A DNA stretch of 64,000 nt from Escherichia coli (GTDB lineage: Bacteria > Pseudomonadota > Gammaproteobacteria > Enterobacterales > Enterobacteriaceae). This document shows, one piece after another, positions 1 through 64,000 of this stretch. How positions within the stretch are numbered: the stretch's first letter is position 1; each line of letters begins with the position of its first letter. The stretch lies in assembly GCF_030013595.1 (NCBI RefSeq), contig NZ_CP122769.1; one strand, given 5' to 3'. A program made the position numbers and the translations under genes. The notes below the pieces were generated by a model. The model saw only the letters and a program-made list of their open reading frames with translations, was not told where the DNA came from and searched no databases.

Positions 1-1
1 C

Positions 2-448
2 CGGGCGGCAGAGCAGCTGCGCAAGGATGGCTCGTGGACCCGTCAAATCACAGTCTTCATTCAGAGCAGCAATTATGCGCAAGGTGAAAACCGCTACAGC
101 AATTGTGGTATCGAGCCGCTTACCGCTACACAGGACACCCGCGATCTGGTTGATGCAGCCATGACCATCCTGAACCGCATTTACAAACCCGGGATAGCGT
201 ATGCGAAAGCTGGGGTAATGCTCTCCGCTATGACTGACGGCACAGAGCAACTCAGCCTGTTTGATGAGCGCCCGGCCAGGCCTGGCAGTCAGGCACTGAT
301 GAAAGTTATGGACCGGTTCAATAAAGAAAAGCGCGGAGCTCTGTTTTTGCTGGGGGAAGGCATTCAACAGGATTTTCGTATGAAACAGGCCATGCTATCA
401 CCGAGATATACGACCCGCTGGGATGAATTACTCGTTGTAAAAGCGTAG
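2..448 (+). CDS. umuC: Y-family DNA polymerase V subunit UmuC/MucB-like, C-terminal fragment (5' end outside window)
   Basis: Frame open from base 2 to TAG 446-448; tail LSLFDE..ALMKVMDRFNKEKRG..GIQQDFRMKQAMLSPRYTTRWDELLVVKA matches the conserved UmuC C-terminus. Confidence 0.8.
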   Translation, partial: RAAEQLRKDGSWTRQITVFIQSSNYAQGENRYSNCGIEPLTATQDTRDLVDAAMTILNRIYKPGIAYAKAGVMLSAMTDGTEQLSLFDERPARPGSQALMKVMDRFNKEKRGALFLLGEGIQQDFRMKQAMLSPRYTTRWDELLVVKA

Positions 449-484
449 CGGCCATGACCGGCATGGCCGTACTCATCAAAAGTG

Positions 485-495
485 AAAGTAACTTT
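485..495. repeat. Palindromic box AAAGTNACTTT, copy 1 (gAAAGTAACTTTa)
   Basis: Read directly; lies between convergent umuC-like and DsbA-like genes. Confidence 0.8.
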
Positions 496-1303
496 AGGCC
501 CCGCGAGCTTTTTCGATTGCGCCCTGCAAAGTTGCTGCGTCCATAGCCCCGGGGATAAATGTGGTAGTCGCCGCATTCGGCTTTTTCATATTCATAATGA
601 TGAAGCCGGGTGTGCCGGTGATCCCAAGCGCTTCGCCCAGCTGCATGTTGCCGGAGATCACGTTTTCATATCGGTTTTTTTCCCTGTCAGAAAACGTGCT
701 GTTAAACCCTGACTTATCCACCACAGTATTAAAGTCGCTGAGTTCGAATTTGCGTTGAGAGGTCATGAAGGTATGAGCCACAGCCATCAGGTTGTTGTGG
801 TATTTACGATAGGCTTCAGCACCGAAATTCTGATAGACGTGCAGACCCGTAGCGGCCCCCATGGCAGATACAGGTTTTGAACCGGCAAAAATCGGGAATT
901 CTTTAAAGAAGAATTTTACATCTTTGCTCTGATTCATTACCGATTCAACAACAGGTGTAACCCGCATGCAGTAAATACACTGATAGTCGAAGAACTCGAT
1001 TACCGCGACGTCGGCGTCATCCGGGCCGATGTTTGGCGTCTCCTTGGTATCCAGCAGAGCTGGCGCATATGGAATTATTCGTTCCACTGAGGCACTTACG
1101 TTCTGATTTTCCAGCGCCTTACCTGCTTCCACTAAATAATGGGGATTTTTTACCAGGTAAGTAGCGGCAATTTTGCCAATTTCTTCCTCACTGAGCACCT
1201 TCGGTTTAAAATAAGTTGCCGCGATTAACGCCGAGGCAGCGGTAGCAATTACCGCAGAAATTAAAATCGTGGCCATCGGTTTTAAATAAAATTCTTTAGA
1301 CAT
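494..1303 (-). CDS. DsbA-family thiol:disulfide oxidoreductase, N-terminally membrane-anchored
   Basis: 269-aa ORF; N-terminal hydrophobic helix; thioredoxin-type CxxC (FFDYQCIYCMR); C-terminal GITGTPGFII typical of DsbA fold. Confidence 0.75.
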   Translation of the reverse strand: MSKEFYLKPMATILISAVIATAASALIAATYFKPKVLSEEEIGKIAATYLVKNPHYLVEAGKALENQNVSASVERIIPYAPALLDTKETPNIGPDDADVAVIEFFDYQCIYCMRVTPVVESVMNQSKDVKFFFKEFPIFAGSKPVSAMGAATGLHVYQNFGAEAYRKYHNNLMAVAHTFMTSQRKFELSDFNTVVDKSGFNSTFSDREKNRYENVISGNMQLGEALGITGTPGFIIMNMKKPNAATTTFIPGAMDAATLQGAIEKARGA

Positions 1304-1409
1304 AGCTACCTTTATGCTTTTCAGCCTGTTAGTTATTAACCTGCGATGGATTATACTGGCCCGGTAAATCGGAATTATTCGTGAAACAATGCTTTTTGGA
1401 GATTAAAGG

Positions 1410-2021
1410 ATGATTAGGCAGGGCTTTATACTCACAACCGCAATGCTTTTGAGTGGTTGTGGATATCATTTCGCAAACCAGGTAGATGCGTACGATCTAA
1501 TGCCTCGTCCTGTTACAAATAAAAGGTTTCAGATAGTCCCTCCGGACGAAAGTATTCAGTCCAGAATGTTTTCAGGCCGTTTTGCTGATGGATTAGCAAA
1601 AAAAGGAGTCATTATTTCCACTCACCAGCCAGATTATGTGCTCAGGTTCCGAATGAGCAGCTCACAGGAGAACATGCAGTATAGCGAGCAGCTTCTTACT
1701 GGGGTGACAGGCTACGTTGTAGATAAAAAGACAACGAGAACTGACAAGCATGGCGAATCGCATACTGACTATGACTACAGGCCGGTCGATGGGGTAATAG
1801 GCACTGAGACGATGTCGCAGATGCACTATATGCGACAGCTGGATGTCGAGGTATACCCGTCAGCGAAAGGAGCAAAGCAGGTTCTGAAAGTGAGTATGCA
1901 AAGCAATGCACCTGTGCCGTCAGACAGCATTGCTTATTCAGCAATGATCGACGCCTTTACTGATAAATTTGATGCGCCGCTGCGTTCCGGAAATTATGTT
2001 GCAGTGATCCCCTGGAACTGA
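1410..2021 (+). CDS. Lipoprotein of unknown function
   Basis: 203-aa ORF; lipobox AMLLSGC near N-terminus; GGAG upstream of ATG. Confidence 0.6.
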   Translation: MIRQGFILTTAMLLSGCGYHFANQVDAYDLMPRPVTNKRFQIVPPDESIQSRMFSGRFADGLAKKGVIISTHQPDYVLRFRMSSSQENMQYSEQLLTGVTGYVVDKKTTRTDKHGESHTDYDYRPVDGVIGTETMSQMHYMRQLDVEVYPSAKGAKQVLKVSMQSNAPVPSDSIAYSAMIDAFTDKFDAPLRSGNYVAVIPWN

Positions 2022-2048
2022 AAGCAGACGGCGGGAAGAGAATGTTCA

Positions 2049-2059
2049 AAAGTGACTTT
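2049..2059. repeat. Palindromic box, copy 2 (aAAAGTGACTTTt, centre G)
   Basis: Read directly; between convergent stops at 2021 and 2081. Confidence 0.7.
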
Positions 2060-2080
2060 TGGACACGCACATAAACGTGG

Positions 2081-2503
2081 CTATCGCCCTCCCCCATTAA
2101 AATCATAAAGTCGGTAAAGATCGCCCATCGTGATGGAATTGGGCTTATTAATGATTAGATACTGTAACTGTTCTTTATGTTGAGTACTGGCGGCTGCATT
2201 CATAAGCACTTCCAGGTAGAACTTGTAGCCTATGCTTCGCTCTGAATACATATACTGGAACTGCATCAGTAAAATGCCTGACATAACATACAACAGCAGC
2301 AGACTGAGTAACACAGTGCTATCAGGCTGTTCCAGTGCCATACTGACATACCCTGAACCCAGAATGCACAGAAGCCAACCCGTCATTAGAGCAGGCACCC
2401 TACGACTCAGACGTTCATAACAACGTTTTATTACGGGATCCCGGAGATACTTTTTGTCAGGTATCCCCGTTGCCCTGATGACGAAGTTACTGAGTATCGA
2501 CAT
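2081..2503 (-). CDS. Membrane protein of unknown function
   Basis: 140-aa ORF; two to three hydrophobic helices; AAGGAAAAAAG before ATG. Confidence 0.55.
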   Translation of the reverse strand: MSILSNFVIRATGIPDKKYLRDPVIKRCYERLSRRVPALMTGWLLCILGSGYVSMALEQPDSTVLLSLLLLYVMSGILLMQFQYMYSERSIGYKFYLEVLMNAAASTQHKEQLQYLIINKPNSITMGDLYRLYDFNGGGR

Positions 2504-2536
2504 CTTTTTTCCTTCTGGACGCTCTCAGTCAATAAA

Positions 2537-2929
2537 TCAGGCCAGGCGCTCATTGAAAGCTACCACGAGCTGCGAATCGGGATTTTTTACCAGTTCGGGC
2601 CGGATAACTTTTAGTTGCCTCGTTGGGGCGAGCTCATCTGTAGGCCTGATGGTGGTATTACCCGGCCCCTTGCGGGTACTGTCGGTGTTTACCTTGAGCT
2701 TTTTATTTCCCAGGTAGCTTTCCATCTTTTTAGAGATGGTGTCACCTGTGGTCGCAACACCAGAGAGTTCCTTTAGTTGTTCACCTTGATCCATTTGTAC
2801 CGATGACATCAGAAATACGATTCCTGGATCGTTTTCCGTTCCACAGGCTCCGTACTGACATTGTGCAGCGAAAACGGGCTGTACACCTACAGCAACCAGC
2901 ATTAACGTACTCAGTAAAGTAGATTTCAT
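2537..2929 (-). CDS. Secreted protein of unknown function
   Basis: ORF with ATG at 2929 (MKSTLLSTLMLVAVGVQPVFA signal-like peptide); GAGGTG upstream; track ORF starts 2 codons earlier at GTG. Confidence 0.55.
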   Translation of the reverse strand: MKSTLLSTLMLVAVGVQPVFAAQCQYGACGTENDPGIVFLMSSVQMDQGEQLKELSGVATTGDTISKKMESYLGNKKLKVNTDSTRKGPGNTTIRPTDELAPTRQLKVIRPELVKNPDSQLVVAFNERLA

Positions 2930-2949
2930 ACACACCTCTTACAGTCGGA

Positions 2950-2960
2950 AAAGTTACTTT
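2950..2960. repeat. Palindromic box, copy 3 (ggAAAAGTTACTTTTg)
   Basis: Read directly; spans the DsbC-like stop codon and the 18-bp gap to the next gene start. Confidence 0.8.
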
Positions 2961-3703
2961 TGCGCAGCGCCCATTTGGGTCACCAGGTTTTCCGGGCTCA
3001 GCCACCCCGTAAATAACTGCGGTTTGCCGCTTAGTGTCACCATGGTAGGAGTACCTTGCAGCGGGATTGTTGAGGCCACCTGGAAATGCGATTTGATAAT
3101 GTTTAAGCAAGCCTCATCAGGACGTCCTTCCGGGATAGTTGAAACCGGATTCATCGCTGCATCCAGAGCTTCGTTTGGCTTTGCTGAACACCAGATTTTG
3201 GCCATGTTCCCGGCTACTACCGAGTTCAGTCCTGCACGTGGGAATGCAAGAAACTTAATCGAAATACCGGCATCAAGATAAGACTTCAGATCATGATGCA
3301 GTTTTTGGCAGTATCCACAGGTTATATCGGTAAAGATAGCAAGCCGGTATTTTTCGTTTGGTGATTTGTAGTCGATGGATTTTGTTTTGGATGCGAATTC
3401 CCGGACGCCCATTAAAATGGCCTGCTCAGTGGTGTTTACCACATCTTTACCTTTCACGTGGAATAAGCTTCCGGTAAAAATGTAATCTCCGTCTTTGCTC
3501 ACGTAACTTACCCCCTCCCTGGAAATCACCGTAAAAATATCTTTTACTGGCGAGGGTTCGACGTGCTCGATTGAAAGCCCAATGGCTTTGAGCTTATCCC
3601 GGGCTGCATCTGGCAGTACCATTGTATTAACCGGCTCGGCATTCATCGTGAAGGCGGTACTTAATGAAAGAAGTAATACCGATGCCTTAATAATTTTTTT
3701 CAT
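2954..3703 (-). CDS. dsbC: DsbC-like periplasmic disulfide isomerase
   Basis: 249-aa ORF; signal peptide MKKIIKASVLLLSLSTAFT; CGYC active site (FTDITCGYCQKLH); AAGGAG SD. Confidence 0.8.
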   Translation of the reverse strand: MKKIIKASVLLLSLSTAFTMNAEPVNTMVLPDAARDKLKAIGLSIEHVEPSPVKDIFTVISREGVSYVSKDGDYIFTGSLFHVKGKDVVNTTEQAILMGVREFASKTKSIDYKSPNEKYRLAIFTDITCGYCQKLHHDLKSYLDAGISIKFLAFPRAGLNSVVAGNMAKIWCSAKPNEALDAAMNPVSTIPEGRPDEACLNIIKSHFQVASTIPLQGTPTMVTLSGKPQLFTGWLSPENLVTQMGAAQK

Positions 3704-3850
3704 TTATGCTCCTTGAATCGAGCACTAATATTATCACGCCCAAAAATTCCAGAATTTTGCTTAAACGCTTAAATCAACGGGTAAAGCCGAAAGAAAGTCG
3801 ATAGATATATGGGAGAATAGATAAAACGTAGATTCAGTGGAGAAATCGTT

Positions 3851-4390
3851 GTGTTTACACCACCAGCAGATGATGTGAAACCTATTCCCGTTCCTGATGA
3901 GATTTACACTCAGTGCATTACGGATGCCGCCCGCTTCTTCGGAATTGATGCCGAACTGGTTTTTACGTTGTTTGACAATGAAGGCGGTAAGGTTGGTACT
4001 TTCAGCAGGAATACTAACGGCACTTATGATATTGGCCCGATGCAGATCAACTCATCCAATCTGCCTGAAATAAAAAAGCATTTCCCGACTGTAACGTGGC
4101 GGGTTCTGGCTTACGATGCTTGCGCTAGTTTCTGGGTTGGAACATGGTGGCTCTACAGAAAAATTGTTGATCGCAAGGGCAATGTGTTTGAAGGGATTGC
4201 AGATTACAACAGCAAAACCCCAAAGGTACGTGCAAAGTACATATTTAACTTCATGGTAAAGTACAATCGCCGGATCCAGCAGCGTAACGGGATGGGTGAG
4301 CTTTATCAATGGACCCAACAACCTCCTCGATACAATGGCCATATAGCTAAAAATGTCCCGGAGCAAAACCCGACTCCTGTTGTTAAATAA
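3851..4390 (+). CDS. Lytic transglycosylase (SLT domain), T4SS-associated
   Basis: 179-aa ORF (GTG start); LFDNEGGKVGT..NGTYDIGPMQINSSNL is the SLT/IagB-type catalytic Glu and GPMQI motif. Confidence 0.75.
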   Translation: MFTPPADDVKPIPVPDEIYTQCITDAARFFGIDAELVFTLFDNEGGKVGTFSRNTNGTYDIGPMQINSSNLPEIKKHFPTVTWRVLAYDACASFWVGTWWLYRKIVDRKGNVFEGIADYNSKTPKVRAKYIFNFMVKYNRRIQQRNGMGELYQWTQQPPRYNGHIAKNVPEQNPTPVVK

Positions 4391-4472
4391 ATTCAACCTG
4401 ATATTACAGAAGATCATCGAGTAGCTTGGGTACCCCCCCGCAAAAAATTCGCATAGACTCAGGGGTAATAAA

Positions 4473-5039
4473 TTGTCTTTTTCTGCAAGAAATATATTTA
4501 AGATTCTCTCTTCTTTCTTGATGCAGAAAAGCCCTCTTCATGAAGAAGTATGTGTTCCTGAAGAAACAACAGCTGGTTTATGGGGCCCTCTCCCTGATTC
4601 GCATGTCGTGCTTTTCTTAGATTTCGATGGGGTTTGTCACAGGTGCAAAAATGAAACCTTTGAGCGAATGCCATTGGTGGAAAAATTACTGGATAAATGC
4701 CCTTCCATGGTGATTGTCATCTCCAGTTCGTGGCGTGAATGTGCCAGTATAACTTACCTGAAATCTCTTTTCCGGCTACCTTATAGAGACAAAGTCATAG
4801 GTGCTACCGATTCGGTATATTTAAAACCTAATCAGTCAGGTGTGCGGGCTGCTGAGTGTGAGGACTTTGTATTTTCACATCGAGTTAAAGCATTTATCTG
4901 CCTTGATGACGACGAATCATTATTCCCGGTCGGTTATCCACATTTGCAAAAAACCAATTATTACACCGGCCTCACCGAATCTGATCTTGCAGCTCTTAAC
5001 ACCAGGTATCATCTGCTTATGAAACGTTGGGCTTCCTGA
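4473..5039 (+). CDS. HAD-like domain protein of unknown function
   Basis: 188-aa ORF (TTG start; ATG alternative at 4521); VVLFLDFDGVCH resembles the HAD DxDG motif. Confidence 0.5.
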   Translation: MSFSARNIFKILSSFLMQKSPLHEEVCVPEETTAGLWGPLPDSHVVLFLDFDGVCHRCKNETFERMPLVEKLLDKCPSMVIVISSSWRECASITYLKSLFRLPYRDKVIGATDSVYLKPNQSGVRAAECEDFVFSHRVKAFICLDDDESLFPVGYPHLQKTNYYTGLTESDLAALNTRYHLLMKRWAS

Positions 5040-5042
5040 ATT

Positions 5043-5053
5043 AAAGTAACTTT
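5043..5053. repeat. Palindromic box, copy 4 (ttAAAGTAACTTTTac)
   Basis: Read directly; 4 nt after the stop of the 4473..5039 gene. Confidence 0.8.
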
Positions 5054-5146
5054 TACGGAGAGCATGCCCGCATTATCAGTTCTATGCTTCTCCATTTCTG
5101 CCCCGGGTCAAAGCATTGCACAGTTGGAAGAAAACATGCCGGTCTC

Positions 5147-6436
5147 TTAAGCTTGCTGCTCAGTTTGGTTCCGGTGCTGAAAAACCTGCCAACGGTGCTT
5201 TAGGAATTCAGTATTGATGGGTTTACGCAGCGGCTTAATAAACTCTCCTTGATATGCCGCTAAATCATGATCTACCGCCAAAGCTTCAGCGAGAATGTTA
5301 ACCTCCAACGTCACCGGATGAATGGCAATCATGTTTGCGTCGAAAAGATCGTGTATATCATGGCGTAAGAGCAACCCATTTGTATAATGGTCTACTCCTC
5401 CGTTACGATGCTCCATCAGATGAGCAGCCTCAGTGCGCTGGCGCAGTCTAGAGCCTGTAATCACACATTGGTCATAACAGTTGTTGCGGACGGCTTCTGC
5501 AAATGAGGCCTGATCTGGTCGTGTCTCGACAGTTGTCTTACTACCCTTACGCTTACCCGGTACAGTAGTTTCATCAGGAATATTCGGCTGAAGCTCCTTT
5601 TCTTCTATACCATCAGTCTTCATAGCGACCATAATCGCGGCCGGTGGAGATTTAGGCTGATCTTCCTGCGATCTTTCGCGGCCACCAACTGGATACCCTA
5701 GAAAACCCTCAATGATCTCTAGTGGAGGTAATGTAGCGTTTGAACGTGCATAAATAGCGAACTCTGCGGCACGTCCGCCGGGAATATATCTACGTACCAG
5801 TATTGGAAGAGAGGCTTCTTCATCTGGTTCCTCTTTTTCCGACAGGATTATTCGTTCGGTGAGACGGGCTGAATTTTTTTTCATTTCACTCAACAGTCTA
5901 TTGCGTTCTTTTACCTTTCGGTCATTATCCTCCAACATCTTACGATGACTAACCTTAGCCAGATGGTCTTCCAGTTCCTGTATATATTCGGGATCGATAG
6001 TGTCAATTAGACCGAACGCCATCAACCGCTCCCCCCTTGTTTTACAAGATTCTAGCCGAACGCGAATGTACTCCTTACGCTTGGCCATCAAATGTTCTTT
6101 TTGTTTTTTTTCTCGAATTACACGGAGCTGAGTATTGTAATTAGAATAAACGGTTTCGCTATTCTGCTCTGTCTCTAGAGCAAATTTTTGTAGGTGTTCA
6201 CGTAGTTTTTTACGGGTATTTTTGGGGGCATGCATTACGGTACGCTCAATGTATGAGCCTGTGCAGCGTAAAGAAAGTACAGTTTCAGCATGGGAATAAC
6301 CAGCATTGAGACGATAGCGGGCAATTTTAAGCAAATTATTAAAGTGTGCACCATTACATATACCTAGTTCTTCCAAGACACGACGTTCTCTATCATTAAT
6401 AGATGGATGGTTAATATCTTTTACTTTGTTTGCCAT
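5147..6436 (-). CDS. HNH endonuclease-domain protein with long coiled-coil N-terminal part
   Basis: 429-aa ORF; C-terminus CVITGSRL..AAHLMEHRNGGVDHYTNGLLLRHDIHDLFDANMIAIHP fits the HNH (HNH_2-type) pattern. Confidence 0.7.
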   Translation of the reverse strand: MANKVKDINHPSINDRERRVLEELGICNGAHFNNLLKIARYRLNAGYSHAETVLSLRCTGSYIERTVMHAPKNTRKKLREHLQKFALETEQNSETVYSNYNTQLRVIREKKQKEHLMAKRKEYIRVRLESCKTRGERLMAFGLIDTIDPEYIQELEDHLAKVSHRKMLEDNDRKVKERNRLLSEMKKNSARLTERIILSEKEEPDEEASLPILVRRYIPGGRAAEFAIYARSNATLPPLEIIEGFLGYPVGGRERSQEDQPKSPPAAIMVAMKTDGIEEKELQPNIPDETTVPGKRKGSKTTVETRPDQASFAEAVRNNCYDQCVITGSRLRQRTEAAHLMEHRNGGVDHYTNGLLLRHDIHDLFDANMIAIHPVTLEVNILAEALAVDHDLAAYQGEFIKPLRKPINTEFLKHRWQVFQHRNQTEQQA

Positions 6437-6518
6437 GTCCTGTGTCTCAGTGCCTATTCAGCCGGAACATCTACTACATAAAGAACGAGATTGTACAGAA
6501 ATCAGCTAAGTTTATGAA

Positions 6519-6552
6519 TAAAAAAGGCCGCAAATTTATACTTTGCGGCCTT
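6519..6552 (-). terminator. Rho-independent terminator after trhG
   Basis: Minus strand GAAGGCCGCAAAGTATAAATTTGCGGCCTTTTTTATT: GC stem plus T-run, 65 nt after the stop. Confidence 0.75.
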
Positions 6553-6616
6553 CACTGTTTAACACCATATTTTAGTAAATACGTTTAATTTTCATTAGGT
6601 TATATTTGAAACTCAC

Positions 6617-9600
6617 CTACCTTTTATTTTCATTAAGCCACTGATCCGCTTTATCGACACGTGACTGGTAAGGCTCATTTGTGTTGCTCAGCTCTGACTT
6701 CATGTACTGAATGAATTCATCTGCTTTCTGAGGCCCAAAGCGTGGGTCATCCGTCAATTGCTGCCGGATAGCCCTTTCAGAGTTCTGCGCTGCATTCGCA
6801 TAAGTCGAAACGCCGTCGCTGCTAATACTCTGATACCGGTCACTTACAGCTGCGACGCCATCAGACATCTGCATGTGATTAAGGACTTTACCCTGGAGAG
6901 AATCAGGCATATTTGCAGGGTTAGAGGCATCATTTGCTATCGATGTCTGGGTTTGAAGGATGCCCGCTCCCGTAAGCATCTCATTTACCGGTTTCGCCCC
7001 AACGCTGGTTAGCGTATCCGAAACAAATTGCTGGCCCCCGAGTAGCGCACCAGAAATCGCGCCCCGCTCAGTGTTGGCCTCTATCTTTTCCCCAACCAAG
7101 CGATCTGTGACGGTCTGAGTGCGGTTACCAACGAGACCACCGCCCGACCCACCCTCTCCTAGGTTTGCCCGTACGACTGACTCAAGTGAACCATCAGCTC
7201 TGTTATGAGTGTTGAAACTGCTATGGATGCTCTGAACGTCATTCATACTCCAGTTAACGTTATAGTTACCCAGTTCATTAAGGATCTTCTGGGTATCCGC
7301 TTTGAGCTGCTCTCTTTCGGCACCGGTAGCCATGGTGCTGGCACCATAGGTAAAGACAGCTTGCTGTGCCAATTCAGCTCGCTTATCGTCCCGGCTTAAG
7401 TTCGGGTTGTTGGCAACACGACTAAAGTAGTTATCAGTGTTATTAGATAAGCCACGAACTTGACCGCTCTGATACATACTGTTCAAAGCAGTGGCTCGTT
7501 GATCCATTCCATCACCAACCACCCGACCTCCGGTAGCCTTTTCCAGATCGTTAAATGTGCCTTCTGCATTTCTGACATCCTGACCTGAATTGACGACTTT
7601 CTCTACACCCTGATTATTCAGTACAGGGCCATTCGTTTTGAGAGAATTGAGCACATTCCTTTCTTCATCAGAATAAGTGCGGCCCACGTTGTTGTTATGT
7701 ATTCCCTGAATATCGCCTTTGCCCGCGTTATCAAGGTTATACGGAGTAAAGCCAGCTTCACTTTTTCCAGGGACACGCTGAGTCGCGTCCTGAGCGTTGG
7801 AGGAAAGACCGAGTTTAGCCTGCGAATCAACACTTCCACCCAGTTCCCCTACGCGTGACGCACTCATCACGCCAGACGTATTTACGCTGTCAGGAGTTCT
7901 ATCCTGTGCCTGAGTGATAGTATTAATTCCTGACCCTTCGCCTGAAATTCTGTCGAGCTGATTGGTGATAGGTAGCAGCTGCTGTGCATTACCACCGAAG
8001 TCGGAAACCAGACTTTTAAGCAGGCTGGAGGTTTCACGGAGATCCTGTTTATTACTTTCGGCCGTCTCTCCCCGGGCGGTATCAATCGCAATTTTTTGCT
8101 CACTGAAATCTCGTGTTGCAGCCACAAGCGCGTCAGTACGTTGAAGCTGCGAACCAAGCTGATTACTGGCCTTGAAGGTATCGTTATAGGAGTTAAATTT
8201 CTCCATAAACGCATTCTCATCCAGCCCATTCTTACGAGCAAAATTCCTTACATCATCATCACTGAAGTTTTTGTTGCGAATAGAATCGGAGAACCTGTCC
8301 AGGTTAATGCTTTGTTTAGAATCAAGGCTCATTCCACTATTGGAGCTGGCGTTAGTCGATACCGATGTAGAAATGTTTTGCGCCATCGTCTGTGTCGCCT
8401 GGTTCATTTTCGACGATGCTTCTTTAAACGCATTAGTATTGGATATCTGATCGCTGCTTACCTGAGACGCCGCTTTACTGAACTGGTCAGTCAAAGCAGA
8501 ATCCTGGCTAAGCTGATTCGTGATTGCTTTTGAAAGGTCATTTGAAAGCGAGTCACTGCCTGTATTGGTCTTAGATGCGCCGCTACTCAATTGCCCTGCT
8601 ACAGCTGCTTTCAGCCCGGCTCCGTTGCCAGTTCCAGCACCTCCATTAAGCCCAGCGTTTAGAATAACATTTGAAGCAATGCTGGCCATCTGAGACGCAC
8701 TCACCCCATGTTTCGTTGCAATACCTTCTGCTACAGAGGCACCAATCTTATCCGAGATCTGCTTCATTGTTTGCAGGTTGGTTGAGAACTGCTGGCTCGA
8801 CTGTCCTGACCTTCCAATTTCACTCATCTGACTGTAACCAGCCTGGAATGAATTACTTGCCGCACTCATAACTGATGAGGTTACAGCTGATCCTTGCCCC
8901 TGGCTGTTAGCGATACTTGAACCAGCATTCCACATTCCAAGACGGAAATTACTTGAATCAACTGCGCCGCCATCGCTGTATCCCTGACCGGTACTGGTCA
9001 AGGCGGTTCGTGTCACGTCACCAAATGAAGATTTACCGCTGTTAGGGCCATCCCATACTTTGGGCGTTACATGACCAGTATCCACCGGCGCATCGGGGGT
9101 CACTCCCTTAACCGCATTCATCATCGGGTGAATCGACTGTGTCATCAGGAATAATGTGAGTACCGGAATCAGAGCATAAAGCGCGGAAGCAACAGACAGG
9201 TATGAACTGTATGTTTCCGCAAGCCCTGGGAGCCCCATCCACGTGACGGCATTATTCTGGCTGTTGAGGGTGCTCCAGGTATCCAGATCGGCCGTCGCGA
9301 CTTTCTTCACATACGCGTTGACCATTACTGCCGTAAGCGGCCACATATTCACGAAGAGAATAAGTTGCAAATATTTCGCCGCAGCGGCAACACCATTACC
9401 ACCTAACGCCAGCAGCATAAGCAAAGCAAATGGAGCAACCATGTAAGCAAACATCTCAAGGAATGCGATTGCTGCTCCAGACAGTTGTAACCACAACTGG
9501 CCCTGTGAAGCCATTGTGTTGGTTCGCTTCAGAGAAGCCTCAAACAACTGCATATCGGAAGCCAGACCGAGTGGGGTCTTATATTTGCTTGCGCCATTTC

Positions 9601-10570
9601 TGAGCTCATTCATTATGAACAGGTTCAGGGTGGCGTCATACGAACCAATAGCCTTACCGTACATACCATTTGCTGACGCCATAACATCAGTAAAACTTGC
9701 GCCGGTAGGTGCACCATTTGCTTCGTCTGGAGTAAGGATGCCGTTTGTCTGTCCTATAAGGGAAATAGTCTGGCGAGCTTCAGCTGTACTGGTAACCTGT
9801 TTCACAGTTGACCAGACCTCATCACACGTACCAGATTTTGAACCGTTAGCGCCAACAATACTGGCAGAGGCATTCTTCAGTGCGCCTTTCATCGCCTGAT
9901 TAATCCGGTCCATGCTATCTGCCAGATTAGCTGAGAAAATATCGTTAAAAATAGTTTCTTTACCGGCAATATTTGCGCTTGAGTTTTGGGTAGCCTTCAG
10001 GCAGTTGTATGCAAGAGACTGAACGGTAGCACATACGTTCATTGGCCCTAGCCCGCTGGCCGGTTCAGGAAATGCAGAACAGTAGCCCTGGCTATCGCCG
10101 CCCCATTGCAAAAACTTCACGAATCGGATCATCGGACCGAGGGTGATGTCATCGTCCAGAGTTGTTGCAGACAGGTCCACCGGAGAAAGCGGATCAAACG
10201 CAGTTTTATAATCCTTCAGCAAACCCTGGCTTAAGTTAGTGGTGACGGTGGCCATCGCAGCAATAAAAATTGGAATTCCGTCGACGTTTCTGACCTCTCC
10301 CGACTTTACAGATTCAATAGTTACATCCACTCGAACCATTGCCATCATGAAAAGGATCAACCCCAAAAACCAGGAGAAAAACGGTAATTCATTTTTGGTC
10401 GGAGCCTGAAGCCATAGCCACGTTTTATAGAATAGGCTCACACCTGCTACAACGGCGGCCGTGGTCAGGAACTCTTTTACACCAGTATATTGAGAAAAGA
10501 TTAGGGCAATACCGGTAAAAGCCGACCAGACAAAATCAATATCACCCAGGGTATATATGTTGTAATCCAT
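6617..10570 (-). CDS. trhG: F-type T4SS mating-pair stabilisation/assembly protein TraG (IncHI TrhG)
   Basis: 1317-aa ORF; polytopic N-terminal half, long S/N/Q-rich C-terminal half; directly follows TraH as in MPF-F systems. Confidence 0.8.
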   Translation of the reverse strand: MDYNIYTLGDIDFVWSAFTGIALIFSQYTGVKEFLTTAAVVAGVSLFYKTWLWLQAPTKNELPFFSWFLGLILFMMAMVRVDVTIESVKSGEVRNVDGIPIFIAAMATVTTNLSQGLLKDYKTAFDPLSPVDLSATTLDDDITLGPMIRFVKFLQWGGDSQGYCSAFPEPASGLGPMNVCATVQSLAYNCLKATQNSSANIAGKETIFNDIFSANLADSMDRINQAMKGALKNASASIVGANGSKSGTCDEVWSTVKQVTSTAEARQTISLIGQTNGILTPDEANGAPTGASFTDVMASANGMYGKAIGSYDATLNLFIMNELRNGASKYKTPLGLASDMQLFEASLKRTNTMASQGQLWLQLSGAAIAFLEMFAYMVAPFALLMLLALGGNGVAAAAKYLQLILFVNMWPLTAVMVNAYVKKVATADLDTWSTLNSQNNAVTWMGLPGLAETYSSYLSVASALYALIPVLTLFLMTQSIHPMMNAVKGVTPDAPVDTGHVTPKVWDGPNSGKSSFGDVTRTALTSTGQGYSDGGAVDSSNFRLGMWNAGSSIANSQGQGSAVTSSVMSAASNSFQAGYSQMSEIGRSGQSSQQFSTNLQTMKQISDKIGASVAEGIATKHGVSASQMASIASNVILNAGLNGGAGTGNGAGLKAAVAGQLSSGASKTNTGSDSLSNDLSKAITNQLSQDSALTDQFSKAASQVSSDQISNTNAFKEASSKMNQATQTMAQNISTSVSTNASSNSGMSLDSKQSINLDRFSDSIRNKNFSDDDVRNFARKNGLDENAFMEKFNSYNDTFKASNQLGSQLQRTDALVAATRDFSEQKIAIDTARGETAESNKQDLRETSSLLKSLVSDFGGNAQQLLPITNQLDRISGEGSGINTITQAQDRTPDSVNTSGVMSASRVGELGGSVDSQAKLGLSSNAQDATQRVPGKSEAGFTPYNLDNAGKGDIQGIHNNNVGRTYSDEERNVLNSLKTNGPVLNNQGVEKVVNSGQDVRNAEGTFNDLEKATGGRVVGDGMDQRATALNSMYQSGQVRGLSNNTDNYFSRVANNPNLSRDDKRAELAQQAVFTYGASTMATGAEREQLKADTQKILNELGNYNVNWSMNDVQSIHSSFNTHNRADGSLESVVRANLGEGGSGGGLVGNRTQTVTDRLVGEKIEANTERGAISGALLGGQQFVSDTLTSVGAKPVNEMLTGAGILQTQTSIANDASNPANMPDSLQGKVLNHMQMSDGVAAVSDRYQSISSDGVSTYANAAQNSERAIRQQLTDDPRFGPQKADEFIQYMKSELSNTNEPYQSRVDKADQWLNENKR

Positions 10571-10578
10571 GTCAGACC

Positions 10579-11994
10579 TCAGTTACGTGTGCCACGAATA
10601 CTTTCAGTGAAAGCCTTCCGTTGCAGGCGACGGTTATCCCAGGTTGAAATGACGTCCGAGCTGGTACCGACCTGGCTGTGCGATAGCTCATAGGCGGCTT
10701 TAACCTGTTTTGAGAGATTGTCTGTTAATCGGTTGAGATCATCCCTTTTACCCGACAGCGACTCACTCGGTATGCTCATGGTTGAAATTTTGGCCTCAAC
10801 CTGGCGCAACATGTTGATTACGAGGCTCGTCGCAGCAATAGTGCTTATGTCCTGAATGTATGCGTACCCTTCCGGTGCTTCGAATGTTTGCAAAGAGTCG
10901 ATAATGGTCGGGATGCCGATATAGGAGATAATGCGTAATTCATCATCTGAAACACGAACGTCGTTGATGATTTTTTTCTGTACGTTTAAAAGAAGATCAG
11001 AAATGGTATCCTTCAATCCCTTAAAACCACCGTCATTAACTTCTGACATGACAAGGCACTGAGCCTTTCGTGGGGATGATGGATCTGGTGCCGGAGAACA
11101 CTTGAGCATTTTAATTGATCCGCCAGCTGGTGGCCCCATGATGTAATCCGTGACAGTCATGGTAGACGGGCGGACTTCCATTCCCGCTTTTTCGCCTTTG
11201 CTATCCCAGTTGATAATGACAGTACCCACGAGAGACATAAGTTGTTCTGCCAATTTATAACCGGATAACTCCGTTACCCCTCCGATGTTCATTGTTCCCT
11301 TATCAATATCCATGAACGACATATAGAAGAGGTTACCACTGAATTTTTCAGCGAACTCTTCGGGATCCTTTGCTTTAACCTGAGAAGTGACAGCTTCAGG
11401 TGACTTTGTCATCGATGAGCCAAAATCAGGAATGAGACCATTAATCGATCCCAGAATTGAGGCTGGTCCAGAGCTAACTGAGTTAGCGAACTGGCTTGGC
11501 GTACCCACGTTTTCAGAAAGGAAAGAGTAAGTTGCATTGCATGAATCTTTCGCAAATTTATTTAGCGCTTGCAGTTTGTTTTGGATGTCATTAATCGTTG
11601 CAGCACAGTCAGCACAAATAGCTGAAACAGCAACGTTAAAAGCATAGATAGCCGCACCCTGGGCAATACCACGGGCCACCTGCACAAGCTGGTCCCCGTT
11701 GATCATGCTGAAGGACCCAAGAAAAACGTCAATACCATTACAACCGACAGAAGCTTTTGGAAACGACATGGAAACAAGGTTGGTATTAACGTTTGTTGTT
11801 CGGTAAGACATTGACCCGCCAACTATGCCTGTACGGGTTGCTGTGGAAAAGGTGGCCGGGCTGGTAGACGTCATCATGCCATTGAAAATGTTACGCATTG
11901 CGTTGTCTGCATTTGCAGTCGGGGCTAAAATTGCAGCACAAACAGAAAGAGACAAAAGTAACTTTTTGAAGTTGAAAACGGCATTACTGCGCAT
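10579..11994 (-). CDS. trhH: F-type T4SS protein TraH (IncHI TrhH)
   Basis: Start set at ATG 11994 (MRSNAVFNFKKLLLSLSVCAAILAPTANA signal peptide); SVGCNGIDVFLGSFSMINGDQL matches the TraH GCGGIDxFxGSFSxIN block. Confidence 0.85.
   Translation of the reverse strand: MRSNAVFNFKKLLLSLSVCAAILAPTANADNAMRNIFNGMMTSTSPATFSTATRTGIVGGSMSYRTTNVNTNLVSMSFPKASVGCNGIDVFLGSFSMINGDQLVQVARGIAQGAAIYAFNVAVSAICADCAATINDIQNKLQALNKFAKDSCNATYSFLSENVGTPSQFANSVSSGPASILGSINGLIPDFGSSMTKSPEAVTSQVKAKDPEEFAEKFSGNLFYMSFMDIDKGTMNIGGVTELSGYKLAEQLMSLVGTVIINWDSKGEKAGMEVRPSTMTVTDYIMGPPAGGSIKMLKCSPAPDPSSPRKAQCLVMSEVNDGGFKGLKDTISDLLLNVQKKIINDVRVSDDELRIISYIGIPTIIDSLQTFEAPEGYAYIQDISTIAATSLVINMLRQVEAKISTMSIPSESLSGKRDDLNRLTDNLSKQVKAAYELSHSQVGTSSDVISTWDNRRLQRKAFTESIRGTRN
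11955..11965. repeat. Palindromic box, copy 5 (cAAAAGTAACTTTTTg), inside the trhH signal-peptide codons
   Basis: Read directly; about 20 nt from the trhF stop / trhH start junction. Confidence 0.75.
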
Positions 11995-13030
11995 AAGTGC
12001 CTCCAAAACTGCCGCCAGCATTGAGATAATTGACCGGATCGGCCGTAGGCATGTCATAGCCTTCGAGTTTTTGGTCCATTATTTTTTGAAGTAAGAATGG
12101 GTCTGATTCCATTTCGGATTTATTAACGGTAATAACGCCATCATCACCGATGGTATATTGCCTTTTAATATCTAGAGTTGACTGAAACGAAGCGTCATCG
12201 ATCAGATTCATGCCCTTCGCGGCAAGTATAATAGTGTTCTTTAATTCATCAGCGGAGATCATGCCTTCACTAATGCGCTGAGCTGATGTCCCATCCTTTG
12301 AAACCAGGAAAATTGTAGGTACCTCTCGAATTTTAAATTGATCAATAATTTGTGCATTGGGGATGTTAAAATCCTGAAAAAGGCCATTATGCAATGGCCT
12401 TCCATCCATACTGATTGGAAGAATATCTACCGAATAATAGTTCTGCATAAATTGAAGTATTTGGCTCTCTTCGTGGCAAAACTGGCAAGTACTCTGGAAA
12501 AAGAAAAATAAACCTGACTTAGTAAAGATATCTTTCATTACCGTTTGCTGATTTTTTTCAACAACAGTGCGGTGAGCATCCAGTGCCACCTTTTCCACTG
12601 GTTGCCTGCGTTTTTCAGACATCATCGGGTTTTTAAGAAAATAATCTTTTGATTTGTCAGAAAAACGCGTACTGATATCCAGCATTAACCTTTGCGCCGT
12701 GTAATAACGTGATAGATTTTCTGCGGTAGGGTTATCCATTGCCTGCGTTAACAGTCGAGGCATATTCTCTTTTAGCCATTTTGAATTTAAATCTACCTTT
12801 TCCTCTTTTGAAGGCGAGCTAGCAGCACCGGTTGGTGGCAAAACCTTTTCTTCTTCAGCTTCGCTTTTTTTAGCAGGATCGTCATACCAGAAGAAACCCT
12901 TCTTATAAGCCTGGCCTGATACAAAGGGCGTATCTTTTATTAGGGGTTGCTCAGGGCTGGCGTGGGCACCAGTAATTACCAAAGACATAAGCAAAACCAT
13001 CTTTGAAGGCGCTAATGCAATACGAGTCAT
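11984..13030 (-). CDS. trhF: F-type T4SS thioredoxin-fold protein TraF (IncHI TrhF)
   Basis: 348-aa ORF; signal peptide; FFFQSTCQFCHEESQIL parallels the TraF/TrbB CxxC thioredoxin block; AAGGAG SD. Confidence 0.8.
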   Translation of the reverse strand: MTRIALAPSKMVLLMSLVITGAHASPEQPLIKDTPFVSGQAYKKGFFWYDDPAKKSEAEEEKVLPPTGAASSPSKEEKVDLNSKWLKENMPRLLTQAMDNPTAENLSRYYTAQRLMLDISTRFSDKSKDYFLKNPMMSEKRRQPVEKVALDAHRTVVEKNQQTVMKDIFTKSGLFFFFQSTCQFCHEESQILQFMQNYYSVDILPISMDGRPLHNGLFQDFNIPNAQIIDQFKIREVPTIFLVSKDGTSAQRISEGMISADELKNTIILAAKGMNLIDDASFQSTLDIKRQYTIGDDGVITVNKSEMESDPFLLQKIMDQKLEGYDMPTADPVNYLNAGGSFGGTYAQ

Positions 13031-13623
13031 AGACCGTTCTCCTTTTCTGATGCGGTTATGATGGCATACAAAAAAAAGGTTAGAGCTCGTATAGCATGGT
13101 CGTTTTTATGTTGAAAAGGACGGAAAAGGAGTGCTGACTAAGAAGATAGTCTCGGTGATGGAAAGATCATCCATCTTGCACATTGTGAAAAATCCGGTGT
13201 AACAAAAACATGGTTTTATCGAATATCTAAAAGCAAATATTGCTTTGAAAACAGGTGTATTAAGAGCTGAAAAAAATCATCACCAGTAACGCTGTTTCTA
13301 TATTTCAAAGAAGGAATAGCTAAGGATCAAAGAAGCGAACTTAGGCAAGAATATAAAATATATTAATTGAAAGCGATTAAGAAGTCGTCATGCATAGAAG
13401 GTTTTAGAGAACCTAAGTAGTTTTACGTTTTCAACAGAAAAAAAGGTGAACATTTTTTGGAACGAAGAAAGACTGTATAAAGAAAAATCAAATTATATCT
13501 TTACTTGTCAAGAGTTAATATTTAAGTTGTAACTAATATTTGATTGTAAAGCAAACAACAGAATTTGACTTAAGTCAATATTTAGATTCAGACAAGGCAA
13601 GTTTCGCGATATCTTTTTTAAAT
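13031..13623 (-). promoter_or_regulatory. AT-rich non-coding region upstream of trhF operon (candidate promoter region)
   Basis: About 590 bp without a credible ORF; many A/T tracts; sits between the regulator pair and trhF. Confidence 0.4.
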
Positions 13624-14136
13624 TTAATCTAATTCTTCTTGAGAATACCTCTCTATGGCTGAAGCAGTTGAAGATAATCTGCAACGTGGACAATAAGCAT
13701 CATTTGTCACTGGCACAATGTATGGGCGTTTACATTTTTCGCAGGCACCTAGTTCTTCAATTTCTTTCATAGAAGTAAGGATTTCTATTATTTTATTAAC
13801 TTCCGGTGCGCATACAAAGTATCCCAGATTATGAAGGACACTCATTATTCGGTTGAAGTCAATTTGCCGAAAACTCGCTTCCGGATTTATTGGATCAAAA
13901 CCAAAATAGTTAACTGCGACATCAATAACAGCAGAAAAAGCTCGGCGGTTATCTGTGCGTTTGCTCCAGCCCCGGATACCTTTTTTGAGTTTTGTTTTTG
14001 CACCAGGCTCAAAATCGATATTTTCAGCAACATGATTACCGTACAAAATTCGTATTGTATTTTTATTTGCCCCAAGCGACATAGTCCTTGCTGCTCGCAA
14101 TAGAGCATTAGCTTTTGTTTGATCGACCTTTGCCAT
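13624..14136 (-). CDS. trhY: FlhC-like zinc-ribbon transcription activator subunit (candidate IncHI TrhY)
   Basis: 170-aa ORF; C-terminal CEKC-x15-CPRC like the FlhC zinc site; N-terminal ARTMSLGANKNTI resembles FlhC AMELITLGARLQM; start 1 nt after the upstream stop. Confidence 0.5.
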   Translation of the reverse strand: MAKVDQTKANALLRAARTMSLGANKNTIRILYGNHVAENIDFEPGAKTKLKKGIRGWSKRTDNRRAFSAVIDVAVNYFGFDPINPEASFRQIDFNRIMSVLHNLGYFVCAPEVNKIIEILTSMKEIEELGACEKCKRPYIVPVTNDAYCPRCRLSSTASAIERYSQEELD

Positions 14137-14137
14137 A

Positions 14138-14938
14138 TTAATAATCCTTTAACATAACTTTATTTGTTAAAGTGTTGAACACATCCTGACGGTGACTGGT
14201 GAACATAGTGTCATAACGTAATAGTTCCATCAAATCATCACTAACTTTTCCTAACCGGATGTCAGCAGACAATTCATAAGCCCAGGCAAAAACTTTCGTT
14301 TTAAGTGAAACACTCTCTTCAATATGCCCTTGTGAGAAAGCAATTGTACGTGGGAAAAGAACGACATCGTTAATTGTTTTTAACGATGAATAACCAATGT
14401 CTTTAATAGCATCAGCTGTAGTTGGTTTTAAACCAAAGAAAACACTTACAAACTCTGGTGCGAGCATTGAGATAAAGAACACCTGCATAAAGTAGTCATT
14501 CTGTATATCAACACATTTAGAACGCAACTCATGAATCTTCTTGGGATTATAGATATCCACTGTACCATTCAGAAAAGTCACTTTTTCACCGGCATCGTAA
14601 ATACCATAGTCAATATCATTTGTATCATATTCACGAATTACATTGGAATCACCGTCCAAGACCGCAGAAAAAAACCTCTCCCATGTAATTTCCTTTCCGA
14701 GTGTACGCGGAACCAAAAAACTACCTGGACGTGTTTCCACTTCAAAAGCTAAATCAGCGGCTGTACTAAATCCTTTCCCAAATAGGCGACGCTGGAGAAG
14801 AGGAGTCCCAGTTTGATATGCAGAAGATCCATGCACAGGCAATAACATTAAAAATGCACGGTAACTACGAATAAGCGAAATCTCAGTGCGGAAAAGTTTA
14901 CCGAGTAAGCTACGAGTTAAATTATCAGATTCTGACAT
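14138..14938 (-). CDS. trhR: Transfer activator subunit, C-terminal part weakly FlhD-like (candidate IncHI TrhR)
   Basis: 266-aa ORF, first gene leftward of the divergent region; position matches trhR of the R27 Tra1 map as I recall it; FlhD likeness is an eyeball alignment only. Confidence 0.45.
   Translation of the reverse strand: MSESDNLTRSLLGKLFRTEISLIRSYRAFLMLLPVHGSSAYQTGTPLLQRRLFGKGFSTAADLAFEVETRPGSFLVPRTLGKEITWERFFSAVLDGDSNVIREYDTNDIDYGIYDAGEKVTFLNGTVDIYNPKKIHELRSKCVDIQNDYFMQVFFISMLAPEFVSVFFGLKPTTADAIKDIGYSSLKTINDVVLFPRTIAFSQGHIEESVSLKTKVFAWAYELSADIRLGKVSDDLMELLRYDTMFTSHRQDVFNTLTNKVMLKDY
14574..14584. repeat. Palindromic box, copy 6 (gAAAAGTCACTTTTTc, centre C), inside trhR-candidate CDS
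   Basis: Read directly. Confidence 0.7.
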
Positions 14939-15014
14939 GTGCTGATTGTCCTTGCGCCATTACAATTGTTCAAATCTTCAACATGGATTTTTTGTTAGGT
15001 GTTCGGTAGGGTGA

Positions 15015-15025
15015 AAAGTAACTTT
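15015..15025. repeat. Palindromic box, copy 7 (gAAAAGTAACTTTTag)
   Basis: Read directly; about 80 bp from the trhR-candidate start. Confidence 0.8.
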
Positions 15026-15409
15026 TAGTATTTTCTTAAGGCTTGAATAAGCCTTAAATCTATCCCTTCAACCACACCGCTTACTTGTAACACTTTTTAA
15101 CCAAACTGACCAGAATTTTATCAAAATTTCTTCGCATGCTAACGAAATGTGAAGCGATTAAAAAAAAACCTAAATCCAGCCCCTCCCAACGTTGGATTAG
15201 AATAACGACGTCTTTCACTGACCGTCATAAACTGACATTTTTACTTTTCATCAACCTCATGCTTACATAGGATCACTAAACAAAAGTGTCACTATGGACA
15301 AAGTTCCATAGGGTCATTTTTTTTGGAAAAGTGGCACTAGATATATGTATAACTTTAATAGAGCAATGCACATTATCAAAAGCAATAATCCACAATGGTC
15401 ATTCCCTCA

Positions 15410-15420
15410 AAAGTAACTTT
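15410..15420. repeat. Palindromic box, copy 8 (cAAAAGTAACTTTag)
   Basis: Read directly; about 190 bp upstream of the traH-like start. Confidence 0.8.
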
Positions 15421-15606
15421 AGAGGGTAGCGATGGAAGTGAGGCTAAACTCGCTGTTACTGTTTCTGAAGGCCCCTCCCGAATGGGGGAAACAGCGAGTG
15501 CATTACATCTGTTCAATTCCCTCATCAAAGAGCATTCAAAAATCTTCTGTTCGTGAAAAAAAACGGAAATTTCCTCCGGTATAGTAATTTCACATCAGGA
15601 GGCGTC

Positions 15607-16092
15607 ATGAGTAATTCGAATCTTATAAGTTCTATAGAGCTAACACGTAAAAATTTACGTGCTCAGATTGAAGGTTTGCGTGTTGAGGCTGAAGATCTCA
15701 TTACAAAATACTGGATCAAGTGGAAGGAACGAAACCACCAAGAGATTAACCTTACCCGACATAGCAAAGTTCCAAAGAGGGAGTATCTGGGTTCTTACGC
15801 ACCAAAAGTTGAGCTAATTGGTAATGCCAGAAAAGTAACGATCACTTGGCATCAGTTCAGCCCTTATAAAACAAGAGCGCCTAGTCACATGTCAAAACGG
15901 GTGCAACCAATGAAAAGTGGAAAATATTCTAAGAACTGTTTTGTAAACCATGCCAGCTGGGAATACGAAATGATTTCTGAAACGGAAGCATTGCTGGAGC
16001 CTTACAGAGAAATGCTTGAGCTCTATCATTCAGCATATATCGAACTTGGACGAAAAATCCGTCAATACTCAAAAACTAAGGTGGCACAATGA
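15607..16092 (+). CDS. traH: Relaxosome accessory protein candidate (IncHI TraH position)
   Basis: ATG at 15607 preceded by AGGAGG (track ORF starts earlier at 15553); first gene rightward of the oriT region; no motif recognised. Confidence 0.5.
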   Translation: MSNSNLISSIELTRKNLRAQIEGLRVEAEDLITKYWIKWKERNHQEINLTRHSKVPKREYLGSYAPKVELIGNARKVTITWHQFSPYKTRAPSHMSKRVQPMKSGKYSKNCFVNHASWEYEMISETEALLEPYREMLELYHSAYIELGRKIRQYSKTKVAQ

Positions 16093-16826
16093 CCGACGCA
16101 ATTATCACGGACAATGAGCGTATTAACATTGAACCAAAAGATGTAATGGTAAAAGGTTCAAATAAAAAGCAAGGCGTAAACGCTCAAACTTCTACTCAAC
16201 GTAGACCAGAGCACCAGGGTATGGCCAAAGTTATTATTAACCCCGGCACCCCAGATTTTAACCGGTTTTTAACTGCCAGAAATGGAGCAGTCATCAGAGG
16301 TTTTGATGATGTGAGTATCGCTATTTCCTCTCTCTTTAAAACGGTTGATGCAGTTAAACATCCTGACCTTGTTCAGGCTATTCAGGATTGGTTCAACGAG
16401 CTGCATGAAGAAAACAATAAGATGAAAGAAAATCTTGTTGCTTATATTAAGTCAATTGAGTTCGACAAGAATGACTCATTCATGTCATCAACTCAGTTTG
16501 TACCTTTCAGTTTTGAACCAGTACAACTCAACTTCAATAACCACAACACCATGAGGTTTTACAAGTACATCTTCGAGATGAACCAGCTCATGAACACAAT
16601 GTATGAGTACAACTCATTGGGTTTACTGGCTGTAAGCGACTATCCGGTTATGTCTCACAACATTATAAAGAGTATTAATTTATATGTTGAGAATGTGAAA
16701 AAGACTCTGAATGTTTCTCGCCGTAAGGATGGGCCATACAGTCCAGCAGAGTTCATCACCAAAGTAATGCAATATAAAAGTGTGCAGGCATACATTGCAG
16801 CCGAACTGTCAGGCAAACGTCGATAA
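16089..16826 (+). CDS. Hypothetical protein in Dtr operon
   Basis: 245-aa ORF; ATGA start/stop overlap with the upstream gene. Confidence 0.6.
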   Translation: MTDAIITDNERINIEPKDVMVKGSNKKQGVNAQTSTQRRPEHQGMAKVIINPGTPDFNRFLTARNGAVIRGFDDVSIAISSLFKTVDAVKHPDLVQAIQDWFNELHEENNKMKENLVAYIKSIEFDKNDSFMSSTQFVPFSFEPVQLNFNNHNTMRFYKYIFEMNQLMNTMYEYNSLGLLAVSDYPVMSHNIIKSINLYVENVKKTLNVSRRKDGPYSPAEFITKVMQYKSVQAYIAAELSGKRR

Positions 16827-16829
16827 GGT

Positions 16830-19800
16830 ATGATGATGAATTTCAGGGCGCTGTATTTATGTATTAAACGGATTTTGGGGATATTCTCATCTCAGGAGAA
16901 TGATGCAACCTCTGTAATGATTGAGGATATATCAAGCCTCTCTCCTTTTGCGCAGATTCTAGGAGATCAGAAGTACACTGTTCCTGATCATCCAAATCCA
17001 GAAGTCCTGAAATTCATCGAGTATCCAACTCGTCCGACGGGCATACAGACATTTAATGAACAGTCAATCCTGTCTCTGTATCGGGAAAAGCTGCACTCAA
17101 TTTCAATGATGTTAGCTATCAGCGATAGCGACATCAGGGACGATGCATATACATTTACTAATTTAGTATTAAAGCCCTTGGTTGAATATGTTCGCTGGAT
17201 ACATCTTTTGCCAGCTTCCGAAAATCATCATCATAATGGTATTGGTGGGTTACTTTCTCACAGCCTGGAAGTGGCCATACTCTCTTTAAAAAATGCGCAT
17301 CACTCAGAACTGAGACCAATCGGATATCAAGATGAAGAAGTAGTCCGTAGAAAAGTATATCTCTATGCTGCGTTTATCTGTGGTTTAGTCCATGATGCCG
17401 GAAAGGTTTACGATCTCGATATTGTAAGCCTGAATTTAGCTAGTCCGATCATTTGGACGCCAAGCTCACAAAGTCTTCTTGACTGGGCACGTGAAAATGA
17501 CGTGGTTGAATACGAAATCCACTGGCGAAAGCGTATTCATAATCAACATAATATCTGGTCCAGCGTTTTCCTTGAGCGAATCCTAAACCCGGTATGTCTT
17601 GCATTTTTGGATCGGGTAAATAAAGAACGTGTTTATTCAAAAATGATCACCGCCCTAAACGTTTATACTGATGGGAATGACTTTTTGTCTAAATGCGTGA
17701 GGACCGCTGATTTCTATTCTACTGGTACAGACCTTAATGTTTTACGTGACCCTATCATGGGTCTGCGTTCTAATGATGCAGCAGCAAGGGCCATTAGTAC
17801 CATCAAGCACAACTTTACCAGTATCAATATCAACAATTACAATGCTAAGCCTATGCACATCATTATCGTAAATGGTGAGGTATACCTTAACGAGAACGCA
17901 TTCCTTGATTTTGTTCTCAATGATTTCGAATTACATAAATATAACTTCCCTCAGGGAGAGGCTGGTAAGACGGTATTGGTAGAATCCCTAGTTCAACGTG
18001 GTTACGTCGAGCCCTATGATGATGAGCGTGTCGTTCACTACTTCATTCCGGGTATCTATTCGGAAAACGAAATATCAAACATCTTTAGAAATGGGATAGG
18101 GAAACTAGAATTCTATAACCTTCTTAAGCTAAGGTGGATTGGTTTAATCTTTGATTCCTATAAAATCCCTGACTCAGTGCCGGGTCTTTTTAGCGTTAAT
18201 GCCAATAAAGACTTTATTTACATTGACGAGCAAAAAACAGTTACTGAATACAGAAGACCAGTGCCCGGTCGGGACGCTATAACTAAAATTACTGATACTG
18301 TTGAGACGGCTGTTCTTAAGGTTAATGATTTAGGCCGCTCCACTGCCTCTATTGATGTTGATATACATTCTAAGAAAAATGAAGGCTCATCCGACGATTT
18401 TGAGAAGAAAGCCGAAAGTGATAATGAAATTGATAATGACACGCAGATAGTTAAATCTGAGGGTGAGGAAGCAGCTGATCCTGTCATTCCTGATATAGAA
18501 GAAAGTGAAGATGAATCGGCAAAGGACACGGAATCCCATGTCCTGGTCAACCAACTTCATGAACTCCTTTTAAGCGCTCCACTTTCCAATGACTATATAG
18601 TGTGTGTAGATGCTGTCCCCTACCTCAACATAGATGCCACTATGGCATTGCTGCCGGGATTAGATGAAAAAGCATTTAGTGAAGAGCCCTATTTCCAACT
18701 GACATTCAGAGAAGGCTCTCTCGATGGAATGTGGATAGTAAGGGACATTGACGATCTGCGTTTAGTCCAGCTCGGCGATAACTGCGCCGGGTTCCAGCTC
18801 ACCTATCATGAGCCAAGAAGGCCAACAACTTTAAAGTCACTTTTCAATACTTCTATGTATCAGGCATTAGTGATTAATGATGAGTCTTCTGTTGAAAACT
18901 CTGCCCCACGTCCAAAGCAAACGCTTGAGCTGCCTCCCCCACGTGTAAATGCACTCGAAGAACATTCTGGCGACGTGGAATATCATGGAACCGATAGTGC
19001 ATCCGCGACTGGTCCGCTGAAAACTGAGGCTGTGGAATATGAACATTATCAACATCTTTTTGAGGAAGAAGATGAAGAGCATGAGATCATTGATTATACC
19101 GATTTCACACAGCTTAGTGTTTCTCGGCCAGAAGTCGGTAGTTGTGCAACAAGCTCTTCGGTCCATAATGAAAAGCTTCTCCCCGAGCCGTCAGAATTAC
19201 CAGAACTTAACCGAGAACAGAACGCTGATCCCCAGGGTACGATTGAACGCTCTATGGATGTTTCTGTAGGACAAGAAAACTCAGAACCAGATACTGAGGG
19301 TAACTGCCCACCACCAGCTGAAGTTGTGTATTCCCAGACCGAAGCAGCCGCAACCAGTGTGATGGCAAGTGAAGAGCCCGCCTTACCTCCTGTACTTGAA
19401 GAATCAAATGGAGAGCATGCGCCCACAGACGCTAAGGGGCATCATCTTTCGCCAGCACTGGCCAGACTGTTCGCCCCAACAGCACCGGTAGAAAAACAAA
19501 ATCCCAAGCGCAACCGGAATAAATCATCGGACAAAGCAGAAGTACAAAAACCAGCATCACCTGTTTCTGGTCACAATCTGAACAGTAAAGTCTTTGCAAC
19601 TACTGAATCAGACCAAAATGGTGAATTCTCGCTTATAAGCGAAGGTGACGTTACAGAGCTTGAATTTGTAGAAATTGCGTCAGTACTGCATCAAATTCTG
19701 TCCAAAATGGAGGTGGCGTTTAAAAGAAAGCGCAAAAACAGATTTATGGTAAGTACTCCTAATACTCTCTATCTGACCCAATCTTGCGTGGAAAAATTTG

Positions 19801-19982
19801 GGTCGCAGTTAGAGGCTCAAGATCTTTTCAATAAGCTTCCTCAGTACCTCGTTAATTCTGGTGCTGTGATCAATACAAAATGCCATGCATTTAACATGCC
19901 TACTTTGCTGGCCGCATCAGACCGGGCGAAAGTGGACATTGAACGAATTATCAATAACCTGAAAGAGGCTGGGAACCTATAA
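16830..19982 (+). CDS. traI: MOBH-family conjugative relaxase TraI with HD domain
   Basis: 1050-aa ORF; HHHNGIGGLLSHSLEV and GLVHDAGKVYD form the HD-domain signature of MOBH relaxases; acidic/Pro-rich disordered region about residues 500-900. Confidence 0.85.
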   Translation: MMMNFRALYLCIKRILGIFSSQENDATSVMIEDISSLSPFAQILGDQKYTVPDHPNPEVLKFIEYPTRPTGIQTFNEQSILSLYREKLHSISMMLAISDSDIRDDAYTFTNLVLKPLVEYVRWIHLLPASENHHHNGIGGLLSHSLEVAILSLKNAHHSELRPIGYQDEEVVRRKVYLYAAFICGLVHDAGKVYDLDIVSLNLASPIIWTPSSQSLLDWARENDVVEYEIHWRKRIHNQHNIWSSVFLERILNPVCLAFLDRVNKERVYSKMITALNVYTDGNDFLSKCVRTADFYSTGTDLNVLRDPIMGLRSNDAAARAISTIKHNFTSININNYNAKPMHIIIVNGEVYLNENAFLDFVLNDFELHKYNFPQGEAGKTVLVESLVQRGYVEPYDDERVVHYFIPGIYSENEISNIFRNGIGKLEFYNLLKLRWIGLIFDSYKIPDSVPGLFSVNANKDFIYIDEQKTVTEYRRPVPGRDAITKITDTVETAVLKVNDLGRSTASIDVDIHSKKNEGSSDDFEKKAESDNEIDNDTQIVKSEGEEAADPVIPDIEESEDESAKDTESHVLVNQLHELLLSAPLSNDYIVCVDAVPYLNIDATMALLPGLDEKAFSEEPYFQLTFREGSLDGMWIVRDIDDLRLVQLGDNCAGFQLTYHEPRRPTTLKSLFNTSMYQALVINDESSVENSAPRPKQTLELPPPRVNALEEHSGDVEYHGTDSASATGPLKTEAVEYEHYQHLFEEEDEEHEIIDYTDFTQLSVSRPEVGSCATSSSVHNEKLLPEPSELPELNREQNADPQGTIERSMDVSVGQENSEPDTEGNCPPPAEVVYSQTEAAATSVMASEEPALPPVLEESNGEHAPTDAKGHHLSPALARLFAPTAPVEKQNPKRNRNKSSDKAEVQKPASPVSGHNLNSKVFATTESDQNGEFSLISEGDVTELEFVEIASVLHQILSKMEVAFKRKRKNRFMVSTPNTLYLTQSCVEKFGSQLEAQDLFNKLPQYLVNSGAVINTKCHAFNMPTLLAASDRAKVDIERIINNLKEAGNL
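18833..18843. repeat. Palindromic box, copy 9 (ttAAAGTCACTTTTc, centre C), inside traI
   Basis: Read directly. Confidence 0.65.
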
Positions 19983-22066
19983 TGTCAGATTCGAAGAGGA
20001 CTAACCTCCATGCACAAGAGAATTTTTATCGGCCTATTCTTGAGTATCGTAGTGCCTCAATACTTTTGATTTGTTCGGTTTCTATGCTTTATATGGGACT
20101 TTCTTCAGACGGACTGGACATCGCCCCAATAGTTCTGTTCACCTCAATATTGCTTTTTTTGCTGTGCCTTTATCGTTGCAAAACAGCAGCGCCATTCTTG
20201 ATGGCTCATTGGCGTGTATTCAAGCGACATTTCATGTTCGTTAGTCTTGATTCACTGCGTGTAATTAACAAAAGTAACTTTTTCTCCAATGAGCGAAAGT
20301 ATCGTCAACTGGTTCAGGATTATCAAAATAAAAATAAGGATATACCCGAGCGAAAGTCCTATTTTTGTGATGGGTTTGAGTGGGGCCCGGAACATGCGGA
20401 TCGGGCATATCAAATAGCTAACCTCTCCAGTGATAAACGTGAGATCGAGTTGCCATTCGTCTTCAACCCAATTAAGAGACATTTTGACGCAATGGCTCGT
20501 AAGATGGGCGGCAGCAATGCAATTTTTGCTGTGGAACGTAGGGAACCCATATTTGTAACTGAAGACAATTGGTTTGGTCATACTCTGATAACCGGAAACG
20601 TGGGTACCGGGAAAACGGTGCTACAGCGTTTACTAAGCATTAGCATGCTTCATCTTGGTCATGTTGTTGTTGTCATAGATCCAAAGAACGATGCAGAGTG
20701 GCGAGAATCTCTAATGGAAGAGGCTAAGACCCTCGGTCTTCCTTTCTATAAATTTCATCCTGGCCAGCCAGCATCTTCGGTCTGTATTGATGTCTGCAAC
20801 ACCTATACTAATGTTTCTGACCTAACATCTCGTCTTTTGAGCTTGGTGACAGTTCCCGGTGAGGTTAACCCATTCGTTCAGTATGCCAAGGCTCTCGTTT
20901 CCAATGTGATTTCCGGGCTTTCTTACATAGAGAAAAAGCCTTCTATTTATCTGATTCACAAGAACATGAAAAGCCACATGTCTATTGTGAATCTTACAGT
21001 CAAGGTAATGGAGTCATGTTACGCGAGATATTATGGTTACGATGTCTGGACCGAAAAAGTTAAGTACGTCGCTAACGAAACCTTGCCGGTACGTTTCAAG
21101 CGTCTCGCTGAATGGTTTACGGCTCATTTCATGAATTACGAGGGGTCCGAACAAATAGACTGGTTAGATACTGTTTCCCAGCTTATTGATTACTCAATGT
21201 CCGACCCAGAGCATATGGCTAAAATGACCGCAGGTATTATGCCTGTTTTCGATATGCTCATTGAAAAACCTTTAAATGAGCTTTTATCTCCTAACCCGAA
21301 CTCAGTATCATCAAGAGAAATTGTAACAAGCGAAGGGATGTTCAGCACTGGCGGGGTGCTATACATTTCGCTTGATGGCCTTTCAAACCCCGATACAGCA
21401 GCTGCTATTTCTCAATTAATAATGTCAGATCTGACCTCCTGTGCCGGTAGTCGCTACAACGCTCAGGATGGTGATATGTCAGCTAATTCCAGGATAAGTA
21501 TTTTTGTTGATGAGGCACACTCAGCCATTAACAACCCTATGATTAACCTTCTGGCGCAGGGTCGTGCAGCGAAAATTGCACTGTTTATTTGCACCCAAAC
21601 CATCTCCGACTTTATTGCTGCGGCAAGTGTTGAAACTGCCAATCGAATTACGGGGCTCTGCAACAATTATATAAGCTTGCGAGTCAACGATACTCCTACT
21701 CAGACGCTTGTTGTAGAGAACTTTGGTAAGAGTGCGATAAGCACAAATATGGTCACTTATACGACCGGTTCAGAAACATCTTTGCCGCATAATAACTTCT
21801 CAGGTTCAATCTCAGAAAGAAAGCAGACAACTTTAGAAGAGAGTATTCCAAAGGATCTCTTGGGTCAGGTCCCTATGTTTCACATAGTTGCCAGGCTTCA
21901 AGATGGCAGGAAGGTTGTAGGCCAAATCCCTATTGCTGTTGCTGAGAAACAAATGAAGCCAAACACAACTCTGTCGGAAATGCTTTTCAAGAAGGCCGGA
22001 AAAGTTACTTTGCGTCAAAATCTCGATATCAAAAATCTTAATAAATTTCTAAGGAAGTTGCATTGA
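19982..22066 (+). CDS. traG: Type IV coupling protein (TraD/TraG-family ATPase; IncHI TraG)
   Basis: 694-aa ORF; N-terminal TM helices; Walker A ITGNVGTGKTV; Walker B SIFVDEAHS; ATG overlaps the traI stop. Confidence 0.85.
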   Translation: MSDSKRTNLHAQENFYRPILEYRSASILLICSVSMLYMGLSSDGLDIAPIVLFTSILLFLLCLYRCKTAAPFLMAHWRVFKRHFMFVSLDSLRVINKSNFFSNERKYRQLVQDYQNKNKDIPERKSYFCDGFEWGPEHADRAYQIANLSSDKREIELPFVFNPIKRHFDAMARKMGGSNAIFAVERREPIFVTEDNWFGHTLITGNVGTGKTVLQRLLSISMLHLGHVVVVIDPKNDAEWRESLMEEAKTLGLPFYKFHPGQPASSVCIDVCNTYTNVSDLTSRLLSLVTVPGEVNPFVQYAKALVSNVISGLSYIEKKPSIYLIHKNMKSHMSIVNLTVKVMESCYARYYGYDVWTEKVKYVANETLPVRFKRLAEWFTAHFMNYEGSEQIDWLDTVSQLIDYSMSDPEHMAKMTAGIMPVFDMLIEKPLNELLSPNPNSVSSREIVTSEGMFSTGGVLYISLDGLSNPDTAAAISQLIMSDLTSCAGSRYNAQDGDMSANSRISIFVDEAHSAINNPMINLLAQGRAAKIALFICTQTISDFIAAASVETANRITGLCNNYISLRVNDTPTQTLVVENFGKSAISTNMVTYTTGSETSLPHNNFSGSISERKQTTLEESIPKDLLGQVPMFHIVARLQDGRKVVGQIPIAVAEKQMKPNTTLSEMLFKKAGKVTLRQNLDIKNLNKFLRKLH
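20271..20281. repeat. Palindromic box, copy 10 (cAAAAGTAACTTTTTc), inside traG
   Basis: Read directly. Confidence 0.7.
22001..22011. repeat. Palindromic box, copy 11 (ggAAAAGTTACTTTgc), 3' end of traG
   Basis: Read directly; 55 nt before the next gene start. Confidence 0.7.
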
Positions 22067-23175
22067 TGGATGAAAAAATTGTCCTGACGCGCCAGCAAAT
22101 TTTAAGCTCTGCACTAAAAGTCAGCAAATGTCGCTCGCTCGTAAAAAGGCGCTTTCAGTCTTTGGGTTTAAAGTACGCAGATTCTCAGGAAGTTCGAGAT
22201 CGGCTAACTAAGATAGAAAAAAACGCGTTTCATCATTTGGGAAAATTTTGTCAGAGCAACGATATCGATTCCCTATTCTCCATGGCAAATACCCTGTCTG
22301 AGCTTTTCCTTTTAAAGGGAGAGTTGATCACGACTGATCCCTTTGGGGACCGTGAAACCAGCTACTGGTCGGTACCACAAGGTTCATGCCATGAATGGAT
22401 TCAATCGCTGACCACCAGCGAAGGTCCTGAACGTAAATTCGTTAGTTTCCGTATTTCTTTCGATAACAATGACGAACGGTGTGATCTTGTAAAGAAGAAT
22501 GCCCGTATGCTTGGTTGTTATCTTTTGCCTTATTTCGTCGATTTGACACGCACGGTGGGCGCATTCATTAATTTGCCAGGTAGTGTCTCTTTTAAACAAG
22601 TACAGCGCATCAAACCCCAGATTCATCCAGAAACAACACATAGTCATATAGTTACTATTGAGGACTCTCCCTTTCTTTCTCGGTTAAAATTTAAAATCAT
22701 TACTGCCATAGATCGGCTTCCTGACCCTAATGGCCTTTATACAAACACCTTTAACAGCATTATTGACCGTGCACTGCTGACTCATCTCAAAACCGAACAG
22801 GAAAAAATAGATAGTCCAAGAGTCTGCAAAAATGTGATTTCGGCTTTTGCCGACTCAACTCTTTCTCTGCCGGTGTTTAACATCGGCCTAAACGAGCAGT
22901 ACAGATACTGGACGCCGTGGGGCATCAACTTTATAGAATTTTCCCGCCAGGCCGCAAAAGCAAGGACCGCTGTATTTGTTCCTGATGTGGGACAGATCGA
23001 GTGGAAAAGCGCAGAGCATAAAGAACTGGCGGAGTTAAGCCTCATCGACCAAATCATACCTAAACAGTACCACTGGCTCCTGGGTATCCCGACGATGTGG
23101 CGTAACAACTATTGCAATCACGATCAGAGGCTAGCTCTTTTTCGTGAATGGAGGGAAAGCAATGGCTGCGGATAA
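22066..23175 (+). CDS. Hypothetical protein in Dtr operon
   Basis: ATG 22066 overlaps the traG TGA by 1 nt; AAGGAAG SD; about 369 aa; no motif recognised. Confidence 0.6.
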   Translation: MDEKIVLTRQQILSSALKVSKCRSLVKRRFQSLGLKYADSQEVRDRLTKIEKNAFHHLGKFCQSNDIDSLFSMANTLSELFLLKGELITTDPFGDRETSYWSVPQGSCHEWIQSLTTSEGPERKFVSFRISFDNNDERCDLVKKNARMLGCYLLPYFVDLTRTVGAFINLPGSVSFKQVQRIKPQIHPETTHSHIVTIEDSPFLSRLKFKIITAIDRLPDPNGLYTNTFNSIIDRALLTHLKTEQEKIDSPRVCKNVISAFADSTLSLPVFNIGLNEQYRYWTPWGINFIEFSRQAAKARTAVFVPDVGQIEWKSAEHKELAELSLIDQIIPKQYHWLLGIPTMWRNNYCNHDQRLALFREWRESNGCG

Positions 23176-23824
23176 TACAAGCAGAGCAGCAGTGCTCAGA
23201 ACAATGCTTTTTTTTGGCATGGTCATTTATTTTGGTTACAGCCTGGCTTTCCAGAATACTGAGGAGCTCAAATATCAGATTACTCAGGAGGTTAATGCAA
23301 GCCGGTCCATCATATCAAATGACCGTTGGAAGTCTGTTATTGCAAATAGTGAAGCGACTTTAAATTGGTTGGTACATGACTATAAGTTAATTGACTATCT
23401 GAATACTATTCTGATCCCTGACACCAAAAAACCAGCCAGAGGTATTAACATTGTTGCTGAAAAATTTACCTCTATTAATTACACTATGGCCAAAAACATA
23501 CCCCTCTTACTTTATCAGTCCATTTTCCGGTGGAACTTAATCCTGGGGTGGCTAATCGTTTTTCTGCCCTATCTATTTGCCATGCTAGCAGATGGAATGT
23601 ACCAGTGGAAATTGAAGAGGTACGTATTTGGTAAGGTTACAGTTCAGTTTTATCGTATTTGGTTTCGAGCATTTTGGGTGATCAGTGCTTTAACGATGGT
23701 CTACCTGGTCATGCCGAATATGTCACTATTTAACAATATCGCTCAACTTTTCCCACCAGTCGCTTTATTGATACTGGGAATTGCATTGAATCGCTTGTGG
23801 TCTAACTTTCAAAAACTCATGTAA
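23162..23824 (+). CDS. traJ: Polytopic membrane protein (IncHI TraJ position)
   Basis: ATG 23162 preceded by GGAGGG; four predicted TM helices; symbol assigned from gene order only. Confidence 0.45.
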   Translation: MAADNTSRAAVLRTMLFFGMVIYFGYSLAFQNTEELKYQITQEVNASRSIISNDRWKSVIANSEATLNWLVHDYKLIDYLNTILIPDTKKPARGINIVAEKFTSINYTMAKNIPLLLYQSIFRWNLILGWLIVFLPYLFAMLADGMYQWKLKRYVFGKVTVQFYRIWFRAFWVISALTMVYLVMPNMSLFNNIAQLFPPVALLILGIALNRLWSNFQKLM

Positions 23825-23834
23825 AGGTGGTCAG

Positions 23835-25016
23835 ATGTTAAGCAGTAAAAAAAGGAAGTCCCCTACAAATATCAAAGAATCGCTCAATGATAACGCTGAC
23901 CGTTTTTATAAGATGTTTCGCATTCATACCACGGCAAAAGTTGCTATGTCGCTAATTGCCATGACCGCTGTAGGGTTTTCTTTCTACAATCTTTACGAAC
24001 AATGGCAGGACGCTGAAGGGAAGAAAGACCATATAGCTGTAATACGGATTTCTGGCGAGATGGGTACCGGCTCGGAAACGGGCGATGGAACAGTGATCGC
24101 AACAGCTCTTGCCAAAGCTTACAATAATCCCCATGCCAAAGCAGTTATTATCGAGGCAGAGTCAGGTGGTGGTGGTCCCTCTGACGCCATCATTATTTAC
24201 CGCCAGATAAACGCGCTTAAAAACCACCAGCCACAGATTGAACGCGTATCAGATGCCGGTTGCTCTCTTTCATCTGTAGCCGCTGACAAGAGTAACAAAA
24301 CCGGGAGCACAGAACGTGGCGATGAAGCACGGTCGAAGCAAAACTCCCTCGAAGTACTCTCCAGCGGTACCGGTCGTTTTTTCTCTGATATCGCAGACTC
24401 ATATAAACCAATCATCGTTAGTGTGAAAGGCATATGCGCATCCGCATGCTATTACGCGGTATCGCCCGCTGATGCAATTTATGCCGACAGTAATGCCCTG
24501 ATCGGTTCTATCGGTGTGCGTATGGACCACTGGAATCTGTCAGAGATCATGAGCACAGTAGGCGTCAAGAATGAGCCCCTTACGGCCGGTGAGTTCAAAG
24601 ATGCTCTTGACCCCTTCCACCCATTGTCCGATTCAACGAGGGAGTTCATGCAGAAGGAGATCCTGAACACGATGCATGAAAAATTTATAACTGATGTTGA
24701 ACTTGGACGGGGTAAAAAGCTTCTCTCGCGTCATGATGCCGATGCTGTTTCTCTCTATTCAGGCCGTGTATGGCCAACACCTCAGGCAGTTAAGTACGGC
24801 CTGGTGGATGGAGATCTTACGTCAGTAGAGATCCGTACACGTCTTTCAAAAATGTACTCCACTGACACGTTCAAAAACTACAATGAGCCTCATCGTAATC
24901 TCCGTTCTGCACTCGGCATGCTGATGAGCCTGTCTTCAAATATTGAGAGCCTTACCGGTACCACTACCCGCTTGGTAGAATCTGTTAATGCCACCAGCTA
25001 CCCCTCTGTGAGGTAA
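23835..25016 (+). CDS. S49-family (SppA-like) membrane-anchored serine peptidase
   Basis: 393-aa ORF; N-terminal TM helix; CASACYYAVSPADAIYADSNALIGSIGV aligns to the SppA AASGGYY..GSIGV block. Confidence 0.7.
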   Translation: MLSSKKRKSPTNIKESLNDNADRFYKMFRIHTTAKVAMSLIAMTAVGFSFYNLYEQWQDAEGKKDHIAVIRISGEMGTGSETGDGTVIATALAKAYNNPHAKAVIIEAESGGGGPSDAIIIYRQINALKNHQPQIERVSDAGCSLSSVAADKSNKTGSTERGDEARSKQNSLEVLSSGTGRFFSDIADSYKPIIVSVKGICASACYYAVSPADAIYADSNALIGSIGVRMDHWNLSEIMSTVGVKNEPLTAGEFKDALDPFHPLSDSTREFMQKEILNTMHEKFITDVELGRGKKLLSRHDADAVSLYSGRVWPTPQAVKYGLVDGDLTSVEIRTRLSKMYSTDTFKNYNEPHRNLRSALGMLMSLSSNIESLTGTTTRLVESVNATSYPSVR

Positions 25017-25017
25017 C

Positions 25018-25749
25018 ATGGATGCTTTCAATCTGCTGTGGAGCATTACGGGGGTAGCTTTCATTATCCTTATTTTCGTCGTGTTGCTGTGTCTGTTGGG
25101 TTTTATGACCTCTGCCATAGCGGAACGGCGGACTGCAAAGGCAATTGAATCTGGGCTTCCTGAAGAAGCTCAGGGGCTACTTAGTGATCTCACCTTTCAG
25201 TTGTCGGCTCATAGCACTACTCAGGTTGATCACATTCTCGTAGCCCCACATGGTATATACGTCATAGAGCAGAAAAACTACGTAGGCAAGCTCTACGGTA
25301 CTCTGGAGGAAAGCCACTGGCGGAAATGGACTCAGTCCCGAACCCTCAAGTTGCAGAACCCGTTTAAGCAAAACCAGGGGCACATCAGGGCTATTCAGTC
25401 TGCTCTTAAGGCTAGAGAACTGGAATGTATCAATGTCGTCATCATAAACGGACGTTGTAAGTTTGATGGCATCAAGCCGGAATGGTTATGTATGGGGATG
25501 GACGATTTTATCCATAAAGTCAAACAACGACGAGGGCTACGGTTGTTCACACCGGAGTCTGTTCAGCACATCTGTTCGGTGTTGAAGTCAACAAGGAAGT
25601 CGCCAGGGCTCTATACGGACCTTACTCATATTCACAACATAACGACAAAGTACAAAGCCCCGATGAAATTCGAGCAACGAGTAACATACATTCTGCTCAA
25701 CTTTATCCATTATCTGTGGGCAAGTCTGTTCACTAAGCAGAAGCCTTAG
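25018..25749 (+). CDS. Membrane-anchored NERD (nuclease-related domain) protein
   Basis: 243-aa ORF; TM helix, then HILVAPHGIYVIEQKNYVGKLYG..NPFKQNQGHIRAIQ typical of NERD domains. Confidence 0.65.
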   Translation: MDAFNLLWSITGVAFIILIFVVLLCLLGFMTSAIAERRTAKAIESGLPEEAQGLLSDLTFQLSAHSTTQVDHILVAPHGIYVIEQKNYVGKLYGTLEESHWRKWTQSRTLKLQNPFKQNQGHIRAIQSALKARELECINVVIINGRCKFDGIKPEWLCMGMDDFIHKVKQRRGLRLFTPESVQHICSVLKSTRKSPGLYTDLTHIHNITTKYKAPMKFEQRVTYILLNFIHYLWASLFTKQKP

Positions 25750-25787
25750 CGCTCTATCATTGGTAAGGCTGTAAAATGTCTGCAAAA

Positions 25788-25820
25788 GGCCCCATCGGTA
25801 AATTGTTGGGGCTTTTTCTT
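25788..25820 (+). terminator. Rho-independent terminator ending the Dtr operon
   Basis: GGCCCCA-loop-TGGGGC followed by TTTTTCTTT, 40 nt after the NERD stop. Confidence 0.7.
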
Positions 25821-26035
25821 TGCGTAGTTCTGATACGGTTTATCCTGTGGAGCATTATGGCCACCAGCCAGCTGGTGACTGGCCAACGCTTTGTATGACG
25901 TAGCCTACTCAGGGCAGGCTATTTTAGAGGGACCGATTTTTATCCGGGCTAATTTAGAAAGAGATAATTTGAACTTAGGCGGGCTGACCACCAGCAGAGA
26001 GGTAAATCACTAGCCGGTGATATTGACAGAAGTCG

Positions 26036-26389
26036 TCAGGGGTTTAACGCCGGAATATTTTGCCAGGCCTCCTGCAAGGTCTGCAAGACTTCTACAAGTG
26101 ATAGTGACGGCCACAGGACTGTTTCCGTCATTATCACTCCAGGTGGCTCGCACTCTACTGGTACCAGAATTAAAACAACACGAGTTCCTTTTACCTGGTA
26201 GGCAAGGTTTACTGCCGGTTGGCGGTAGGAGGCCAGTACACCCTCACCATATTGAGCAGGGTTACTTGCCCAGTTCCGCACCATTGCATACACCTGAGGC
26301 ATATACCGACTATCCAGATCCCCTTTGGGCCGTCTGAACGGCACGATTTCTTCTGAGCGGTAGGTGGTCGTTGTTGTATTGGTTGTCAT
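26036..26389 (-). CDS. Hypothetical protein
   Basis: ATG 26389 preceded by GGGGAGGTG; preferred over the overlapping plus-strand ORF 26017..26337, which lacks an SD. Confidence 0.5.
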   Translation of the reverse strand: MTTNTTTTTYRSEEIVPFRRPKGDLDSRYMPQVYAMVRNWASNPAQYGEGVLASYRQPAVNLAYQVKGTRVVLILVPVECEPPGVIMTETVLWPSLSLVEVLQTLQEAWQNIPALNP

Positions 26390-26454
26390 CTTTGTCACCT
26401 CCCCTGTTCGTCCATTTAGAGTTTTAAGCTGCTTTACACATCACACTCAACTGA

Positions 26455-26739
26455 TTATTTAAGCTGGTCATCGTCTCTGGCCAGCATAGCCCAACCATTC
26501 GACTGGTTTTCGCGGGAGTAAGGATTCATTTCAAAATAACTATCTACCGCGTCGCTGTCCGCAACAGAACTGTTGTTAGCTCTCTTTGAACCCTGAACCA
26601 CTACAGCATCAACCTCTGCGGCTTTCCCGTTGCGCTGTACCAGGATTTTAACCGTCTTGGGCTTACGTCTTGCGAGCAGTTTGTTGGCGATAAAAAGCAC
26701 AACAATCCAGGCCAAAAGCACGTATAAAAATTTATTCAT
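26455..26739 (-). CDS. Small membrane-anchored protein
   Basis: 94-aa ORF; N-terminal TM helix; AAGGAGG SD. Confidence 0.6.
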   Translation of the reverse strand: MNKFLYVLLAWIVVLFIANKLLARRKPKTVKILVQRNGKAAEVDAVVVQGSKRANNSSVADSDAVDSYFEMNPYSRENQSNGWAMLARDDDQLK

Positions 26740-26902
26740 AATGCCCTCCTTTGTATGTGATTATTATACCTGCTTCCATTGCAGGCCAAACAGGTTCGGT
26801 GTATGAAAAATAGACTTCTCTCCGGCGTATAGCAATCTACTTACTGATCTGTTTTCGTATCAAACTGTATGGCATAACCGAGGGGCGTACGTGGTGAGTC
26901 AG

Positions 26903-26913
26903 AAAGTTACTTT
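26903..26913. repeat. Palindromic box, copy 12 (cagAAAGTTACTTTTcc)
   Basis: Read directly; intergenic, about 165 bp upstream of the 26739 start. Confidence 0.8.
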
Positions 26914-27095
26914 TCCGTAATAGTTAATTTCAGATCCTTCTTCCAGTTACGCTTCAGTATAAAACCGATACCCTCTAATTCAGCATCCTTCACGTTTAAT
27001 ACGCTTCACTTTAAGGCAGGGCTTTTCGGTTGATATGAATTCTTTTTCCGGTTGCTGGACATGGGTTTCATCCTGATAGTTAAAATTGCAGGCTA

Positions 27096-27203
27096 TCAGT
27101 CACCACCACCACCTCCTCCTCCTCCTCCTCCACCGCCACCATCACAACCACCAGCTATGCTATTTTCACCATTACAATCACCTCCGAGGGGGTTCAAATG
27201 GCT
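27096..27203 (-). pseudogene. 3' part of IS66-split small ORF (poly-Gly tail)
   Basis: Joining to 29736..29938 after removing the IS and one duplication copy gives a 100-aa ORF ending ..NPLGGDCNGENSIAGGCDGGGGGGGGGGGGGD. Confidence 0.6.
27196..27203. repeat. 8-bp target-site duplication AAATGGCT (left copy) of IS66-family element
   Basis: Identical octamer at 29736-29743, immediately outside both inverted repeats. Confidence 0.9.
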
Positions 27204-27288
27204 GTAAGCGTAAACTGACCGCCGTATGTAGCCATCAGACGAGAATTGGTAACTTAGACGCCCATCTGATATAGACGGACATCTAAGT

Positions 27289-27714
27289 ATGGAATTACAG
27301 GACTGGCGAAAAGAACCTCGTAAAAACTATTCGAATGAATTCAAACTTCGTATGGTGGAACTGGCATCACAACCTGGAGCTTGTGTTGCACAGATTGCAC
27401 GTGAAAATGGCGTCAATGATAATGTTATTTTCAAATGGCTCAGGCTCTGGCAGAACGAAGGGCGTGTTTCGCGGCGTCTTCCGGTAACGACCTCTTCTGA
27501 CACTGGCGTTGAATTATTACCTGTAGAAATAACGCCGGATGAGCAGAAAGAACCTGTGGCGGCCATTGCGCCGTCTTTATCCACTTCCACTCAGACCAGA
27601 GTCAGTGCCAGTTCCTGCAAGGTGGAATTCCGTCACGGTAACATGACGCTGGAAAATCCATCGCCAGAGCTGCTCACGGTGTTGATCCGTGAACTGACCG
27701 GGAGGGGAAGATGA
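27289..27714 (+). CDS. tnpA: IS66-family accessory protein TnpA (orf1)
   Basis: 141-aa ORF; HTH-like N-terminus; first gene of the IS66-type trio. Confidence 0.85.
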   Translation: MELQDWRKEPRKNYSNEFKLRMVELASQPGACVAQIARENGVNDNVIFKWLRLWQNEGRVSRRLPVTTSSDTGVELLPVEITPDEQKEPVAAIAPSLSTSTQTRVSASSCKVEFRHGNMTLENPSPELLTVLIRELTGRGR

Positions 27715-28061
27715 TCTCACTCCCATCAGGTACCCGTATCTGGCTCGTTGCCGGCGTTACCGATATGCGTAAATCCTTCAACGGACTGGGAGAACAGGTA
27801 CAACATGTGCTGAATGATAATCCCTTCTCCGGTCACCTGTTTATCTTCCGTGGCCGACGGGGTGACACCGTCAAAATTCTTTGGGCTGATGCTGATGGTC
27901 TGTGCCTGTTCACCAAACGCCTGGAGGAAGGCCAGTTTATCTGGCCTGCGGTACGTGACGGCAAGGTATCCATTACCCGCTCGCAACTGGCAATGCTCCT
28001 CGATAAGCTGGACTGGCGTCAGCCAAAAACATCCAGCCGTAACTCACTGACAATGTTGTAA
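27711..28061 (+). CDS. tnpB: IS66-family accessory protein TnpB (orf2)
   Basis: 116-aa ORF; ATGA overlap with tnpA; RIWLVAGVTDMRKSFNGL is the typical IS66 orf2 start. Confidence 0.88.
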   Translation: MISLPSGTRIWLVAGVTDMRKSFNGLGEQVQHVLNDNPFSGHLFIFRGRRGDTVKILWADADGLCLFTKRLEEGQFIWPAVRDGKVSITRSQLAMLLDKLDWRQPKTSSRNSLTML

Positions 28062-28091
28062 AAAACTCCTGACCGCATTATAAAAACGGTC

Positions 28092-29705
28092 ATGAGTCAG
28101 AAATACCTCATTCGCATCGCAGAGCTGGAAAGGTTGCTCTCTGAGCAGGCTGAAGCCCTCCGTCAGAAAGACCAGCAACTGAGTCTGGTTGAAGAGACGG
28201 AAGCCTTCCTGCGCTCTGCACTGACACGTGCCGAAGAAAAGATCGAAGAAGATGAACGGGAAATAGAACATCTGCGGGCTCAGATAGAAAAACTGCGCCG
28301 GATGCTGTTCGGTACCCGTTCTGAAAAACTGCGTCGTGAAGTTGAACTGGCTGAGGCTCTGCTGAAACAACGTGAACAGGACAGCGATCGTTACAGTGGG
28401 CGGGAAGACGATCCTCAGGTTCCCCGCCAGTTGCGACAGTCGCGCCATCGTCGTCCGTTACCGGCACACCTTCCCCGTGAAATACACCGCCTGGAGCCAG
28501 AAGAAAGCTGTTGCCCGGAGTGTGGCGGTGAGCTGGATTATCTGGGGGAAGTCAGCGCTGAACAGCTGGAACTGGTGAGCAGTGCCCTGAAAGTGATCCG
28601 CACAGAACGGGTAAAAAAAGCCTGTACAAAATGTGACTGTATTGTTGAAGCACCGGCGCCGTCCCGCCCGATAGAGCGTGGTATCGCGGGCCCCGGATTA
28701 CTTGCCCGCGTGTTAACGGGAAAATACTGCGAACATCTGCCACTGTATCGTCAGAGTGAAATCTTTGCCCGCCAGGGTGTCGAACTGAGCCGGGCCTTAC
28801 TCTCCAACTGGGTTGACGCGTGCTGCCAGTTAATGACACCGGTGAATGATGCCCTGTACCGTTATGTAATGAACACCCGCAAGGTTCACACTGATGACAC
28901 ACCGGTAAAGGTACTGGCACCGGGTCAGAAAAAGGCGAAAACAGGGCGTATCTGGACGTATGTCCGGGATGATCGCAATGTGGGTTCGTCATCTCCTCCA
29001 GCGGTCTGGTTCGCGTACTCGCCGAACCGGCAGGGGAAACACCCGGAGCAACACCTCCGCCCCTTCCGGGGTATCCTGCAGGCGGATGCGTTCACAGGTT
29101 ACGACAGGTTGTTCAGTGCAGAACGTGAAGGTGGTGCACTGACAGAAGTTGCGTGCTGGGCCCATGCCCGGCGAAAAATCCACGATGTATACATCAGCAG
29201 CAAAAGTGCGACGGCAGAAGAAGCCCTGAAGCGAATCAGTGAACTGTACGCCATCGAGGATGAAATACGGGGATTACCGGAGTCAGAGCGTCTTGCCGTC
29301 AGGCAGCAGCGAAGCAAAGTGTTACTGACGTCGCTGCATGAATGGATGGTGGAGAAGAATGGTACGCTGTCGAAAAAATCCAGACTGGGCGAAGCGTTCA
29401 GCTATGTACTGAATCAGTGGGATGCCCTCTGTTATTACAGTGATGACGGTCTGGCGGAGGCGGATAATAATGCTGCGGAAAGAGCGCTTCGTGCAGTCTG
29501 TCTCGGAAAGAAAAACTTTATGTTCTTTGGCAGCGATCACGGCGGCGAGCGTGGAGCACTGTTGTACGGGCTGATCGGCACCTGCCGTCTGAACGGTATC
29601 GATCCGGAAGCGTATCTGCGCCATATCCTGAGCGTACTGCCGGAATGGCCTTCCAACCGAGTTGATGAACTCCTGCCATGGAACGTAGTACTCACCAATA
29701 AATAA
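28092..29705 (+). CDS. tnpC: IS66-family DDE transposase TnpC
   Basis: 537-aa ORF; leucine-zipper N-terminus; CPECGG zinc motif; conserved HTDDTP and ADNNAAERALR blocks. Confidence 0.9.
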   Translation: MSQKYLIRIAELERLLSEQAEALRQKDQQLSLVEETEAFLRSALTRAEEKIEEDEREIEHLRAQIEKLRRMLFGTRSEKLRREVELAEALLKQREQDSDRYSGREDDPQVPRQLRQSRHRRPLPAHLPREIHRLEPEESCCPECGGELDYLGEVSAEQLELVSSALKVIRTERVKKACTKCDCIVEAPAPSRPIERGIAGPGLLARVLTGKYCEHLPLYRQSEIFARQGVELSRALLSNWVDACCQLMTPVNDALYRYVMNTRKVHTDDTPVKVLAPGQKKAKTGRIWTYVRDDRNVGSSSPPAVWFAYSPNRQGKHPEQHLRPFRGILQADAFTGYDRLFSAEREGGALTEVACWAHARRKIHDVYISSKSATAEEALKRISELYAIEDEIRGLPESERLAVRQQRSKVLLTSLHEWMVEKNGTLSKKSRLGEAFSYVLNQWDALCYYSDDGLAEADNNAAERALRAVCLGKKNFMFFGSDHGGERGALLYGLIGTCRLNGIDPEAYLRHILSVLPEWPSNRVDELLPWNVVLTNK

Positions 29706-29735
29706 GCGTCAATACGGTGCTCCGTTGACGCTTAC

Positions 29736-29743
29736 AAATGGCT
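29736..29743. repeat. 8-bp target-site duplication AAATGGCT (right copy)
   Basis: See 27196-27203. Confidence 0.9.
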
Positions 29744-29938
29744 GCTCCCCTGTAGATGGTGTCCTTGCCAGATCGAACCCGAACCAGCGCCTCCTGAGCG
29801 TCTTTGCTTGCCCTGAGGCAATTGTGCAGGCTCACCAGCACCGGCGGTCCCAAAAATGTCCCGGGCAATTTTATAAAGAAGGTAAAAAGGTACGCCCAGC
29901 ATCATAAAAAAGATTACTGAAAATATTACACGTTCCAT
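29736..29938 (-). pseudogene. 5' part of IS66-split small ORF (TM helix N-terminus)
   Basis: ATG 29938 with CAGGAGA SD; MERVIFSVIFFMMLGVPFYLLYKIA TM segment; the reading frame runs into the IS end. Confidence 0.6.
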
Positions 29939-30370
29939 TGATGATCTCCTGTCTTGTGAGAGACCAGTTATATCAGGGTGATTCAGTATTTCCGTTTAGA
30001 AAAGAGTACTAATTTGGCCCTGTTCGATCTTAATTTGCCATCCGGGAAAAAGTCATAGGGATAGGCCTGCCAGAGTCAATAACTTCCAGTGATCTGGAGG
30101 AGACCCCGGCTCTCTGAGCCCTCATGGATGGTACGGCTTTACCCCCTGTAAACAGATTCACGTTCCGCAGGACAAACATCGACTACTGACGTCTCATATT
30201 TGCTGACGCTAATCCGACGTCTCATTGCCGTCTGCTTGTTTTCTTTAAAGGGTGTATTAGACGAATATCAAATCGGAATGGTAGGGGATGTGTGGGCACC
30301 ATGCCCGGCCCTCTTTGAGCATCTGAGAGATTGGAGACCTAGCCGGGTAAGATAGCTACTTTCTTACGGG

Positions 30371-30739
30371 TTACCCTTCAAATCCAAAGACGAAACGGAC
30401 GCTGCCGTTCTCCACGTGGAGACGCTTTACTTCTTCGACAAATTCCTGGATCACCTCTCCGGCGTTATCGGGTGGTATGGCTGACAAAATTTCTTCCGAA
30501 GTCAGCCATGAGTATGAATGTTCACCGAATAAATCATCATCTTCGGACGGTATATCATCAGGTAATCCGCGTAATGCGTGGATAAAAACTGCTGATGTGC
30601 TCGCCCTTTCACGATCTACATCAAATCCGAGCCAGGCAAAGTGGAGATATGATCGGTCCCCTTTATAATTGCTTGATAAATTAATCCATTTACCAGGCTT
30701 TTCTTCCCTTTGAAATCGCCAGCAGATATCAACGCCCAT
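30371..30739 (-). CDS. Hypothetical protein
   Basis: 122-aa ORF with weak SD; no motif recognised. Confidence 0.5.
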   Translation of the reverse strand: MGVDICWRFQREEKPGKWINLSSNYKGDRSYLHFAWLGFDVDRERASTSAVFIHALRGLPDDIPSEDDDLFGEHSYSWLTSEEILSAIPPDNAGEVIQEFVEEVKRLHVENGSVRFVFGFEG

Positions 30740-30903
30740 TAAGAAACTCCATTACTATCGTTCGTATGAGATAACTATCATTTCAGAATACTATGACTTC
30801 TTCCCGTATAGAACTAATCGCTCACGCCAACTGGGCGAAGCCAACCGGTTCCGCCACTTCGCTCATTGGTTTTTAGGCGTAAGCACTGAAGCCAGTCTCC
30901 ATG

Positions 30904-31446
30904 CTAACTGGCGAGCCTGCGAAAGTCAGACTCGTTGTTATAAAGCGGCATATCGTAAGCGGTGTCTGAAATGAACATGCGGATCTGCTCAAGCGTCATG
31001 CCACAATGAAAACGGTTTACGCTCACATTGGCCCGGGGGAAGTCAGCACAAAACGCATTCAAAACATTTTCATGGACAATGCCAATGTTGATCAACGCAG
31101 CTGGCCCGTTGTCACGGAAGGATACGACACGGAATCCCCCATACCAGCCTGAATGGGAGAAAAATGAAAATGCGCCGGATGCCAGACCATTAGACAGGTC
31201 ATAGCGCAATTTCCCGCACAGAGACTGGCTGTCTTTGCTGTACACGCGATTAATGAAAATACCGGGACCAACTTCTACCGGCTGCTTGTTGCTTGCTAAA
31301 CACGGAAAGCCCACCAGCGAAACCTCCCTTTCTCCTGACCAGTTTACCTGATACCCGGCAGTGAGAAAGTCCGTCAGTTCTACGCCAGAAAGAGCATTAA
31401 TGGCCGCGATATCGGTAGTCAAAATATTTACGTTTTTCATATTCAT
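30904..31446 (-). CDS. Hypothetical protein
   Basis: 180-aa ORF; no motif recognised. Confidence 0.55.
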   Translation of the reverse strand: MNMKNVNILTTDIAAINALSGVELTDFLTAGYQVNWSGEREVSLVGFPCLASNKQPVEVGPGIFINRVYSKDSQSLCGKLRYDLSNGLASGAFSFFSHSGWYGGFRVVSFRDNGPAALINIGIVHENVLNAFCADFPRANVSVNRFHCGMTLEQIRMFISDTAYDMPLYNNESDFRRLAS

Positions 31447-31507
31447 CTCATCTTTATTCTAAAGTGCGTTTTTTGTCTATCAGCCCGAGGATTGAAAATT
31501 TGAATAT

Positions 31508-31945
31508 TTAATGTGACAGATAAATACCTGTCACTTTTTCAAAAACAGCCTGTAATTGAATATCGAGAGAGTTCATTTTAAAATCCACCAGCTCAGCTTT
31601 ATTATCGCAAACCAAATAAAAATAGGAGTCAAATGCGTCTGTATCTTCATCTTTAAAAATACGGAAGGAATTAATTTTATCATGCCCTTCAAATTCGGCA
31701 TGAATACCATAGCGAACCGAGCCGTCATCGAACTGAACAACCCGTCGTACAGAATTAATCCGGACGTACTGTTTTAAGGCCCTCGCGAAATCGGCATTTA
31801 ACGCCAACGCTCGTAAGATTGAATCAGCGGTTTCATTCTGCTTTTTACGATCGTATTCAAATATCCCACAGCCGGTGTTACGAAAGACCGGCTGAAGAGC
31901 ATTAACCAGGTTGAAGGAATCCACGTTTCTGTCGTTTCTGTACAT
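31508..31945 (-). CDS. Hypothetical protein
   Basis: 145-aa ORF; AGGAG SD. Confidence 0.6.
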   Translation of the reverse strand: MYRNDRNVDSFNLVNALQPVFRNTGCGIFEYDRKKQNETADSILRALALNADFARALKQYVRINSVRRVVQFDDGSVRYGIHAEFEGHDKINSFRIFKDEDTDAFDSYFYLVCDNKAELVDFKMNSLDIQLQAVFEKVTGIYLSH

Positions 31946-31989
31946 GAGATATCTCCTGCCCCTCCGCTATACGAAGGGGCTTGATAGGG

Positions 31990-32286
31990 TTACTGCCAGG
32001 CTGCGATCACTTCTTCGCACTGGAAATGAGATAAGCACTGCTGGAGTAGAAGAGCCAGCACCGCTGTGTTAGGGACGCGATTGTTACACCACGCGTTGAA
32101 AAGCAGCTGCCATGGACCGGCATAATACCCGGCCAGTTTCTTTTTTTGTTTAGCTGTACGGCAGCGGGAAATGGCCTGCTGATAAAGGCTTTCATTCTCA
32201 TCACCAGCCCGTTTTTGCAGAGTGCGATAAATATACGAATAAAGACTGTCAGAACAGTTTGAAGCGTACGCCAGTTGTTTTTTCAT
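31990..32286 (-). CDS. Hypothetical protein
   Basis: 98-aa ORF; AGGAGG SD; conserved promoter module directly upstream. Confidence 0.6.
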   Translation of the reverse strand: MKKQLAYASNCSDSLYSYIYRTLQKRAGDENESLYQQAISRCRTAKQKKKLAGYYAGPWQLLFNAWCNNRVPNTAVLALLLQQCLSHFQCEEVIAAWQ

Positions 32287-32306
32287 AATACCTCCTGTTT
32301 AGAAGT

Positions 32307-32344
32307 ATTATATGTAAACAGCCTCAGCGGCTAATAACCCGTAG
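32307..32344 (-). promoter_or_regulatory. Conserved promoter module, copy 1
   Basis: Minus strand CGGGTTATTAGCC, 16 nt, TATAAT; about 20 nt upstream of the 31990..32286 SD. Confidence 0.6.
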
Positions 32345-32406
32345 CAATATAATTTGCATTTTTTCTATTTCTGAAGACGCTTTTTAAATTAATATTTACT
32401 GAGTTA

Positions 32407-32685
32407 TCACAACTTATTATTCTTCCCGTCTGCTGTTTTATTAATCCCCCAGTTAGTAATCACGCCAAGTCGGCGCAATTTTTCACGTTGTTCATAAATA
32501 AAAAAATCGCCAAGGCAGTCTTTTAAAACTTCACTATCCTGATATTTTATTTTTTGAAGCATCCTCGCAACTATGGCGCGTTTCAGGAATATGGCTGCAT
32601 CAGACTCAAGCATTTGTGAGGACTGTCTGACGGTCTCCTGCATGTCGACGATACTGCTGAGCTTTCGTCTGACCACGCTTAGCAT
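32407..32685 (-). CDS. Hypothetical protein (start uncertain)
   Basis: 92-aa ORF; no clear SD at any of three candidate ATGs. Confidence 0.4.
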   Translation of the reverse strand: MLSVVRRKLSSIVDMQETVRQSSQMLESDAAIFLKRAIVARMLQKIKYQDSEVLKDCLGDFFIYEQREKLRRLGVITNWGINKTADGKNNKL

Positions 32686-32869
32686 AGTGTCCGGGAACCG
32701 CTTAGCGGCTGAATGTAACCCGCAACAACGTTACGCATTGTTTTACTCACTGCAATTTTCCATTTAAGTCTGTTTGTTCCACCAGCTGCTAACATCAGCG
32801 TTATTCATCCTGAGGTTTCGCCCGCGATTGACAGATCAGAGGCAGCATGGATGAAATTGCCAGAGTAGA

Positions 32870-33151
32870 TCACTGCATACGCGAATAGTGGTTTGTATTC
32901 AGTTCTGCGTTTGCCTGCTTTTCCAGTGCTGTCATAACCCGGCGGAGCATCGCCAGAGCCTGAACAGGCGAGCTCCCAAACTGCACTTTCACTTCAGCCG
33001 TATCATGATCCTGAATCAGGTCGAGTATATTCACTTCGATCCCTGCCCCGTTTTCATCTTTTGCCGTGCACTGAATACTTACCCGGGTCACCGAATCCGT
33101 CAGGACTGGCAGTGGGTTAGTTTTGTCTACGTTGATAACAGCCTTCTTCAT
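32870..33151 (-). CDS. Hypothetical protein downstream of ParB-like gene
   Basis: 93-aa ORF; purine-rich SD region. Confidence 0.55.
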   Translation of the reverse strand: MKKAVINVDKTNPLPVLTDSVTRVSIQCTAKDENGAGIEVNILDLIQDHDTAEVKVQFGSSPVQALAMLRRVMTALEKQANAELNTNHYSRMQ

Positions 33152-33171
33152 TGCCCTGTTTCCCCTTGTCC

Positions 33172-33209
33172 TGAAAAAGTTACCGACCCGTCCGGATGGA
33201 GGGGTCGGT
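33172..33209 (-). terminator. Stem-loop/terminator after ParB-like gene
   Basis: Minus strand ACCGACCC-12 nt-GGGTCGGT followed by AACTTTTT. Confidence 0.55.
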
Positions 33210-33216
33210 CAGAAAA

Positions 33217-34401
33217 TCATGACTGTCCCTTGTTCATCTTATCAGCATGCTTACGCAGGTACTCTTTCAGGTCAGCATGAGCGTTGATGATATCGTTCAT
33301 TTCATCATTGGTCAGAACAAGCGTGTAAGTATCAGTACTGACAGATTCACCTTCTTTAAGCTTGGCTTCTTCAGCAATACGTTCAAAAATCGGGATCGCG
33401 GTGTCTGCAATGACGGTCACAGTCTTTTTGTTCAGAACGCTGGACATGGAAGGTGCTTTACCTGCCGGGTTCTGTTTAGGAGCGCTGTCCTTTGGAGCTG
33501 GAGCCGGTTCCTGTACCGGTGGCGTATCCAGCGTCTCCGTATTGCTTTCATCGTTCAGTTGATCCGGTACCGGGGTGTTATCGGTAGTATCATCTGCCGG
33601 TTGCTCAGCACCGATGTTTTCCGGAGTCTGCGGATCTGCCATGCGCTCTTCTACCTTGGCAGCTTTGACGAATTTCAGCGTGTTTTTCGTCGCCTTGCCA
33701 TAGATGGAGATCGCTTTGTTGATGTTATCTACCGCATCCTCACCGCTGTACATATACTCGTCCAGTGCAACGTACATGCTCACCTGATCGCTCACAAGCA
33801 TGGTCTGTAGTTCAGAAGGCAGGTCCAGTACGCGAACCATCTGGCGAAGATGCTGCTCTGATTTACCACGTTTTTTTGCCAGTTCCGCAAAGGTCTTAGG
33901 CTCTTCTTTATCTTCAACCAGACGCTTAATTGAAAGCGCTTCAGCTACGACAGACAGCGCCAGGTTGGAGTTGCCGGTCAGGGTGAAGAGTTCTGCTTTT
34001 GAAGCGCTACCGCGAAACTCTTCGCAGCGAATACGAGTAATGCGTTCACGCCCTTCTGCTTCCAGCTGGCGGTTTGCAATAGCGATGGAACGGATACGGC
34101 AAGCCCCCTGACGCAGTACAGGTACGCCATTAACCATCTGAACAACGATAGGCGTCACGCTGAACGGGTCTTCCATGTAGGCATCGGCCAGGCTGTTCAG
34201 GTGTTCCACAACGTGAGGCATTGAATAGTAGAGCTCGCCCATACCGGCCGTGCGGGTGTTAAAGCCTTCCTGCTCTACAACAACCGAAGGGTCAATGATA
34301 AGGCCGTTGCCTTTACGGGCACCGTTACCAGTGCGTTCCAGGTAACCACGAAGGCTGATTTCGTTGCTGTTGTTTTTTACTTCAGTTTCGATTGCGGACA
34401 T
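33217..34401 (-). CDS. Orphan ParB/KorB-like DNA-binding protein (no adjacent ParA)
   Basis: 394-aa ORF; ParB N-domain arginine patch variant VLRQGACRIRSIAIA (cf. GERRxRA); HTH-like FAELAKKRGKSEQHLRQMVRVLDLP; acidic/Pro linker; C-terminal domain. Confidence 0.65.
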   Translation of the reverse strand: MSAIETEVKNNSNEISLRGYLERTGNGARKGNGLIIDPSVVVEQEGFNTRTAGMGELYYSMPHVVEHLNSLADAYMEDPFSVTPIVVQMVNGVPVLRQGACRIRSIAIANRQLEAEGRERITRIRCEEFRGSASKAELFTLTGNSNLALSVVAEALSIKRLVEDKEEPKTFAELAKKRGKSEQHLRQMVRVLDLPSELQTMLVSDQVSMYVALDEYMYSGEDAVDNINKAISIYGKATKNTLKFVKAAKVEERMADPQTPENIGAEQPADDTTDNTPVPDQLNDESNTETLDTPPVQEPAPAPKDSAPKQNPAGKAPSMSSVLNKKTVTVIADTAIPIFERIAEEAKLKEGESVSTDTYTLVLTNDEMNDIINAHADLKEYLRKHADKMNKGQS

Positions 34402-34446
34402 TTTTGTTCTCTTTTTTGGTTGGTTGTTTAACTGCGCTACAACACA

Positions 34447-34484
34447 ACAATACCAGGTTCGACATTTTTCCTAATAGGTTGCGG
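34447..34484 (-). promoter_or_regulatory. Conserved promoter module, copy 2 (variant) driving ParB-like gene
   Basis: Minus strand CAACCTATTAGGA, 16 nt, TATTGT; a palindromic box starts 8 bp upstream of it. Confidence 0.5.
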
Positions 34485-34491
34485 AGAAGAA

Positions 34492-34502
34492 AAAGTAACT
34501 TT
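34492..34502. repeat. Palindromic box, copy 13 (gaAAAAGTAACTTTTTt), abutting the ParB-like promoter
   Basis: Read directly. Confidence 0.85.
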
Positions 34503-34617
34503 TTTTAAAAATTTTCCTGAGGCAATACTACTCGATCCGTCCGTTTTAAATCTTCACAACAGTGGGCCGTTTTTACGTTTAAGCAAAATAACTGGTTCAG
34601 AAGGTGACTCAGAGAGA

Positions 34618-34628
34618 AAAGTTACTTT
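34618..34628. repeat. Palindromic box, copy 14 (gAAAAGTTACTTTTCc)
   Basis: Read directly; 126 bp from copy 13 in the same intergenic region. Confidence 0.85.
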
Positions 34629-34816
34629 TCCGGTTGTCTGGGCCAGTGATGGGAGAGTGGCAGGACAGGAATGGCTAAACCGGTGCGGGTCTCTTGTAAG
34701 TCGCAGGGGATTCAGGAGATATAGAGGTAAACTGGTACGTTCAGTTTTTGGATTGAGCCGGGCTTTTGGCCCGGGCTTAAGGAAGCAGAAATTTGAACGA
34801 ACTGGCAGGTAATGCT

Positions 34817-34993
34817 TTATGCCGCCGACAGCTGGCCGTCAGTGCTTTGCTGTTCTGGTTTGACAGTTGGGGGATAACCGGCAGTTAGCCGCTGGCATTC
34901 CGCATCACAGAAAGCCCTGAGGTTGCTGAAGACGGACTCCATGAAATCAGCATGAGCATACGAGTCTACAGGACGTGTCTTGTTATCTTTCAT
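34817..34993 (-). CDS. Small hypothetical protein
   Basis: ATG 34993 preceded by GAGGAG (track ORF begins earlier at 35047); 58 aa. Confidence 0.45.
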   Translation of the reverse strand: MKDNKTRPVDSYAHADFMESVFSNLRAFCDAECQRLTAGYPPTVKPEQQSTDGQLSAA

Positions 34994-35502
34994 CTTGTTC
35001 TCCTCAATCATTATTAAAACCAGCGGATTTAGTTTCTGGCGCTCCATCTGCTGACCGGCTTTCCCAGAGAGCAGCGATGTGTCGGGTTCTTTTTCTCATT
35101 TTATCGTTTTCATCGGGCCCATCCGGGCGTATAAGAGACCGATTTGGCATGTTTAGGAAACGTACTGGCGTAATTAAAAGCTGAGGTTGGATTTGGAATA
35201 AAAGGATGCTTTTCCCGTTTGTCGGGTCTTTCGCCACCGCTGCACGATGATTCTGTCAGGCATTCTGCGCCCTCCCAGGCTGCACATCTGGAAACAAGCG
35301 TTGGGATGTTCCCTTCCCCTGCTCACCGTAGAAAGATCGGCAAGTCCCGACGGTCGTTCCGTACGAGCCGGGTCCAAATAATGAATAAATAAAACGCCGC
35401 TTCAATTGTATTGACAATAGAAGTCAGGAGGATCATAGTGTCATTCATGGTGCGGCTTTCGCACCACCGCCCCGGCGGTACCGGGCAGAACTGGAGTACC
35501 TC

Positions 35503-36447
35503 ATGAAACTTTCCCGTCAGACGACTTCTGATACTTCTGTTGATGGCCGTTCACGCGCATATGCCTGGGGCCGTGTCCATTATTTCATTATCGAACATGC
35601 ACCAATGGCTGAGCTGGTCGCTATTGACGAGCTGCTGGAAAAAGCTGGCTGGAGCAATGACGGCTGTCCGAACTATGAGAAAGATGACGAGTTTGGTAAT
35701 GCTGGTTACAGCTGTGGTTACTGGATCGATATTGACAGCGTGGGAAGCTTCAAGGCTGACTACAAACGTCTTAAGGGGGAGATTAGTGCGCATATCGCCT
35801 CAAAGGCGGCAGAGGTGGAGATCCGCGTACTGGACTCGATGTCCGACAAAGAATGTAAAGATGTTGCCTCGGTGGCATCTACTGTTCGCCGTGACTTACG
35901 TACGCAGTCCGAATCGCTTCATTCACTGCGTACAATCGTAACGGTTGATCATTACAATCCCTATGTGACCACCAGCCGCCCGCTGAGCATTTCCGCCTGG
36001 ACACTTATCCACGACTGTCTGAAAACAGGCACCATCAATGACGTCTGTTCACGGTTGAGTTCATTAATCCTGCACTCTGAAGCCGCGATTGCCCGTTGTA
36101 AGGGAAGCTCCGACTACTCTTCGGAACACGCTCAGCTATCGTTTTTTGCTGGTAACGACTATGTCACCAGACGCACCCTTGTTGATGCAGCTCACGAAGA
36201 GGCTCTGCGAATGAACCGCCGCTTTGATGAACGCATTGCAATGAACGCGGATTCTGATGCCAGAAGGCTCCAGTGCGAATTCAACCTTAGCAACCATGTC
36301 GTACAGCGTAGGACCGTTGAATCTGCTCATATCCAGGCACTCAATGAAGACGTCACCCGTTCACAGGCGGAACCACGCTGCCCTGGAAAGCTTCTTCTGA
36401 ATATGACCAGTCATGAGGAAGTGCGGGACTCACTGAGCGCCTGTTAG
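35503..36447 (+). CDS. Hypothetical protein
   Basis: 314-aa ORF; GGAG SD; TTGACA-17-CATAGT promoter-like sequence near 35411. Confidence 0.6.
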   Translation: MKLSRQTTSDTSVDGRSRAYAWGRVHYFIIEHAPMAELVAIDELLEKAGWSNDGCPNYEKDDEFGNAGYSCGYWIDIDSVGSFKADYKRLKGEISAHIASKAAEVEIRVLDSMSDKECKDVASVASTVRRDLRTQSESLHSLRTIVTVDHYNPYVTTSRPLSISAWTLIHDCLKTGTINDVCSRLSSLILHSEAAIARCKGSSDYSSEHAQLSFFAGNDYVTRRTLVDAAHEEALRMNRRFDERIAMNADSDARRLQCEFNLSNHVVQRRTVESAHIQALNEDVTRSQAEPRCPGKLLLNMTSHEEVRDSLSAC

Positions 36448-36543
36448 TCCAGCGACACCCCCTGCGGCTCTACTACCGGGCCGCAGTCTGCTCCTGCCCA
36501 GATGGTGCCAGTGGTGTAATGAATTTGTTTAATAAGGCTAAGT

Positions 36544-37146
36544 ATGATGAATAAAGAACAACTAATCGACAAACTGGAACGCGTGGTATGTGGTCAGTAC
36601 TCCTACGAAATGCAGGAGCTTGCGTATTCGGCCCTCTGCTGCATTAAAGGCACCCCGGACGACTGCGCTAAGTTCCCTGTTACGCGTCCGCTGCCTGACA
36701 CCTTAGTGGACGTATGGGACGAAATCGGGCAATACCTTGGCACAGGCAAAGCCATTGAAACTCGCAGTTGCGGCGTTTCGCTTCTGCTTCATGGACACTG
36801 CTACGATTCAAATCATGTGCTTTACTGGCGCAATGCTGGCGCACTTCCAGCAGCTTGCGATACGCCACTGGCTGGTGGGTCTCGCAAACTGTTCACCTGC
36901 TCAGCCTGTGGAGTGGACGGTCTGGATGAACCACCTGAAACCAGTTGCCACTGCTGCACAGAGGGGGCCCACTGGGTTGAGAGCAGGCTCTTCACCTCCG
37001 GGCAGGCAGACCCTGAAGAATTTAGACCCGTGGCGGTCGTGAAAGAGTGTGCAGGCTCAACGCCGGATGATCGGCTCATCTGGAGTGTGATTGAACAGCT
37101 CAACGGCGAACTGGCGGAAGGCGATAAACTATTTAAGCGACGCTGA
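36544..37146 (+). CDS. Hypothetical Cys-rich protein
   Basis: 200-aa ORF; several CxxC-like pairs (CSACG, CHCC). Confidence 0.55.
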   Translation: MMNKEQLIDKLERVVCGQYSYEMQELAYSALCCIKGTPDDCAKFPVTRPLPDTLVDVWDEIGQYLGTGKAIETRSCGVSLLLHGHCYDSNHVLYWRNAGALPAACDTPLAGGSRKLFTCSACGVDGLDEPPETSCHCCTEGAHWVESRLFTSGQADPEEFRPVAVVKECAGSTPDDRLIWSVIEQLNGELAEGDKLFKRR

Positions 37147-37199
37147 CAGATCACGGCAGCATTTATAACAGACGAACTCCAGAATAATTTAAAGCAACC

Positions 37200-37556
37200 A
37201 TGAACATGAAAAAGCCCAAAGCTGCATTACAGAATGCCATGAAAGAAGATGTGCCAGCTGTGACACAGATTCAGATGCGATCTACGGTTTCCAGAAAGGT
37301 TCGCTATGTAAAACAGGCAAATCGAGAGGGTCTGAAATTATCTGAGTGGATGTCGCGGCATCTCGACGCTGTCTGTGATACCGCAGATGAGATTCATAAA
37401 GGCAAACGCTCAACTCCGGTTGCGCCTGGGAAGATTCCCCCAGAGGTATACCAGGTGATATACGATCAGTGCGGCGGGTTCGTGGAGTGTGATGCTAATG
37501 CCCAGGTTATCTGGGAAGCCTGCCGTAATGCCATTCTTAACGGAGACAAAGGGTAA
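37200..37556 (+). CDS. Hypothetical protein
   Basis: 118-aa ORF. Confidence 0.5.
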   Translation: MNMKKPKAALQNAMKEDVPAVTQIQMRSTVSRKVRYVKQANREGLKLSEWMSRHLDAVCDTADEIHKGKRSTPVAPGKIPPEVYQVIYDQCGGFVECDANAQVIWEACRNAILNGDKG

Positions 37557-37601
37557 ACGGCAGGTATCGCCTGTCATTTTACCCTTGTGAGGACAATACT
37601 G

Positions 37602-37805
37602 ATGAACCATGAGAGCCGAACTGTATACCTGAACACGGCCATTGAGGCCCTGCTGAAAGCTGAGGCGGCTCTGAACGATCTGGCATTAGCCTATGAGCTT
37701 AAACCTGATGAAAAGGCAAGCGCATGCCATCCCAGAACCGGCACACTTTCCACTGCGTCCCAGGTAAAAAAACTCCGCCGTGTCCTTGAGAAGCAGAAGG
37801 TATGA
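37602..37805 (+). CDS. Small hypothetical protein
   Basis: ATG 37602 preceded by GAGGA (track ORF starts at GTG 37587). Confidence 0.45.
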   Translation: MNHESRTVYLNTAIEALLKAEAALNDLALAYELKPDEKASACHPRTGTLSTASQVKKLRRVLEKQKV

Positions 37806-38118
37806 AGGGCTGCATCAGCCAGGCCCGGATATAAATACATGCTCTGCCAGGTGAGTACCACTGCCCGGTAGCCGAATGATAAGTTTTGATTTCACGGTTG
37901 CAATTTCTCCCTCTGGCATCACTGCTCCACGATGCACCCCGATCAGCTTAGCGTCTGAAAATGAAGATGCACCGGACCTGCATGAAGCGGAACGGTGCCC
38001 AGCTGAGTGTTTGTGGGCACAATGAACCGCAATTTCATGATGGGAATGAAAGATGGCTGGTGGCCCGCTGATATGAACGCTTACCCTGCATAACGTTACT
38101 AACCACAATCTTTTCACT

Positions 38119-38156
38119 AAAAGAAAAAAGGGTTCCTCCGCTTTAGAGGAACCCTT
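38119..38156 (-). terminator. hok mRNA terminator, now separated from hok by IS21
   Basis: Minus strand AAGGGTTCCTC-TAAAGCG-GAGGAACCCTT followed by TTTTCTTTT; preceded by a second hairpin at 38195-38216. Confidence 0.65.
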
Positions 38157-38222
38157 TCAAAAGGTGCCGATGGCATACTAATCCACACCCTGAAAAGAGG
38201 GGGTTGCCCCCCTCTTTGTCAG

Positions 38223-38247
38223 CTACTTACCGGATTCGTAGGCCAGG
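38223..38247 (-). pseudogene. hok: Displaced last codons of hok (..AYESGK stop)
   Basis: Minus strand CCTGG CC TAC GAA TCC GGT AAG TAG continues the hok frame once the IS and one CCAGG copy are removed. Confidence 0.8.
38243..38247. repeat. 5-bp target-site duplication CCAGG (left copy) of IS21-family element
   Basis: Same pentamer at 40374-40378, flanking both ends. Confidence 0.85.
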
Positions 38248-38302
38248 TGTCAACGCCAAGATTTATGGCCGGTTTTCGCCATTTTTAATGTCCGCTATTT
38301 GA

Positions 38303-40272
<1,970 letters not shown>

Positions 40273-40353
40273 GTCGATGTCCTTTCTGGTGTGAGAACCT
40301 CAAGGAAACAACATGTTGGGTGGAGCGGACAACCCAAATGGCGAATTACAGTC

Positions 40354-40512
40354 TTATATCATTGGCGCTAACACCAGGATAGCAAATACCTCCCTTGTTC
40401 CGTCTTTCATCCGCAACTCGCAAAGCGAGTTTCGTGTGAGCCAGGTGAATATCAACAGCGTTAAACAAACTATTAATATGCACAAAACAATGGGTTGGTT
40501 CGGCATTTTCAT
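40354..40512 (-). pseudogene. hok: Hok-family membrane toxin gene with IS21-derived C-terminus
   Basis: [45 protein letters not shown] matches Hok; after codon 46 the frame enters the IS end (LVLAPMI stop) instead of LAYESGK. Confidence 0.85.
40374..40378. repeat. 5-bp target-site duplication CCAGG (right copy)
   Basis: See 38243-38247. Confidence 0.85.
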
Positions 40513-40560
40513 GGCCTTCTTCTCCTTGCATTTAAGCAGGCAAGAGGCTACGCTGTGTGT

Positions 40561-40617
40561 GACTAGCATACAGGGGCCTCGGGTTAATTGAAAAATTACT
40601 CGGGGCTTTCTGCTTTT
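40561..40617 (+). ncRNA. sok: Sok-like antisense RNA (ends approximate)
   Basis: Plus-strand TTGCAT, 17 nt, TACGCT promoter at 40526-40554; antisense to the hok leader; ends in a CCTCGGGTTAATT/AATTACTCGGGG hairpin plus a T-rich run; layout as in R1 hok/sok. Confidence 0.5.
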
Positions 40618-40673
40618 ACCACAGTCAAACAGTGTTACCGCTGGCTGGGGCAAAAGCCTCCAGCACCAGCGTC

Positions 40674-40702
40674 ATTATATCACTCTGCCCTGATCAGCCA
40701 AA
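40674..40702 (-). promoter_or_regulatory. hok mRNA promoter
   Basis: Minus strand TTGGCT, 16 nt, TATAAT, about 160 nt upstream of the hok ATG. Confidence 0.5.
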
Positions 40703-40866
40703 CACCCTGCCTGCATAAATCATTGATTTATAATTTATTTGACATGAGTCACTTCCGGTTGTCGGAGACAGTCTTTTTACACTAAAGAAAAGGGTAACGG
40801 GCAGCTGCTTGGTCGGAACATACAGTGCAGTTCCTGCCCGTTTAATTTCCGGATGCAATGGTAGGA

Positions 40867-41472
40867 TCAGGAGGCACTGGTTCCGTTGATTAGGGAAAGC
40901 TTATGTGCCTGAATACGGCTGTATTCGAGATGGGATGGAATATTACAGATGCGCTCCAGTCGATCATGCAGCCTCGTGTAGGTCAGTCGATGAATACCGG
41001 ACATTTCATCAAGTAGCCAGCGCTTGATGTAAGGGTTACAGGAAAGCCGGGCAAGATCGTCGTCATCCACTTCGTCAAAGAACCAGTACTGCTCCATCGG
41101 GACTACCTGAAATATCCACGGCCGGGGATAGTCCCCTGTGACAACCAAAAACCATGCGAGAAAGCATAGACACAGCTCAACGATCATCAGCATCGAAAAT
41201 TGCGAATAACTTAGACCAGGCACATAGGGTGAACTATCCGCAACATACCCCCTGAACAATTCCGCCACAAGGTAGCCCAATAGCGACAAGGCCAGCATCA
41301 GGGTCAGGATTAATCCCCCATTAAACGCTACCGAAGCCTTTTGAACCCGATCAGGTGCTGTCCGGCTGCGATAGTTGGTCACTACTCTTTCTACAAGTGC
41401 CCTTATGGCAGCCTGTTCTTTACTGACATCAGCTCCGGAAAAACCGGACGGGCTTTTATTTAATTCAGTCAT
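40867..41472 (-). CDS. Membrane protein of unknown function
   Basis: 201-aa ORF; AGGAG SD; three hydrophobic helices. Confidence 0.6.
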   Translation of the reverse strand: MTELNKSPSGFSGADVSKEQAAIRALVERVVTNYRSRTAPDRVQKASVAFNGGLILTLMLALSLLGYLVAELFRGYVADSSPYVPGLSYSQFSMLMIVELCLCFLAWFLVVTGDYPRPWIFQVVPMEQYWFFDEVDDDDLARLSCNPYIKRWLLDEMSGIHRLTYTRLHDRLERICNIPSHLEYSRIQAHKLSLINGTSAS

Positions 41473-41687
41473 ACCCCACTCCTGTTATGTGCTCTACTGA
41501 ACAAACACGTAGATCATACAGAGCTCACGGACGCACTCCTGCCAGATAAAGGAGGGAATTTGGCTGTAAGACGGTTAGCCAACAGTTCAGGTTATGCGTG
41601 GGATCCGGCCAGTCAGAAAGGATTCCGTTATTAACAGGCAAGGTTAAAGGCAGATGGACGTTGAAATTGTGGATGCTAAAAGGGGTA

Positions 41688-41969
41688 TTACTCTTTTTCC
41701 TGCATAGCGGCTTTTTCAGCCCGGGTGGCCAGGCGAGCATTTCCGAAAGGTTCACGGACAAGCAGGGGCTTCTCCTTCTTCCAGCCCCTGATAGCCGTTT
41801 CTCCAAAACGACGTGGTGCATTGCCGTTCCAGCGAGCAATCACATGATTATCATGAATTTCTATAATGACAACGGGGTGGACAATGACCGTTGTAATGGT
41901 GGTATTTCCCATTTTGGTACGGGTTACAGACCAAACCTGCATCCCGGATTCCAGCTGGCTGATTTTCAT
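41688..41969 (-). CDS. Hypothetical protein
   Basis: 93-aa ORF; AAGGAT SD; preferred over overlapping ORFs 41525..41839 and 41598..42011. Confidence 0.55.
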   Translation of the reverse strand: MKISQLESGMQVWSVTRTKMGNTTITTVIVHPVVIIEIHDNHVIARWNGNAPRRFGETAIRGWKKEKPLLVREPFGNARLATRAEKAAMQEKE

Positions 41970-42074
41970 ATTATATCCTTAAGCCAACACGAACTGCGCC
42001 ACAAAAATTAATGTGGCGCAATTTACCATAAACAATAAACATCAGATACCCGTGAAGAGATTTCCCTTTATTTT

Positions 42075-42112
42075 AAAATTCTTCTGGAGAAAAAATGATA
42101 TTTCCAGAAGAA
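42075..42112 (-). terminator. Stem-loop/terminator
   Basis: Perfect 10-bp inverted repeat TTCTTCTGGA / TCCAGAAGAA with 14-nt spacer, followed on the minus strand by TTTTAAAAT. Confidence 0.5.
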
Positions 42113-42194
42113 GTCAGCGAAATTCAGAAACGGCCATCACAATGGTGCTGCGCTGACGCTGGCGTTCTGCCTTGCGCTGCCTGCGGCGATAGAT

Positions 42195-42290
42195 CTATTT
42201 TGCGCTGACGTAAGGGCAGTCCTCACGGGTATACCAGCAGCAGCCGCAAGGTTCGGGCCGGGGTTTTCCGGCAAGTCCAAATGGTTTCAT
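42195..42290 (-). CDS. Possible 31-aa Cys-rich peptide (below ORF-track cutoff)
   Basis: MKPFGLAGKPRPEPCGCCWYTREDCPYVSAK; AAGGTG SD; stem-loop downstream. Confidence 0.3.
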   Translation of the reverse strand: MKPFGLAGKPRPEPCGCCWYTREDCPYVSAK

Positions 42291-42343
42291 CAAGTCACCT
42301 TTTTAATATTTTTAATGGCAAGATACTTCCCTAACACATTGTT

Positions 42344-42655
42344 TTATCGCATATAACGCTGTTGCATAAACAGATACAGATAACCCTCAGGAGAAAACAT
42401 GCAAAGGTTATCAGTGATAACCGCATCCAGATACCGAGTGTCAGTCTGTAAACGTTTTATCACCAGAAAATGTGCTGCCGCAGCCTTAATGCCAGAACTA
42501 CCGTTTACAACATTATGTATACCCGCTTCGAATAACGAACGAGCATGAATTACCTTTTCCCGGGCCGCTTCGATCTCCGCATTAATAACGCATTGCCGCG
42601 CCTGGATGACTGCCTCTCCGGTTAAATCGCGGAAATTCATTAGAGATGTGATCAT
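42344..42655 (-). CDS. Hypothetical protein
   Basis: 103-aa ORF; GGAGAG SD; conserved promoter module upstream. Confidence 0.6.
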   Translation of the reverse strand: MITSLMNFRDLTGEAVIQARQCVINAEIEAAREKVIHARSLFEAGIHNVVNGSSGIKAAAAHFLVIKRLQTDTRYLDAVITDNLCMFSPEGYLYLFMQQRYMR

Positions 42656-42682
42656 GATTAACTCTCCAGATTATGTGGAATC

Positions 42683-42719
42683 ATTATAACAACTGGCATC
42701 CCGCCACAAATAACCTGAG
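42683..42719 (-). promoter_or_regulatory. Conserved promoter module, copy 3 (variant)
   Basis: Minus strand CTCAGGTTATTTGTGG, then TATAAT with 16-nt spacing. Confidence 0.55.
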
Positions 42720-42877
42720 AAAAATTCTTTGAAATATTCCTATATATAAGGAATTACAGTCGGAAAAGAAACGATGAAATAGCGCCGACCGCTTAAAATC
42801 GATAAATTAAAATGGACGGCACTGGAATGAAAAACTGAAAGTAGTAAGACCGTAATTATCCTTCACGGATGTAAGCT

Positions 42878-43078
42878 TTATAAGAGGAGTACTGGCAAAG
42901 CTTTGCCAAGTACTTCGGCGGTTGTGTCTACGATTTTACGGATGTCATCGATCTGCGAAGGCTTATTCAACACCACCGTAAAAAGCTCTCCTTCGTTATC
43001 AGCCTGCTCGCAGTTTCCGTATCGGCTCCCGTCGTACAGCTGCACAATACGTGACATAGAAGACTTTGTTTGTTTCAT
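42878..43078 (-). CDS. Small hypothetical protein
   Basis: 66-aa ORF; AGGTG SD. Confidence 0.5.
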   Translation of the reverse strand: MKQTKSSMSRIVQLYDGSRYGNCEQADNEGELFTVVLNKPSQIDDIRKIVDTTAEVLGKALPVLLL

Positions 43079-43117
43079 GGCTTTGCACCTGCTTTTAGGC
43101 AGTTTGGTTACTGGTTA

Positions 43118-43342
43118 TCAGAAGCTGGTTTCATGCGCTTCCGGCTGGGACACGAACTGGTATTTGACGCCGCCAGGCACACCTACTGCTTCGGCAATAG
43201 AGTCGCAAAGCCGCGATAAATCATTTAGTGTCATCGGATATTCAATATCTACAGAATATAAAGCACCTGCATTTTCAGCATCTTCGATGTTTTTATACTG
43301 GGCACTAAATATAGCAATGGTCTGAATTTCGTGGTTATGCAT
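43118..43342 (-). CDS. Small protein, paralogue of 48307..48546
   Basis: 74-aa ORF; shares DIEYPMTLNDLSRLCDSIAEAVGVPGGVKY with the 48307 product. Confidence 0.65.
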   Translation of the reverse strand: MHNHEIQTIAIFSAQYKNIEDAENAGALYSVDIEYPMTLNDLSRLCDSIAEAVGVPGGVKYQFVSQPEAHETSF

Positions 43343-43364
43343 GAACCGGTCCTTATTAAATTAT

Positions 43365-43386
43365 AAAAGCCACCCGAGAGTGGCCT
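43365..43386 (-). terminator. Stem-loop/terminator
   Basis: Minus strand GCCAC-TCTCGG-GTGGC followed by TTTTATAA, 10 nt after the stop at 43397. Confidence 0.45.
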
Positions 43387-43396
43387 GAGTTGAAAC

Positions 43397-43600
43397 TTAA
43401 ATCTGTGAAGTATTTTTGAGAGATTTTTTGCGATCCAGATGCCGGGCAACAATGGTTCCGATAACAAGTAGCATGATGACCGCACTGAAGAAGGTGCTGT
43501 CAGGGACGCCCTGGAAAAAATCACTGAAACTGTAAACAATAAAAATCAATGCGCAAAAATAGAAAACGATACGAACATAAGGGGTAAAAAACATTTTCAT
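43397..43600 (-). CDS. Small two-helix membrane protein
   Basis: 67-aa ORF; GGAAGG SD; two hydrophobic segments. Confidence 0.55.
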   Translation of the reverse strand: MKMFFTPYVRIVFYFCALIFIVYSFSDFFQGVPDSTFFSAVIMLLVIGTIVARHLDRKKSLKNTSQI

Positions 43601-43740
43601 CGGTTGCCTTCCATTCAGGGAGAATTCTCAGTAATTACATCACACCTGAAGAGAAACTATTTTCGTATAAATGAGCATTTTCGACATATCAGAGGGGGGG
43701 TTTACTCATAAATGAGGTAGTAAGGGTCACACTTGAGGTG

Positions 43741-43751
43741 AAAGTTACTTT
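43741..43751. repeat. Palindromic box, copy 15 (gAAAGTTACTTTcc)
   Basis: Read directly; intergenic. Confidence 0.8.
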
Positions 43752-43779
43752 CCTGGCTGCGAACGAACTATCTCAAATG

Positions 43780-44073
43780 TTAGAGGTGTGCGTTCGCCTT
43801 GAGAGCCTCATGCCCTGAGGAGCTCAACTTGAGCCGATAGTATAAACCTGGCTCCAGATGGCTTGCTGGCTGGCATAACTCCACGAGGCCGAGCCGGAAC
43901 AGGACCGGAGAGCTCCTGCACGTCACATCATCAGGATTCCCCATAAACGTACGCCGTTCTCTGGCCCGTCTGAAATTGCCAGAGATATCATAGACCGTGC
44001 CGGATGCCATCCGTCGTAACACGTAAATCTGTGCCATTGTAAGCTTCTGGGCGGAACTGCTTAAACCTGACAT
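43780..44073 (-). CDS. Hypothetical protein
   Basis: 97-aa ORF; GGAGGGGAAGG SD. Confidence 0.6.
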   Translation of the reverse strand: MSGLSSSAQKLTMAQIYVLRRMASGTVYDISGNFRRARERRTFMGNPDDVTCRSSPVLFRLGLVELCQPASHLEPGLYYRLKLSSSGHEALKANAHL

Positions 44074-44098
44074 ACCTTCCCCTCCTTATATAAAACAA

Positions 44099-44122
44099 TC
44101 CGCCAGCAGCTCGACTGGCGGA
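44099..44122 (-). terminator. Stem-loop/terminator
   Basis: TCCGCCAG-8 nt-CTGGCGGA followed on the minus strand by TTGTTTTAT. Confidence 0.5.
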
Positions 44123-44152
44123 CAATGTTTGACTGGCAACAGCAAGGACATA

Positions 44153-44644
44153 CTATTTAGTGACAAGTTTGATCTTGGTTTCACTCATTCGAAGTCGAAA
44201 CTCCTGAAAACCCTGCTCTACCGCTAACTCCAGCCACTCAACGGGAATGGTATAGCTACAATCAGACCCACCCAAAGCGGCATCACAAGCGTAATCCCAG
44301 TCCTCATCCAGTTTTGGATTCATCCCCTGGGCGTAAGCCACAGTATCGCGGGATGCGGGAGAGCCCTCAAGCTCAGCATTAGTGATCAGGTATACACCAT
44401 GACTGTGCGCGAGAAGCACTTTTGGCACCAGATGTGTGCTGGCAATTTTTGAGGATGAGGGAAAGAAAACCCTACCAGCTTTACGCGCCTCTTCTTCAGT
44501 CTGTCCCTCAGCGTTAAGGAGGGCTCCCCCCGGATAGCATGCCGGGTCATAGATCTGATCTGCGGTGACCGAAAACGTTTTTGCGGTGCGAATTTCTTCG
44601 ATCAGTTTATTAATATCCGCCATTTCAAATACGAGAGTGGTCAC
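44153..44644 (-). CDS. Hypothetical protein
   Basis: 163-aa ORF (GTG start); GGGAGAG SD; 4 nt after the upstream stop. Confidence 0.6.
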   Translation of the reverse strand: MTTLVFEMADINKLIEEIRTAKTFSVTADQIYDPACYPGGALLNAEGQTEEEARKAGRVFFPSSSKIASTHLVPKVLLAHSHGVYLITNAELEGSPASRDTVAYAQGMNPKLDEDWDYACDAALGGSDCSYTIPVEWLELAVEQGFQEFRLRMSETKIKLVTK

Positions 44645-44648
44645 AGGC

Positions 44649-44960
44649 TTACTCTCCCTCTTCAGTGGACAACATCAGATACTTTGTTGCCAGCAGAAGC
44701 TCTCCCACATCCTTGAGGGACAATTCAGCTTTGCCTTCTACGGCAAGCTGCAAGCGCTGTCGAATTGCATGAACAGAATCTGAAGATAAAGATGCCATTT
44801 TGCGCAAAACGGCATTAGCCTTTTCTACAGCAGGATACAGAATTTCTGAGTTGGTATTATCTTCGTCATTATCAAAGATAATTTCAGAATCCATATTGAT
44901 GTTATCTTCAAGCCAGCTTGAAAGCACTTCAAGTAATGACATCACCTTTTCAATTTGCAT
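44649..44960 (-). CDS. Hypothetical acidic protein
   Basis: ATG 44960 preceded by AGGAGG (track ORF begins at 44996). Confidence 0.6.
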   Translation of the reverse strand: MQIEKVMSLLEVLSSWLEDNINMDSEIIFDNDEDNTNSEILYPAVEKANAVLRKMASLSSDSVHAIRQRLQLAVEGKAELSLKDVGELLLATKYLMLSTEEGE

Positions 44961-44986
44961 ATCGCCTCCTCTGTTAATGTGAAACA

Positions 44987-45023
44987 AATATAACAAAGTG
45001 GCTTACCCGGCTAATAACCTGAG
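44987..45023 (-). promoter_or_regulatory. Conserved promoter module, copy 4
   Basis: Minus strand CTCAGGTTATTAGCC, 16 nt, TATATT. Confidence 0.6.
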
Positions 45024-45070
45024 CAGAAAGTTTTCGCACTTTGTTTGAAAACAACTTTTCTGCTCAGGTT
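45016..45070. repeat. Long imperfect inverted repeat overlapping the promoter box
   Basis: AACCTGAGCAGAAAGTTTTC .. GAAAACAACTTTTCTGCTCAGGTT; 14 perfect bp plus 5 more after a bulge. Confidence 0.7.
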
Positions 45071-45260
45071 AATGTTAAAGTCGCTGTGTAAAAGATAAAG
45101 GGCACTAAAGATGATTTAAGCATCAAACAGACTAAATCGGATTCCGTCTTTTATATCGCTTTTAAAATAGAATGAATGAAATATAAATTTAGCGTTTATG
45201 ATTGAACGCTGTAGAGGTTGATTTATCCAGTGATATTCAGTTTGGGGCCTTAAAAAGGTT

Positions 45261-45491
45261 TTATTTTGGATTCGAATTACAAAGGGAGCACCGACATTTT
45301 TCTGGGGGCTCCCGCAGAGAAAAAGCGGTGAGGCTATGAAGACGAAGAGGAGGTATTCGACGAAATACTGTATGGCCACAGGAGAGCTTCAGCACCCATA
45401 TCCTGCCGTCTCGCTCGCCTGTAATGATTTCAACATGTACAACGTCATACCACGTAGTTGTATTTCTCACTTTGTTTATGCTTCCTGACAC
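45261..45491 (-). CDS. Small Cys-containing protein (start uncertain: GTG 45491 or GTG 45470)
   Basis: 76-aa ORF with SCGH..CRCSLC; preferred over the overlapping AT-rich ORF 45116..45379. Confidence 0.45.
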   Translation of the reverse strand: MSGSINKVRNTTTWYDVVHVEIITGERDGRIWVLKLSCGHTVFRRIPPLRLHSLTAFSLREPPEKCRCSLCNSNPK

Positions 45492-45796
45492 CGTGTGAAC
45501 GCAATCTTCGTCTGGATGCGTTCATAGATGGAAAACTGCCTTTCAATGGAACCGGCATTAGACAGTAATTCATGAAGCTCAGCAGAGTCTGTATCGGGAA
45601 CGATAGCTACAGAAACTCCATATCTCCGTCCAATTTTGATTAGGTGCGCAAGCTGTTCTTTTTCGGATTCTGTGAGCATTGCCAGATCTCTTCCGGACAC
45701 CTGCTCTATAAACGAACCAAGGTTTTTGGGAAAAAAGGGTTCGGCATCAGAGTTATGTGCTGGGCGCGTCTGCGGCTTATCGAAGCTATTGGGCAT
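45476..45796 (-). CDS. Hypothetical protein
   Basis: 106-aa ORF. Confidence 0.55.
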   Translation of the reverse strand: MPNSFDKPQTRPAHNSDAEPFFPKNLGSFIEQVSGRDLAMLTESEKEQLAHLIKIGRRYGVSVAIVPDTDSAELHELLSNAGSIERQFSIYERIQTKIAFTRCQEA

Positions 45797-45947
45797 GAAT
45801 AGAACCTATACAGTTAGAGAACTGGAGAATGGATAAAGACTCTATGAAAATCAGTTGTGCTACACTCGAATGCTAATCAAGCTTTATGATGGCTTTAGTA
45901 GGGATGGCCGTCAACTTAAACCGATAAGAAGGGAGCCATTTATCGTT

Positions 45948-45958
45948 AAAGTAACTTT
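45948..45958. repeat. Palindromic box, copy 16 (ttAAAGTAACTTTcccgg)
   Basis: Read directly; intergenic. Confidence 0.8.
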
Positions 45959-45975
45959 CCCGGATGATGCTCTTT

Positions 45976-46203
45976 TTACGAAATAAGTTTCTCACACTCC
46001 TGTATAAGAGTCGCCCTGGAACGAGATCGACTGGCTTTGCTTAATGAAGAGCGTAGTTGATGTTCATCAACCCCATCAGCGATAAACTGACCGATTTTTG
46101 TTTCAAGCCGCTGCATTGCCTCGTAAAGCTTGGCATCCGCATTATTTTTAAGAAACCTCAGTATATAATCAGCAATAATTTGGACGGGAGTGAACTTATA
46201 CAT
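45976..46203 (-). CDS. Small hypothetical protein
   Basis: 75-aa ORF; AAGGAT SD. Confidence 0.55.
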   Translation of the reverse strand: MYKFTPVQIIADYILRFLKNNADAKLYEAMQRLETKIGQFIADGVDEHQLRSSLSKASRSRSRATLIQECEKLIS

Positions 46204-46263
46204 TATGTATCCTTAAGACGTTGTGTTAAATGATTCAAAAAAATTTATAACCAGACGTAAATT

Positions 46264-46302
46264 ATTATACATAAGTAAGCACTTTAGCTAACAAGCTGGA
46301 GG
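46264..46302 (-). promoter_or_regulatory. Conserved promoter module, copy 5 (variant)
   Basis: Minus strand CCAGCTTGTTAGCT, 16 nt, TATAAT. Confidence 0.5.
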
Positions 46303-46430
46303 AGTGAATTTCGGTTAGCAACTATATTTTAGAAGCTGATTGCTGAATAGACAAAGCCCGGCTTACCGGGCATTCATTTAATTAGATGCTAGAAATCTGA
46401 CCCGTCGTCTGACTTTTATTCCAGGCAGAG

Positions 46431-47042
46431 TTAGGAACTAATAATGATGGCCTGGTCAGTTTGAGGAAGCCGGTTTCCTCTGATAAATGCAGGGTGGTTT
46501 AAACGAGAAGAAGAAATGGTCATCGCCAGAAATGTCTCTTCACGCGAACGCAGAAATTCCCCCCATGAATAGGTTTCCCATACGTCGTGAGAAAGGTCGG
46601 ATTCCTTTATGTACCGGGATTGCATTGTTGGCTCAAAATCGACAGGGGCTAAACTGTCATAGGATGGATGAACACGGTACCCCAATCCCTCCTCCGTCTG
46701 ATGGTATGCATGTGCCAAAAGGACATCGTGGGAGACCAGGTCATAGTCGTTGTCCTGAACGAGCGTTTTTACGGTATGACTAATTTCCCCAAAGCCGTCT
46801 ATTTCCCAGAGCGTTATCATTGTGAACTCAGCTAAAGTTCGTGGGCTCTTTACCAGAAAGCCATTTAATGCTCGTCGCCCCTTCAGCATGCCAACGTGGT
46901 AGGTCTTGTTGGGATAGGGTTTCATTGCCACCAGCGAATCAGCTTTAAGCTCAAGTGACAATTCAGGGACAGACACGGACATGAGAGTACACTTGTTTTT
47001 CATATGGTGAAGAATACGTGGCACAAGATGCAGATACATCAT
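46431..47042 (-). CDS. Hypothetical protein
   Basis: 203-aa ORF; AAGGAG SD. Confidence 0.6.
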   Translation of the reverse strand: MMYLHLVPRILHHMKNKCTLMSVSVPELSLELKADSLVAMKPYPNKTYHVGMLKGRRALNGFLVKSPRTLAEFTMITLWEIDGFGEISHTVKTLVQDNDYDLVSHDVLLAHAYHQTEEGLGYRVHPSYDSLAPVDFEPTMQSRYIKESDLSHDVWETYSWGEFLRSREETFLAMTISSSRLNHPAFIRGNRLPQTDQAIIISS

Positions 47043-47153
47043 TTTCTCCTTTTATGGATATAACTGGCAGATCCTCAGCAGCATCAAAATAGTTAATAGA
47101 CTTTTTTAATTGGTTAACCACTGTTGATTGACTTGTTTTATGTCTCTGAGAAA

Positions 47154-47720
47154 TTATTCGTTTTGTTTCTGTTCGTTATACTGCTCAAACCAGAAGACGA
47201 CCGGTTTTACTACAATATGAAGCAAACCAAAACGTTCTGCGGTACGGAAATTCACGCTATATGCGCGAGCCCGTTCAACCTGTTTGGTAATTTCATTTCT
47301 CATTCCTTCAACACTAAAAGCTCCTTTAAAAAGGTTGCAGGGAGCGCATGATGGAAATAAGTTTTCTATTGCATGCAGTTCAGGGTGCATAACCTTACCC
47401 GTACTTCGGGCAACATGAGTTACGCCGCTGCCGACCGGGGCTCTCACCAGTTCAAAGTCGCGTCGAACAGGCTCAACATGATCGGCATGCCACCCTTTTT
47501 CAGGAAGCTTGCAACCACAATAGGCACAACGCCCCCCAAATTTCATTCGCAGCTCAGCTCGCTGTATTTTAGAGATCTTATTTTTAGGTTTTGAGAACCT
47601 ACCATCAGGTGATTCCGCTTTGGATAACTTTGCTGAGGGCTCAGGTAACTCAACTAAATTCCCGTTGATATTTATCACCTTGACCATATCATTTTCCGCC
47701 TTTACTAATCTCACGGGCAC
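47154..47720 (-). CDS. HNH endonuclease
   Basis: 188-aa ORF (GTG start; ATG alternative at 47687); CAYCGC..WHADHVEPV..HAIENLFPSCAPCNLFK is a classic HNH zinc-finger nuclease motif. Confidence 0.75.
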   Translation of the reverse strand: MPVRLVKAENDMVKVININGNLVELPEPSAKLSKAESPDGRFSKPKNKISKIQRAELRMKFGGRCAYCGCKLPEKGWHADHVEPVRRDFELVRAPVGSGVTHVARSTGKVMHPELHAIENLFPSCAPCNLFKGAFSVEGMRNEITKQVERARAYSVNFRTAERFGLLHIVVKPVVFWFEQYNEQKQNE

Positions 47721-47747
47721 AGGAGCTGGCTTAAGTAACCGCTGAAG

Positions 47748-47936
47748 TTAACAGCCACTGACTGCCTCTACCCAGACCTTCTGTTTATACTCAATAGGCC
47801 ACCCCTCTTTATCTGCCCGGATGACGCAATCATTTACCGTGGTGCGTGACCGGATACGAACATCAAGCGGAAGCGAATCGTTATCCACACGAGCCTGTGC
47901 CTCATTTAAAATGCGTAAAAACATCTCTTTGGTCAT
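47748..47936 (-). CDS. Small hypothetical protein
   Basis: 62-aa ORF; ATGA overlap with the upstream gene. Confidence 0.5.
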   Translation of the reverse strand: MTKEMFLRILNEAQARVDNDSLPLDVRIRSRTTVNDCVIRADKEGWPIEYKQKVWVEAVSGC

Positions 47937-48244
47937 TCAGATACCCCCTCAACTTTGCGAATTTTGATCAGATGAGGGCGATTCAGTTTACAAAGTTGTT
48001 CTGTCGCTTCATCAATCGAATTGAACCGATGAGCCTCTTCGATATTTAAAGTCCAGTATTTCGCTTTCCCTTCTCCCAGATCGGACTCAAAATAATTTCG
48101 CTTTACATCCATTTTTTTAGGCCTGCCATTTATCTTGACGACATTATGTCTGTCATCAAAAAGAAATTCGTCCCCCTCAAAAGTGATTAATACAAATGGC
48201 CCCTCAGGCTTGGAAGTCCGGGGACTTCCCATTTTCAAAGTCAT
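47933..48244 (-). CDS. Hypothetical protein
   Basis: 103-aa ORF; GAGAGG SD. Confidence 0.55.
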   Translation of the reverse strand: MTLKMGSPRTSKPEGPFVLITFEGDEFLFDDRHNVVKINGRPKKMDVKRNYFESDLGEGKAKYWTLNIEEAHRFNSIDEATEQLCKLNRPHLIKIRKVEGVSE

Positions 48245-48306
48245 ACTTCAGCCTCTCGATAGAACTCATGAAACCTCAAATTAAAATGGACTCACACCAC
48301 ACTGAT

Positions 48307-48546
48307 TCAGTATTCCTCCTGAACCCCATTAGGCTCTGTTGTGATTTCATATTTAATACCGCCAGGTGCTCCCACAGCGTCCGCGACCGACTCACACAGC
48401 AGCGAGAGATCGTTGAGGGTCATTGGGTGTTCAATGTCCAGCGTGAAGAGTTTCCCGGCTTGCTTGGCGGCTGTCTTGTCAGCATGTTCAGCATTAAAAA
48501 GGTATACGGTGTGTTTTTCCTGAGCGGGGGTATTTTGATTTTGCAT
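48307..48546 (-). CDS. Small protein, paralogue of 43118..43342
   Basis: 79-aa ORF; DIEHPMTLNDLSLLCESVADAVGAPGGIKY shared block; AAAGGA SD. Confidence 0.65.
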   Translation of the reverse strand: MQNQNTPAQEKHTVYLFNAEHADKTAAKQAGKLFTLDIEHPMTLNDLSLLCESVADAVGAPGGIKYEITTEPNGVQEEY

Positions 48547-48678
48547 TGATGATCCTTTTGTTTAGTTCCCCGATTCCGGGGGTGAGTGAATTAATTTAAA
48601 TTTATATTTGTCTGGTTTAATTAGAACGTTTCCAGGCTATGCGTAAACAGGTAATGCAAAGGCTGTATCAACAGGATT

Positions 48679-48689
48679 AAAGTTACTTT
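48679..48689. repeat. Palindromic box, copy 17 (ttAAAGTTACTTTTctgg)
   Basis: Read directly; intergenic. Confidence 0.8.
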
Positions 48690-48795
48690 TCTGGATGCAG
48701 CAACGCTTGGACATGATGTCCACATTACATCACGATCAAAGCTAAGTTTTTTTTGTATAACCCCTTCATTTTCGTGTGTTTCGCGTTTCAGACGC

Positions 48796-51180
48796 TTATA
48801 CGACCTGCCTGACCATCCTCATCAGAAGGCGGTTTAACAGTCCTTTCGCTGTCGGGCGATTGCTATCGACATAGTAAAAACCTGTTTTGGTCGTACCGTG
48901 AGCACTGCTCAGCACCCTCAGTTCCCAGATAACGTCACGGATAACGCCGCCATTTTCTGGCTTAAGGCATTCAGATAAATGGCGCATGAAACGAGCTCTT
49001 ACGGCACGGTAATAGCGGAACTCCTCTGGCTGGTTAGTATTTTCTTTCACCCGGAGTCGCTGGTTACACAGAGTTAGAACTGCATCCATCATTCCCGCCT
49101 TCAGCTTCGCCTGGATCGCACCTTGTTGCTGTTCCCTCTCACCTTCGAGTAACGTTAAGATTCTTTCTCCGAGTGCCGTCTTGTTGTGTACGTGCAACTG
49201 TACACAGGCAGCTACGCATGCCCAGAATCTGAACTTTTTTATCTGTCCACGCAATTTCCGGGCTACAACCTGACGGTATGCAGTATCGCTGAGTATTTTA
49301 AAACGCCGACTGGCAACCAGCTCTGGAAGCGACACTCTTTCGCCTATCCCCAGGCGGGAAAAGGTTTGTCCCCGTTGTGCGAGACGATGATAGACAGCGC
49401 CCTTCCCTTTTGAAATTCGGACCGCGCCATAACGAAGAAGATACTGAGCAGCAGTCGTTGGAGTAAACTCACCGTCAGCGATGCTCTGGCGTAACCCGTC
49501 GTATTCATGCCAGATAATCCAGGACGCCGTATCTTCTTCAACAGTCAGCTCATCCTCTTCCTCGAATGCCACGACGACAGAACTGCTCTCTCCGGTCTTT
49601 AGGCTACGTGAAGCCCTGGGGTCAGCCTGCCCGTCAAAATAGGTCATCAGCGGCAACGTATCAGTCAGTCCATCATAAGCTGTACCGAACCGGCCTCCGG
49701 GCAGTTTCATCCAGAGTGGAGCTGGCATTGGTGTACGGGCCACAGGCAGCATGTCAGGCTCATCCTCAAGAAGGTCCAGATCGGCCTCTTCCCAGACTCT
49801 GCGATAGATCTCAATTGCCCGAAACGGGCGAGGGTTGAAACAGTGCAACGACCAGAGGAAATCAACGTGGATCACGTTTGCTTCATGTACAAGCCGAAAT
49901 TGTGGCTCAGCCATACGACGGTTATAAGCCGTATCGTCCACCTCGCCGGAAAGTAGCTTTCTGCGATGCTTTGCCGCACGTCTGGCTTCAACATAATCAA
50001 GGCTGCAACAGACATGAAAAAGACGTTCAGTCAGGGACGAAGAAAAGATATTGGGTTGAAGACGCACATACCCGCCTTCGAACACTTTACGACCGATATA
50101 ATCCCGCAGGCTCCAGTCGTACTGGATCTTAGAAAGAAATCGCTGAAGACGACTTAGGCCTGCCTGATAACCATATTTCTCAGGGTCAGTGCGAAGGAGC
50201 GTTTCCATTGAATGGTCAACCCCTACGGCTGTGCAAAGCGAGCACCCATATCTAGCCCCACAAGCTGAGGTTCGCGTGGGTTTCTCCGGCGACCAGATAC
50301 ACTCTCCGGTGGCGTCTTTATAAAGCGTTGCCAGGCTGAAGTTATCCGGCATAAAGCTTGGTAAAGGGAAGCGGGATTCGGAACCACAGGCCATTAGAAA
50401 AGACCAGATGTCCTGAGTGCGCCACTCCTTTACTGGATAGAGTTCACCACCGTGCTCAGTCAGGGTTACTTTCCTCGCCTGCCCTCCCATTTTGAGGATA
50501 TTTCCGGCCCTTCGGGCACTTTCATCATCCCTGGAGCCCAGCATCAGGCATACCCTGCTTCGTACGGATGCCGGGGCGTTTTTTAGATAACGAGCTTTGG
50601 CCTTGCGCAGGGGGGCGATTTTGTAGTCGGTTGAGCACTGACGGGTTGAAGAATTAGTCCAGGTCGGAAGTCCACGTCCAGTCAGAATGCGGCCTACCCA
50701 GCTCTGCGTAAGAGACGGTTGGGCGACAAGGACTGTGACCGGTAGCTGGTGTTCAGCAATGAACATTCTAAGCTGGTTGAGAACCTGTGAAGCCTGATAG
50801 TGCATCTCAGGGTTTTCGATCAGCGTATCGGACATCTGAATGAAATGATGTTCGCTGATATTTGTGCCGTTACGTACTGCCCTGATCAATGCCATCAGAA
50901 ATAGGTGAAGAAGAGAATGGGAGTCTTTACCGCCACTGTATCCCACGCACATCGTCCATCCGTCCGTAATAGCCTGATAAATAGCAGATGTGGCTGACGT
51001 GACCAGAGAAGAAAGACTCACAGTCTCCTTTTCATCGGTATAGTTCAGATCGGCATCGGTTGTCAGGGTCTCCCAAACATCAGCCCATTTATCATGTTTC
51101 AAAATGGCAGCATTAGCCGCCTCAGGAAAAATAACTTCTGAGGGTAATTCAAGGAATGAGTCACTTTTTTCAATAAACAT
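48796..51180 (-). CDS. Large PP-loop ATPase of the PAPS-reductase/DndC-like family
   Basis: 794-aa ORF; PP-loop VGYSGGKDSHSL; RQCSTDYKIAPL, LGSRDDESARRA and ACGARYGCSLC parallel the DndC RWCT..KIxP, RxxES and FGCWxC blocks; about 400-aa unknown C-terminal extension. Confidence 0.7.
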   Translation of the reverse strand: MFIEKSDSFLELPSEVIFPEAANAAILKHDKWADVWETLTTDADLNYTDEKETVSLSSLVTSATSAIYQAITDGWTMCVGYSGGKDSHSLLHLFLMALIRAVRNGTNISEHHFIQMSDTLIENPEMHYQASQVLNQLRMFIAEHQLPVTVLVAQPSLTQSWVGRILTGRGLPTWTNSSTRQCSTDYKIAPLRKAKARYLKNAPASVRSRVCLMLGSRDDESARRAGNILKMGGQARKVTLTEHGGELYPVKEWRTQDIWSFLMACGSESRFPLPSFMPDNFSLATLYKDATGECIWSPEKPTRTSACGARYGCSLCTAVGVDHSMETLLRTDPEKYGYQAGLSRLQRFLSKIQYDWSLRDYIGRKVFEGGYVRLQPNIFSSSLTERLFHVCCSLDYVEARRAAKHRRKLLSGEVDDTAYNRRMAEPQFRLVHEANVIHVDFLWSLHCFNPRPFRAIEIYRRVWEEADLDLLEDEPDMLPVARTPMPAPLWMKLPGGRFGTAYDGLTDTLPLMTYFDGQADPRASRSLKTGESSSVVVAFEEEDELTVEEDTASWIIWHEYDGLRQSIADGEFTPTTAAQYLLRYGAVRISKGKGAVYHRLAQRGQTFSRLGIGERVSLPELVASRRFKILSDTAYRQVVARKLRGQIKKFRFWACVAACVQLHVHNKTALGERILTLLEGEREQQQGAIQAKLKAGMMDAVLTLCNQRLRVKENTNQPEEFRYYRAVRARFMRHLSECLKPENGGVIRDVIWELRVLSSAHGTTKTGFYYVDSNRPTAKGLLNRLLMRMVRQVV

Positions 51181-51352
51181 ATATTTTCCTGAACCACGGC
51201 ATATGCTGCATCACTGATATTTTTATTAGAACTTTAAAATAACTACAGCGCAACCATTTAGCGAAATTATATTAAATCAAAATCACGCAAATTTAATTCT
51301 TAAATAGATTTAAAATAAAAACCCATTGTAATTTAATCTCCCAGCACAGCTA

Positions 51353-51802
51353 TTAGATATAGGTTGGTGGTGTAATAAAAGCCGTGACATTTGTTTTCAA
51401 CTCAGACAGCGGAATTGAAGGAGTGTTAAGAGTCATGTCATCACCACAATGGCGTGGTAGAGCAGAAAGCTGAAATGAATCTTTCATCACCCTAATAACC
51501 GGGCATTCCGTACGTGCTGATGGCATTACTTCCCGCAGCATCGCTTCCTGCCTTGTGCTATCGCTATGCTTATATTCATCCTGGTCTGTTATTTCTTGAA
51601 TTTCATCTTCACCACAAAATGACCAGTTAGCGTCATAGAAGTAAAACTCAGTTAACTGAAGATCGTTTTTTTTCACGTATGTCGCCAATTTGCGGATACG
51701 CTGTTCAAGCATTGTATCTATCCGTAAGGAAACACTTTGCGGAACATCACTTGCAAAGTCATTGATGCAAACAACGGTAGATACTATGAATTTATTGGTC
51801 AT
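51353..51802 (-). CDS. Hypothetical protein
   Basis: 149-aa ORF; GGAG SD. Confidence 0.55.
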   Translation of the reverse strand: MTNKFIVSTVVCINDFASDVPQSVSLRIDTMLEQRIRKLATYVKKNDLQLTEFYFYDANWSFCGEDEIQEITDQDEYKHSDSTRQEAMLREVMPSARTECPVIRVMKDSFQLSALPRHCGDDMTLNTPSIPLSELKTNVTAFITPPTYI

Positions 51803-51853
51803 GGCAGGCTCCAGGCCACCGGGGGAACCGGTGGCTACGGTTATCAGGCAGGC

Positions 51854-52645
51854 TTATGCGCCGCAAAGGGTGTCAAGGGAAGGAAGAAGCTTGCTCAGCT
51901 TGTCGTAATCGAGCGGAGACAGTTCTGTAACGAGTTCGACCGAAAGACTGGTGTTGTCTTCTTCACTCAGAATATAGATTCCGTCTTCTGGCTCTTTTCC
52001 GGCACATGCCTTCAGTCGTCTGTTAACGACCTCCTGGGCTGAATCCGCTACGTCGCAGCTCAGGACATAGCTTGCCACATAGCTGCTCTCACCGTGGTAA
52101 TGCGTCACTTTACACAGAGCATACTGGATACCGGCTTTGTGAGCCTCATTCATGAGACGAGAAAACTGACAGCCATCCTGGTAATAGTGGGTATCCTTTG
52201 TGACCAGAATAGTCATACCCCCAAATTCATCTGTCCGGCTTTTACTGCATGTAAATGCAGCAGTAATTGTTACCATTTCCGGGAGGTCGAATACCGACAG
52301 CACGGCAGTTGTGAGGCAAATTGCATGGTCAAGATCAATAGTCTCTCCATGAAAAACTGACAGCCCACTGCTGTTAACTTCTGTTGCGAACGACAGTTCA
52401 TAATTACAGTCTGGGCAGGATGGTTGCCCAAAGCTCGGCTCTGAAGGGTCATACTCAGGGTGGTTCTCAATAATACTGAGAATCAGCTTCTCAGTCAGAG
52501 AACAATCTGCCAGTGGCTTATCAAGCAAACGCTCACCTTCTGCAATTTCTGCTTCGGTAACGAATGTGATTGCTTCTTGTGCCATTTTAGCCTGCTCCTG
52601 AGTGCAGGGAATAATAAACGACGCCAGAGTATAATTATCTGCCAC
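51854..52645 (-). CDS. Hypothetical protein
   Basis: 263-aa ORF (GTG start) with AAGGAG SD; conserved promoter module upstream. Confidence 0.6.
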   Translation of the reverse strand: MADNYTLASFIIPCTQEQAKMAQEAITFVTEAEIAEGERLLDKPLADCSLTEKLILSIIENHPEYDPSEPSFGQPSCPDCNYELSFATEVNSSGLSVFHGETIDLDHAICLTTAVLSVFDLPEMVTITAAFTCSKSRTDEFGGMTILVTKDTHYYQDGCQFSRLMNEAHKAGIQYALCKVTHYHGESSYVASYVLSCDVADSAQEVVNRRLKACAGKEPEDGIYILSEEDNTSLSVELVTELSPLDYDKLSKLLPSLDTLCGA

Positions 52646-52687
52646 AGTTGACTCCTTGATTATTTAATTAATGTATTTGATGAGAAG

Positions 52688-52726
52688 ATCATAACAAACA
52701 CACTACTACCAACTAATAACCTGAAG
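52688..52726 (-). promoter_or_regulatory. Conserved promoter module, copy 6
   Basis: Minus strand CTTCAGGTTATTAGTT, 17 nt, TATGAT. Confidence 0.55.
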
Positions 52727-52814
52727 TCGTTTTTTTAGAAAAAATATTAAGAAGAATATGAACACCACCTCATCTTAAATTAATATTGTTCAGGATTAAT
52801 ATTCATTTTTGCAA

Positions 52815-52840
52815 ATAAAAACCGCCAGACGGCGGCTTTT
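52815..52840 (-). terminator. Rho-independent terminator
   Basis: Minus strand AGCCGCC-GTCT-GGCGGT followed by TTTTTATTT, 30 nt after the stop at 52872. Confidence 0.6.
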
Positions 52841-52871
52841 ATAAAGAGGGAAATATCATTGGAAGCTGAAA

Positions 52872-53129
52872 TTACTTCACGGCAGGCCGACAAATTACGC
52901 GACTGCTGTGAGCTGAAGCGAAACTTGTAGAGGAAACTATAATCACCTTTTCTAAGTCGTCGGCACTGTCGGCAATATGATGCCGAAAAGCCTCCTCTGC
53001 ATCACCAGGGGAATCGGCTTCGACCGGGTAGGCCTGATCATCATCATCAAACATAATGCGCCCGGAAATGAGATAAAGTCGGCTCAAATCTGGCGTCGCT
53101 GCGCTCGTGCTTCGTTCGTTCAGATTCAT
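52872..53129 (-). CDS. Small acidic hypothetical protein
   Basis: 85-aa ORF; ACGGAGAA SD. Confidence 0.55.
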   Translation of the reverse strand: MNLNERSTSAATPDLSRLYLISGRIMFDDDDQAYPVEADSPGDAEEAFRHHIADSADDLEKVIIVSSTSFASAHSSRVICRPAVK

Positions 53130-53194
53130 TTTTTCTCCGTCTGTTGCTCGTAAAAAGAATGACGCCGGTTTAAAAGGCGTCGCCAGGGTTCAGG

Positions 53195-53521
53195 CTAAAA
53201 CGCAGGGTTGCCATCGAGGAAGCTCATTGGCTGGCCAATAGCGGATGCCACCCTGAGAATTTCACCTGGTGTGGCATAGCGCAGCATTTCTGAGCGTCCA
53301 AATTTCTGATACTCATCTACTGACATCTTTCTCCACTCGGGGTGAGGATCTTTTCCGCACAGTGACCAGTTGCTTTCAGAGGAATCACGACGGAGAACGT
53401 ACACATCAAGCGAGGCTGTAAGCCCGCTTCCATATCCCCGCTGCGCTACAATACGAACCTGAGAACCATCGTCGCGTTGCAACGTCTGGGTTAATTTCGT
53501 GATAGGATCCTGAGAATGCAT
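53195..53521 (-). CDS. Hypothetical protein
   Basis: 108-aa ORF; GAGGT SD. Confidence 0.6.
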   Translation of the reverse strand: MHSQDPITKLTQTLQRDDGSQVRIVAQRGYGSGLTASLDVYVLRRDSSESNWSLCGKDPHPEWRKMSVDEYQKFGRSEMLRYATPGEILRVASAIGQPMSFLDGNPAF

Positions 53522-53559
53522 GCCATTTACCTCGTTTTTAAAAGAATTACCGTAAGTAA

Positions 53560-53598
53560 ATGATACCGAATCGAGAATTCTGGCTAATAGGTCAGAAG
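53560..53598 (-). promoter_or_regulatory. Conserved promoter module, copy 7 (variant)
   Basis: Minus strand CTTCTGACCTATTAGCC, 16 nt, TATCAT. Confidence 0.5.
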
Positions 53599-53727
53599 AA
53601 AAAATATTGCATATTTTTGAAGTGTAGGATAATGATTAGAATAAAATGGCCTGAATAAATCGTTAGCTTTAACTCTGCTTATTTCAGAAAAACTCTGAAT
53701 TAGTAGTGATGGAAAACGACGCGGTGA

Positions 53728-53738
53728 AAAGTAACTTT
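53728..53738. repeat. Palindromic box, copy 18 (ggtgAAAAGTAACTTTTacacc)
   Basis: Read directly; 130 bp upstream of promoter module copy 7; flanks extend the palindrome (GGTG..CACC). Confidence 0.85.
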
Positions 53739-53762
53739 TACACCGCAATTCAGAAAAAAGTT

Positions 53763-54083
53763 TCAGTTAGTCACATTACGAATAACCCGGCTTACTTTCG
53801 CATGTGCGTTCCCCTGCATGTTAAAGTAAAGCCCTCCGGGCAGACTCGTCGCCCACTTAACGCCTCGCTCAGCCATACGCTTCGGTGTTTCCAGCCAACC
53901 ACGAGGAATATTGCCCGGAACGTTACCGATAACCCGTCAAATGCATGCTGCTACCCGGATGCCGCCGGGAATATCGCATTTGGATTCAACAATATGCATG
54001 ACCTCAGATAAAGCACCATGCCGCTGGACATGATCGCCAATGTGCAACTCGATAGGAGAAGCCATTTCTGAATCTGACTTCAT
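53763..54083 (-). pseudogene. Gene with in-frame TGA at codon 49 (48-aa product, or 106 aa if read through)
   Basis: ATG 54083 with AAAGGTGG SD; frame MKSDSEMASPIELHIGDHVQRHGALSEVMHIVESKCDIPGGIRVAACI-TGA-RVIGNVPGNIPRGWLETPKRMAERGVKWATSLPGGLYFNMQGNAHAKVSRVIRNVTN. Confidence 0.5.
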
Positions 54084-54363
54084 ATCTGTCCACCTTTAAT
54101 TTAGAAACCGTCTAAATTACCAAATTAGTTAATCCAACAACATCTGTATCACAACCATCAATTTGTTTTTGTTGGGTCTATATCGTAGAAACAAGTGAAT
54201 AATGAATACACTCGTTAATACAGACAACCGGAAATGAATGACTACCTGATTATCTCAGCGGTATATGCTAAGCCGTTAATATTGCCATTCTCTGGTGGAA
54301 CCACTGCTAAATGAATAAACCGTTTGTCGCTTCAAACCACTTTATCAAAACCGTTAACTTGCA

Positions 54364-55614
54364 TTAAGTCCGATACAGTTCGGCGAGCTCATCCAGCATG
54401 GGGTTACTCTTATATCCCGGTGCGGCCGTAAAAAGGTTTCGGGAAATCGCCAGCCACTCCATGATTTTGTCCGTCGCCAGCCAACGTCTGCCAAGTCGCT
54501 CGGCTGCGATGGGGACTTTATGCAAGCCAGCGAAGGGATCTACAACAAGATCTCCCGGCTCTGTCAAAAACTCAATCAGAAACGCTGCAAGCCTGGTAGG
54601 AGACGTTGCACCGTGCAGCGGAAAACCGAGCTCGCGGGCAATGGAATGGCAAAATCTCGTATCAGCGCAGCTATTGCCGTAAAACAAAGTATTCTTGGGG
54701 ATCGTTCCTTCTGTTTTATTTCCAAAGGAACCGCTTTTAAGCTGGTACGCCCCATCACCATAAAAGGTCGTGCGATTTTCACCGCCTGCTGCCTGCAATT
54801 TTAGATGCTGGTCTGAATGCGGTTGTAGTACACGTAAGTTGTTTGAACGAACCTTACTCGCATCATTGGTAAACCACAGCACAGGCTCATACGATGAGCA
54901 GAGCTGCACCCGTTGCTTACATGCCCAGTGCGTTGGCGATGGGGGCTTACTGCGATTCACCCACTGAAGCCTGTCCATGAGCTCAAGCCCCAGCTTGTCA
55001 CATAATGCCAGTGTCAGACGCTCCAGATACAGAGAACGTGAAGGCCTACCCCTATTAAAGCTATCTTGAGTGATATTCAATGCCACACTTGCGCCCGGTA
55101 CAAGCTGTTTCACGATCGGTTCGAGGATACGCAGAAGCCAGTCAATATAAGCCTGCTCGCCACGCCCCCCTCCGTGCCCGTAGTCTCTTGAATTTCGAAG
55201 GAGGTAAGGTGGCGAGGTCAGGCAAAGATGAATTTGCTCGGTGATATTGCTGAAGAAGGCATAGGCGTTTCCAAAAACCGATGCCCCAAGAGAAGTTGAG
55301 AAACCGACAACACAGAGCTTTTCCCATGACTCATGCAGGTTTGTTTTCGTCTTAGAGGCGTATCTCCAGACGCCCCGTTTTTCTGGAACGCGTTCGATGA
55401 CCCCGGCCTGACGGAGAGTCTGCTGAAACCAGCGAACCTTATGTTTGACGCCGCTGGTTCTGGTTTTATCTGACCCAAATTCTTTCAGTTCGTGCAATTC
55501 GGCATCCGACATGCCAGTTTTACGCTGCACTTCGCGATAAAGCTCGTCGTTGGTCAACGGCGATTCGGAGGCAGCGTAGATATGCGCAATTAAGTCCGTA
55601 TTAATCGTACTCAT
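54364..55614 (-). CDS. Orphan DNA methyltransferase (beta-class N4-C/N6-A, SPPY type) with extra N-terminal domain
   Basis: 416-aa ORF; catalytic motif IV CLTSPPYLL precedes SAM motif I VVDPFAGLH..ERLGRRWLATD (IV-before-I order). Confidence 0.75.
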   Translation of the reverse strand: MSTINTDLIAHIYAASESPLTNDELYREVQRKTGMSDAELHELKEFGSDKTRTSGVKHKVRWFQQTLRQAGVIERVPEKRGVWRYASKTKTNLHESWEKLCVVGFSTSLGASVFGNAYAFFSNITEQIHLCLTSPPYLLRNSRDYGHGGGRGEQAYIDWLLRILEPIVKQLVPGASVALNITQDSFNRGRPSRSLYLERLTLALCDKLGLELMDRLQWVNRSKPPSPTHWACKQRVQLCSSYEPVLWFTNDASKVRSNNLRVLQPHSDQHLKLQAAGGENRTTFYGDGAYQLKSGSFGNKTEGTIPKNTLFYGNSCADTRFCHSIARELGFPLHGATSPTRLAAFLIEFLTEPGDLVVDPFAGLHKVPIAAERLGRRWLATDKIMEWLAISRNLFTAAPGYKSNPMLDELAELYRT

Positions 55615-55782
55615 CAGCCATCCTAATGGGGATACAGTTATTATATCGGCCTGATGGTTGGAAGTGAGATTACTAAATCAGACCGATCTGGTTTGTTGAA
55701 GACTTTGCCAAATCATGCAGCACAGCTGGGCTTGCACAGAGCGAGCCGGGCTCCTTTAGCGGAGACACCTTCGCAAGTTGGA

Positions 55783-56391
55783 TTAATCAGCCTCAAGATT
55801 CTGGAACTCAATGAGCTTTTGCTCACACTCCTCCCTGCCCCACGATCCCTGCCAGTCACAGATGTCCCGGTACTTACTTTCCAGCTTATCCATCTGTGCG
55901 AGATTAGCTGTTGCGAAGTCTGTCCATATGTCATGCCAGCAAGCGTTGTACGTAACGCCAGCTGGTGGACAATACTCCATTGCATCAGCATTAATAATTT
56001 CAACGCGAAGATCGGTTGCAAACGAGGCTGCAACGAGGTTAATAACATCCTGTTCTTTTTCGATTACCGTGACATGGGTTACATCGTCTTTCTGAAGAAT
56101 GGCGTGGAGCACCATACCAAGACCAAGACCATTAATGAGCACCCGCCCGGTGGCTCGCTCTATAAAATCCTGGCAGGTTCGGATCTCCATCGGGGTATTG
56201 GACATCACCACATCCCAGCCGTTGGACAAGCGGCGATATCTACCGGGCGGGATAAACTCATCTGTATTACCAGTACACTCGGCACGAAGGGCGAGGGTCA
56301 GCGCCTTATCTGTGGTAATTTCGAAAGTGTCCAGTTTCCAAGTTCCGGACTTGCCGTCTTTAACGGGTAAATCAGAAAAGCAGCTCTTCAT
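55783..56391 (-). CDS. Class I SAM-dependent methyltransferase-fold protein
   Basis: ORF with VLINGLGLGMVLHAIL..VTVIEKEQDVI (GxGxG SAM loop plus acidic residue); start uncertain (ATG 56391 or TTG 56403). Confidence 0.6.
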   Translation of the reverse strand: MKSCFSDLPVKDGKSGTWKLDTFEITTDKALTLALRAECTGNTDEFIPPGRYRRLSNGWDVVMSNTPMEIRTCQDFIERATGRVLINGLGLGMVLHAILQKDDVTHVTVIEKEQDVINLVAASFATDLRVEIINADAMEYCPPAGVTYNACWHDIWTDFATANLAQMDKLESKYRDICDWQGSWGREECEQKLIEFQNLEAD

Positions 56392-56546
56392 CGAGGCAAC
56401 CAAAATTCCAGTAGTTTTGTTACGCTGAACCTACCACAAACCCGCTCTTAATGAAGGCATCAGGAGCGATAGCGATCTTTGAGGCATCGTTTAAAACAGC
56501 GGCATCCTGTAACAGACACCCGATATTTTTTTTAATGCCGCAGGTG

Positions 56547-56804
56547 TTAAAGGTAGCGTTGCAAAGTTGCAACATCTTCAGGGGCAACCTCCACGCAGCT
56601 CCTGACACTGTAGTGATTTTCGCCGTTGTAGTCATAAACCCCACCGTCTTCAAAACTCAGCTGTTCAACCTCGCCAGCACACTCGGAAATCAGTGCCGTC
56701 TGGCAAGCATTTTTCTCACAATCGCTGACGAGTATACGAACATAGCTTTTCTCATGGTCGCCGTTACGGTTCTGGATCTTTACGATAAAGTGTTTTTCAG
56801 ACAT
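56547..56804 (-). CDS. Small hypothetical protein
   Basis: 85-aa ORF; preferred over overlapping ORF 56420..56653. Confidence 0.5.
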   Translation of the reverse strand: MSEKHFIVKIQNRNGDHEKSYVRILVSDCEKNACQTALISECAGEVEQLSFEDGGVYDYNGENHYSVRSCVEVAPEDVATLQRYL

Positions 56805-56868
56805 TTGTGCCTCCAGCTCAGGTTGAGGTTAATTTAGCGTTGCCCCGGTTCACCGGGGCAAGAATAAA

Positions 56869-57297
56869 TCAACCCTTAATGAAATTGTGCCCCCAGGTGT
56901 TAGGCTTAAATGCCTGCTCTTTGATATATGTTTTCATTACCTTGCAGGTTTTTTTCAGGGCTTTGGTATTGGCATCGGTTACTGGGATAAAATGGCGAGA
57001 ATGACGGTTTTCCCGGTACTGCTTATCAGCGTTTGGGTCAATTGCTTCGCTTTGCAGGAGCCCTTCGTGCCTGCCAATTACTATTACGTAGTTCATTTCA
57101 CCTGAAACACGATCCGTGAGTAATTGAAGGGAAATATCAGCTGCTCGCGTGGCCTGGCTTGCAGATATTTTTGCATGCAAGAAAGCCCCCTTTCTGAATT
57201 TGGCCGGAGTTAGCCCTGTAATATCCTCAACACTAAAATTAAGTGAGGAAAGAATTGAAAATAAGTCGCAGCTAATGACTTCAGTATTATTAGGCAT
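56869..57297 (-). CDS. Hypothetical protein
   Basis: 142-aa ORF. Confidence 0.55.
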   Translation of the reverse strand: MPNNTEVISCDLFSILSSLNFSVEDITGLTPAKFRKGAFLHAKISASQATRAADISLQLLTDRVSGEMNYVIVIGRHEGLLQSEAIDPNADKQYRENRHSRHFIPVTDANTKALKKTCKVMKTYIKEQAFKPNTWGHNFIKG

Positions 57298-57391
57298 TTT
57301 ACCCGTCCCCGTCCATATTCATGATACGGTAATGATACCAGGTCGATATCATTACCTAATAACTTGGTGAAAGAAAATCTGTAATTTTTAG

Positions 57392-57769
57392 TTAACTAAA
57401 ATTAATAGTCTCAATACTGCTCAAGAATTCTTTTTTTACGTCCGGTGTAAAAGGTATACGTTCAATGTATTTATAAAGTGTCGCAAATGTTTTGGGTTCA
57501 ATGTTTCGGGAGATAATGTCATCAATCGGATCTTCGAACATATTGATAAAGATATCGACATGCTGCTCTCCGCTTTCTGATGCCTTTGAAAGAAGACTGA
57601 CCACTTCAATGTAGCGATTATCCTGCTCTGCAATGAACAACCAGTGCCCTTCGTTAAAGGCGGGTGCAGCGCTGTAGCGTTTAACAACAATTTCTGAAAG
57701 ATTATATCCTGCCTGATTCAGCAGATTATTAAAGTTGAGTTGAGTTGAAATCACGTCTAACGTTTTCAT
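57392..57769 (-). CDS. Hypothetical protein
   Basis: 125-aa ORF; AGGAGG SD; conserved promoter module upstream. Confidence 0.6.
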   Translation of the reverse strand: MKTLDVISTQLNFNNLLNQAGYNLSEIVVKRYSAAPAFNEGHWLFIAEQDNRYIEVVSLLSKASESGEQHVDIFINMFEDPIDDIISRNIEPKTFATLYKYIERIPFTPDVKKEFLSSIETINFS

Positions 57770-57793
57770 AAAACCTCCTTTTCATCTGTACTT

Positions 57794-57830
57794 ATTATAC
57801 TGTTACCCAACCCCCAGCTAATAACCTCCC
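57794..57830 (-). promoter_or_regulatory. Conserved promoter module, copy 8
   Basis: Minus strand GGGAGGTTATTAGCT, 16 nt, TATAAT. Confidence 0.6.
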
Positions 57831-57939
57831 AGCAAATTTTCAGAAAAAAAACACCGCCTTTTATTTAAGATTGAACACATCCTTTTTAAATACCAACAAT
57901 GATTATGAAACCACAATGTAAGTGAAGCGCCATTATGGA

Positions 57940-57950
57940 AAAGTAACTTT
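57940..57950. repeat. Palindromic box, copy 19 (ggAAAAGTAACTTTTgtg)
   Basis: Read directly; 110 bp upstream of promoter module copy 8. Confidence 0.85.
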
Positions 57951-58176
57951 TGTGCAGCTCATAAATTTTATTTATTAGTTACGTTCCTTTGTCTTGTGGT
58001 CGAAGTTCATCAGGCGAGGCCTAAGAAGAATATGTGTGGTTTCAGCCAATGCGGTGATCGGGCATTATAATTTGGTCGGGCTATTATACGTGGGTAAAGG
58101 TAGTGGTAGGGAGAGGATCAGGTTAAATTGCATTTTCCCGGTTGCCTTCCCTGGCCTACCGGTTTCAGGTCAGACG

Positions 58177-59358
58177 CTAAGACCAGCGGTAATACTTAAA
58201 GTAGTCCTCATTTACAGCCAAAAACTCCCTTAAACCGTTCATTAATCCCTTTTCAAACGCTGTAACGATAAACCGGTATCCGTCCAGTGTTTCAATGTAG
58301 TAGATCCCGCCCGGTGTTATTCCAACATGCAACACCTCGGCTGTCATCATAAACTGGCCTTCCGGAAAATCATGCGACAGGTATATAAAACCCGTCGTGG
58401 CCGGTGCGGGTGTGGCATTCACTAAGACACCGTTAAACTGCTGCCCGTGCCTCGCCGGTACAAGCTCACTTCCCCTGGTTGACTTATCGAGCAGCCCCTT
58501 AACATCTTTTTGCTCTTTAGATGAGGTATAGCCCCGCACATCACTCCCATCACCTGGGCGAGAGCCGGTGCCGACATGTGCAAGACGACGGTAAGCGCTG
58601 CGCATATTGATGTGGCAGGATGCCCCGGCTCTACCCTGAAGCCTTACGCCAAAATCTTCGCAAAGTAATAAAATCTGACGTAGCTGGTGTTCATACACGG
58701 ACGCAGAAAGTGAAAGGTTGAAACTGGAAAAGGTCAGTTCTAAAACCTTTTCCCGTTTGTCATTGAAATGTGCTTCCAGCCTGATGATTGGCTTTTCCGA
58801 CATTGCAAAAGCTTTGTCCGTTGCTCTGTACCGGCATTCATCTCCGAAACATTCTTCAACAACGCTGGCTATAACCGTGTCGTGATCGCCATCTTCCGGA
58901 GCTGGCACAAAGATTTCAAATTGTGCCGGTGTCTCCGGCTCCAGCAGAACGGGATATAAACGCGGAGAATTAAGCAATGCGCATTCAGAATTAATGAGCT
59001 TAACCCAGGCGCTTTTGTCGTCCGGATCCTTAAGCTGCTGTCCAAGGTTATCGCAAAAGTCTACTATCTGACGGGTATGCTCATCCGTGACTGCACAGAT
59101 CAGGTTAAGACCATGCGTGGCCATACTCAATTCCCGGGTTCGGGACTGGGAATTGATCGACCAGGGGTTAAGTGAAAGCGAAATAGGGCTTATGGAAGGG
59201 ACGACCGTCTCATTCTGCAAATCTGTAAGCTGGCAGTTCGCAGTAGGCTTCGGGGAAAGGGTACTAAATATGTAACTTGCCTGTTGTTTAGTACTGGCCT
59301 GGATATAAAACATCGCGTCCATGCTTGTATCCCGGGATGAAATTGAAAATAGCTTCAT
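58177..59358 (-). CDS. 393-aa protein of unknown function, translationally linked to the HigB-like toxin
   Basis: ATG 9 nt after the toxin stop (TAAGGTTAAAAATG); no HTH or other motif recognised. Confidence 0.6.
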   Translation of the reverse strand: MKLFSISSRDTSMDAMFYIQASTKQQASYIFSTLSPKPTANCQLTDLQNETVVPSISPISLSLNPWSINSQSRTRELSMATHGLNLICAVTDEHTRQIVDFCDNLGQQLKDPDDKSAWVKLINSECALLNSPRLYPVLLEPETPAQFEIFVPAPEDGDHDTVIASVVEECFGDECRYRATDKAFAMSEKPIIRLEAHFNDKREKVLELTFSSFNLSLSASVYEHQLRQILLLCEDFGVRLQGRAGASCHINMRSAYRRLAHVGTGSRPGDGSDVRGYTSSKEQKDVKGLLDKSTRGSELVPARHGQQFNGVLVNATPAPATTGFIYLSHDFPEGQFMMTAEVLHVGITPGGIYYIETLDGYRFIVTAFEKGLMNGLREFLAVNEDYFKYYRWS

Positions 59359-59366
59359 TTTTAACC

Positions 59367-59663
59367 TTAATGGATGAGCGATTTATAGTCATGTGCTGAC
59401 AAATGGACATTATGTGCGCCATCATTCCATTCAAAGAATAATCGATACTTAGAGTTTACTCGAATGGAGGAATAACGGTTTGACGTCATTCTTAAGCGTT
59501 CATAACGCAAGCTGTTGGATAATAACTCCCGCTCACTCTGGACATTATCCAGCGTTTCGAGTCGACACAGAATCGCGTTAATAATTTCAGAAGGAATACC
59601 TGCCGTTGTTTTTCCATTACGGAAGAACTTTTCAAGCCGTCTGTCTTTAAATGAATGGATCAT
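59367..59663 (-). CDS. higB: HigB-like (RelE/ParE superfamily, 'plasmid maintenance system killer') toxin
   Basis: 98-aa ORF; MIHSFKDRRLEKFF..G..IP.., ..RYERLR....YSIRVNSKYRLFFEWNDG.A..V.L..DY matches the MIxSFxxK..E..F / SIRIN..WRI.F.W pattern of this family. Confidence 0.7.
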   Translation of the reverse strand: MIHSFKDRRLEKFFRNGKTTAGIPSEIINAILCRLETLDNVQSERELLSNSLRYERLRMTSNRYSSIRVNSKYRLFFEWNDGAHNVHLSAHDYKSLIH

Positions 59664-59712
59664 AGTTCCTCCGTAATAATTGACCTTAAAATTAAATTAA
59701 AAGGGCTTTGAA

Positions 59713-60183
59713 TTAATGAATCCCTAAAATGCGGGCGGCGACTGCCAGCTGCTTATCACTTAACTGACGCTGGTGGGTTAAAGAAGACTTAAGGCTTTCC
59801 AGAAAATTATTACTGCTGGATTGCTGGGTGATTGCATCAACCATTTTTTGATGAGATCTGCACCATGCATTGAACGCAGAGTTGTGGGCGTTTTCAGTCC
59901 TCAAACGCTCGTTTTGCAAGGATGCTGACACTTTGCGGGCAGCTTGAGCATTAATGCGGTACAGCGCATTCAGCGTGTAAGAAGTGCGGGTCGTTTCGAG
60001 GCTGTAACCCGTGGCTTTACAAGCCATACAGCGACTTCTATAAAAATGCTTACGCTCTCCCCGACCATTGCATTTATCGCAAAGAATACGAAAAGTATAT
60101 TCCGCAGTACCTTTTACAGAATCAACACAGCGGATTTTTGCGCTGGAGATTTCAATTCCACTGCGATCATAATATTTGGTCAT
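59713..60183 (-). CDS. Zinc-finger (DnaJ-type CxxCxGxG) protein of unknown function
   Basis: 156-aa ORF; CDKCNGRG and CMACKATG repeats; GGAGGA SD. Confidence 0.6.
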   Translation of the reverse strand: MTKYYDRSGIEISSAKIRCVDSVKGTAEYTFRILCDKCNGRGERKHFYRSRCMACKATGYSLETTRTSYTLNALYRINAQAARKVSASLQNERLRTENAHNSAFNAWCRSHQKMVDAITQQSSSNNFLESLKSSLTHQRQLSDKQLAVAARILGIH

Positions 60184-60213
60184 AATGTGATTCCTCCGGT
60201 TAGTTCTGGAGTA

Positions 60214-60250
60214 ATCATGACAGAATGAATCTACTGGCTAATAACCTGAG
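60214..60250 (-). promoter_or_regulatory. Conserved promoter module, copy 9
   Basis: Minus strand CTCAGGTTATTAGCC, 16 nt, CATGAT. Confidence 0.55.
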
Positions 60251-60617
60251 AGTAAATATTTTAAAAAAACATTGAGAGAGGGTCTGCAAATTTATACACG
60301 AAGGATTCAAATATAATTTTGTTTAAAAAATTAAGAGCATTCTGAAGTAAAAGTGCATCAAAAAGCATTCATGGATAAATCATGTACTGGTGCCAGCCAT
60401 TTAAACGCGGGCATTGTTCCGGAGTGATTAAACGGTTTAGCATCATAGATTAAAACCAAAAGGAAGGCGTCCTTCCCGTCTCGGGAATATTACTTTCCCG
60501 TTTGCAATTTAAGAGCCACTTAATGAGAAAGTAATAATTAAGTCATGCTCAACTCTACATATTACATTGAGGATGGCGTAACAGGGTACGGCATACTACC
60601 GCACCCTTCTGAAGAGC

Positions 60618-63007
60618 TTATGTTTGAGGGAATTCTATAGCAAATGTGGCCGTGCCAGATTGACCACTTACAGCGGGAGTAACGGGATACGTGCGCTCTT
60701 CACCATTACCAAGATCCAGTGACAGCGATTTAGTTTCACCAGGCTGGACCGTAACTCCGGCAACCGTAACGCCGAACTGGGCATTTTTCTGAACAGTCAG
60801 GGTTCCGTTTAACTGTCCGGTAATGATAGAACCGTCCTGACGCCGCAACACACTGGTTCGGATGATGGCCAGCGGCGTGTTGTCCGTTGCTTTCAGTGCT
60901 ACGGCTGTGGCCAGCGTCTTGAGATTATCCAGCATAATCAGATTCGCAGGCTGGTAGGTAAAATTAAGCGTTTTAGTGGTCCGGTTACCTGATTCGTCAA
61001 TAGCCAGTGCCTCCAGATGATACATCTGTCCCGATTCGTCAGTGTTGGGGAAGATTCTGGGGTATTCCGGAATAAAGACATCCTTGGATAACGGCGTGAA
61101 TGCCAGGGTGACCTTTTCAGAGTTAGGTCCACCAGCGAGCTGAAGCGATGTCAGGGAAGCATCCCCAGAGGCATCAGTAACGCTTATGCGAAGGTTCTCA
61201 AGCCCTTTAACCAGTTTTCCTTCTGCGTCTGCGCCATTAAAACTGAACGCGATAACCGGAAGCGTTGAGTCAATTTTCAGCGGTGCATTAAGCGTTTTGG
61301 TTCCGGTGTTTCCAACAAGATCCGTGGCAGAGACGCTAACCACCGTATAATCCCCGTCCGGTAGACCAGCGTATGAGAAGGTGGCGTTTTTGGTTTATAA
61401 TCGCTTTCACTGACGGTCACAGGCTTCAGCGTGAAAGGTTCCCCCCGGGCATTTTTAAGGGTGGCTTCGAAAACTTTGGTATCCCAGTAGCTGATGTTCC
61501 AGGCGTTGACGCGATCATTATCGGTGGCCGTCATAGTGATTGTCTTGGAGGCCTTGTTTACCTGAGCGACATTAACCACCGGTGGGTTGTTATCCCAGAT
61601 AACCGTAAAATTACCAGCAAGCGCATCGAATATGCTGTCACCATCTTTTCCCGAGTAAAGGTGCAGATACTCAAATCCTTTGTCACTGGTGTAGTTGAAG
61701 TTAACCGTCATCTCGCATGAACTTTGTCCGATAGGTATAGTGCAGAACCAGGCTGCATTTTTTACCGTTCTGAACTTTTGCACGTATGGTCGGGGTTCAG
61801 CGGTTACCTTTATGCGGCTAATGGTGGCGGTTTTAACGCTGATTGAGGCCTGAGTTAACCACTCACTGGTATCACTCCGGTACATCTCTTTAGCCACTAT
61901 CTTCGGGGCTATTTCCATCGCCGGGGCTGGAGTGAAGTTGAGGGAGTTATGATGAATTCGTCTTACTCCTCCTGCCAGAGTCTGGAATTCATGATAAGTA
62001 TCCCCCACATTGGGATATATGTATTTGAAAGTATAAATATTATAAGTGCTATCGGACGTCTGGAAATTCGAGTCCGCCCAGCCATATTTGGAACCGTTAA
62101 CAGCAGTAAAGTCACTTTTTTTCCTTAATACCCGTACGGAAATAGGGTTCTGGAAGACGGTCATGCCAGACTGATAAGTGACCCATGATCCGGTAGTGGC
62201 GTCCTGCACCTGGATGATATCGTCAGGCTTAACCCGATCAATTACGCTTCGGCGGCTTAGTTCGATCCTGTTTCCCGCTTTGTCATAAAGGTAGATCCCC
62301 ACTTTATATTCAGAGCGGTTTTCCGGTGCCAGGGCATTGCTGCTTGCGTCGGCGACTTGAACGGTTACGCTACCTTCCACTGTATTAATTTCCGCTGGCT
62401 TTTTACGCTCCACTCCAGCGGCATCGGTTATGAAATATTCAGCATTAGCAAGCCCGGAACCTTTATCACTCAGTCCATTAAAGACCAGTGCCTGGACGCT
62501 GGCGTACTGCATACCGGCTGGTACTGAAGTGAAGATCGCTTCGCTGCCAAAGTTCCACCCGTTTCTCGTATAACTTATGGTACCCGTTGCCGGAGGCGTT
62601 CGGTCAATTGCAAGCGGGTAATCCTGCCGGGAGACCTCCTTCCCTTGCAAGTCGGTAATCACCTCTCTGAGGGTGAAGCTATCTTCTCCCATCGCTGGTA
62701 CGGTCAGAGTCTTGCCGTAATAATCAAAGCCTGTCGAAGATGTGGTACGGTCATCTACGGTAACCAGGCTGCTTTTCGTGCTCCAGATGAGGCTCCCGTC
62801 ACTTTTCAGCAGACTGAGCGTAATATAACGGTCCAGACCGGAAATAACGGCAACGTCAAAGCTCGTTACCGGATTAATCCATACGGATGCAGGCGATACG
62901 GTCTTTTTAACGTTCAGGGTATCTTTAAAGCTGAATTCTGCGATTTCAGCGGAAGCTCCTGCGCTGAAACCTGCAAATGCAATAAGCAGGGCTAGTTTGA
63001 TTTTCAT
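60618..63007 (-). pseudogene. Secreted multi-Ig-like (Big-type) surface protein, split by a frameshift in an A5 run
   Basis: Signal peptide MKIKLALLIAFAGFSAGASA; repeated ..D.AGN.. beta-sandwich motifs; ORFs 61277..63034 and 60618..61343 join if sense A5 (plus T5 61387-61391) were A6, giving about 796 aa. Confidence 0.7.
62108..62118. repeat. Palindromic box, copy 20 (tAAAGTCACTTTtt, centre C), inside Ig-like gene
   Basis: Read directly. Confidence 0.65.
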
Positions 63008-63142
63008 GGGTTGTCTCCTGATCAGGTTCCCCATGATACTTTTTCAGTGTTCGAGATCTTTTCGGGAAAATAGCTAATTTTAATGTTTTTCTTTTCTGCC
63101 CGGCGGGACTTGTTTTGTTTACGTAAATGCAAAAATACAAGA

Positions 63143-63153
63143 AAAGTTACTTT
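63143..63153. repeat. Palindromic box, copy 21 (gAAAAGTTACTTTTTg)
   Basis: Read directly; about 135 bp upstream of the Ig-like gene start. Confidence 0.85.
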
Positions 63154-63410
63154 TTGATAGGGTTAAAATTAGGTTTTCCCAATTTCCAGAAGCAAGCGAA
63201 AGCAGAACTAGCTTAATAGCCATTAAAAACGCCATGCCTATTGATAAATAAAGCTCATTACATTTAATGATTAGAGCATTTAAAACTGAATTAGCGAAAG
63301 AATTTCGGTTAGCTTTTTATTGCATGAGTGAAACAGTATTAATAATCCGGAGCCATCAGAACGTACTCTAAAGACTCCGGTATACAGATATCTTGCCAGT
63401 AAAAATGGCC

Positions 63411-63662
63411 TTACTCCTCATCATCCCCCAGCGCTTTTTTGATGGCGCGGCGGCGGGCTGCATCACCTACACGATATCCGACTGAATATACGTCATTCAA
63501 CCGGCGCAGAATAAGATTTATTTCCTCATCCTGAATGTAGGCAGGTAAACACAGAACTACGTCGCCATCTTCATCATAGACTCGAACAACTTCCTTCTGC
63601 CCATCTCGCTCGCGAATAATCTGGACATGCTGAACCCTGGTGTAATCTGGGATTACGCTCAT
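63411..63662 (-). CDS. Small hypothetical protein
   Basis: 83-aa ORF; AAGAGAG SD. Confidence 0.55.
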   Translation of the reverse strand: MSVIPDYTRVQHVQIIRERDGQKEVVRVYDEDGDVVLCLPAYIQDEEINLILRRLNDVYSVGYRVGDAARRRAIKKALGDDEE

Positions 63663-63694
63663 TTTAAATATCTCTCTTTAATTGTTGTTACCAG

Positions 63695-63898
63695 TTAGCT
63701 ATAAGCCGGTTTATTCAGGTACTCAGTGTTCTGCACAGCAATCGCCTGTTCGTGGATCATTAACACTGCTGGGCGGGCTTTAAGGCGCTTGCTGGTGAGA
63801 AAACGCTTCACTTCTTTAAGTTCGCTGCCAGCCGACAGCATATTGAAGACATGCTGTTTGAGACTGTTGTTATTTTTGGCCACTTGTTTCTCCATCAT
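63695..63898 (-). CDS. Small hypothetical protein (start uncertain)
   Basis: Start placed at the MMEKQ ATG pair; the track ORF extends to 63937 and would overlap the upstream frame. Confidence 0.4.
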   Translation of the reverse strand: MMEKQVAKNNNSLKQHVFNMLSAGSELKEVKRFLTSKRLKARPAVLMIHEQAIAVQNTEYLNKPAYS

Positions 63899-64000
63899 CT
63901 TTGTACATGGTTGTGTCGGGCTGGCCTGCCAGATCACACACGTTATCCATATGCTTTTGGACCCAGTCTGTTAGACCCAGGCCTTCGGCCTTTGCCTGAT
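63870..64000 (-). CDS. 3' end of a gene whose start lies beyond the window
   Basis: Open frame from the window edge: ..QAKAEGLGLTDWVQKHMDNVCDLAGQPDTTMYKDDGETSGQK stop. Confidence 0.3.
   Translation of the reverse strand, partial: QAKAEGLGLTDWVQKHMDNVCDLAGQPDTTMYKDDGETSGQK

What the first reader, a model, noticed from the sequence alone, without database searches (positions are those of the whole stretch)
48796..56391. Orphan DndC/PAPS-reductase-like giant protein near two methyltransferases: possible DNA-modification or anti-restriction cluster
The 794-aa protein has a PP-loop (SGGKDS) plus DndC-like blocks (RQCSTDYKIAPL, LGSRDDESARRA, ACGARYGCSLC). It also has a C-terminal extension of about 400 aa of unknown function. 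No dndA/B/D/E or restriction partners are visible.

Within 5 kb, in the same orientation, lie an orphan SPPY-type DNA methyltransferase with an extra N-terminal domain (54364..55614) and a small class I SAM methyltransferase-fold protein (55783..56391). Unknown genes surround all three.

PAPS-reductase-like proteins occur in phosphorothioation and in some BREX-type systems. Orphan methyltransferases on conjugative plasmids often protect incoming DNA. Whether these genes act together is inference.
Basis: partly seen in the sequence, partly recalled or inferred. Interest (0 to 1): 0.55.

Follow-up and report, generated by a model that had tools for sequence, protein, structure and literature searches.

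The report
Stand-alone DndC-like enzyme on IncHI2 plasmid
A large resistance plasmid (IncHI2) carries a lone, well-conserved relative of the enzyme that puts sulfur into the DNA backbone, next to two orphan methyltransferases; its function is untested, and the three genes look like separate entries in a plasmid "establishment" gene array rather than one system.

Summary
The window is IncHI2 plasmid backbone, and all three ORFs and the quoted motifs are present.

**The 794-aa protein.** It is a paralogue of the phosphorothioation enzyme DndC, not DndC itself.
- Its core (residues ~61-334) keeps the PP-loop and all five DndC cysteines. It scores 118 bits against the 290-bit cutoff of the DndC model.
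- Residues 335-632 form a family-specific module with no known fold. A basic helical tail follows.
- This architecture has about 460 cluster representatives in 1.84 billion proteins.
- Full-length relatives lie mostly on conjugative plasmids (IncHI2, an IncHI1-like lineage, IncC and others).
- They always stand alone, without DndA/D/E and without any neighbour conserved across lineages.
- The gene is under strong purifying selection (dN/dS ~0.08). It is still dispensable: roughly a third of IncHI2 records have lost the catalytic half.

**The methyltransferases.** The 416-aa protein is an orphan M.PvuII-like N4-cytosine methyltransferase with an Mrr_N domain. The 202-aa protein is a SAM-fold protein of unknown substrate. 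Linkage of either to the DndC-like gene holds only within IncHI plasmids.

**Verdict.** This is a new variant of a known kind. Most likely it is an ATP- and Fe-S-dependent nucleic-acid sulfur-modifying enzyme used for host-defence evasion. That role is inferred, not shown. A dedicated three-gene system is not supported.

The parts
48796..51180 (-). 794-aa stand-alone DndC-like protein (RefSeq WP_000469466.1, named 'phosphoadenosine phosphosulfate reductase family protein')
   Evidence: ORF; annotation; family matches; AF2 model with mean pLDDT 87.5.
50179..51000 (-). Catalytic core, residues 61-334: PP-loop ATP-pyrophosphatase with the DndC-type cysteine set (C182, C294, C307, C313, C316)
   Evidence: 30% identity to Salmonella DndC. 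S82, G84, K85, D86, S87 and the five Cys are invariant in 46 homologues. Foldseek PDB hits are all PP-loop enzymes: FAD synthase PAPS domain, APS reductase, TtuA. dN/dS 0.05.
49285..50178 (-). Family-specific C-terminal module, residues 335-632, unknown fold
48799..49284 (-). Variable, strongly basic helical tail, residues 633-794
   Evidence: Helices in the AF2 model. In the homologues that have a long tail, pI is 8.9-10.8 and net charge +4 to +16 despite low sequence conservation. The tail is short or absent in the ~570-670-aa members.
51353..51802 (-). 149-aa unknown protein directly upstream of the DndC-like gene; shared only with the IncHI1-like locus
   Evidence: No hit in Pfam, PADLOC, NCBIfam or PHROGs. 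60% identical in the IncHI1-like locus L011.
51854..52645 (-). 263-aa unknown protein; shared only with the IncHI1-like locus
   Evidence: No family hits. 59% identical in L011. Not DndB-like.
53195..53521 (-). 108-aa unknown protein; a homologue sits directly upstream of the DndC-like gene in a Kluyvera plasmid lineage
   Evidence: 57% identity to L022:9504-9869. No family hit.
54364..55614 (-). 416-aa orphan beta-class DNA methyltransferase (SPPY motif, M.PvuII-like, probably m4C) with an N-terminal Mrr_N winged-helix domain
   Evidence: Pfam N6_N4_Mtase plus Mrr_N. PDB 1boo M.PvuII, E 2.3e-39. Family found in 2251 plasmid records.
55783..56391 (-). 202-aa class I SAM-methyltransferase-fold protein, substrate unknown
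   Evidence: phrog_15480, 3.5e-34. Weak SAM-binding-region matches. 1597 plasmid records.
48679..48689 (.). Copy of the IncHI palindrome AAAGTWACTTT, 107 nt after the DndC-like stop codon and upstream of the next gene
   Evidence: 17 copies in the window against 0.02 expected. Exactly conserved at the same place in the IncHI1-like locus.
53728..53738 (.). Copy of the same palindrome in the 842-bp gap between the methyltransferase and the 108-aa gene
57940..57950 (.). Copy of the same palindrome, upstream of the run of genes that ends with the two methyltransferases

Best explanation
**What it is.** The 794-aa gene encodes a stand-alone member of a small sister family of DndC, carried mainly by mobile elements.
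- It has a DndC-type PP-loop ATP-pyrophosphatase core with the cysteines that bind a [4Fe-4S] cluster and carry sulfur.
- That core is fused to a 300-aa module of unknown fold and a basic helical tail.
- It is a backbone gene of MOBH-type conjugative plasmids.
- It sits in a long same-strand array of small 'establishment' genes, together with an orphan M.PvuII-like m4C methyltransferase and a small SAM-fold protein.

**Most likely mechanism (inferred).**
- It uses ATP and sulfur supplied by a host cysteine desulfurase such as IscS.
- With these it thiolates a nucleic acid, most plausibly the phosphate backbone of plasmid DNA.
- The C-terminal module and basic tail would replace the DNA-handling partners DndD and DndE.
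- The benefit would be escape from phosphorothioate-dependent or other restriction in new hosts.

**Relation between the genes.** The methyltransferases are parallel, independent protective modules, not subunits of one system.

**Shown versus inferred.** Shown: identity, architecture, distribution, selection and lack of partners. Inferred: substrate, chemistry and benefit.
For: **Core homology.** 30% identity to canonical DndC, with every motif aligned. The PP-loop and five Cys are invariant across 46 homologues.

**Structure.** The confident model matches only PP-loop enzymes, including the Fe-S sulfurtransferase TtuA.

**Selection.** dN/dS is 0.08 overall and 0.05-0.06 in the core and the module.

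**Distribution.**
- 2658 plasmid records match at E<=1e-10, of which 2062 are conjugative and 1753 cover at least 80% of the protein.
- Only 8 phage-collection records match.
- Distant members sit next to type IV coupling proteins or in arrays of small genes.

**IncC context.** The IncC homologue is co-directional with, and about 15 kb downstream of, the hde operon. That operon's products act in the recipient against type I R-M and CRISPR. The array also holds dcm1, an N6_N4 methyltransferase-like gene and a ferredoxin.

**Precedent.** Moving a phage gene for a PAPS-domain/Dam fusion, together with one neighbouring gene, into a sensitive phage gave anti-Dnd activity.

**Tail.** It is consistently basic in the homologues that have a long tail.

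**No partners.** No DndB/D/E homologue in the window and no conserved neighbour across lineages.
Against: - No experiment on this family was found.
- The protein fails the DndC equivalog cutoff: 117.6 against 290.4 bits.
- Canonical phosphorothioation needs DndD and DndE, which are absent.
- The C-terminal module has no recognisable DNA-binding fold.
- In the IncC TnSeq, only the 4.7-kb hde region differed on entry into a restricting, CRISPR-positive V. cholerae. So the IncC homologue was not needed there, nor for transfer itself.
- About a third of IncHI2 records have lost the catalytic half and are still typed conjugative.
- Whether the locus is in the first-transferred (leading) region is unknown. 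It lies about 31 kb beyond mobI, past the relaxase operon.
Confidence: 0.4

Rival explanations
1. Inhibitor or decoy. The protein blocks the recipient's Dnd/Ssp systems by competing for IscS/DndA or for DndD/DndE, or by occupying target DNA. It does not modify plasmid DNA itself.
For: It resembles DndC closely enough to plausibly dock on DndC's partners. The mechanism of the phage PAPS-domain anti-Dnd gene is not established. Other anti-Dnd proteins act by antagonism (title and abstract of PMC12345140, listed).
Against: A pure decoy would not need the catalytic residues. The PP-loop and all five cysteines are nevertheless invariant over very distant homologues, and dN/dS in the core is 0.05.
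Confidence: 0.15
2. RNA or small-molecule enzyme. It is a thiolase or adenylyltransferase acting on tRNA, rRNA or a metabolite, which reprogrammes the host after plasmid entry and has nothing to do with DNA modification.
For: The structural neighbours include the tRNA sulfurtransferase TtuA and FAD/FMN adenylyltransferases. No DNA-binding fold is recognisable. A small non-DNA-type SAM methyltransferase-fold gene lies nearby.
Against: The closest sequence family by far is DndC (4e-38 against 1e-3 for TtcA). In the IncHI and IncC lineages the gene lies in arrays that also hold DNA methyltransferases and, in IncC, recombination and primase genes.
Confidence: 0.15
3. Plasmid-borne defence. It is the modification half of a defence system (Dnd-, Ssp- or BREX-type-4-like) directed at phages or rival plasmids.
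For: PADLOC DndC and weak BrxP matches. An HNH endonuclease gene lies about 1 kb downstream.
Against: No restriction or sensor partner is conserved with it in any lineage. There is no DndB/D/E in the window, and no SspB/C-, PglZ- or BrxL-type product appears in the record's annotation of this region. The HNH is a phage-type HNH (phrog_2118) shared only with the IncHI1-like locus. The BrxP match is 23 bits over the PP-loop only.
Confidence: 0.1
4. Three-gene system. The DndC-like protein and the two methyltransferases act as one DNA-modification system.
For: Same strand, within 5 kb. Collinear in IncHI2 and, for the 416-aa methyltransferase, in the IncHI1-like locus. The shared palindrome lies upstream of each gene run. 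PAPS-domain/methyltransferase fusions exist.
Against: Linkage does not survive outside IncHI plasmids. The methyltransferase family appears to sit elsewhere in IncC-size plasmids, judged from different records. The catalytic half of the DndC-like gene is lost in many IncHI2 plasmids, while a 98%-identical full-length methyltransferase is present in Enterobacter IncHI2-size plasmids. Five other genes separate the two.
Confidence: 0.1

Closest known systems
DndC / DptC (TIGR03183), the sulfurtransferase of the DndABCDE phosphorothioation system
   Same: PP-loop SGGKDS. The RxC..K, LGSRxxES, GEC and CGxRxGCxxC motifs. All five cysteines. 30% identity over about 270 residues.
   Different: Scores far below the equivalog cutoff. 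The C-terminal 460 aa is unrelated to DndC's C-terminal half. No DndB/D/E homologue is in the window. Carried on plasmids as a single gene.
Phage PAPS-reductase-domain proteins, including the PAPS-Dam fusion linked to anti-Dnd activity in Vibrio crassostreae phages (Piel et al.; bioRxiv 10.1101/2021.05.05.442762)
   Same: A DndC/PAPS-type domain on a mobile element without Dnd partners, associated with DNA methyltransferases, and with a counter-defence role shown for the two-gene block that contains that phage protein. PADLOC model MTase_II PDLC03333 matches our core at 7.5e-23, at profile positions 35-301 of 544.
   Different: The phage proteins are shorter (479 aa). The PAPS domain there is fused to Dam. 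They lack the 335-632 module, which has no BFVD match. PHROG PAPS-reductase families match only weakly (3.5e-13).
SspD / BrxP, the PAPS-reductase components of SspABCD and type 4 BREX
   Same: PP-loop sulfur-transfer enzymes used for DNA phosphorothioation.
   Different: BrxP match of only 23 bits over the PP-loop. BrxP is reported to lack the DndC cysteine dyad and to be commonly fused to DUF4007 (PMC12839542). No SspB/C-, PglZ- or BrxL-type product is annotated in this region.
hde region of IncC plasmids and SXT/R391 elements (vcrx089-093; Roy et al. 2020, PMC7498323)
   Same: The IncC homologue of the 794-aa protein lies in the same co-directional gene array. This is the same kind of plasmid 'establishment' array, with methyltransferases and a DUF3085 gene as in the IncHI2 window.
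   Different: The hde functions that were shown are vcrx089-090 (anti type I R-M) and ssb/bet/exo (repair after CRISPR cutting). The DndC-like gene was not among the TnSeq hits. In IncHI2 the AAA-ATPase/DUF3150/VWA genes sit far away, at 40-45 kb of pSTM6-275.
M.PvuII (PDB 1boo), N4-cytosine DNA methyltransferase
   Same: The 416-aa protein aligns over residues 105-392 at E 2.3e-39 and has the SPPY catalytic motif.
   Different: Extra N-terminal Mrr_N domain. No PvuII-type endonuclease or C protein nearby. Target sequence unknown.

Membership tests
DndC (TIGR03183 equivalog) | Whole-protein score above the curated cutoff | tested here: not met
   117.6 bits against a cutoff of 290.4. PRK06850: 129.9 against 536.
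DndC (TIGR03183 equivalog) | PP-loop ATP-pyrophosphatase motif SGGxDS | tested here: met
   SGGKDS at residues 82-87, invariant in 46 homologues.
DndC (TIGR03183 equivalog) | Cysteines for the [4Fe-4S] cluster and the DndC-specific cysteine dyad | tested here: met
   C182, C294, C307, C313 and C316 are invariant and align with the cysteines of Salmonella DndC. Cluster binding itself was not tested.
DndC (TIGR03183 equivalog) | Encoded with dndD and dndE (and usually dndB, dndA) | tested here: not met
   tblastn of Salmonella DndB, DndD and DndE against the window gives no hit at E<=1; DndA was not queried. No such neighbour in 15 lineages. The one exception is a DndB-domain gene two genes upstream in the 669-aa lineage.
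DndC (TIGR03183 equivalog) | Phosphorothioate modification of DNA | not testable with these tools
   Needs LC-MS/MS or iodine-cleavage sequencing.
Assimilatory PAPS/APS reductase (CysH, PF01507) | Pfam domain plus the C-terminal catalytic ECGLH-type cysteine, in a sulfate-assimilation context | tested here: not met
   The Pfam match only just passes (25.8 against 22.5 bits). The sequence is far closer to DndC. The context is a plasmid gene array with no cys genes. The ECGLH motif is recalled from memory and is not in the translation.
BrxP (type 4 BREX) / SspD | Strong profile match and co-location with PglZ/BrxC/BrxL or SspB/SspC | tested here: not met
   BrxP 23 bits. No SspD model among the matches. 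No such neighbours are annotated.
IbrA-like PAPS reductase with DUF3440, paired with a ParB-like IbrB | DUF3440 C-terminal domain and an adjacent ParB-like gene (definition recalled from memory) | tested here: not met
   Pfam finds only PAPS_reduct at E<=0.01. No ParB-like gene is annotated next to it in the IncHI2 record.
Beta-class N4/N6 DNA methyltransferase (PF01555), for the 416-aa protein | Pfam domain above cutoff, SPPY motif IV before the C-terminal SAM-binding motif I | tested here: met
   78.5 bits against a cutoff of 26.7. SPPY and ...VVDPFAGLHK... are in the translation. M.PvuII at 2.3e-39.
Type II restriction-modification system, for the 416-aa protein | A cognate endonuclease gene adjacent | tested here: not met
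   The flanking genes are the 202-aa SAM-fold protein and a 48-aa ORF. None has a nuclease match.
Plasmid leading-region anti-defence island (Samuel et al. 2024) | Location in the first-transferred DNA next to oriT, with genes read from the transferred strand | tested here: inconclusive
   The locus lies about 31 kb from mobI, on the far side of the relaxase/traD operon, with genes pointing back toward it. The nick site and transfer direction of IncHI plasmids could not be established here. In that paper's main text 'MOBH' occurs only in the reference list and 'IncHI' not at all.

The most novel reading that the evidence does not exclude
This family is a single-polypeptide DNA phosphorothioation enzyme, or the maker of another sulfur-based nucleic-acid mark. 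Its own C-terminal module and basic tail replace DndD/DndE. Broad-host-range resistance plasmids (IncHI, IncC and relatives) would use it to pre-mark their DNA and pass phosphorothioate-sensing restriction systems. That would be a new class of plasmid anti-defence enzyme and a minimal phosphorothioation machine.
Probability: 0.2. Interest if true: 0.75.

Novelty: new variant of a known kind. Interest (0 to 1): 0.5.

Why it matters
IncHI2 and IncC plasmids are major carriers of antibiotic-resistance genes in Salmonella, E. coli, Enterobacter and Klebsiella. What lets them establish in many hosts is only partly known.

This gene is a conserved, strongly constrained backbone gene. Relatives are found in about 2,600 sequenced plasmids, and no study of it was found in the searchable literature.

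If it modifies DNA on its own, it would be the smallest known phosphorothioation-type machine and a new route of restriction evasion. If it does not, it is still a clear case of a defence-system enzyme domesticated by mobile elements with a new, structurally unassigned domain.

Tried and rejected
**Partner search.** All-against-all BLAST of ORFs within 10 kb in 15 lineages found nothing shared beyond close relatives. Pfam on neighbours in the Kluyvera lineage gave DnaB, a ParB-HTH protein and an AAA ATPase, but no Dnd partner.

**DndB lead.** A DndB-domain gene is close by in one lineage. The 355-aa Aeromonas neighbour and the IncHI2 263-aa protein are unrelated to it.

**Fold of the C-terminal module.**
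- BFVD: nothing.
- afdb50 was not available.
- hhalign against canonical DndC: nothing.

**Whole-protein searches.** The PDB sequence search found only the PP-loop region of FAD synthase.

**Literature.** Searches on IncHI2+DndC, DndC-like+plasmid, PAPS reductase+IncC/R478, orphan dndC and IncHI1/R27 gave no paper on this gene.

**Leading region.** The idea could not be settled.

**'Flavin reductase' at 58177-59358.** This RefSeq name was considered as a possible electron donor. No Pfam or NCBIfam match supports the name, so it was dropped.

**RNA genes.** Rfam and tRNA scans found only sok.

Full report
**Where the window comes from.** The 7.6-kb stretch matches 1020 plasmid records, 929 of them over at least 80% of its length. 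They come mostly from Escherichia, Salmonella and Enterobacter, and 918 are typed conjugative. A representative, pSTM6-275 (NZ_CP019647), is typed IncHI2A, MOBH relaxase, MPF_F. The window also contains the Tra1 transfer region: mobI at about 15.6 kb, the MobH relaxase at 16830-19982 and traD at 19982-22066. The finding lies in a long run of minus-strand, mostly unannotated small genes between about 26 kb and 62 kb.

**Observation check.** The three ORFs and all quoted motifs are present and coincide with RefSeq CDSs.
- The 794-aa protein matches Pfam PAPS_reduct only marginally (25.8 bits). It matches PADLOC DndC models at 4e-38.
- It aligns with canonical Salmonella DndC at 30% identity over residues 62-331, with every landmark motif in register.
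- tblastn of Salmonella DndB, DndD and DndE against the whole window finds nothing at E<=1. DndA was not queried.
The only correction is that the unexplained C-terminal part is about 460 aa, not 400.

**Anatomy of the 794-aa protein.**
- An alignment of 46 homologues, down to 25% identity, shows these residues invariant: S82, G84, K85, D86, S87 (PP-loop), C182, C294, C307, C313 and C316. R359, D395, E398, F428, W443 and R603 in the C-terminal part are also invariant.
- The AlphaFold model is confident (mean pLDDT 87.5).
- Foldseek against the PDB returns only PP-loop enzymes. These are the FAD synthase PAPS domain, APS reductase, FMN adenylyltransferase and the Fe-S tRNA sulfurtransferase TtuA. 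All matches cover only the N-terminal domain.
- These residues show no profile similarity to the C-terminal half of canonical DndC (hhalign probability 0.65%).
- Residues 633-794 form long helices. They are poorly conserved in sequence, but in the homologues that have a long tail they are basic (pI 8.9-10.8, net charge +4 to +16). The first 60 residues are acidic and disordered.

**How big and where the family is.**
- A profile of the 335-632 module finds 463 representatives (50% clusters) in 1.84 billion proteins. In the 150 listed it mostly starts after a 270-410-aa N-terminal part; the rest are short or truncated proteins. Typical total length is 560-850 aa.
- So this is a small, distinct architecture and not a generic DndC.
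- In PLSDB, 2658 records have a match to the protein at E<=1e-10, 2062 of them typed conjugative. 1753 cover at least 80% of it.
- About 990 are IncHI2-type (at least 95% identity). 268 fall at 60-80% identity; the sampled ones are 190-250-kb E. coli/Salmonella plasmids at ~75%, which I take to be IncHI1-like from size and host, not from replicon typing. The rest include the IncC plasmid pVPS114 (47%), Aeromonas, Providencia, Shewanella and Pseudomonas megaplasmids.
- The weakest matches, for example in Bacillus plasmids, cover only the PP-loop core. They may belong to other PAPS-reductase families.
- Only 8 records in the phage collection match. The one strong match (47% identity, 91% coverage, a 128-kb Salmonella record) looks like a misfiled IncC-type plasmid, judged from size and identity alone.

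**Context across lineages.**
- In every lineage examined the gene is alone among same-strand small genes, often close to transfer or partition genes.
- An all-against-all comparison of ORFs within 10 kb in 15 lineages found no neighbour family shared beyond close relatives.
- The only Dnd-related neighbour is a DndB-domain gene two genes upstream in the 669-aa lineage.

**Functional state.** Against the IncHI1-like homologue, dN/dS is 0.08 overall, 0.05 in the core and 0.06 in the module. dS is near saturation, so these are rough values. Yet the gene is dispensable.
- In Enterobacter/Klebsiella IncHI2 plasmids, only codons 312-794 remain. The N-terminal half is replaced by P-loop NTPase genes and an IS3 element.
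- From the evenly spaced rows, this applies to roughly 300 of about 1000 IncHI2-type records.
- Other plasmids carry IS21 or IS5 insertions somewhere in the 7.6-kb stretch.

**The methyltransferases.**
- The 416-aa protein has an Mrr_N winged-helix domain (residues 17-84) and a beta-class N6_N4 methyltransferase domain.
- Its best solved relative is M.PvuII, an N4-cytosine enzyme (E 2.3e-39). From general knowledge, SPPY/SPPF is typical of m4C enzymes. So m4C is likely, but the target sequence is unknown. No endonuclease gene is adjacent.
- This family occurs in 2251 plasmid records at E<=1e-20. They include IncHI2, the IncHI1-like locus (86%), large Klebsiella plasmids (about 51%), IncC-size plasmids (50%) and Pseudomonas megaplasmids.
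- In three of the 50%-identity records (H100-H102) it lies near 27-28 kb, whereas in the IncC plasmid pVPS114 the DndC-like gene lies near 76-79 kb. These are different records, so the separation is suggested rather than shown.
- The 202-aa protein matches a PHROG 'methyltransferase' family (3.5e-34). It has a class I SAM-binding region with only weak spermidine-synthase/KsgA-like matches.
- It is found in IncHI2-type plasmids, in an IncHI1-size plasmid (71%, about 3 kb from that plasmid's DndC-like gene) and in large Klebsiella plasmids. It had no match in the IncHI1-like locus L011.

**Do the genes act together?**
- Within IncHI plasmids the order is conserved: methyltransferase, then the 263-aa and 149-aa unknowns, the DndC-like gene, HNH and DUF6012.
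- Outside IncHI plasmids the linkage disappears.
- What recurs is the type of neighbourhood. In the IncC plasmid pVPS114 the homologue lies in a co-directional array. The array starts with an AAA ATPase (vcrx089 type), ssb, bet and exo. It continues through DUF3150/VWA genes, an N6_N4 methyltransferase-like gene, a YfaE-like ferredoxin and dcm1, then the DndC-like gene, an HD phosphohydrolase and, in related IncC loci, a primase.
- Roy et al. showed that vcrx089-090 counter type I restriction when expressed in the recipient, and that ssb/bet/exo repair CRISPR-Cas breaks (PMC7498323).
- In their TnSeq, only that 4.7-kb hde region differed between permissive and restrictive recipients. So the IncC DndC-like gene is not needed for transfer or for evading those particular defences.
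- A DndC/PAPS-type domain has been tied to counter-defence before. Moving a phage gene for a PAPS-domain/Dam fusion, together with one neighbouring gene, into a sensitive phage let it infect a Dnd-carrying Vibrio host.
- A 2026 survey also notes PAPS reductases in anti-CRISPR-associated operons.
- I conclude that the genes are independent modules in an establishment or defence-evasion array, not one system.

**Most likely mechanism.**
- Shown: a constrained DndC-type catalytic core with the Fe-S and sulfur-relay cysteines, a new C-terminal module, a basic tail, mobile-element residence, and no partners.
- Inferred: the enzyme adenylates or thiolates a nucleic acid using host IscS-derived sulfur. 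The substrate is most plausibly plasmid DNA, and the C-terminal parts would stand in for DndD/DndE. This would help the plasmid pass phosphorothioate-dependent or other restriction.
- I put this at about 0.4.
Conservation of catalytic residues argues against a pure decoy. The absence of any restriction partner argues against a defence system.

**Comparison with known families.**
- It works like DndC in its core but is not a member. It fails the TIGR03183 cutoff (117.6 against 290.4 bits), lacks the operon partners and has an unrelated C-terminal half.
- It is not CysH, BrxP, SspD or IbrA-like.
- I found no paper on this plasmid family in the searchable library. RefSeq simply names it 'phosphoadenosine phosphosulfate reductase family protein'.
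- I rate it a new variant of a known kind, with interest 0.5. It is widespread on clinically important plasmids and has a testable, possibly new anti-defence chemistry, but no functional evidence yet. The clustering idea that made it look like a system does not hold.

**Noticed on the way.**
- The 11-bp palindrome AAAGTWACTTT occurs 17 times in the window against 0.02 expected. Details are in the noticed-in-passing list.
- Three copies bracket the gene runs that hold the methyltransferases and the DndC-like gene.
- This suggests a common regulator for the whole array. It would mean co-regulation, not joint function.

Noticed in passing
window 485, 2950, 5043, 11955, 15015, 15410, 20271, 22001, 26903, 34492, 34618, 43741, 45948, 48679, 53728, 57940, 63143 (11 nt each): The perfect palindrome AAAGTWACTTT occurs 17 times against 0.02 expected. 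By my reading of the pSTM6-275 annotation, most copies fall between genes. Two lie in the mobI-proximal intergenic region where I expect oriT. There are 13 more copies in the first 50 kb of pSTM6-275. It is present in the IncHI1-like and Buttiauxella loci and absent from the IncC loci. GAAAAGTAACTTT is exactly conserved about 110 nt after the DndC-like stop codon in both IncHI2 and the IncHI1-like locus, while the flanking DNA has diverged. It looks like the operator of an unidentified IncHI-wide DNA-binding protein. No paper containing the sequence was found.
   Followed up: partly
window 42707, 45011, 52713, 57818, 60238 (and weaker copies at 32331, 51492, 57356): The repeated motif CTAATAACCTG (CAGGTTATTAG on the gene strand) occurs 8 times with at most 1 mismatch, against 0.9 expected. 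It is embedded in a 26-33-nt repeat. It lies about 15-70 nt upstream of the start codons of several minus-strand genes, including the 263-aa gene that heads the run ending in the DndC-like gene. This may be a reused promoter or 5' leader cassette.
   Followed up: partly
L031 (NZ_CP085778.1, Enterobacter IncHI2), locus 830-7452: In this IncHI2 lineage the catalytic N-terminal half of the DndC-like gene is replaced by two P-loop NTPase-fold genes (one of 904 aa) and an IS3 transposase. A 470-aa remnant ORF is left. The inserted NTPase genes could themselves be a defence module. They were not examined.
   Followed up: no
window 47154-47720 (-) and 46431-47042 (-): An HNH endonuclease closely matching a phage HNH family (phrog_2118, 1.7e-55) has weak PtuB/retron-HNH similarity. 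A DUF6012 protein follows it. Both are conserved with the IncHI1-like locus, just downstream of the DndC-like gene.
   Followed up: partly
window 27289-29705 and 38303-40272: The ORF patterns look like insertion sequences inside the small-gene array. One is a three-ORF IS66-like unit. The other is a two-ORF IS3-like unit next to hok/sok (sok RNA at 40510-40668). They were judged from ORF layout and from the IS genes at the corresponding place in pSTM6-275. They were not confirmed by family search.
   Followed up: no
pSTM6-275 (L032) 40638-46921: IncHI2 carries AAA ATPase, DUF3150, VWA and toprim genes that resemble by annotation the vcrx089/cobT-like part of the IncC hde region. They lie next to Tra2, far from the DndC-like locus. 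They are candidates for an IncHI2 anti-restriction module equivalent to vcrx089-090.
   Followed up: no
window 58177-59358 (-): A 393-aa ORF overlaps the RefSeq CDS named 'flavin reductase' in pSTM6-275. It has no Pfam, NCBIfam, PADLOC or PHROG match here. The name seems unsupported. The protein is 61% conserved in the IncHI1-like locus.
   Followed up: partly

What the first reader, a model, noticed from the sequence alone, without database searches (positions are those of the whole stretch)
58177..59663. HigB-like toxin followed by a 393-aa partner instead of a short HTH antitoxin
The 98-aa product fits the HigB 'killer protein' family (MIHSFKDRRLEKFF.., ..YSSIRVNSKYRLFFEWNDG..).

In canonical loci the next gene is a HigA antitoxin of about 100 aa with an XRE HTH. 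Here the next gene starts 9 nt after the toxin stop and encodes 393 aa. I can see no HTH or other motif in it.

Three readings are possible:
- a novel large antitoxin;
- a toxin-guarded effector (a defence-type module);
- a toxin domesticated as a regulator.

The pair has no separate promoter module of its own. It may be read through from the zinc-finger gene upstream.
Basis: partly seen in the sequence, partly recalled or inferred. Interest (0 to 1): 0.55.

Follow-up and report, generated by a model that had tools for sequence, protein, structure and literature searches.

The report
IncHI plasmid HigB toxin, unusual partners
Large IncHI drug-resistance plasmids carry a conserved three-gene unit in which a HigB-type toxin gene is followed by a 393-residue protein matching no known family instead of the usual small antitoxin, and whether that protein is the antitoxin has not been tested.

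Summary
On the minus strand, a 98-aa HigB-family gene (59367-59663; Pfam PF05015, E 5e-18) is followed after 8 nt by a 393-aa ORF (58177-59358) with no family hit. The window is IncHI2 plasmid backbone.

The pair is the distal part of a three-gene unit: a basic Zn-knuckle protein (59713-60183), HigB, then the large protein. The unit stays intact across IncHI1, IncHI2 and relatives, even where the large protein is only 30% identical and the flanks are rearranged. About 1,300 of 72,556 PLSDB plasmids carry both genes. All three genes are under purifying selection, the toxin most strongly. The nearest outgroup toxin (38% identity) has a normal HTH HigA.

The large protein has three parts: an internally duplicated N-module, a conserved low-confidence linker, and a PH-like C-terminal barrel that also occurs as stand-alone proteins unlinked to HigB. 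The PGAP name "flavin reductase" and its 315-aa start are unsupported.

Best reading (confidence about 0.4): a split, non-canonical HigB module. The acidic large protein neutralises the toxin and the Zn-knuckle protein regulates.

Caveats:
- The catalytic His is displaced by a 4-residue insertion.
- A natural C-terminal truncation of the partner coexists with intact higB.
- Published deletion of the whole region in R27 did not affect plasmid stability.

This is a new variant of a known kind, of moderate interest.

The parts
60212..60246 (-). Conserved promoter-like block upstream of the Zn-finger gene (GGTTATTAGCC-N-TCTGTCATGATTAC). It reads as an extended -10 (TGtCATGAT) about 30 nt before the start codon.
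   Evidence: Aligned upstream regions of seven loci, including IncHI1 and IncHI2, conserve only this block. The simple sigma-70 scan did not call it, and no operator palindrome was found. The promoter role is inferred.
60461..60477 (-). Terminator-like hairpin plus T-run between the upstream Ig-like gene and the trio. It argues that the trio is its own transcription unit.
   Evidence: GGGAAGGACGCCTTCCT followed by TTTGGTTTTA.
59713..60183 (-). Gene 1: a 156-aa strongly basic protein with one DnaJ-type zinc knuckle (C35-x2-C38...C52-x2-C55) and a helical C-terminal half. It is the candidate DNA-binding regulator and the rival antitoxin candidate.
   Evidence: ORF. Weak DnaJ_CXXCXGXG hits. PHROG 4046 of unknown function, E 1e-12. 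The family has only 14 clusters, all in the same plasmids. pI 9.3-9.8, net +8 to +13. dN/dS about 0.10-0.12. Always the first gene of the trio.
59367..59663 (-). Gene 2: a 98-aa HigB-family (RelE-superfamily) toxin homologue with a strong GGAGG Shine-Dalgarno at 59668-59672. Its C-terminus reads DY-KSLI-H instead of DYH.
   Evidence: PF05015 E 5.4e-18. P. vulgaris HigB 4mct E 7.5e-6. Catalytic-site mapping. dN/dS 0.04-0.08. 22 clusters only, and the next relative is at 38% identity.
58630..59358 (-). Gene 3, residues 1-243: the acidic N-terminal module. It is an internal tandem duplication (residues about 17-110 match 149-241), and each half has two beta-beta-alpha units.
   Evidence: AF2 secondary structure, pLDDT mostly 70-90. 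HHalign of the two halves gives probability 95.8%, E 7e-9. pI about 4.9-5.5 in 4 of 5 lineages. No fold match. It is the only part retained in the natural truncation in L011.
58474..58629 (-). Gene 3, residues 244-295: a linker modelled at low confidence that still contains invariant residues (R267, G269, D273, R275, E282). It may fold only on binding a partner.
   Evidence: pLDDT 35-55. Invariant columns. The binding role is inferred.
58180..58473 (-). Gene 3, residues 296-393: the conserved C-terminal domain, a five-stranded barrel capped by a helix (PH-like). It belongs to an undescribed family that mostly occurs as stand-alone proteins of 110-190 aa. It holds 39 of the protein's 68 invariant positions.
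58177..59358 (-). Gene 3 as a whole: a 393-aa protein translationally coupled to the toxin gene (8-nt gap, AAGG overlapping the toxin stop).
   Evidence: dN/dS 0.15-0.17. The full-length family forms only two 50%-identity clusters in 1.84 billion representatives.

Best explanation
This is a lineage-restricted three-gene HigB-type toxin module of the IncHI plasmid backbone, in which two unrelated proteins have replaced the usual small HTH antitoxin HigA.

Proposed mechanism:
1. One promoter upstream of the Zn-finger gene drives all three genes.
2. The 98-aa protein is a RelE/HigB-fold, ribosome-dependent mRNA endonuclease, or at least a ribosome-binding translation inhibitor.
3. The 393-aa acidic protein is translated in step with it from the coupled start 8 nt downstream. 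It binds and neutralises it, most likely through the duplicated N-terminal module, with or without the conserved low-confidence linker.
4. The strongly basic Zn-knuckle protein supplies the nucleic-acid-binding and regulatory function that the large protein lacks.
5. The conserved C-terminal barrel of the large protein is a separable domain. It gives the partner a second, still unknown activity or input.

Shown: gene order and coupling, family membership of the toxin, conservation of the trio, co-occurrence, purifying selection, domain architecture, absence of HigA, and absence of any known fold or family for the partner.

Inferred: toxicity, physical binding, which protein neutralises, and the regulator role.
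For: - Toxin identity: PF05015 at 65.7 bits and the PHROG TA toxin family. Arg73, Asp90 and Tyr91 equivalents are invariant, and the Glu at the His54 position also occurs in a canonical outgroup.
- The toxin is the most constrained gene: dN/dS 0.04-0.08 with dS near saturation. It is therefore functional.
- HigBA-type order with tight coupling: gaps of 8-15 nt with an SD in all five lineages.
- The trio stays intact while its flanks are rearranged.
- Near-perfect co-occurrence: 1,299 and 1,303 plasmid records. All three families are equally narrow, at 14, 22 and 20 clusters.
- The nearest outgroup toxin (38% identity) is followed by a 98-aa HTH_3 HigA. The ancestral partner was therefore replaced in this clade.
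- No HigA-like gene in the window or in 50 kb of R27. The literature lists the plasmid's higB as a 'partial' TA system.
- The partner evolves faster than the toxin, as antitoxins usually do.
- Charge complementarity: toxin pI about 9.6-10.1, partner pI 5.2-5.9 in 4 of 5 lineages, Zn-finger protein pI 9.3-9.8.
- The N-module alone is retained next to an intact higB in an Enterobacter chromosome. This fits neutralisation by the N-module.
Against: - No binding or toxicity data exist.
- Complex modelling was not available.
- His92 is essential in P. vulgaris HigB (H92A, H92F and the Lys-bearing 'delta-H92' variant are inactive). In this clade it is separated from Tyr by a KSL[IV] insertion, and one member lacks the terminal His. 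Nuclease activity is therefore uncertain.
- The partner has no recognisable antitoxin or DNA-binding domain.
- Its most conserved part, the C-domain, also occurs without any HigB neighbour. That part was lost in L011 without loss of higB.
- In one lineage (L002) the partner is not acidic.
- Deletion 4 of R27 removes the whole trio and was reported not to reduce plasmid stability. No addiction phenotype has been seen, although R27 has redundant stability systems.
- All conservation comes from one plasmid lineage, so synteny alone could explain the co-occurrence.
Confidence: 0.4

Rival explanations
1. The upstream Zn-knuckle protein is the real antitoxin and autoregulator, in the antitoxin-then-toxin order of RelBE or PasAB. 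The 393-aa protein is a third, accessory component: a helper like PasC, a chaperone as in the HigBA-SecB TAC systems, or unrelated cargo that shares the transcript.
For: - The Zn-finger gene is always the first gene of the unit and is as lineage-restricted as the toxin.
- At 156 aa it has a size typical of antitoxins.
- It evolves faster than the toxin.
- The L011 truncation of the large protein is tolerated next to an intact higB and an intact Zn-finger gene.
- Three-component RelE/ParE-family systems are established knowledge (PaaR-PaaA-ParE, PasABC, TAC).
Against: - PF05015 toxins normally precede their antitoxin, as the outgroup does.
- The Zn-finger protein is strongly basic, like the toxin. 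That suits nucleic-acid binding better than masking a basic RNA-binding surface.
- It is separated from higB by 49-57 nt and higB has its own strong SD. The large gene, by contrast, is start-stop coupled to higB.
- It has no similarity to MqsA or any other antitoxin.
Confidence: 0.2
2. The HigB-like protein is no longer a toxin. It is a repurposed RelE-fold protein, for example a ribosome- or RNA-binding regulator. The trio serves another plasmid function such as establishment, anti-defence or control of neighbouring genes, so no antitoxin is needed.
For: - There is a clade-specific rearrangement at the catalytic C-terminus. The residue after Tyr is Lys, as in the inactive P. vulgaris variant, and the terminal His lies 4 residues further on.
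- No HigA is present.
- Deleting the whole trio in R27 gave no stability phenotype.
- The large protein can lose its C-terminal half without loss of higB.
- The neighbourhood is rich in orphan DNA methyltransferases and a PAPS-reductase-like gene.
Against: - Arg73, Asp90 and Tyr91 equivalents are invariant, and the terminal His is kept in all but one member.
- Constraint on the protein is very strong, with dN/dS 0.04-0.08.
- RelE-family active sites are known to be plastic (discussion in PMC5027501), so altered residues do not prove loss of activity.
- Tight coupling to a co-evolving partner is what a toxin needs.
Confidence: 0.2
3. The module is an abortive-infection or exclusion-type defence system. 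The 393-aa protein holds HigB inactive and releases it when its conserved C-terminal barrel senses a trigger such as a phage protein or foreign or unmethylated DNA. This is the first explanation with a different biological output.
For: - Many TA modules act as phage defence (established knowledge).
- The partner is a large multi-domain protein with a highly conserved, separable C-domain.
- No plasmid-stability phenotype was seen.
- One stand-alone homologue sits 10 nt upstream of a cytosine methyltransferase gene.
Against: - No PADLOC model matches any of the three proteins.
- The structural similarity is weak and generic (PH-like).
- The methyltransferase adjacency rests on a single case.
- The module sits in the conserved plasmid backbone, not in a variable defence island.
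- There are no experimental data.
Confidence: 0.12
4. The 393-aa gene encodes a flavin reductase, as PGAP names it, and merely happens to lie next to an orphan toxin gene.
For: Only the RefSeq product name 'flavin reductase (family protein)' on many records.
Against: - No Flavin_Reduct or other flavin-reductase model is hit by any of the 15 family members, even at E up to 10.
- Other RefSeq records call the same protein 'hypothetical'.
- The 315-aa start used with that name removes a conserved N-terminus.
Confidence: 0.02

Closest known systems
HigB-HigA of plasmid Rts1 (Proteus vulgaris), the type II TA archetype of Pfam PF05015
   Same: - The toxin is a homologue (E 7.5e-6 to 4mct).
- The toxin gene precedes its partner.
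- It is plasmid-borne.
- The Arg73, Asp90 and Tyr91 equivalents are kept.
   Different: - The partner is 393 aa with no HTH and no homology to HigA.
- A Zn-knuckle gene is a fixed upstream member.
- The C-terminal DYH motif is interrupted (DY-KSLI-H).
- No stabilisation phenotype was reported for the region in R27.
Three-component RelE/ParE-superfamily systems: PaaR2-PaaA2-ParE2 (E. coli O157), PasABC (pTF-FC2) and HigB1-HigA1-SecB-like TAC (M. tuberculosis). Cited from general knowledge, not tested here.
   Same: It is a three-gene operon built around a RelE-superfamily toxin, in which neutralisation and regulation or assistance are divided between two other proteins.
   Different: - Neither non-toxin component shows sequence or fold similarity to PaaR, PaaA, PasA, PasC, HigA or SecB.
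- The partner is far larger.
- The roles of the two proteins are unassigned.
MqsR-MqsA. Cited from general knowledge.
   Same: It pairs a RelE-fold toxin with a non-standard partner that uses a zinc-binding domain.
   Different: - Here the Zn protein is upstream of the toxin and basic, with a single DnaJ-type knuckle and no HTH.
- It has no detectable similarity to MqsA.
An undescribed family of stand-alone small proteins of about 110-190 aa (P0031-P0056), ending in ...N..Y[FY]...[QR]WS
   Same: They are homologous to residues about 296-393 of the large protein (E 1e-11 to 1e-4 against the profile). They are found on plasmids and in accessory gene strings.
   Different: - They are stand-alone or carry other extensions.
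- None has a HigB neighbour.
- Their function is unknown and they have no Pfam hit.

Membership tests
HigB-like toxin (Pfam PF05015, RelE superfamily) | Sequence matches the family profile above the curated threshold | tested here: met
   65.7 bits against a gathering score of 27, E 5.4e-18, covering 4-88 of the protein and 2-88 of the 91-position profile. PHROG 3066 E 8.9e-18. PDB 4mct HigB E 7.5e-6.
HigB-like toxin (Pfam PF05015, RelE superfamily) | Active-site residues shown to be critical in P. vulgaris HigB (His54, Arg73, Asp90, Tyr91, His92; PMC5027501) | tested here: inconclusive
   Arg, Asp and Tyr are invariant. The His54 position is Glu (Lys in one lineage), and Glu is also present in a canonical outgroup. 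His92 is replaced in register by Lys, with a His four residues later (DY-KSL[IV]-H), and one member ends in LL.
HigB-like toxin (Pfam PF05015, RelE superfamily) | Growth inhibition by ribosome-dependent mRNA cleavage | not testable with these tools
   This needs expression and cleavage assays. The only indirect evidence is strong purifying selection (dN/dS 0.04-0.08).
Canonical HigBA type II toxin-antitoxin system | Downstream antitoxin of about 100 aa with an XRE/HTH_3 DNA-binding domain (HigA) | tested here: not met
   The downstream gene encodes 393 aa with no HTH or any other Pfam, NCBIfam, PADLOC or PHROG domain. No HigA-like ORF in the window or in 50 kb of R27. The outgroup P0078 does have a HigA.
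Canonical HigBA type II toxin-antitoxin system | The partner protein binds and neutralises the toxin | not testable with these tools
   No multimer modelling or experiment was available. The circumstantial evidence is coupling, co-occurrence and charge complementarity.
Canonical HigBA type II toxin-antitoxin system | Plasmid stabilisation by post-segregational killing | tested here: inconclusive
   From the literature, not my own test. R27 deletion 4 (60,355-67,055) contains the whole trio (64,810-66,827). It was obtained, and only deletion 16 lowered stability. R27 has redundant partition and stability systems, so a contribution could be masked.
Three-component TA systems (PaaR-PaaA-ParE, PasABC, TAC) | Three co-oriented, co-conserved genes around a RelE-superfamily toxin | tested here: met
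   The trio is conserved in seven lineages with short gaps and one conserved upstream promoter block.
Three-component TA systems (PaaR-PaaA-ParE, PasABC, TAC) | Non-toxin components homologous to the known regulator, antitoxin or chaperone families | tested here: not met
   There is no sequence or fold similarity to any of them.
Flavin reductase (the PGAP product name of the 393-aa protein) | Flavin_Reduct / FMN-binding split-barrel domain | tested here: not met
   [not shown]
Known anti-phage defence systems (PADLOC-DB v2) | Any component matches a defence-system model | tested here: not met
   There are no hits for any of the three proteins at E up to 0.1.

The most novel reading that the evidence does not exclude
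The 393-aa protein is an antitoxin with a previously undescribed fold that doubles as a sensor. Its duplicated N-module cages a HigB ribosome-dependent RNase. Its conserved PH/RFTS-like C-terminal barrel reads a signal such as invading phage, the DNA-methylation state or the plasmid's arrival in a new host, and so controls toxin release. The Zn-knuckle protein acts as a separate transcriptional regulator. This would make the module a new tripartite architecture on some of the most clinically important resistance plasmids.
Probability: 0.12. Interest if true: 0.75.

Novelty: new variant of a known kind. Interest (0 to 1): 0.45.

Why it matters
IncHI1 and IncHI2 plasmids carry multidrug resistance in typhoidal Salmonella and much of the mcr-1, ESBL and carbapenemase burden in Enterobacterales. 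About 1.8% of all PLSDB plasmids carry this module.

Its toxin gene is routinely reported as an orphan or 'partial' TA system, and its partner is mislabelled as a flavin reductase.

If the 393-aa protein is the neutraliser, three things follow:
- It would add an antitoxin with an unrecognised fold and no DNA-binding domain to the HigB family.
- It would be an example of HigA being replaced by two proteins.
- It would give a first functional handle on a small uncharacterised domain family found on mobile elements.

If the toxin has instead been repurposed, the module would be a clear case of a RelE-fold protein kept under strong selection for a non-toxic role. Either result would correct the annotation of more than a thousand plasmid records.

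Tried and rejected
- Natural-knockout tests. The ISApl1 insertion in pSE08-00436-1 lies downstream of the gene and does not disrupt it. The frameshifts in pSTEC1024_1 look like long-read indel errors, with 4 gaps in 2.2 kb at 99.8% identity. The truncated-toxin clusters are contig ends or error-prone metagenome contigs. Only the Enterobacter hormaechei chromosomal truncation (L011) is informative.
- Fusion hypothesis: that the large protein arose by fusing a stand-alone C-domain gene with its upstream neighbour. Rejected, because the neighbours are unrelated to the N-module and to HigB.
- The search for related loci with the C-domain alignment failed because the alignment was too diverse. The stand-alone domain has no match in the phage collection.
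- RNA antitoxin: no Rfam match in 57300-60700 at E up to 1.
- Operator palindrome in the promoter block: none convincing. By eye there is no LexA-box-like CTGT-N8-ACAG.
- Zn-finger protein as an MqsA-like antitoxin or a lambda-Q-like antiterminator. It has no PDB similarity beyond the DnaJ knuckle, and the PHROG Q-like hit is only E 0.002.
- Paralogues of any component in the window or in R27 40-90 kb: none.
- Literature on R27 ORFs R0063-R0065 or on non-canonical HigB partners on IncHI plasmids: nothing found.
- The unobtainable R27 deletion 18 spans 168.6-175.0 kb and is unrelated to the trio.
Full report
**Observation.** The window region 58177-59663 holds two minus-strand ORFs: a 98-aa ORF (59367..59663) and a 393-aa ORF (58177..59358).
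- They are separated by 8 nt, not 9. The junction reads TAAGGTTAAAAATG, so an SD-like AAGG overlaps the first gene's stop codon.
- The 98-aa protein is a secure member of Pfam PF05015 HigB-like_toxin (65.7 bits against a threshold of 27). It also matches the PHROG 'toxin of TA system' family. Its closest solved relative is HigB of plasmid Rts1 (4mct, E 7.5e-6).
- The 393-aa protein has no significant hit in Pfam, NCBIfam, PADLOC or PHROGs. This holds for the protein alone and for all 15 aligned family members at permissive thresholds.

**Where it sits.** The 3 kb around the pair is 100% identical to many conjugative plasmids of 200-290 kb typed IncHI2A/MOBH/MPF_F. There are 1,089 matching plasmid records, 260 of 5,426 complete E. 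coli genomes (almost always on plasmids), and no phage matches.
- RefSeq calls the toxin 'type II toxin-antitoxin system RelE/ParE family toxin'.
- The large gene is called 'flavin reductase', often with a 315-aa or 381-aa start, or 'hypothetical protein'.
[quoted passage not shown] The lack of a higA has thus been noticed, but I found no study of the downstream gene.

**The unit is three genes, not two.**
- Homologues of the large protein form only 20 clusters among 5.8 billion sequences. They are nearly all 391-394 aa, and the N-terminus MK[LV][FY]G is conserved down to 30% identity. The 393-aa start is therefore right and the 315-aa PGAP start is wrong.
- In every lineage examined the order is the same: a 155-169-aa Zn-finger gene, a 98-aa higB-like gene, then the 391-394-aa gene. 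These lineages are four divergent metagenomic or genomic loci, IncHI1 pSRC27-H, R27 itself, and an Enterobacter chromosome.
- The flanks differ between lineages. The Ig-like gene lies on either side, and a TacA/GNAT toxin pair is inserted next to the unit in two lineages.
- Gaps are 49-57 nt before higB, which has a conserved GGAGG, and 8-15 nt before the large gene.
- Upstream of the Zn-finger gene only one block is conserved across lineages: GTTATTAGCC...TCTGTCATGAT, about 30 nt before the ATG. I read it as an extended -10 promoter. A terminator-like hairpin separates the unit from the upstream Ig-like gene.
- The three families are equally narrow, at 14, 22 and 20 clusters.
- tblastn finds the toxin in 1,299 and the large protein in 1,303 of 72,556 PLSDB records.

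**The toxin.**
- Pairwise identity across five lineages is 60-89% for HigB, against 33-72% for the Zn-finger protein and 30-53% for the large protein.
- dN/dS is 0.04-0.08, about 0.10-0.12 and 0.15-0.17 respectively, with synonymous sites near saturation. All three are functional, and the toxin is the most constrained.
- Schureck et al. 2016 (PMC5027501) showed that His54, Asp90, Tyr91 and His92 are each required for P. vulgaris HigB toxicity and that Arg73 contributes. Their 'delta-His92' variant, which actually carries a Lys at that position, is about 190-fold slower.
- In the IncHI clade the Arg, Asp and Tyr equivalents are invariant. The His54 position is Glu, which is also Glu in the canonical outgroup P0078 and so is a normal family variant.
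- The C-terminus reads DY-KSL[IV]-H. The in-register residue is Lys and the His lies four residues further on. One member ends in LL.
- Catalysis is therefore plausible but not assured.
- The next relative outside the clade (P0078, 38% identity) is followed by a 98-aa HTH_3 protein, a standard HigA.
- No HigA-like ORF is detectable in the 64-kb window or in R27 40-90 kb.

**The large protein.**
- AF2 on the 15-sequence alignment gives a moderate model (pLDDT 71, pTM 0.63). It has four beta-beta-alpha units in residues 1-243, a low-confidence segment at 244-295, and a small C-terminal domain.
- HHalign shows that residues about 17-110 and 149-241 are homologous (probability 95.8%, E 7e-9). The N-module is therefore an internal tandem duplication.
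- An exhaustive HMM search of 1.84 billion representatives finds only two full-length clusters. It also finds about 25 stand-alone proteins of 110-190 aa that match only positions 295-394. These have no Pfam domain.
- With them in the alignment, the C-terminal domain models at pLDDT 91 as a five-stranded barrel capped by a helix.
- This domain holds 39 of the protein's 68 invariant columns.
- Its stand-alone relatives lie in runs of small unannotated genes or on a Vibrio plasmid. None is next to a HigB-like gene.
- The low-confidence linker still contains invariant residues: R267, G269, D273, R275 and E282.

**Which protein neutralises?**
- The large protein is acidic in four of five lineages (pI 5.2-5.9, and about 5 for the N-module). 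HigB is basic (pI 9.6-10.1), and so is the Zn-finger protein (pI 9.3-9.8, net +8 to +13).
- The Zn-finger protein has one DnaJ-type CxxCxGxG...CxxC knuckle and a helical C-terminal half. It shows no similarity to MqsA or other antitoxins.
- Four points make the large protein the better candidate for neutraliser: its coupling to higB, the HigBA gene order, its charge, and the replacement of HigA seen against the outgroup. The Zn-finger protein is the better candidate for nucleic-acid-binding regulator.
- One natural variant bears on this. In Enterobacter hormaechei CP077392 the large gene is cut after residue about 210, losing the linker and the C-domain. The Zn-finger gene, the promoter block and a 98-aa higB remain intact.
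- That variant fits neutralisation by the N-module. It fits equally well with the Zn-finger protein being the antitoxin, or with a non-toxic HigB.

**Experimental context from the literature.** Tassinari et al. 2016 (PMC4853401) attempted 19 deletions of 5-7 kb across R27.
- Deletion 4 (60,355-67,055) contains the whole trio (R27 64,810-66,827). It was obtained.
- Only deletion 16 (incC) reduced stability. The one deletion that could not be made (deletion 18, 168.6-175.0 kb) is elsewhere on the plasmid.
- The module is therefore dispensable, and no addiction phenotype was visible in E. coli in LB.
- Removing toxin and partner together does not test antitoxin function. R27 also has redundant stability systems.

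**Verdict.** It is a lineage-restricted Zn-finger/HigB/393-aa operon in the IncHI backbone, in which the canonical HigA has been replaced.
- Best reading (about 0.4): a split, non-canonical HigB module, with the acidic 393-aa protein as neutraliser and the basic Zn-knuckle protein as regulator.
- Rival (about 0.2): the Zn-finger protein is the antitoxin and the large protein is an accessory component.
- Rival (about 0.2): HigB has been repurposed and is no longer toxic.
- Rival (about 0.12): the same module acts as an abortive-infection or exclusion switch through the C-terminal domain.
- The 'flavin reductase' annotation is unsupported (about 0.02).
- It is a new variant of a known kind. It matters for annotation and for TA biology on clinically important plasmids, but its mechanism needs simple wet-lab tests or multimer modelling that I could not run.

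Noticed in passing
window about 61394 (Ig-like gene, ORFs 60618..61343 and 61277..63034, minus strand): The window has a single-base deletion relative to NZ_CP022165.1. It is the only difference in 6.7 kb. It splits the roughly 796-aa Ig-like (Big_3/DUF4165) surface-protein gene into 585-aa and 241-aa ORFs. It could be a real frameshift or a sequencing error.
   Followed up: partly
window 58177..59358 (-); RefSeq WP_164846946.1 and WP_000339752.1: PGAP annotates the same gene as 'flavin reductase' with 315-aa or 381-aa starts in some records, and as a 393-aa 'hypothetical protein' in others. Neither the name nor the short starts are supported by profiles, structure or N-terminal conservation.
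   Followed up: yes
[not shown]
   Followed up: partly
L013 242-628 and L024 2083-2472: Two unrelated metagenomic contigs have a homologous acidic protein of 128-129 aa (59% identity) immediately upstream of the stand-alone C-domain gene. This suggests a recurring two-gene unit of unknown function. It is unrelated to HigB and to the N-module.
   Followed up: partly
L006 7295-8046; L008 8401-9158: A TacA-like antitoxin plus GNAT acetyltransferase (TacT-like) toxin pair is inserted directly downstream of the trio in one lineage and about 2 kb downstream in another. This spot in the backbone appears to accumulate TA modules.
   Followed up: no
L011 (Enterobacter hormaechei CP077392.1, 3.73 Mb) 4165-5729: There is a chromosomal copy of the IncHI-type region in which the large gene is truncated after residue about 210, while the Zn-finger and higB genes are intact. 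The cluster has 9 member sequences, so the truncation persists in more than one isolate.
   Followed up: partly
window 54364..55614 (-) and neighbours; L001; L023: The surrounding backbone is rich in orphan DNA-modification genes. Examples are an Mrr_N + N6_N4 methylase, other methyltransferases, a PAPS-reductase-family gene of about 795 aa, and Dam and DUF4942 in R27. It also has many small genes without any family. The region looks like an anti-restriction or establishment region, not a housekeeping one.
   Followed up: no
window 60212..60246 (-): This sequence block upstream of the Zn-finger gene is conserved between IncHI1, IncHI2 and more distant relatives, while the rest of the intergenic region is not alignable. 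It is a candidate promoter or operator. The simple sigma-70 scan did not detect it.
   Followed up: partly
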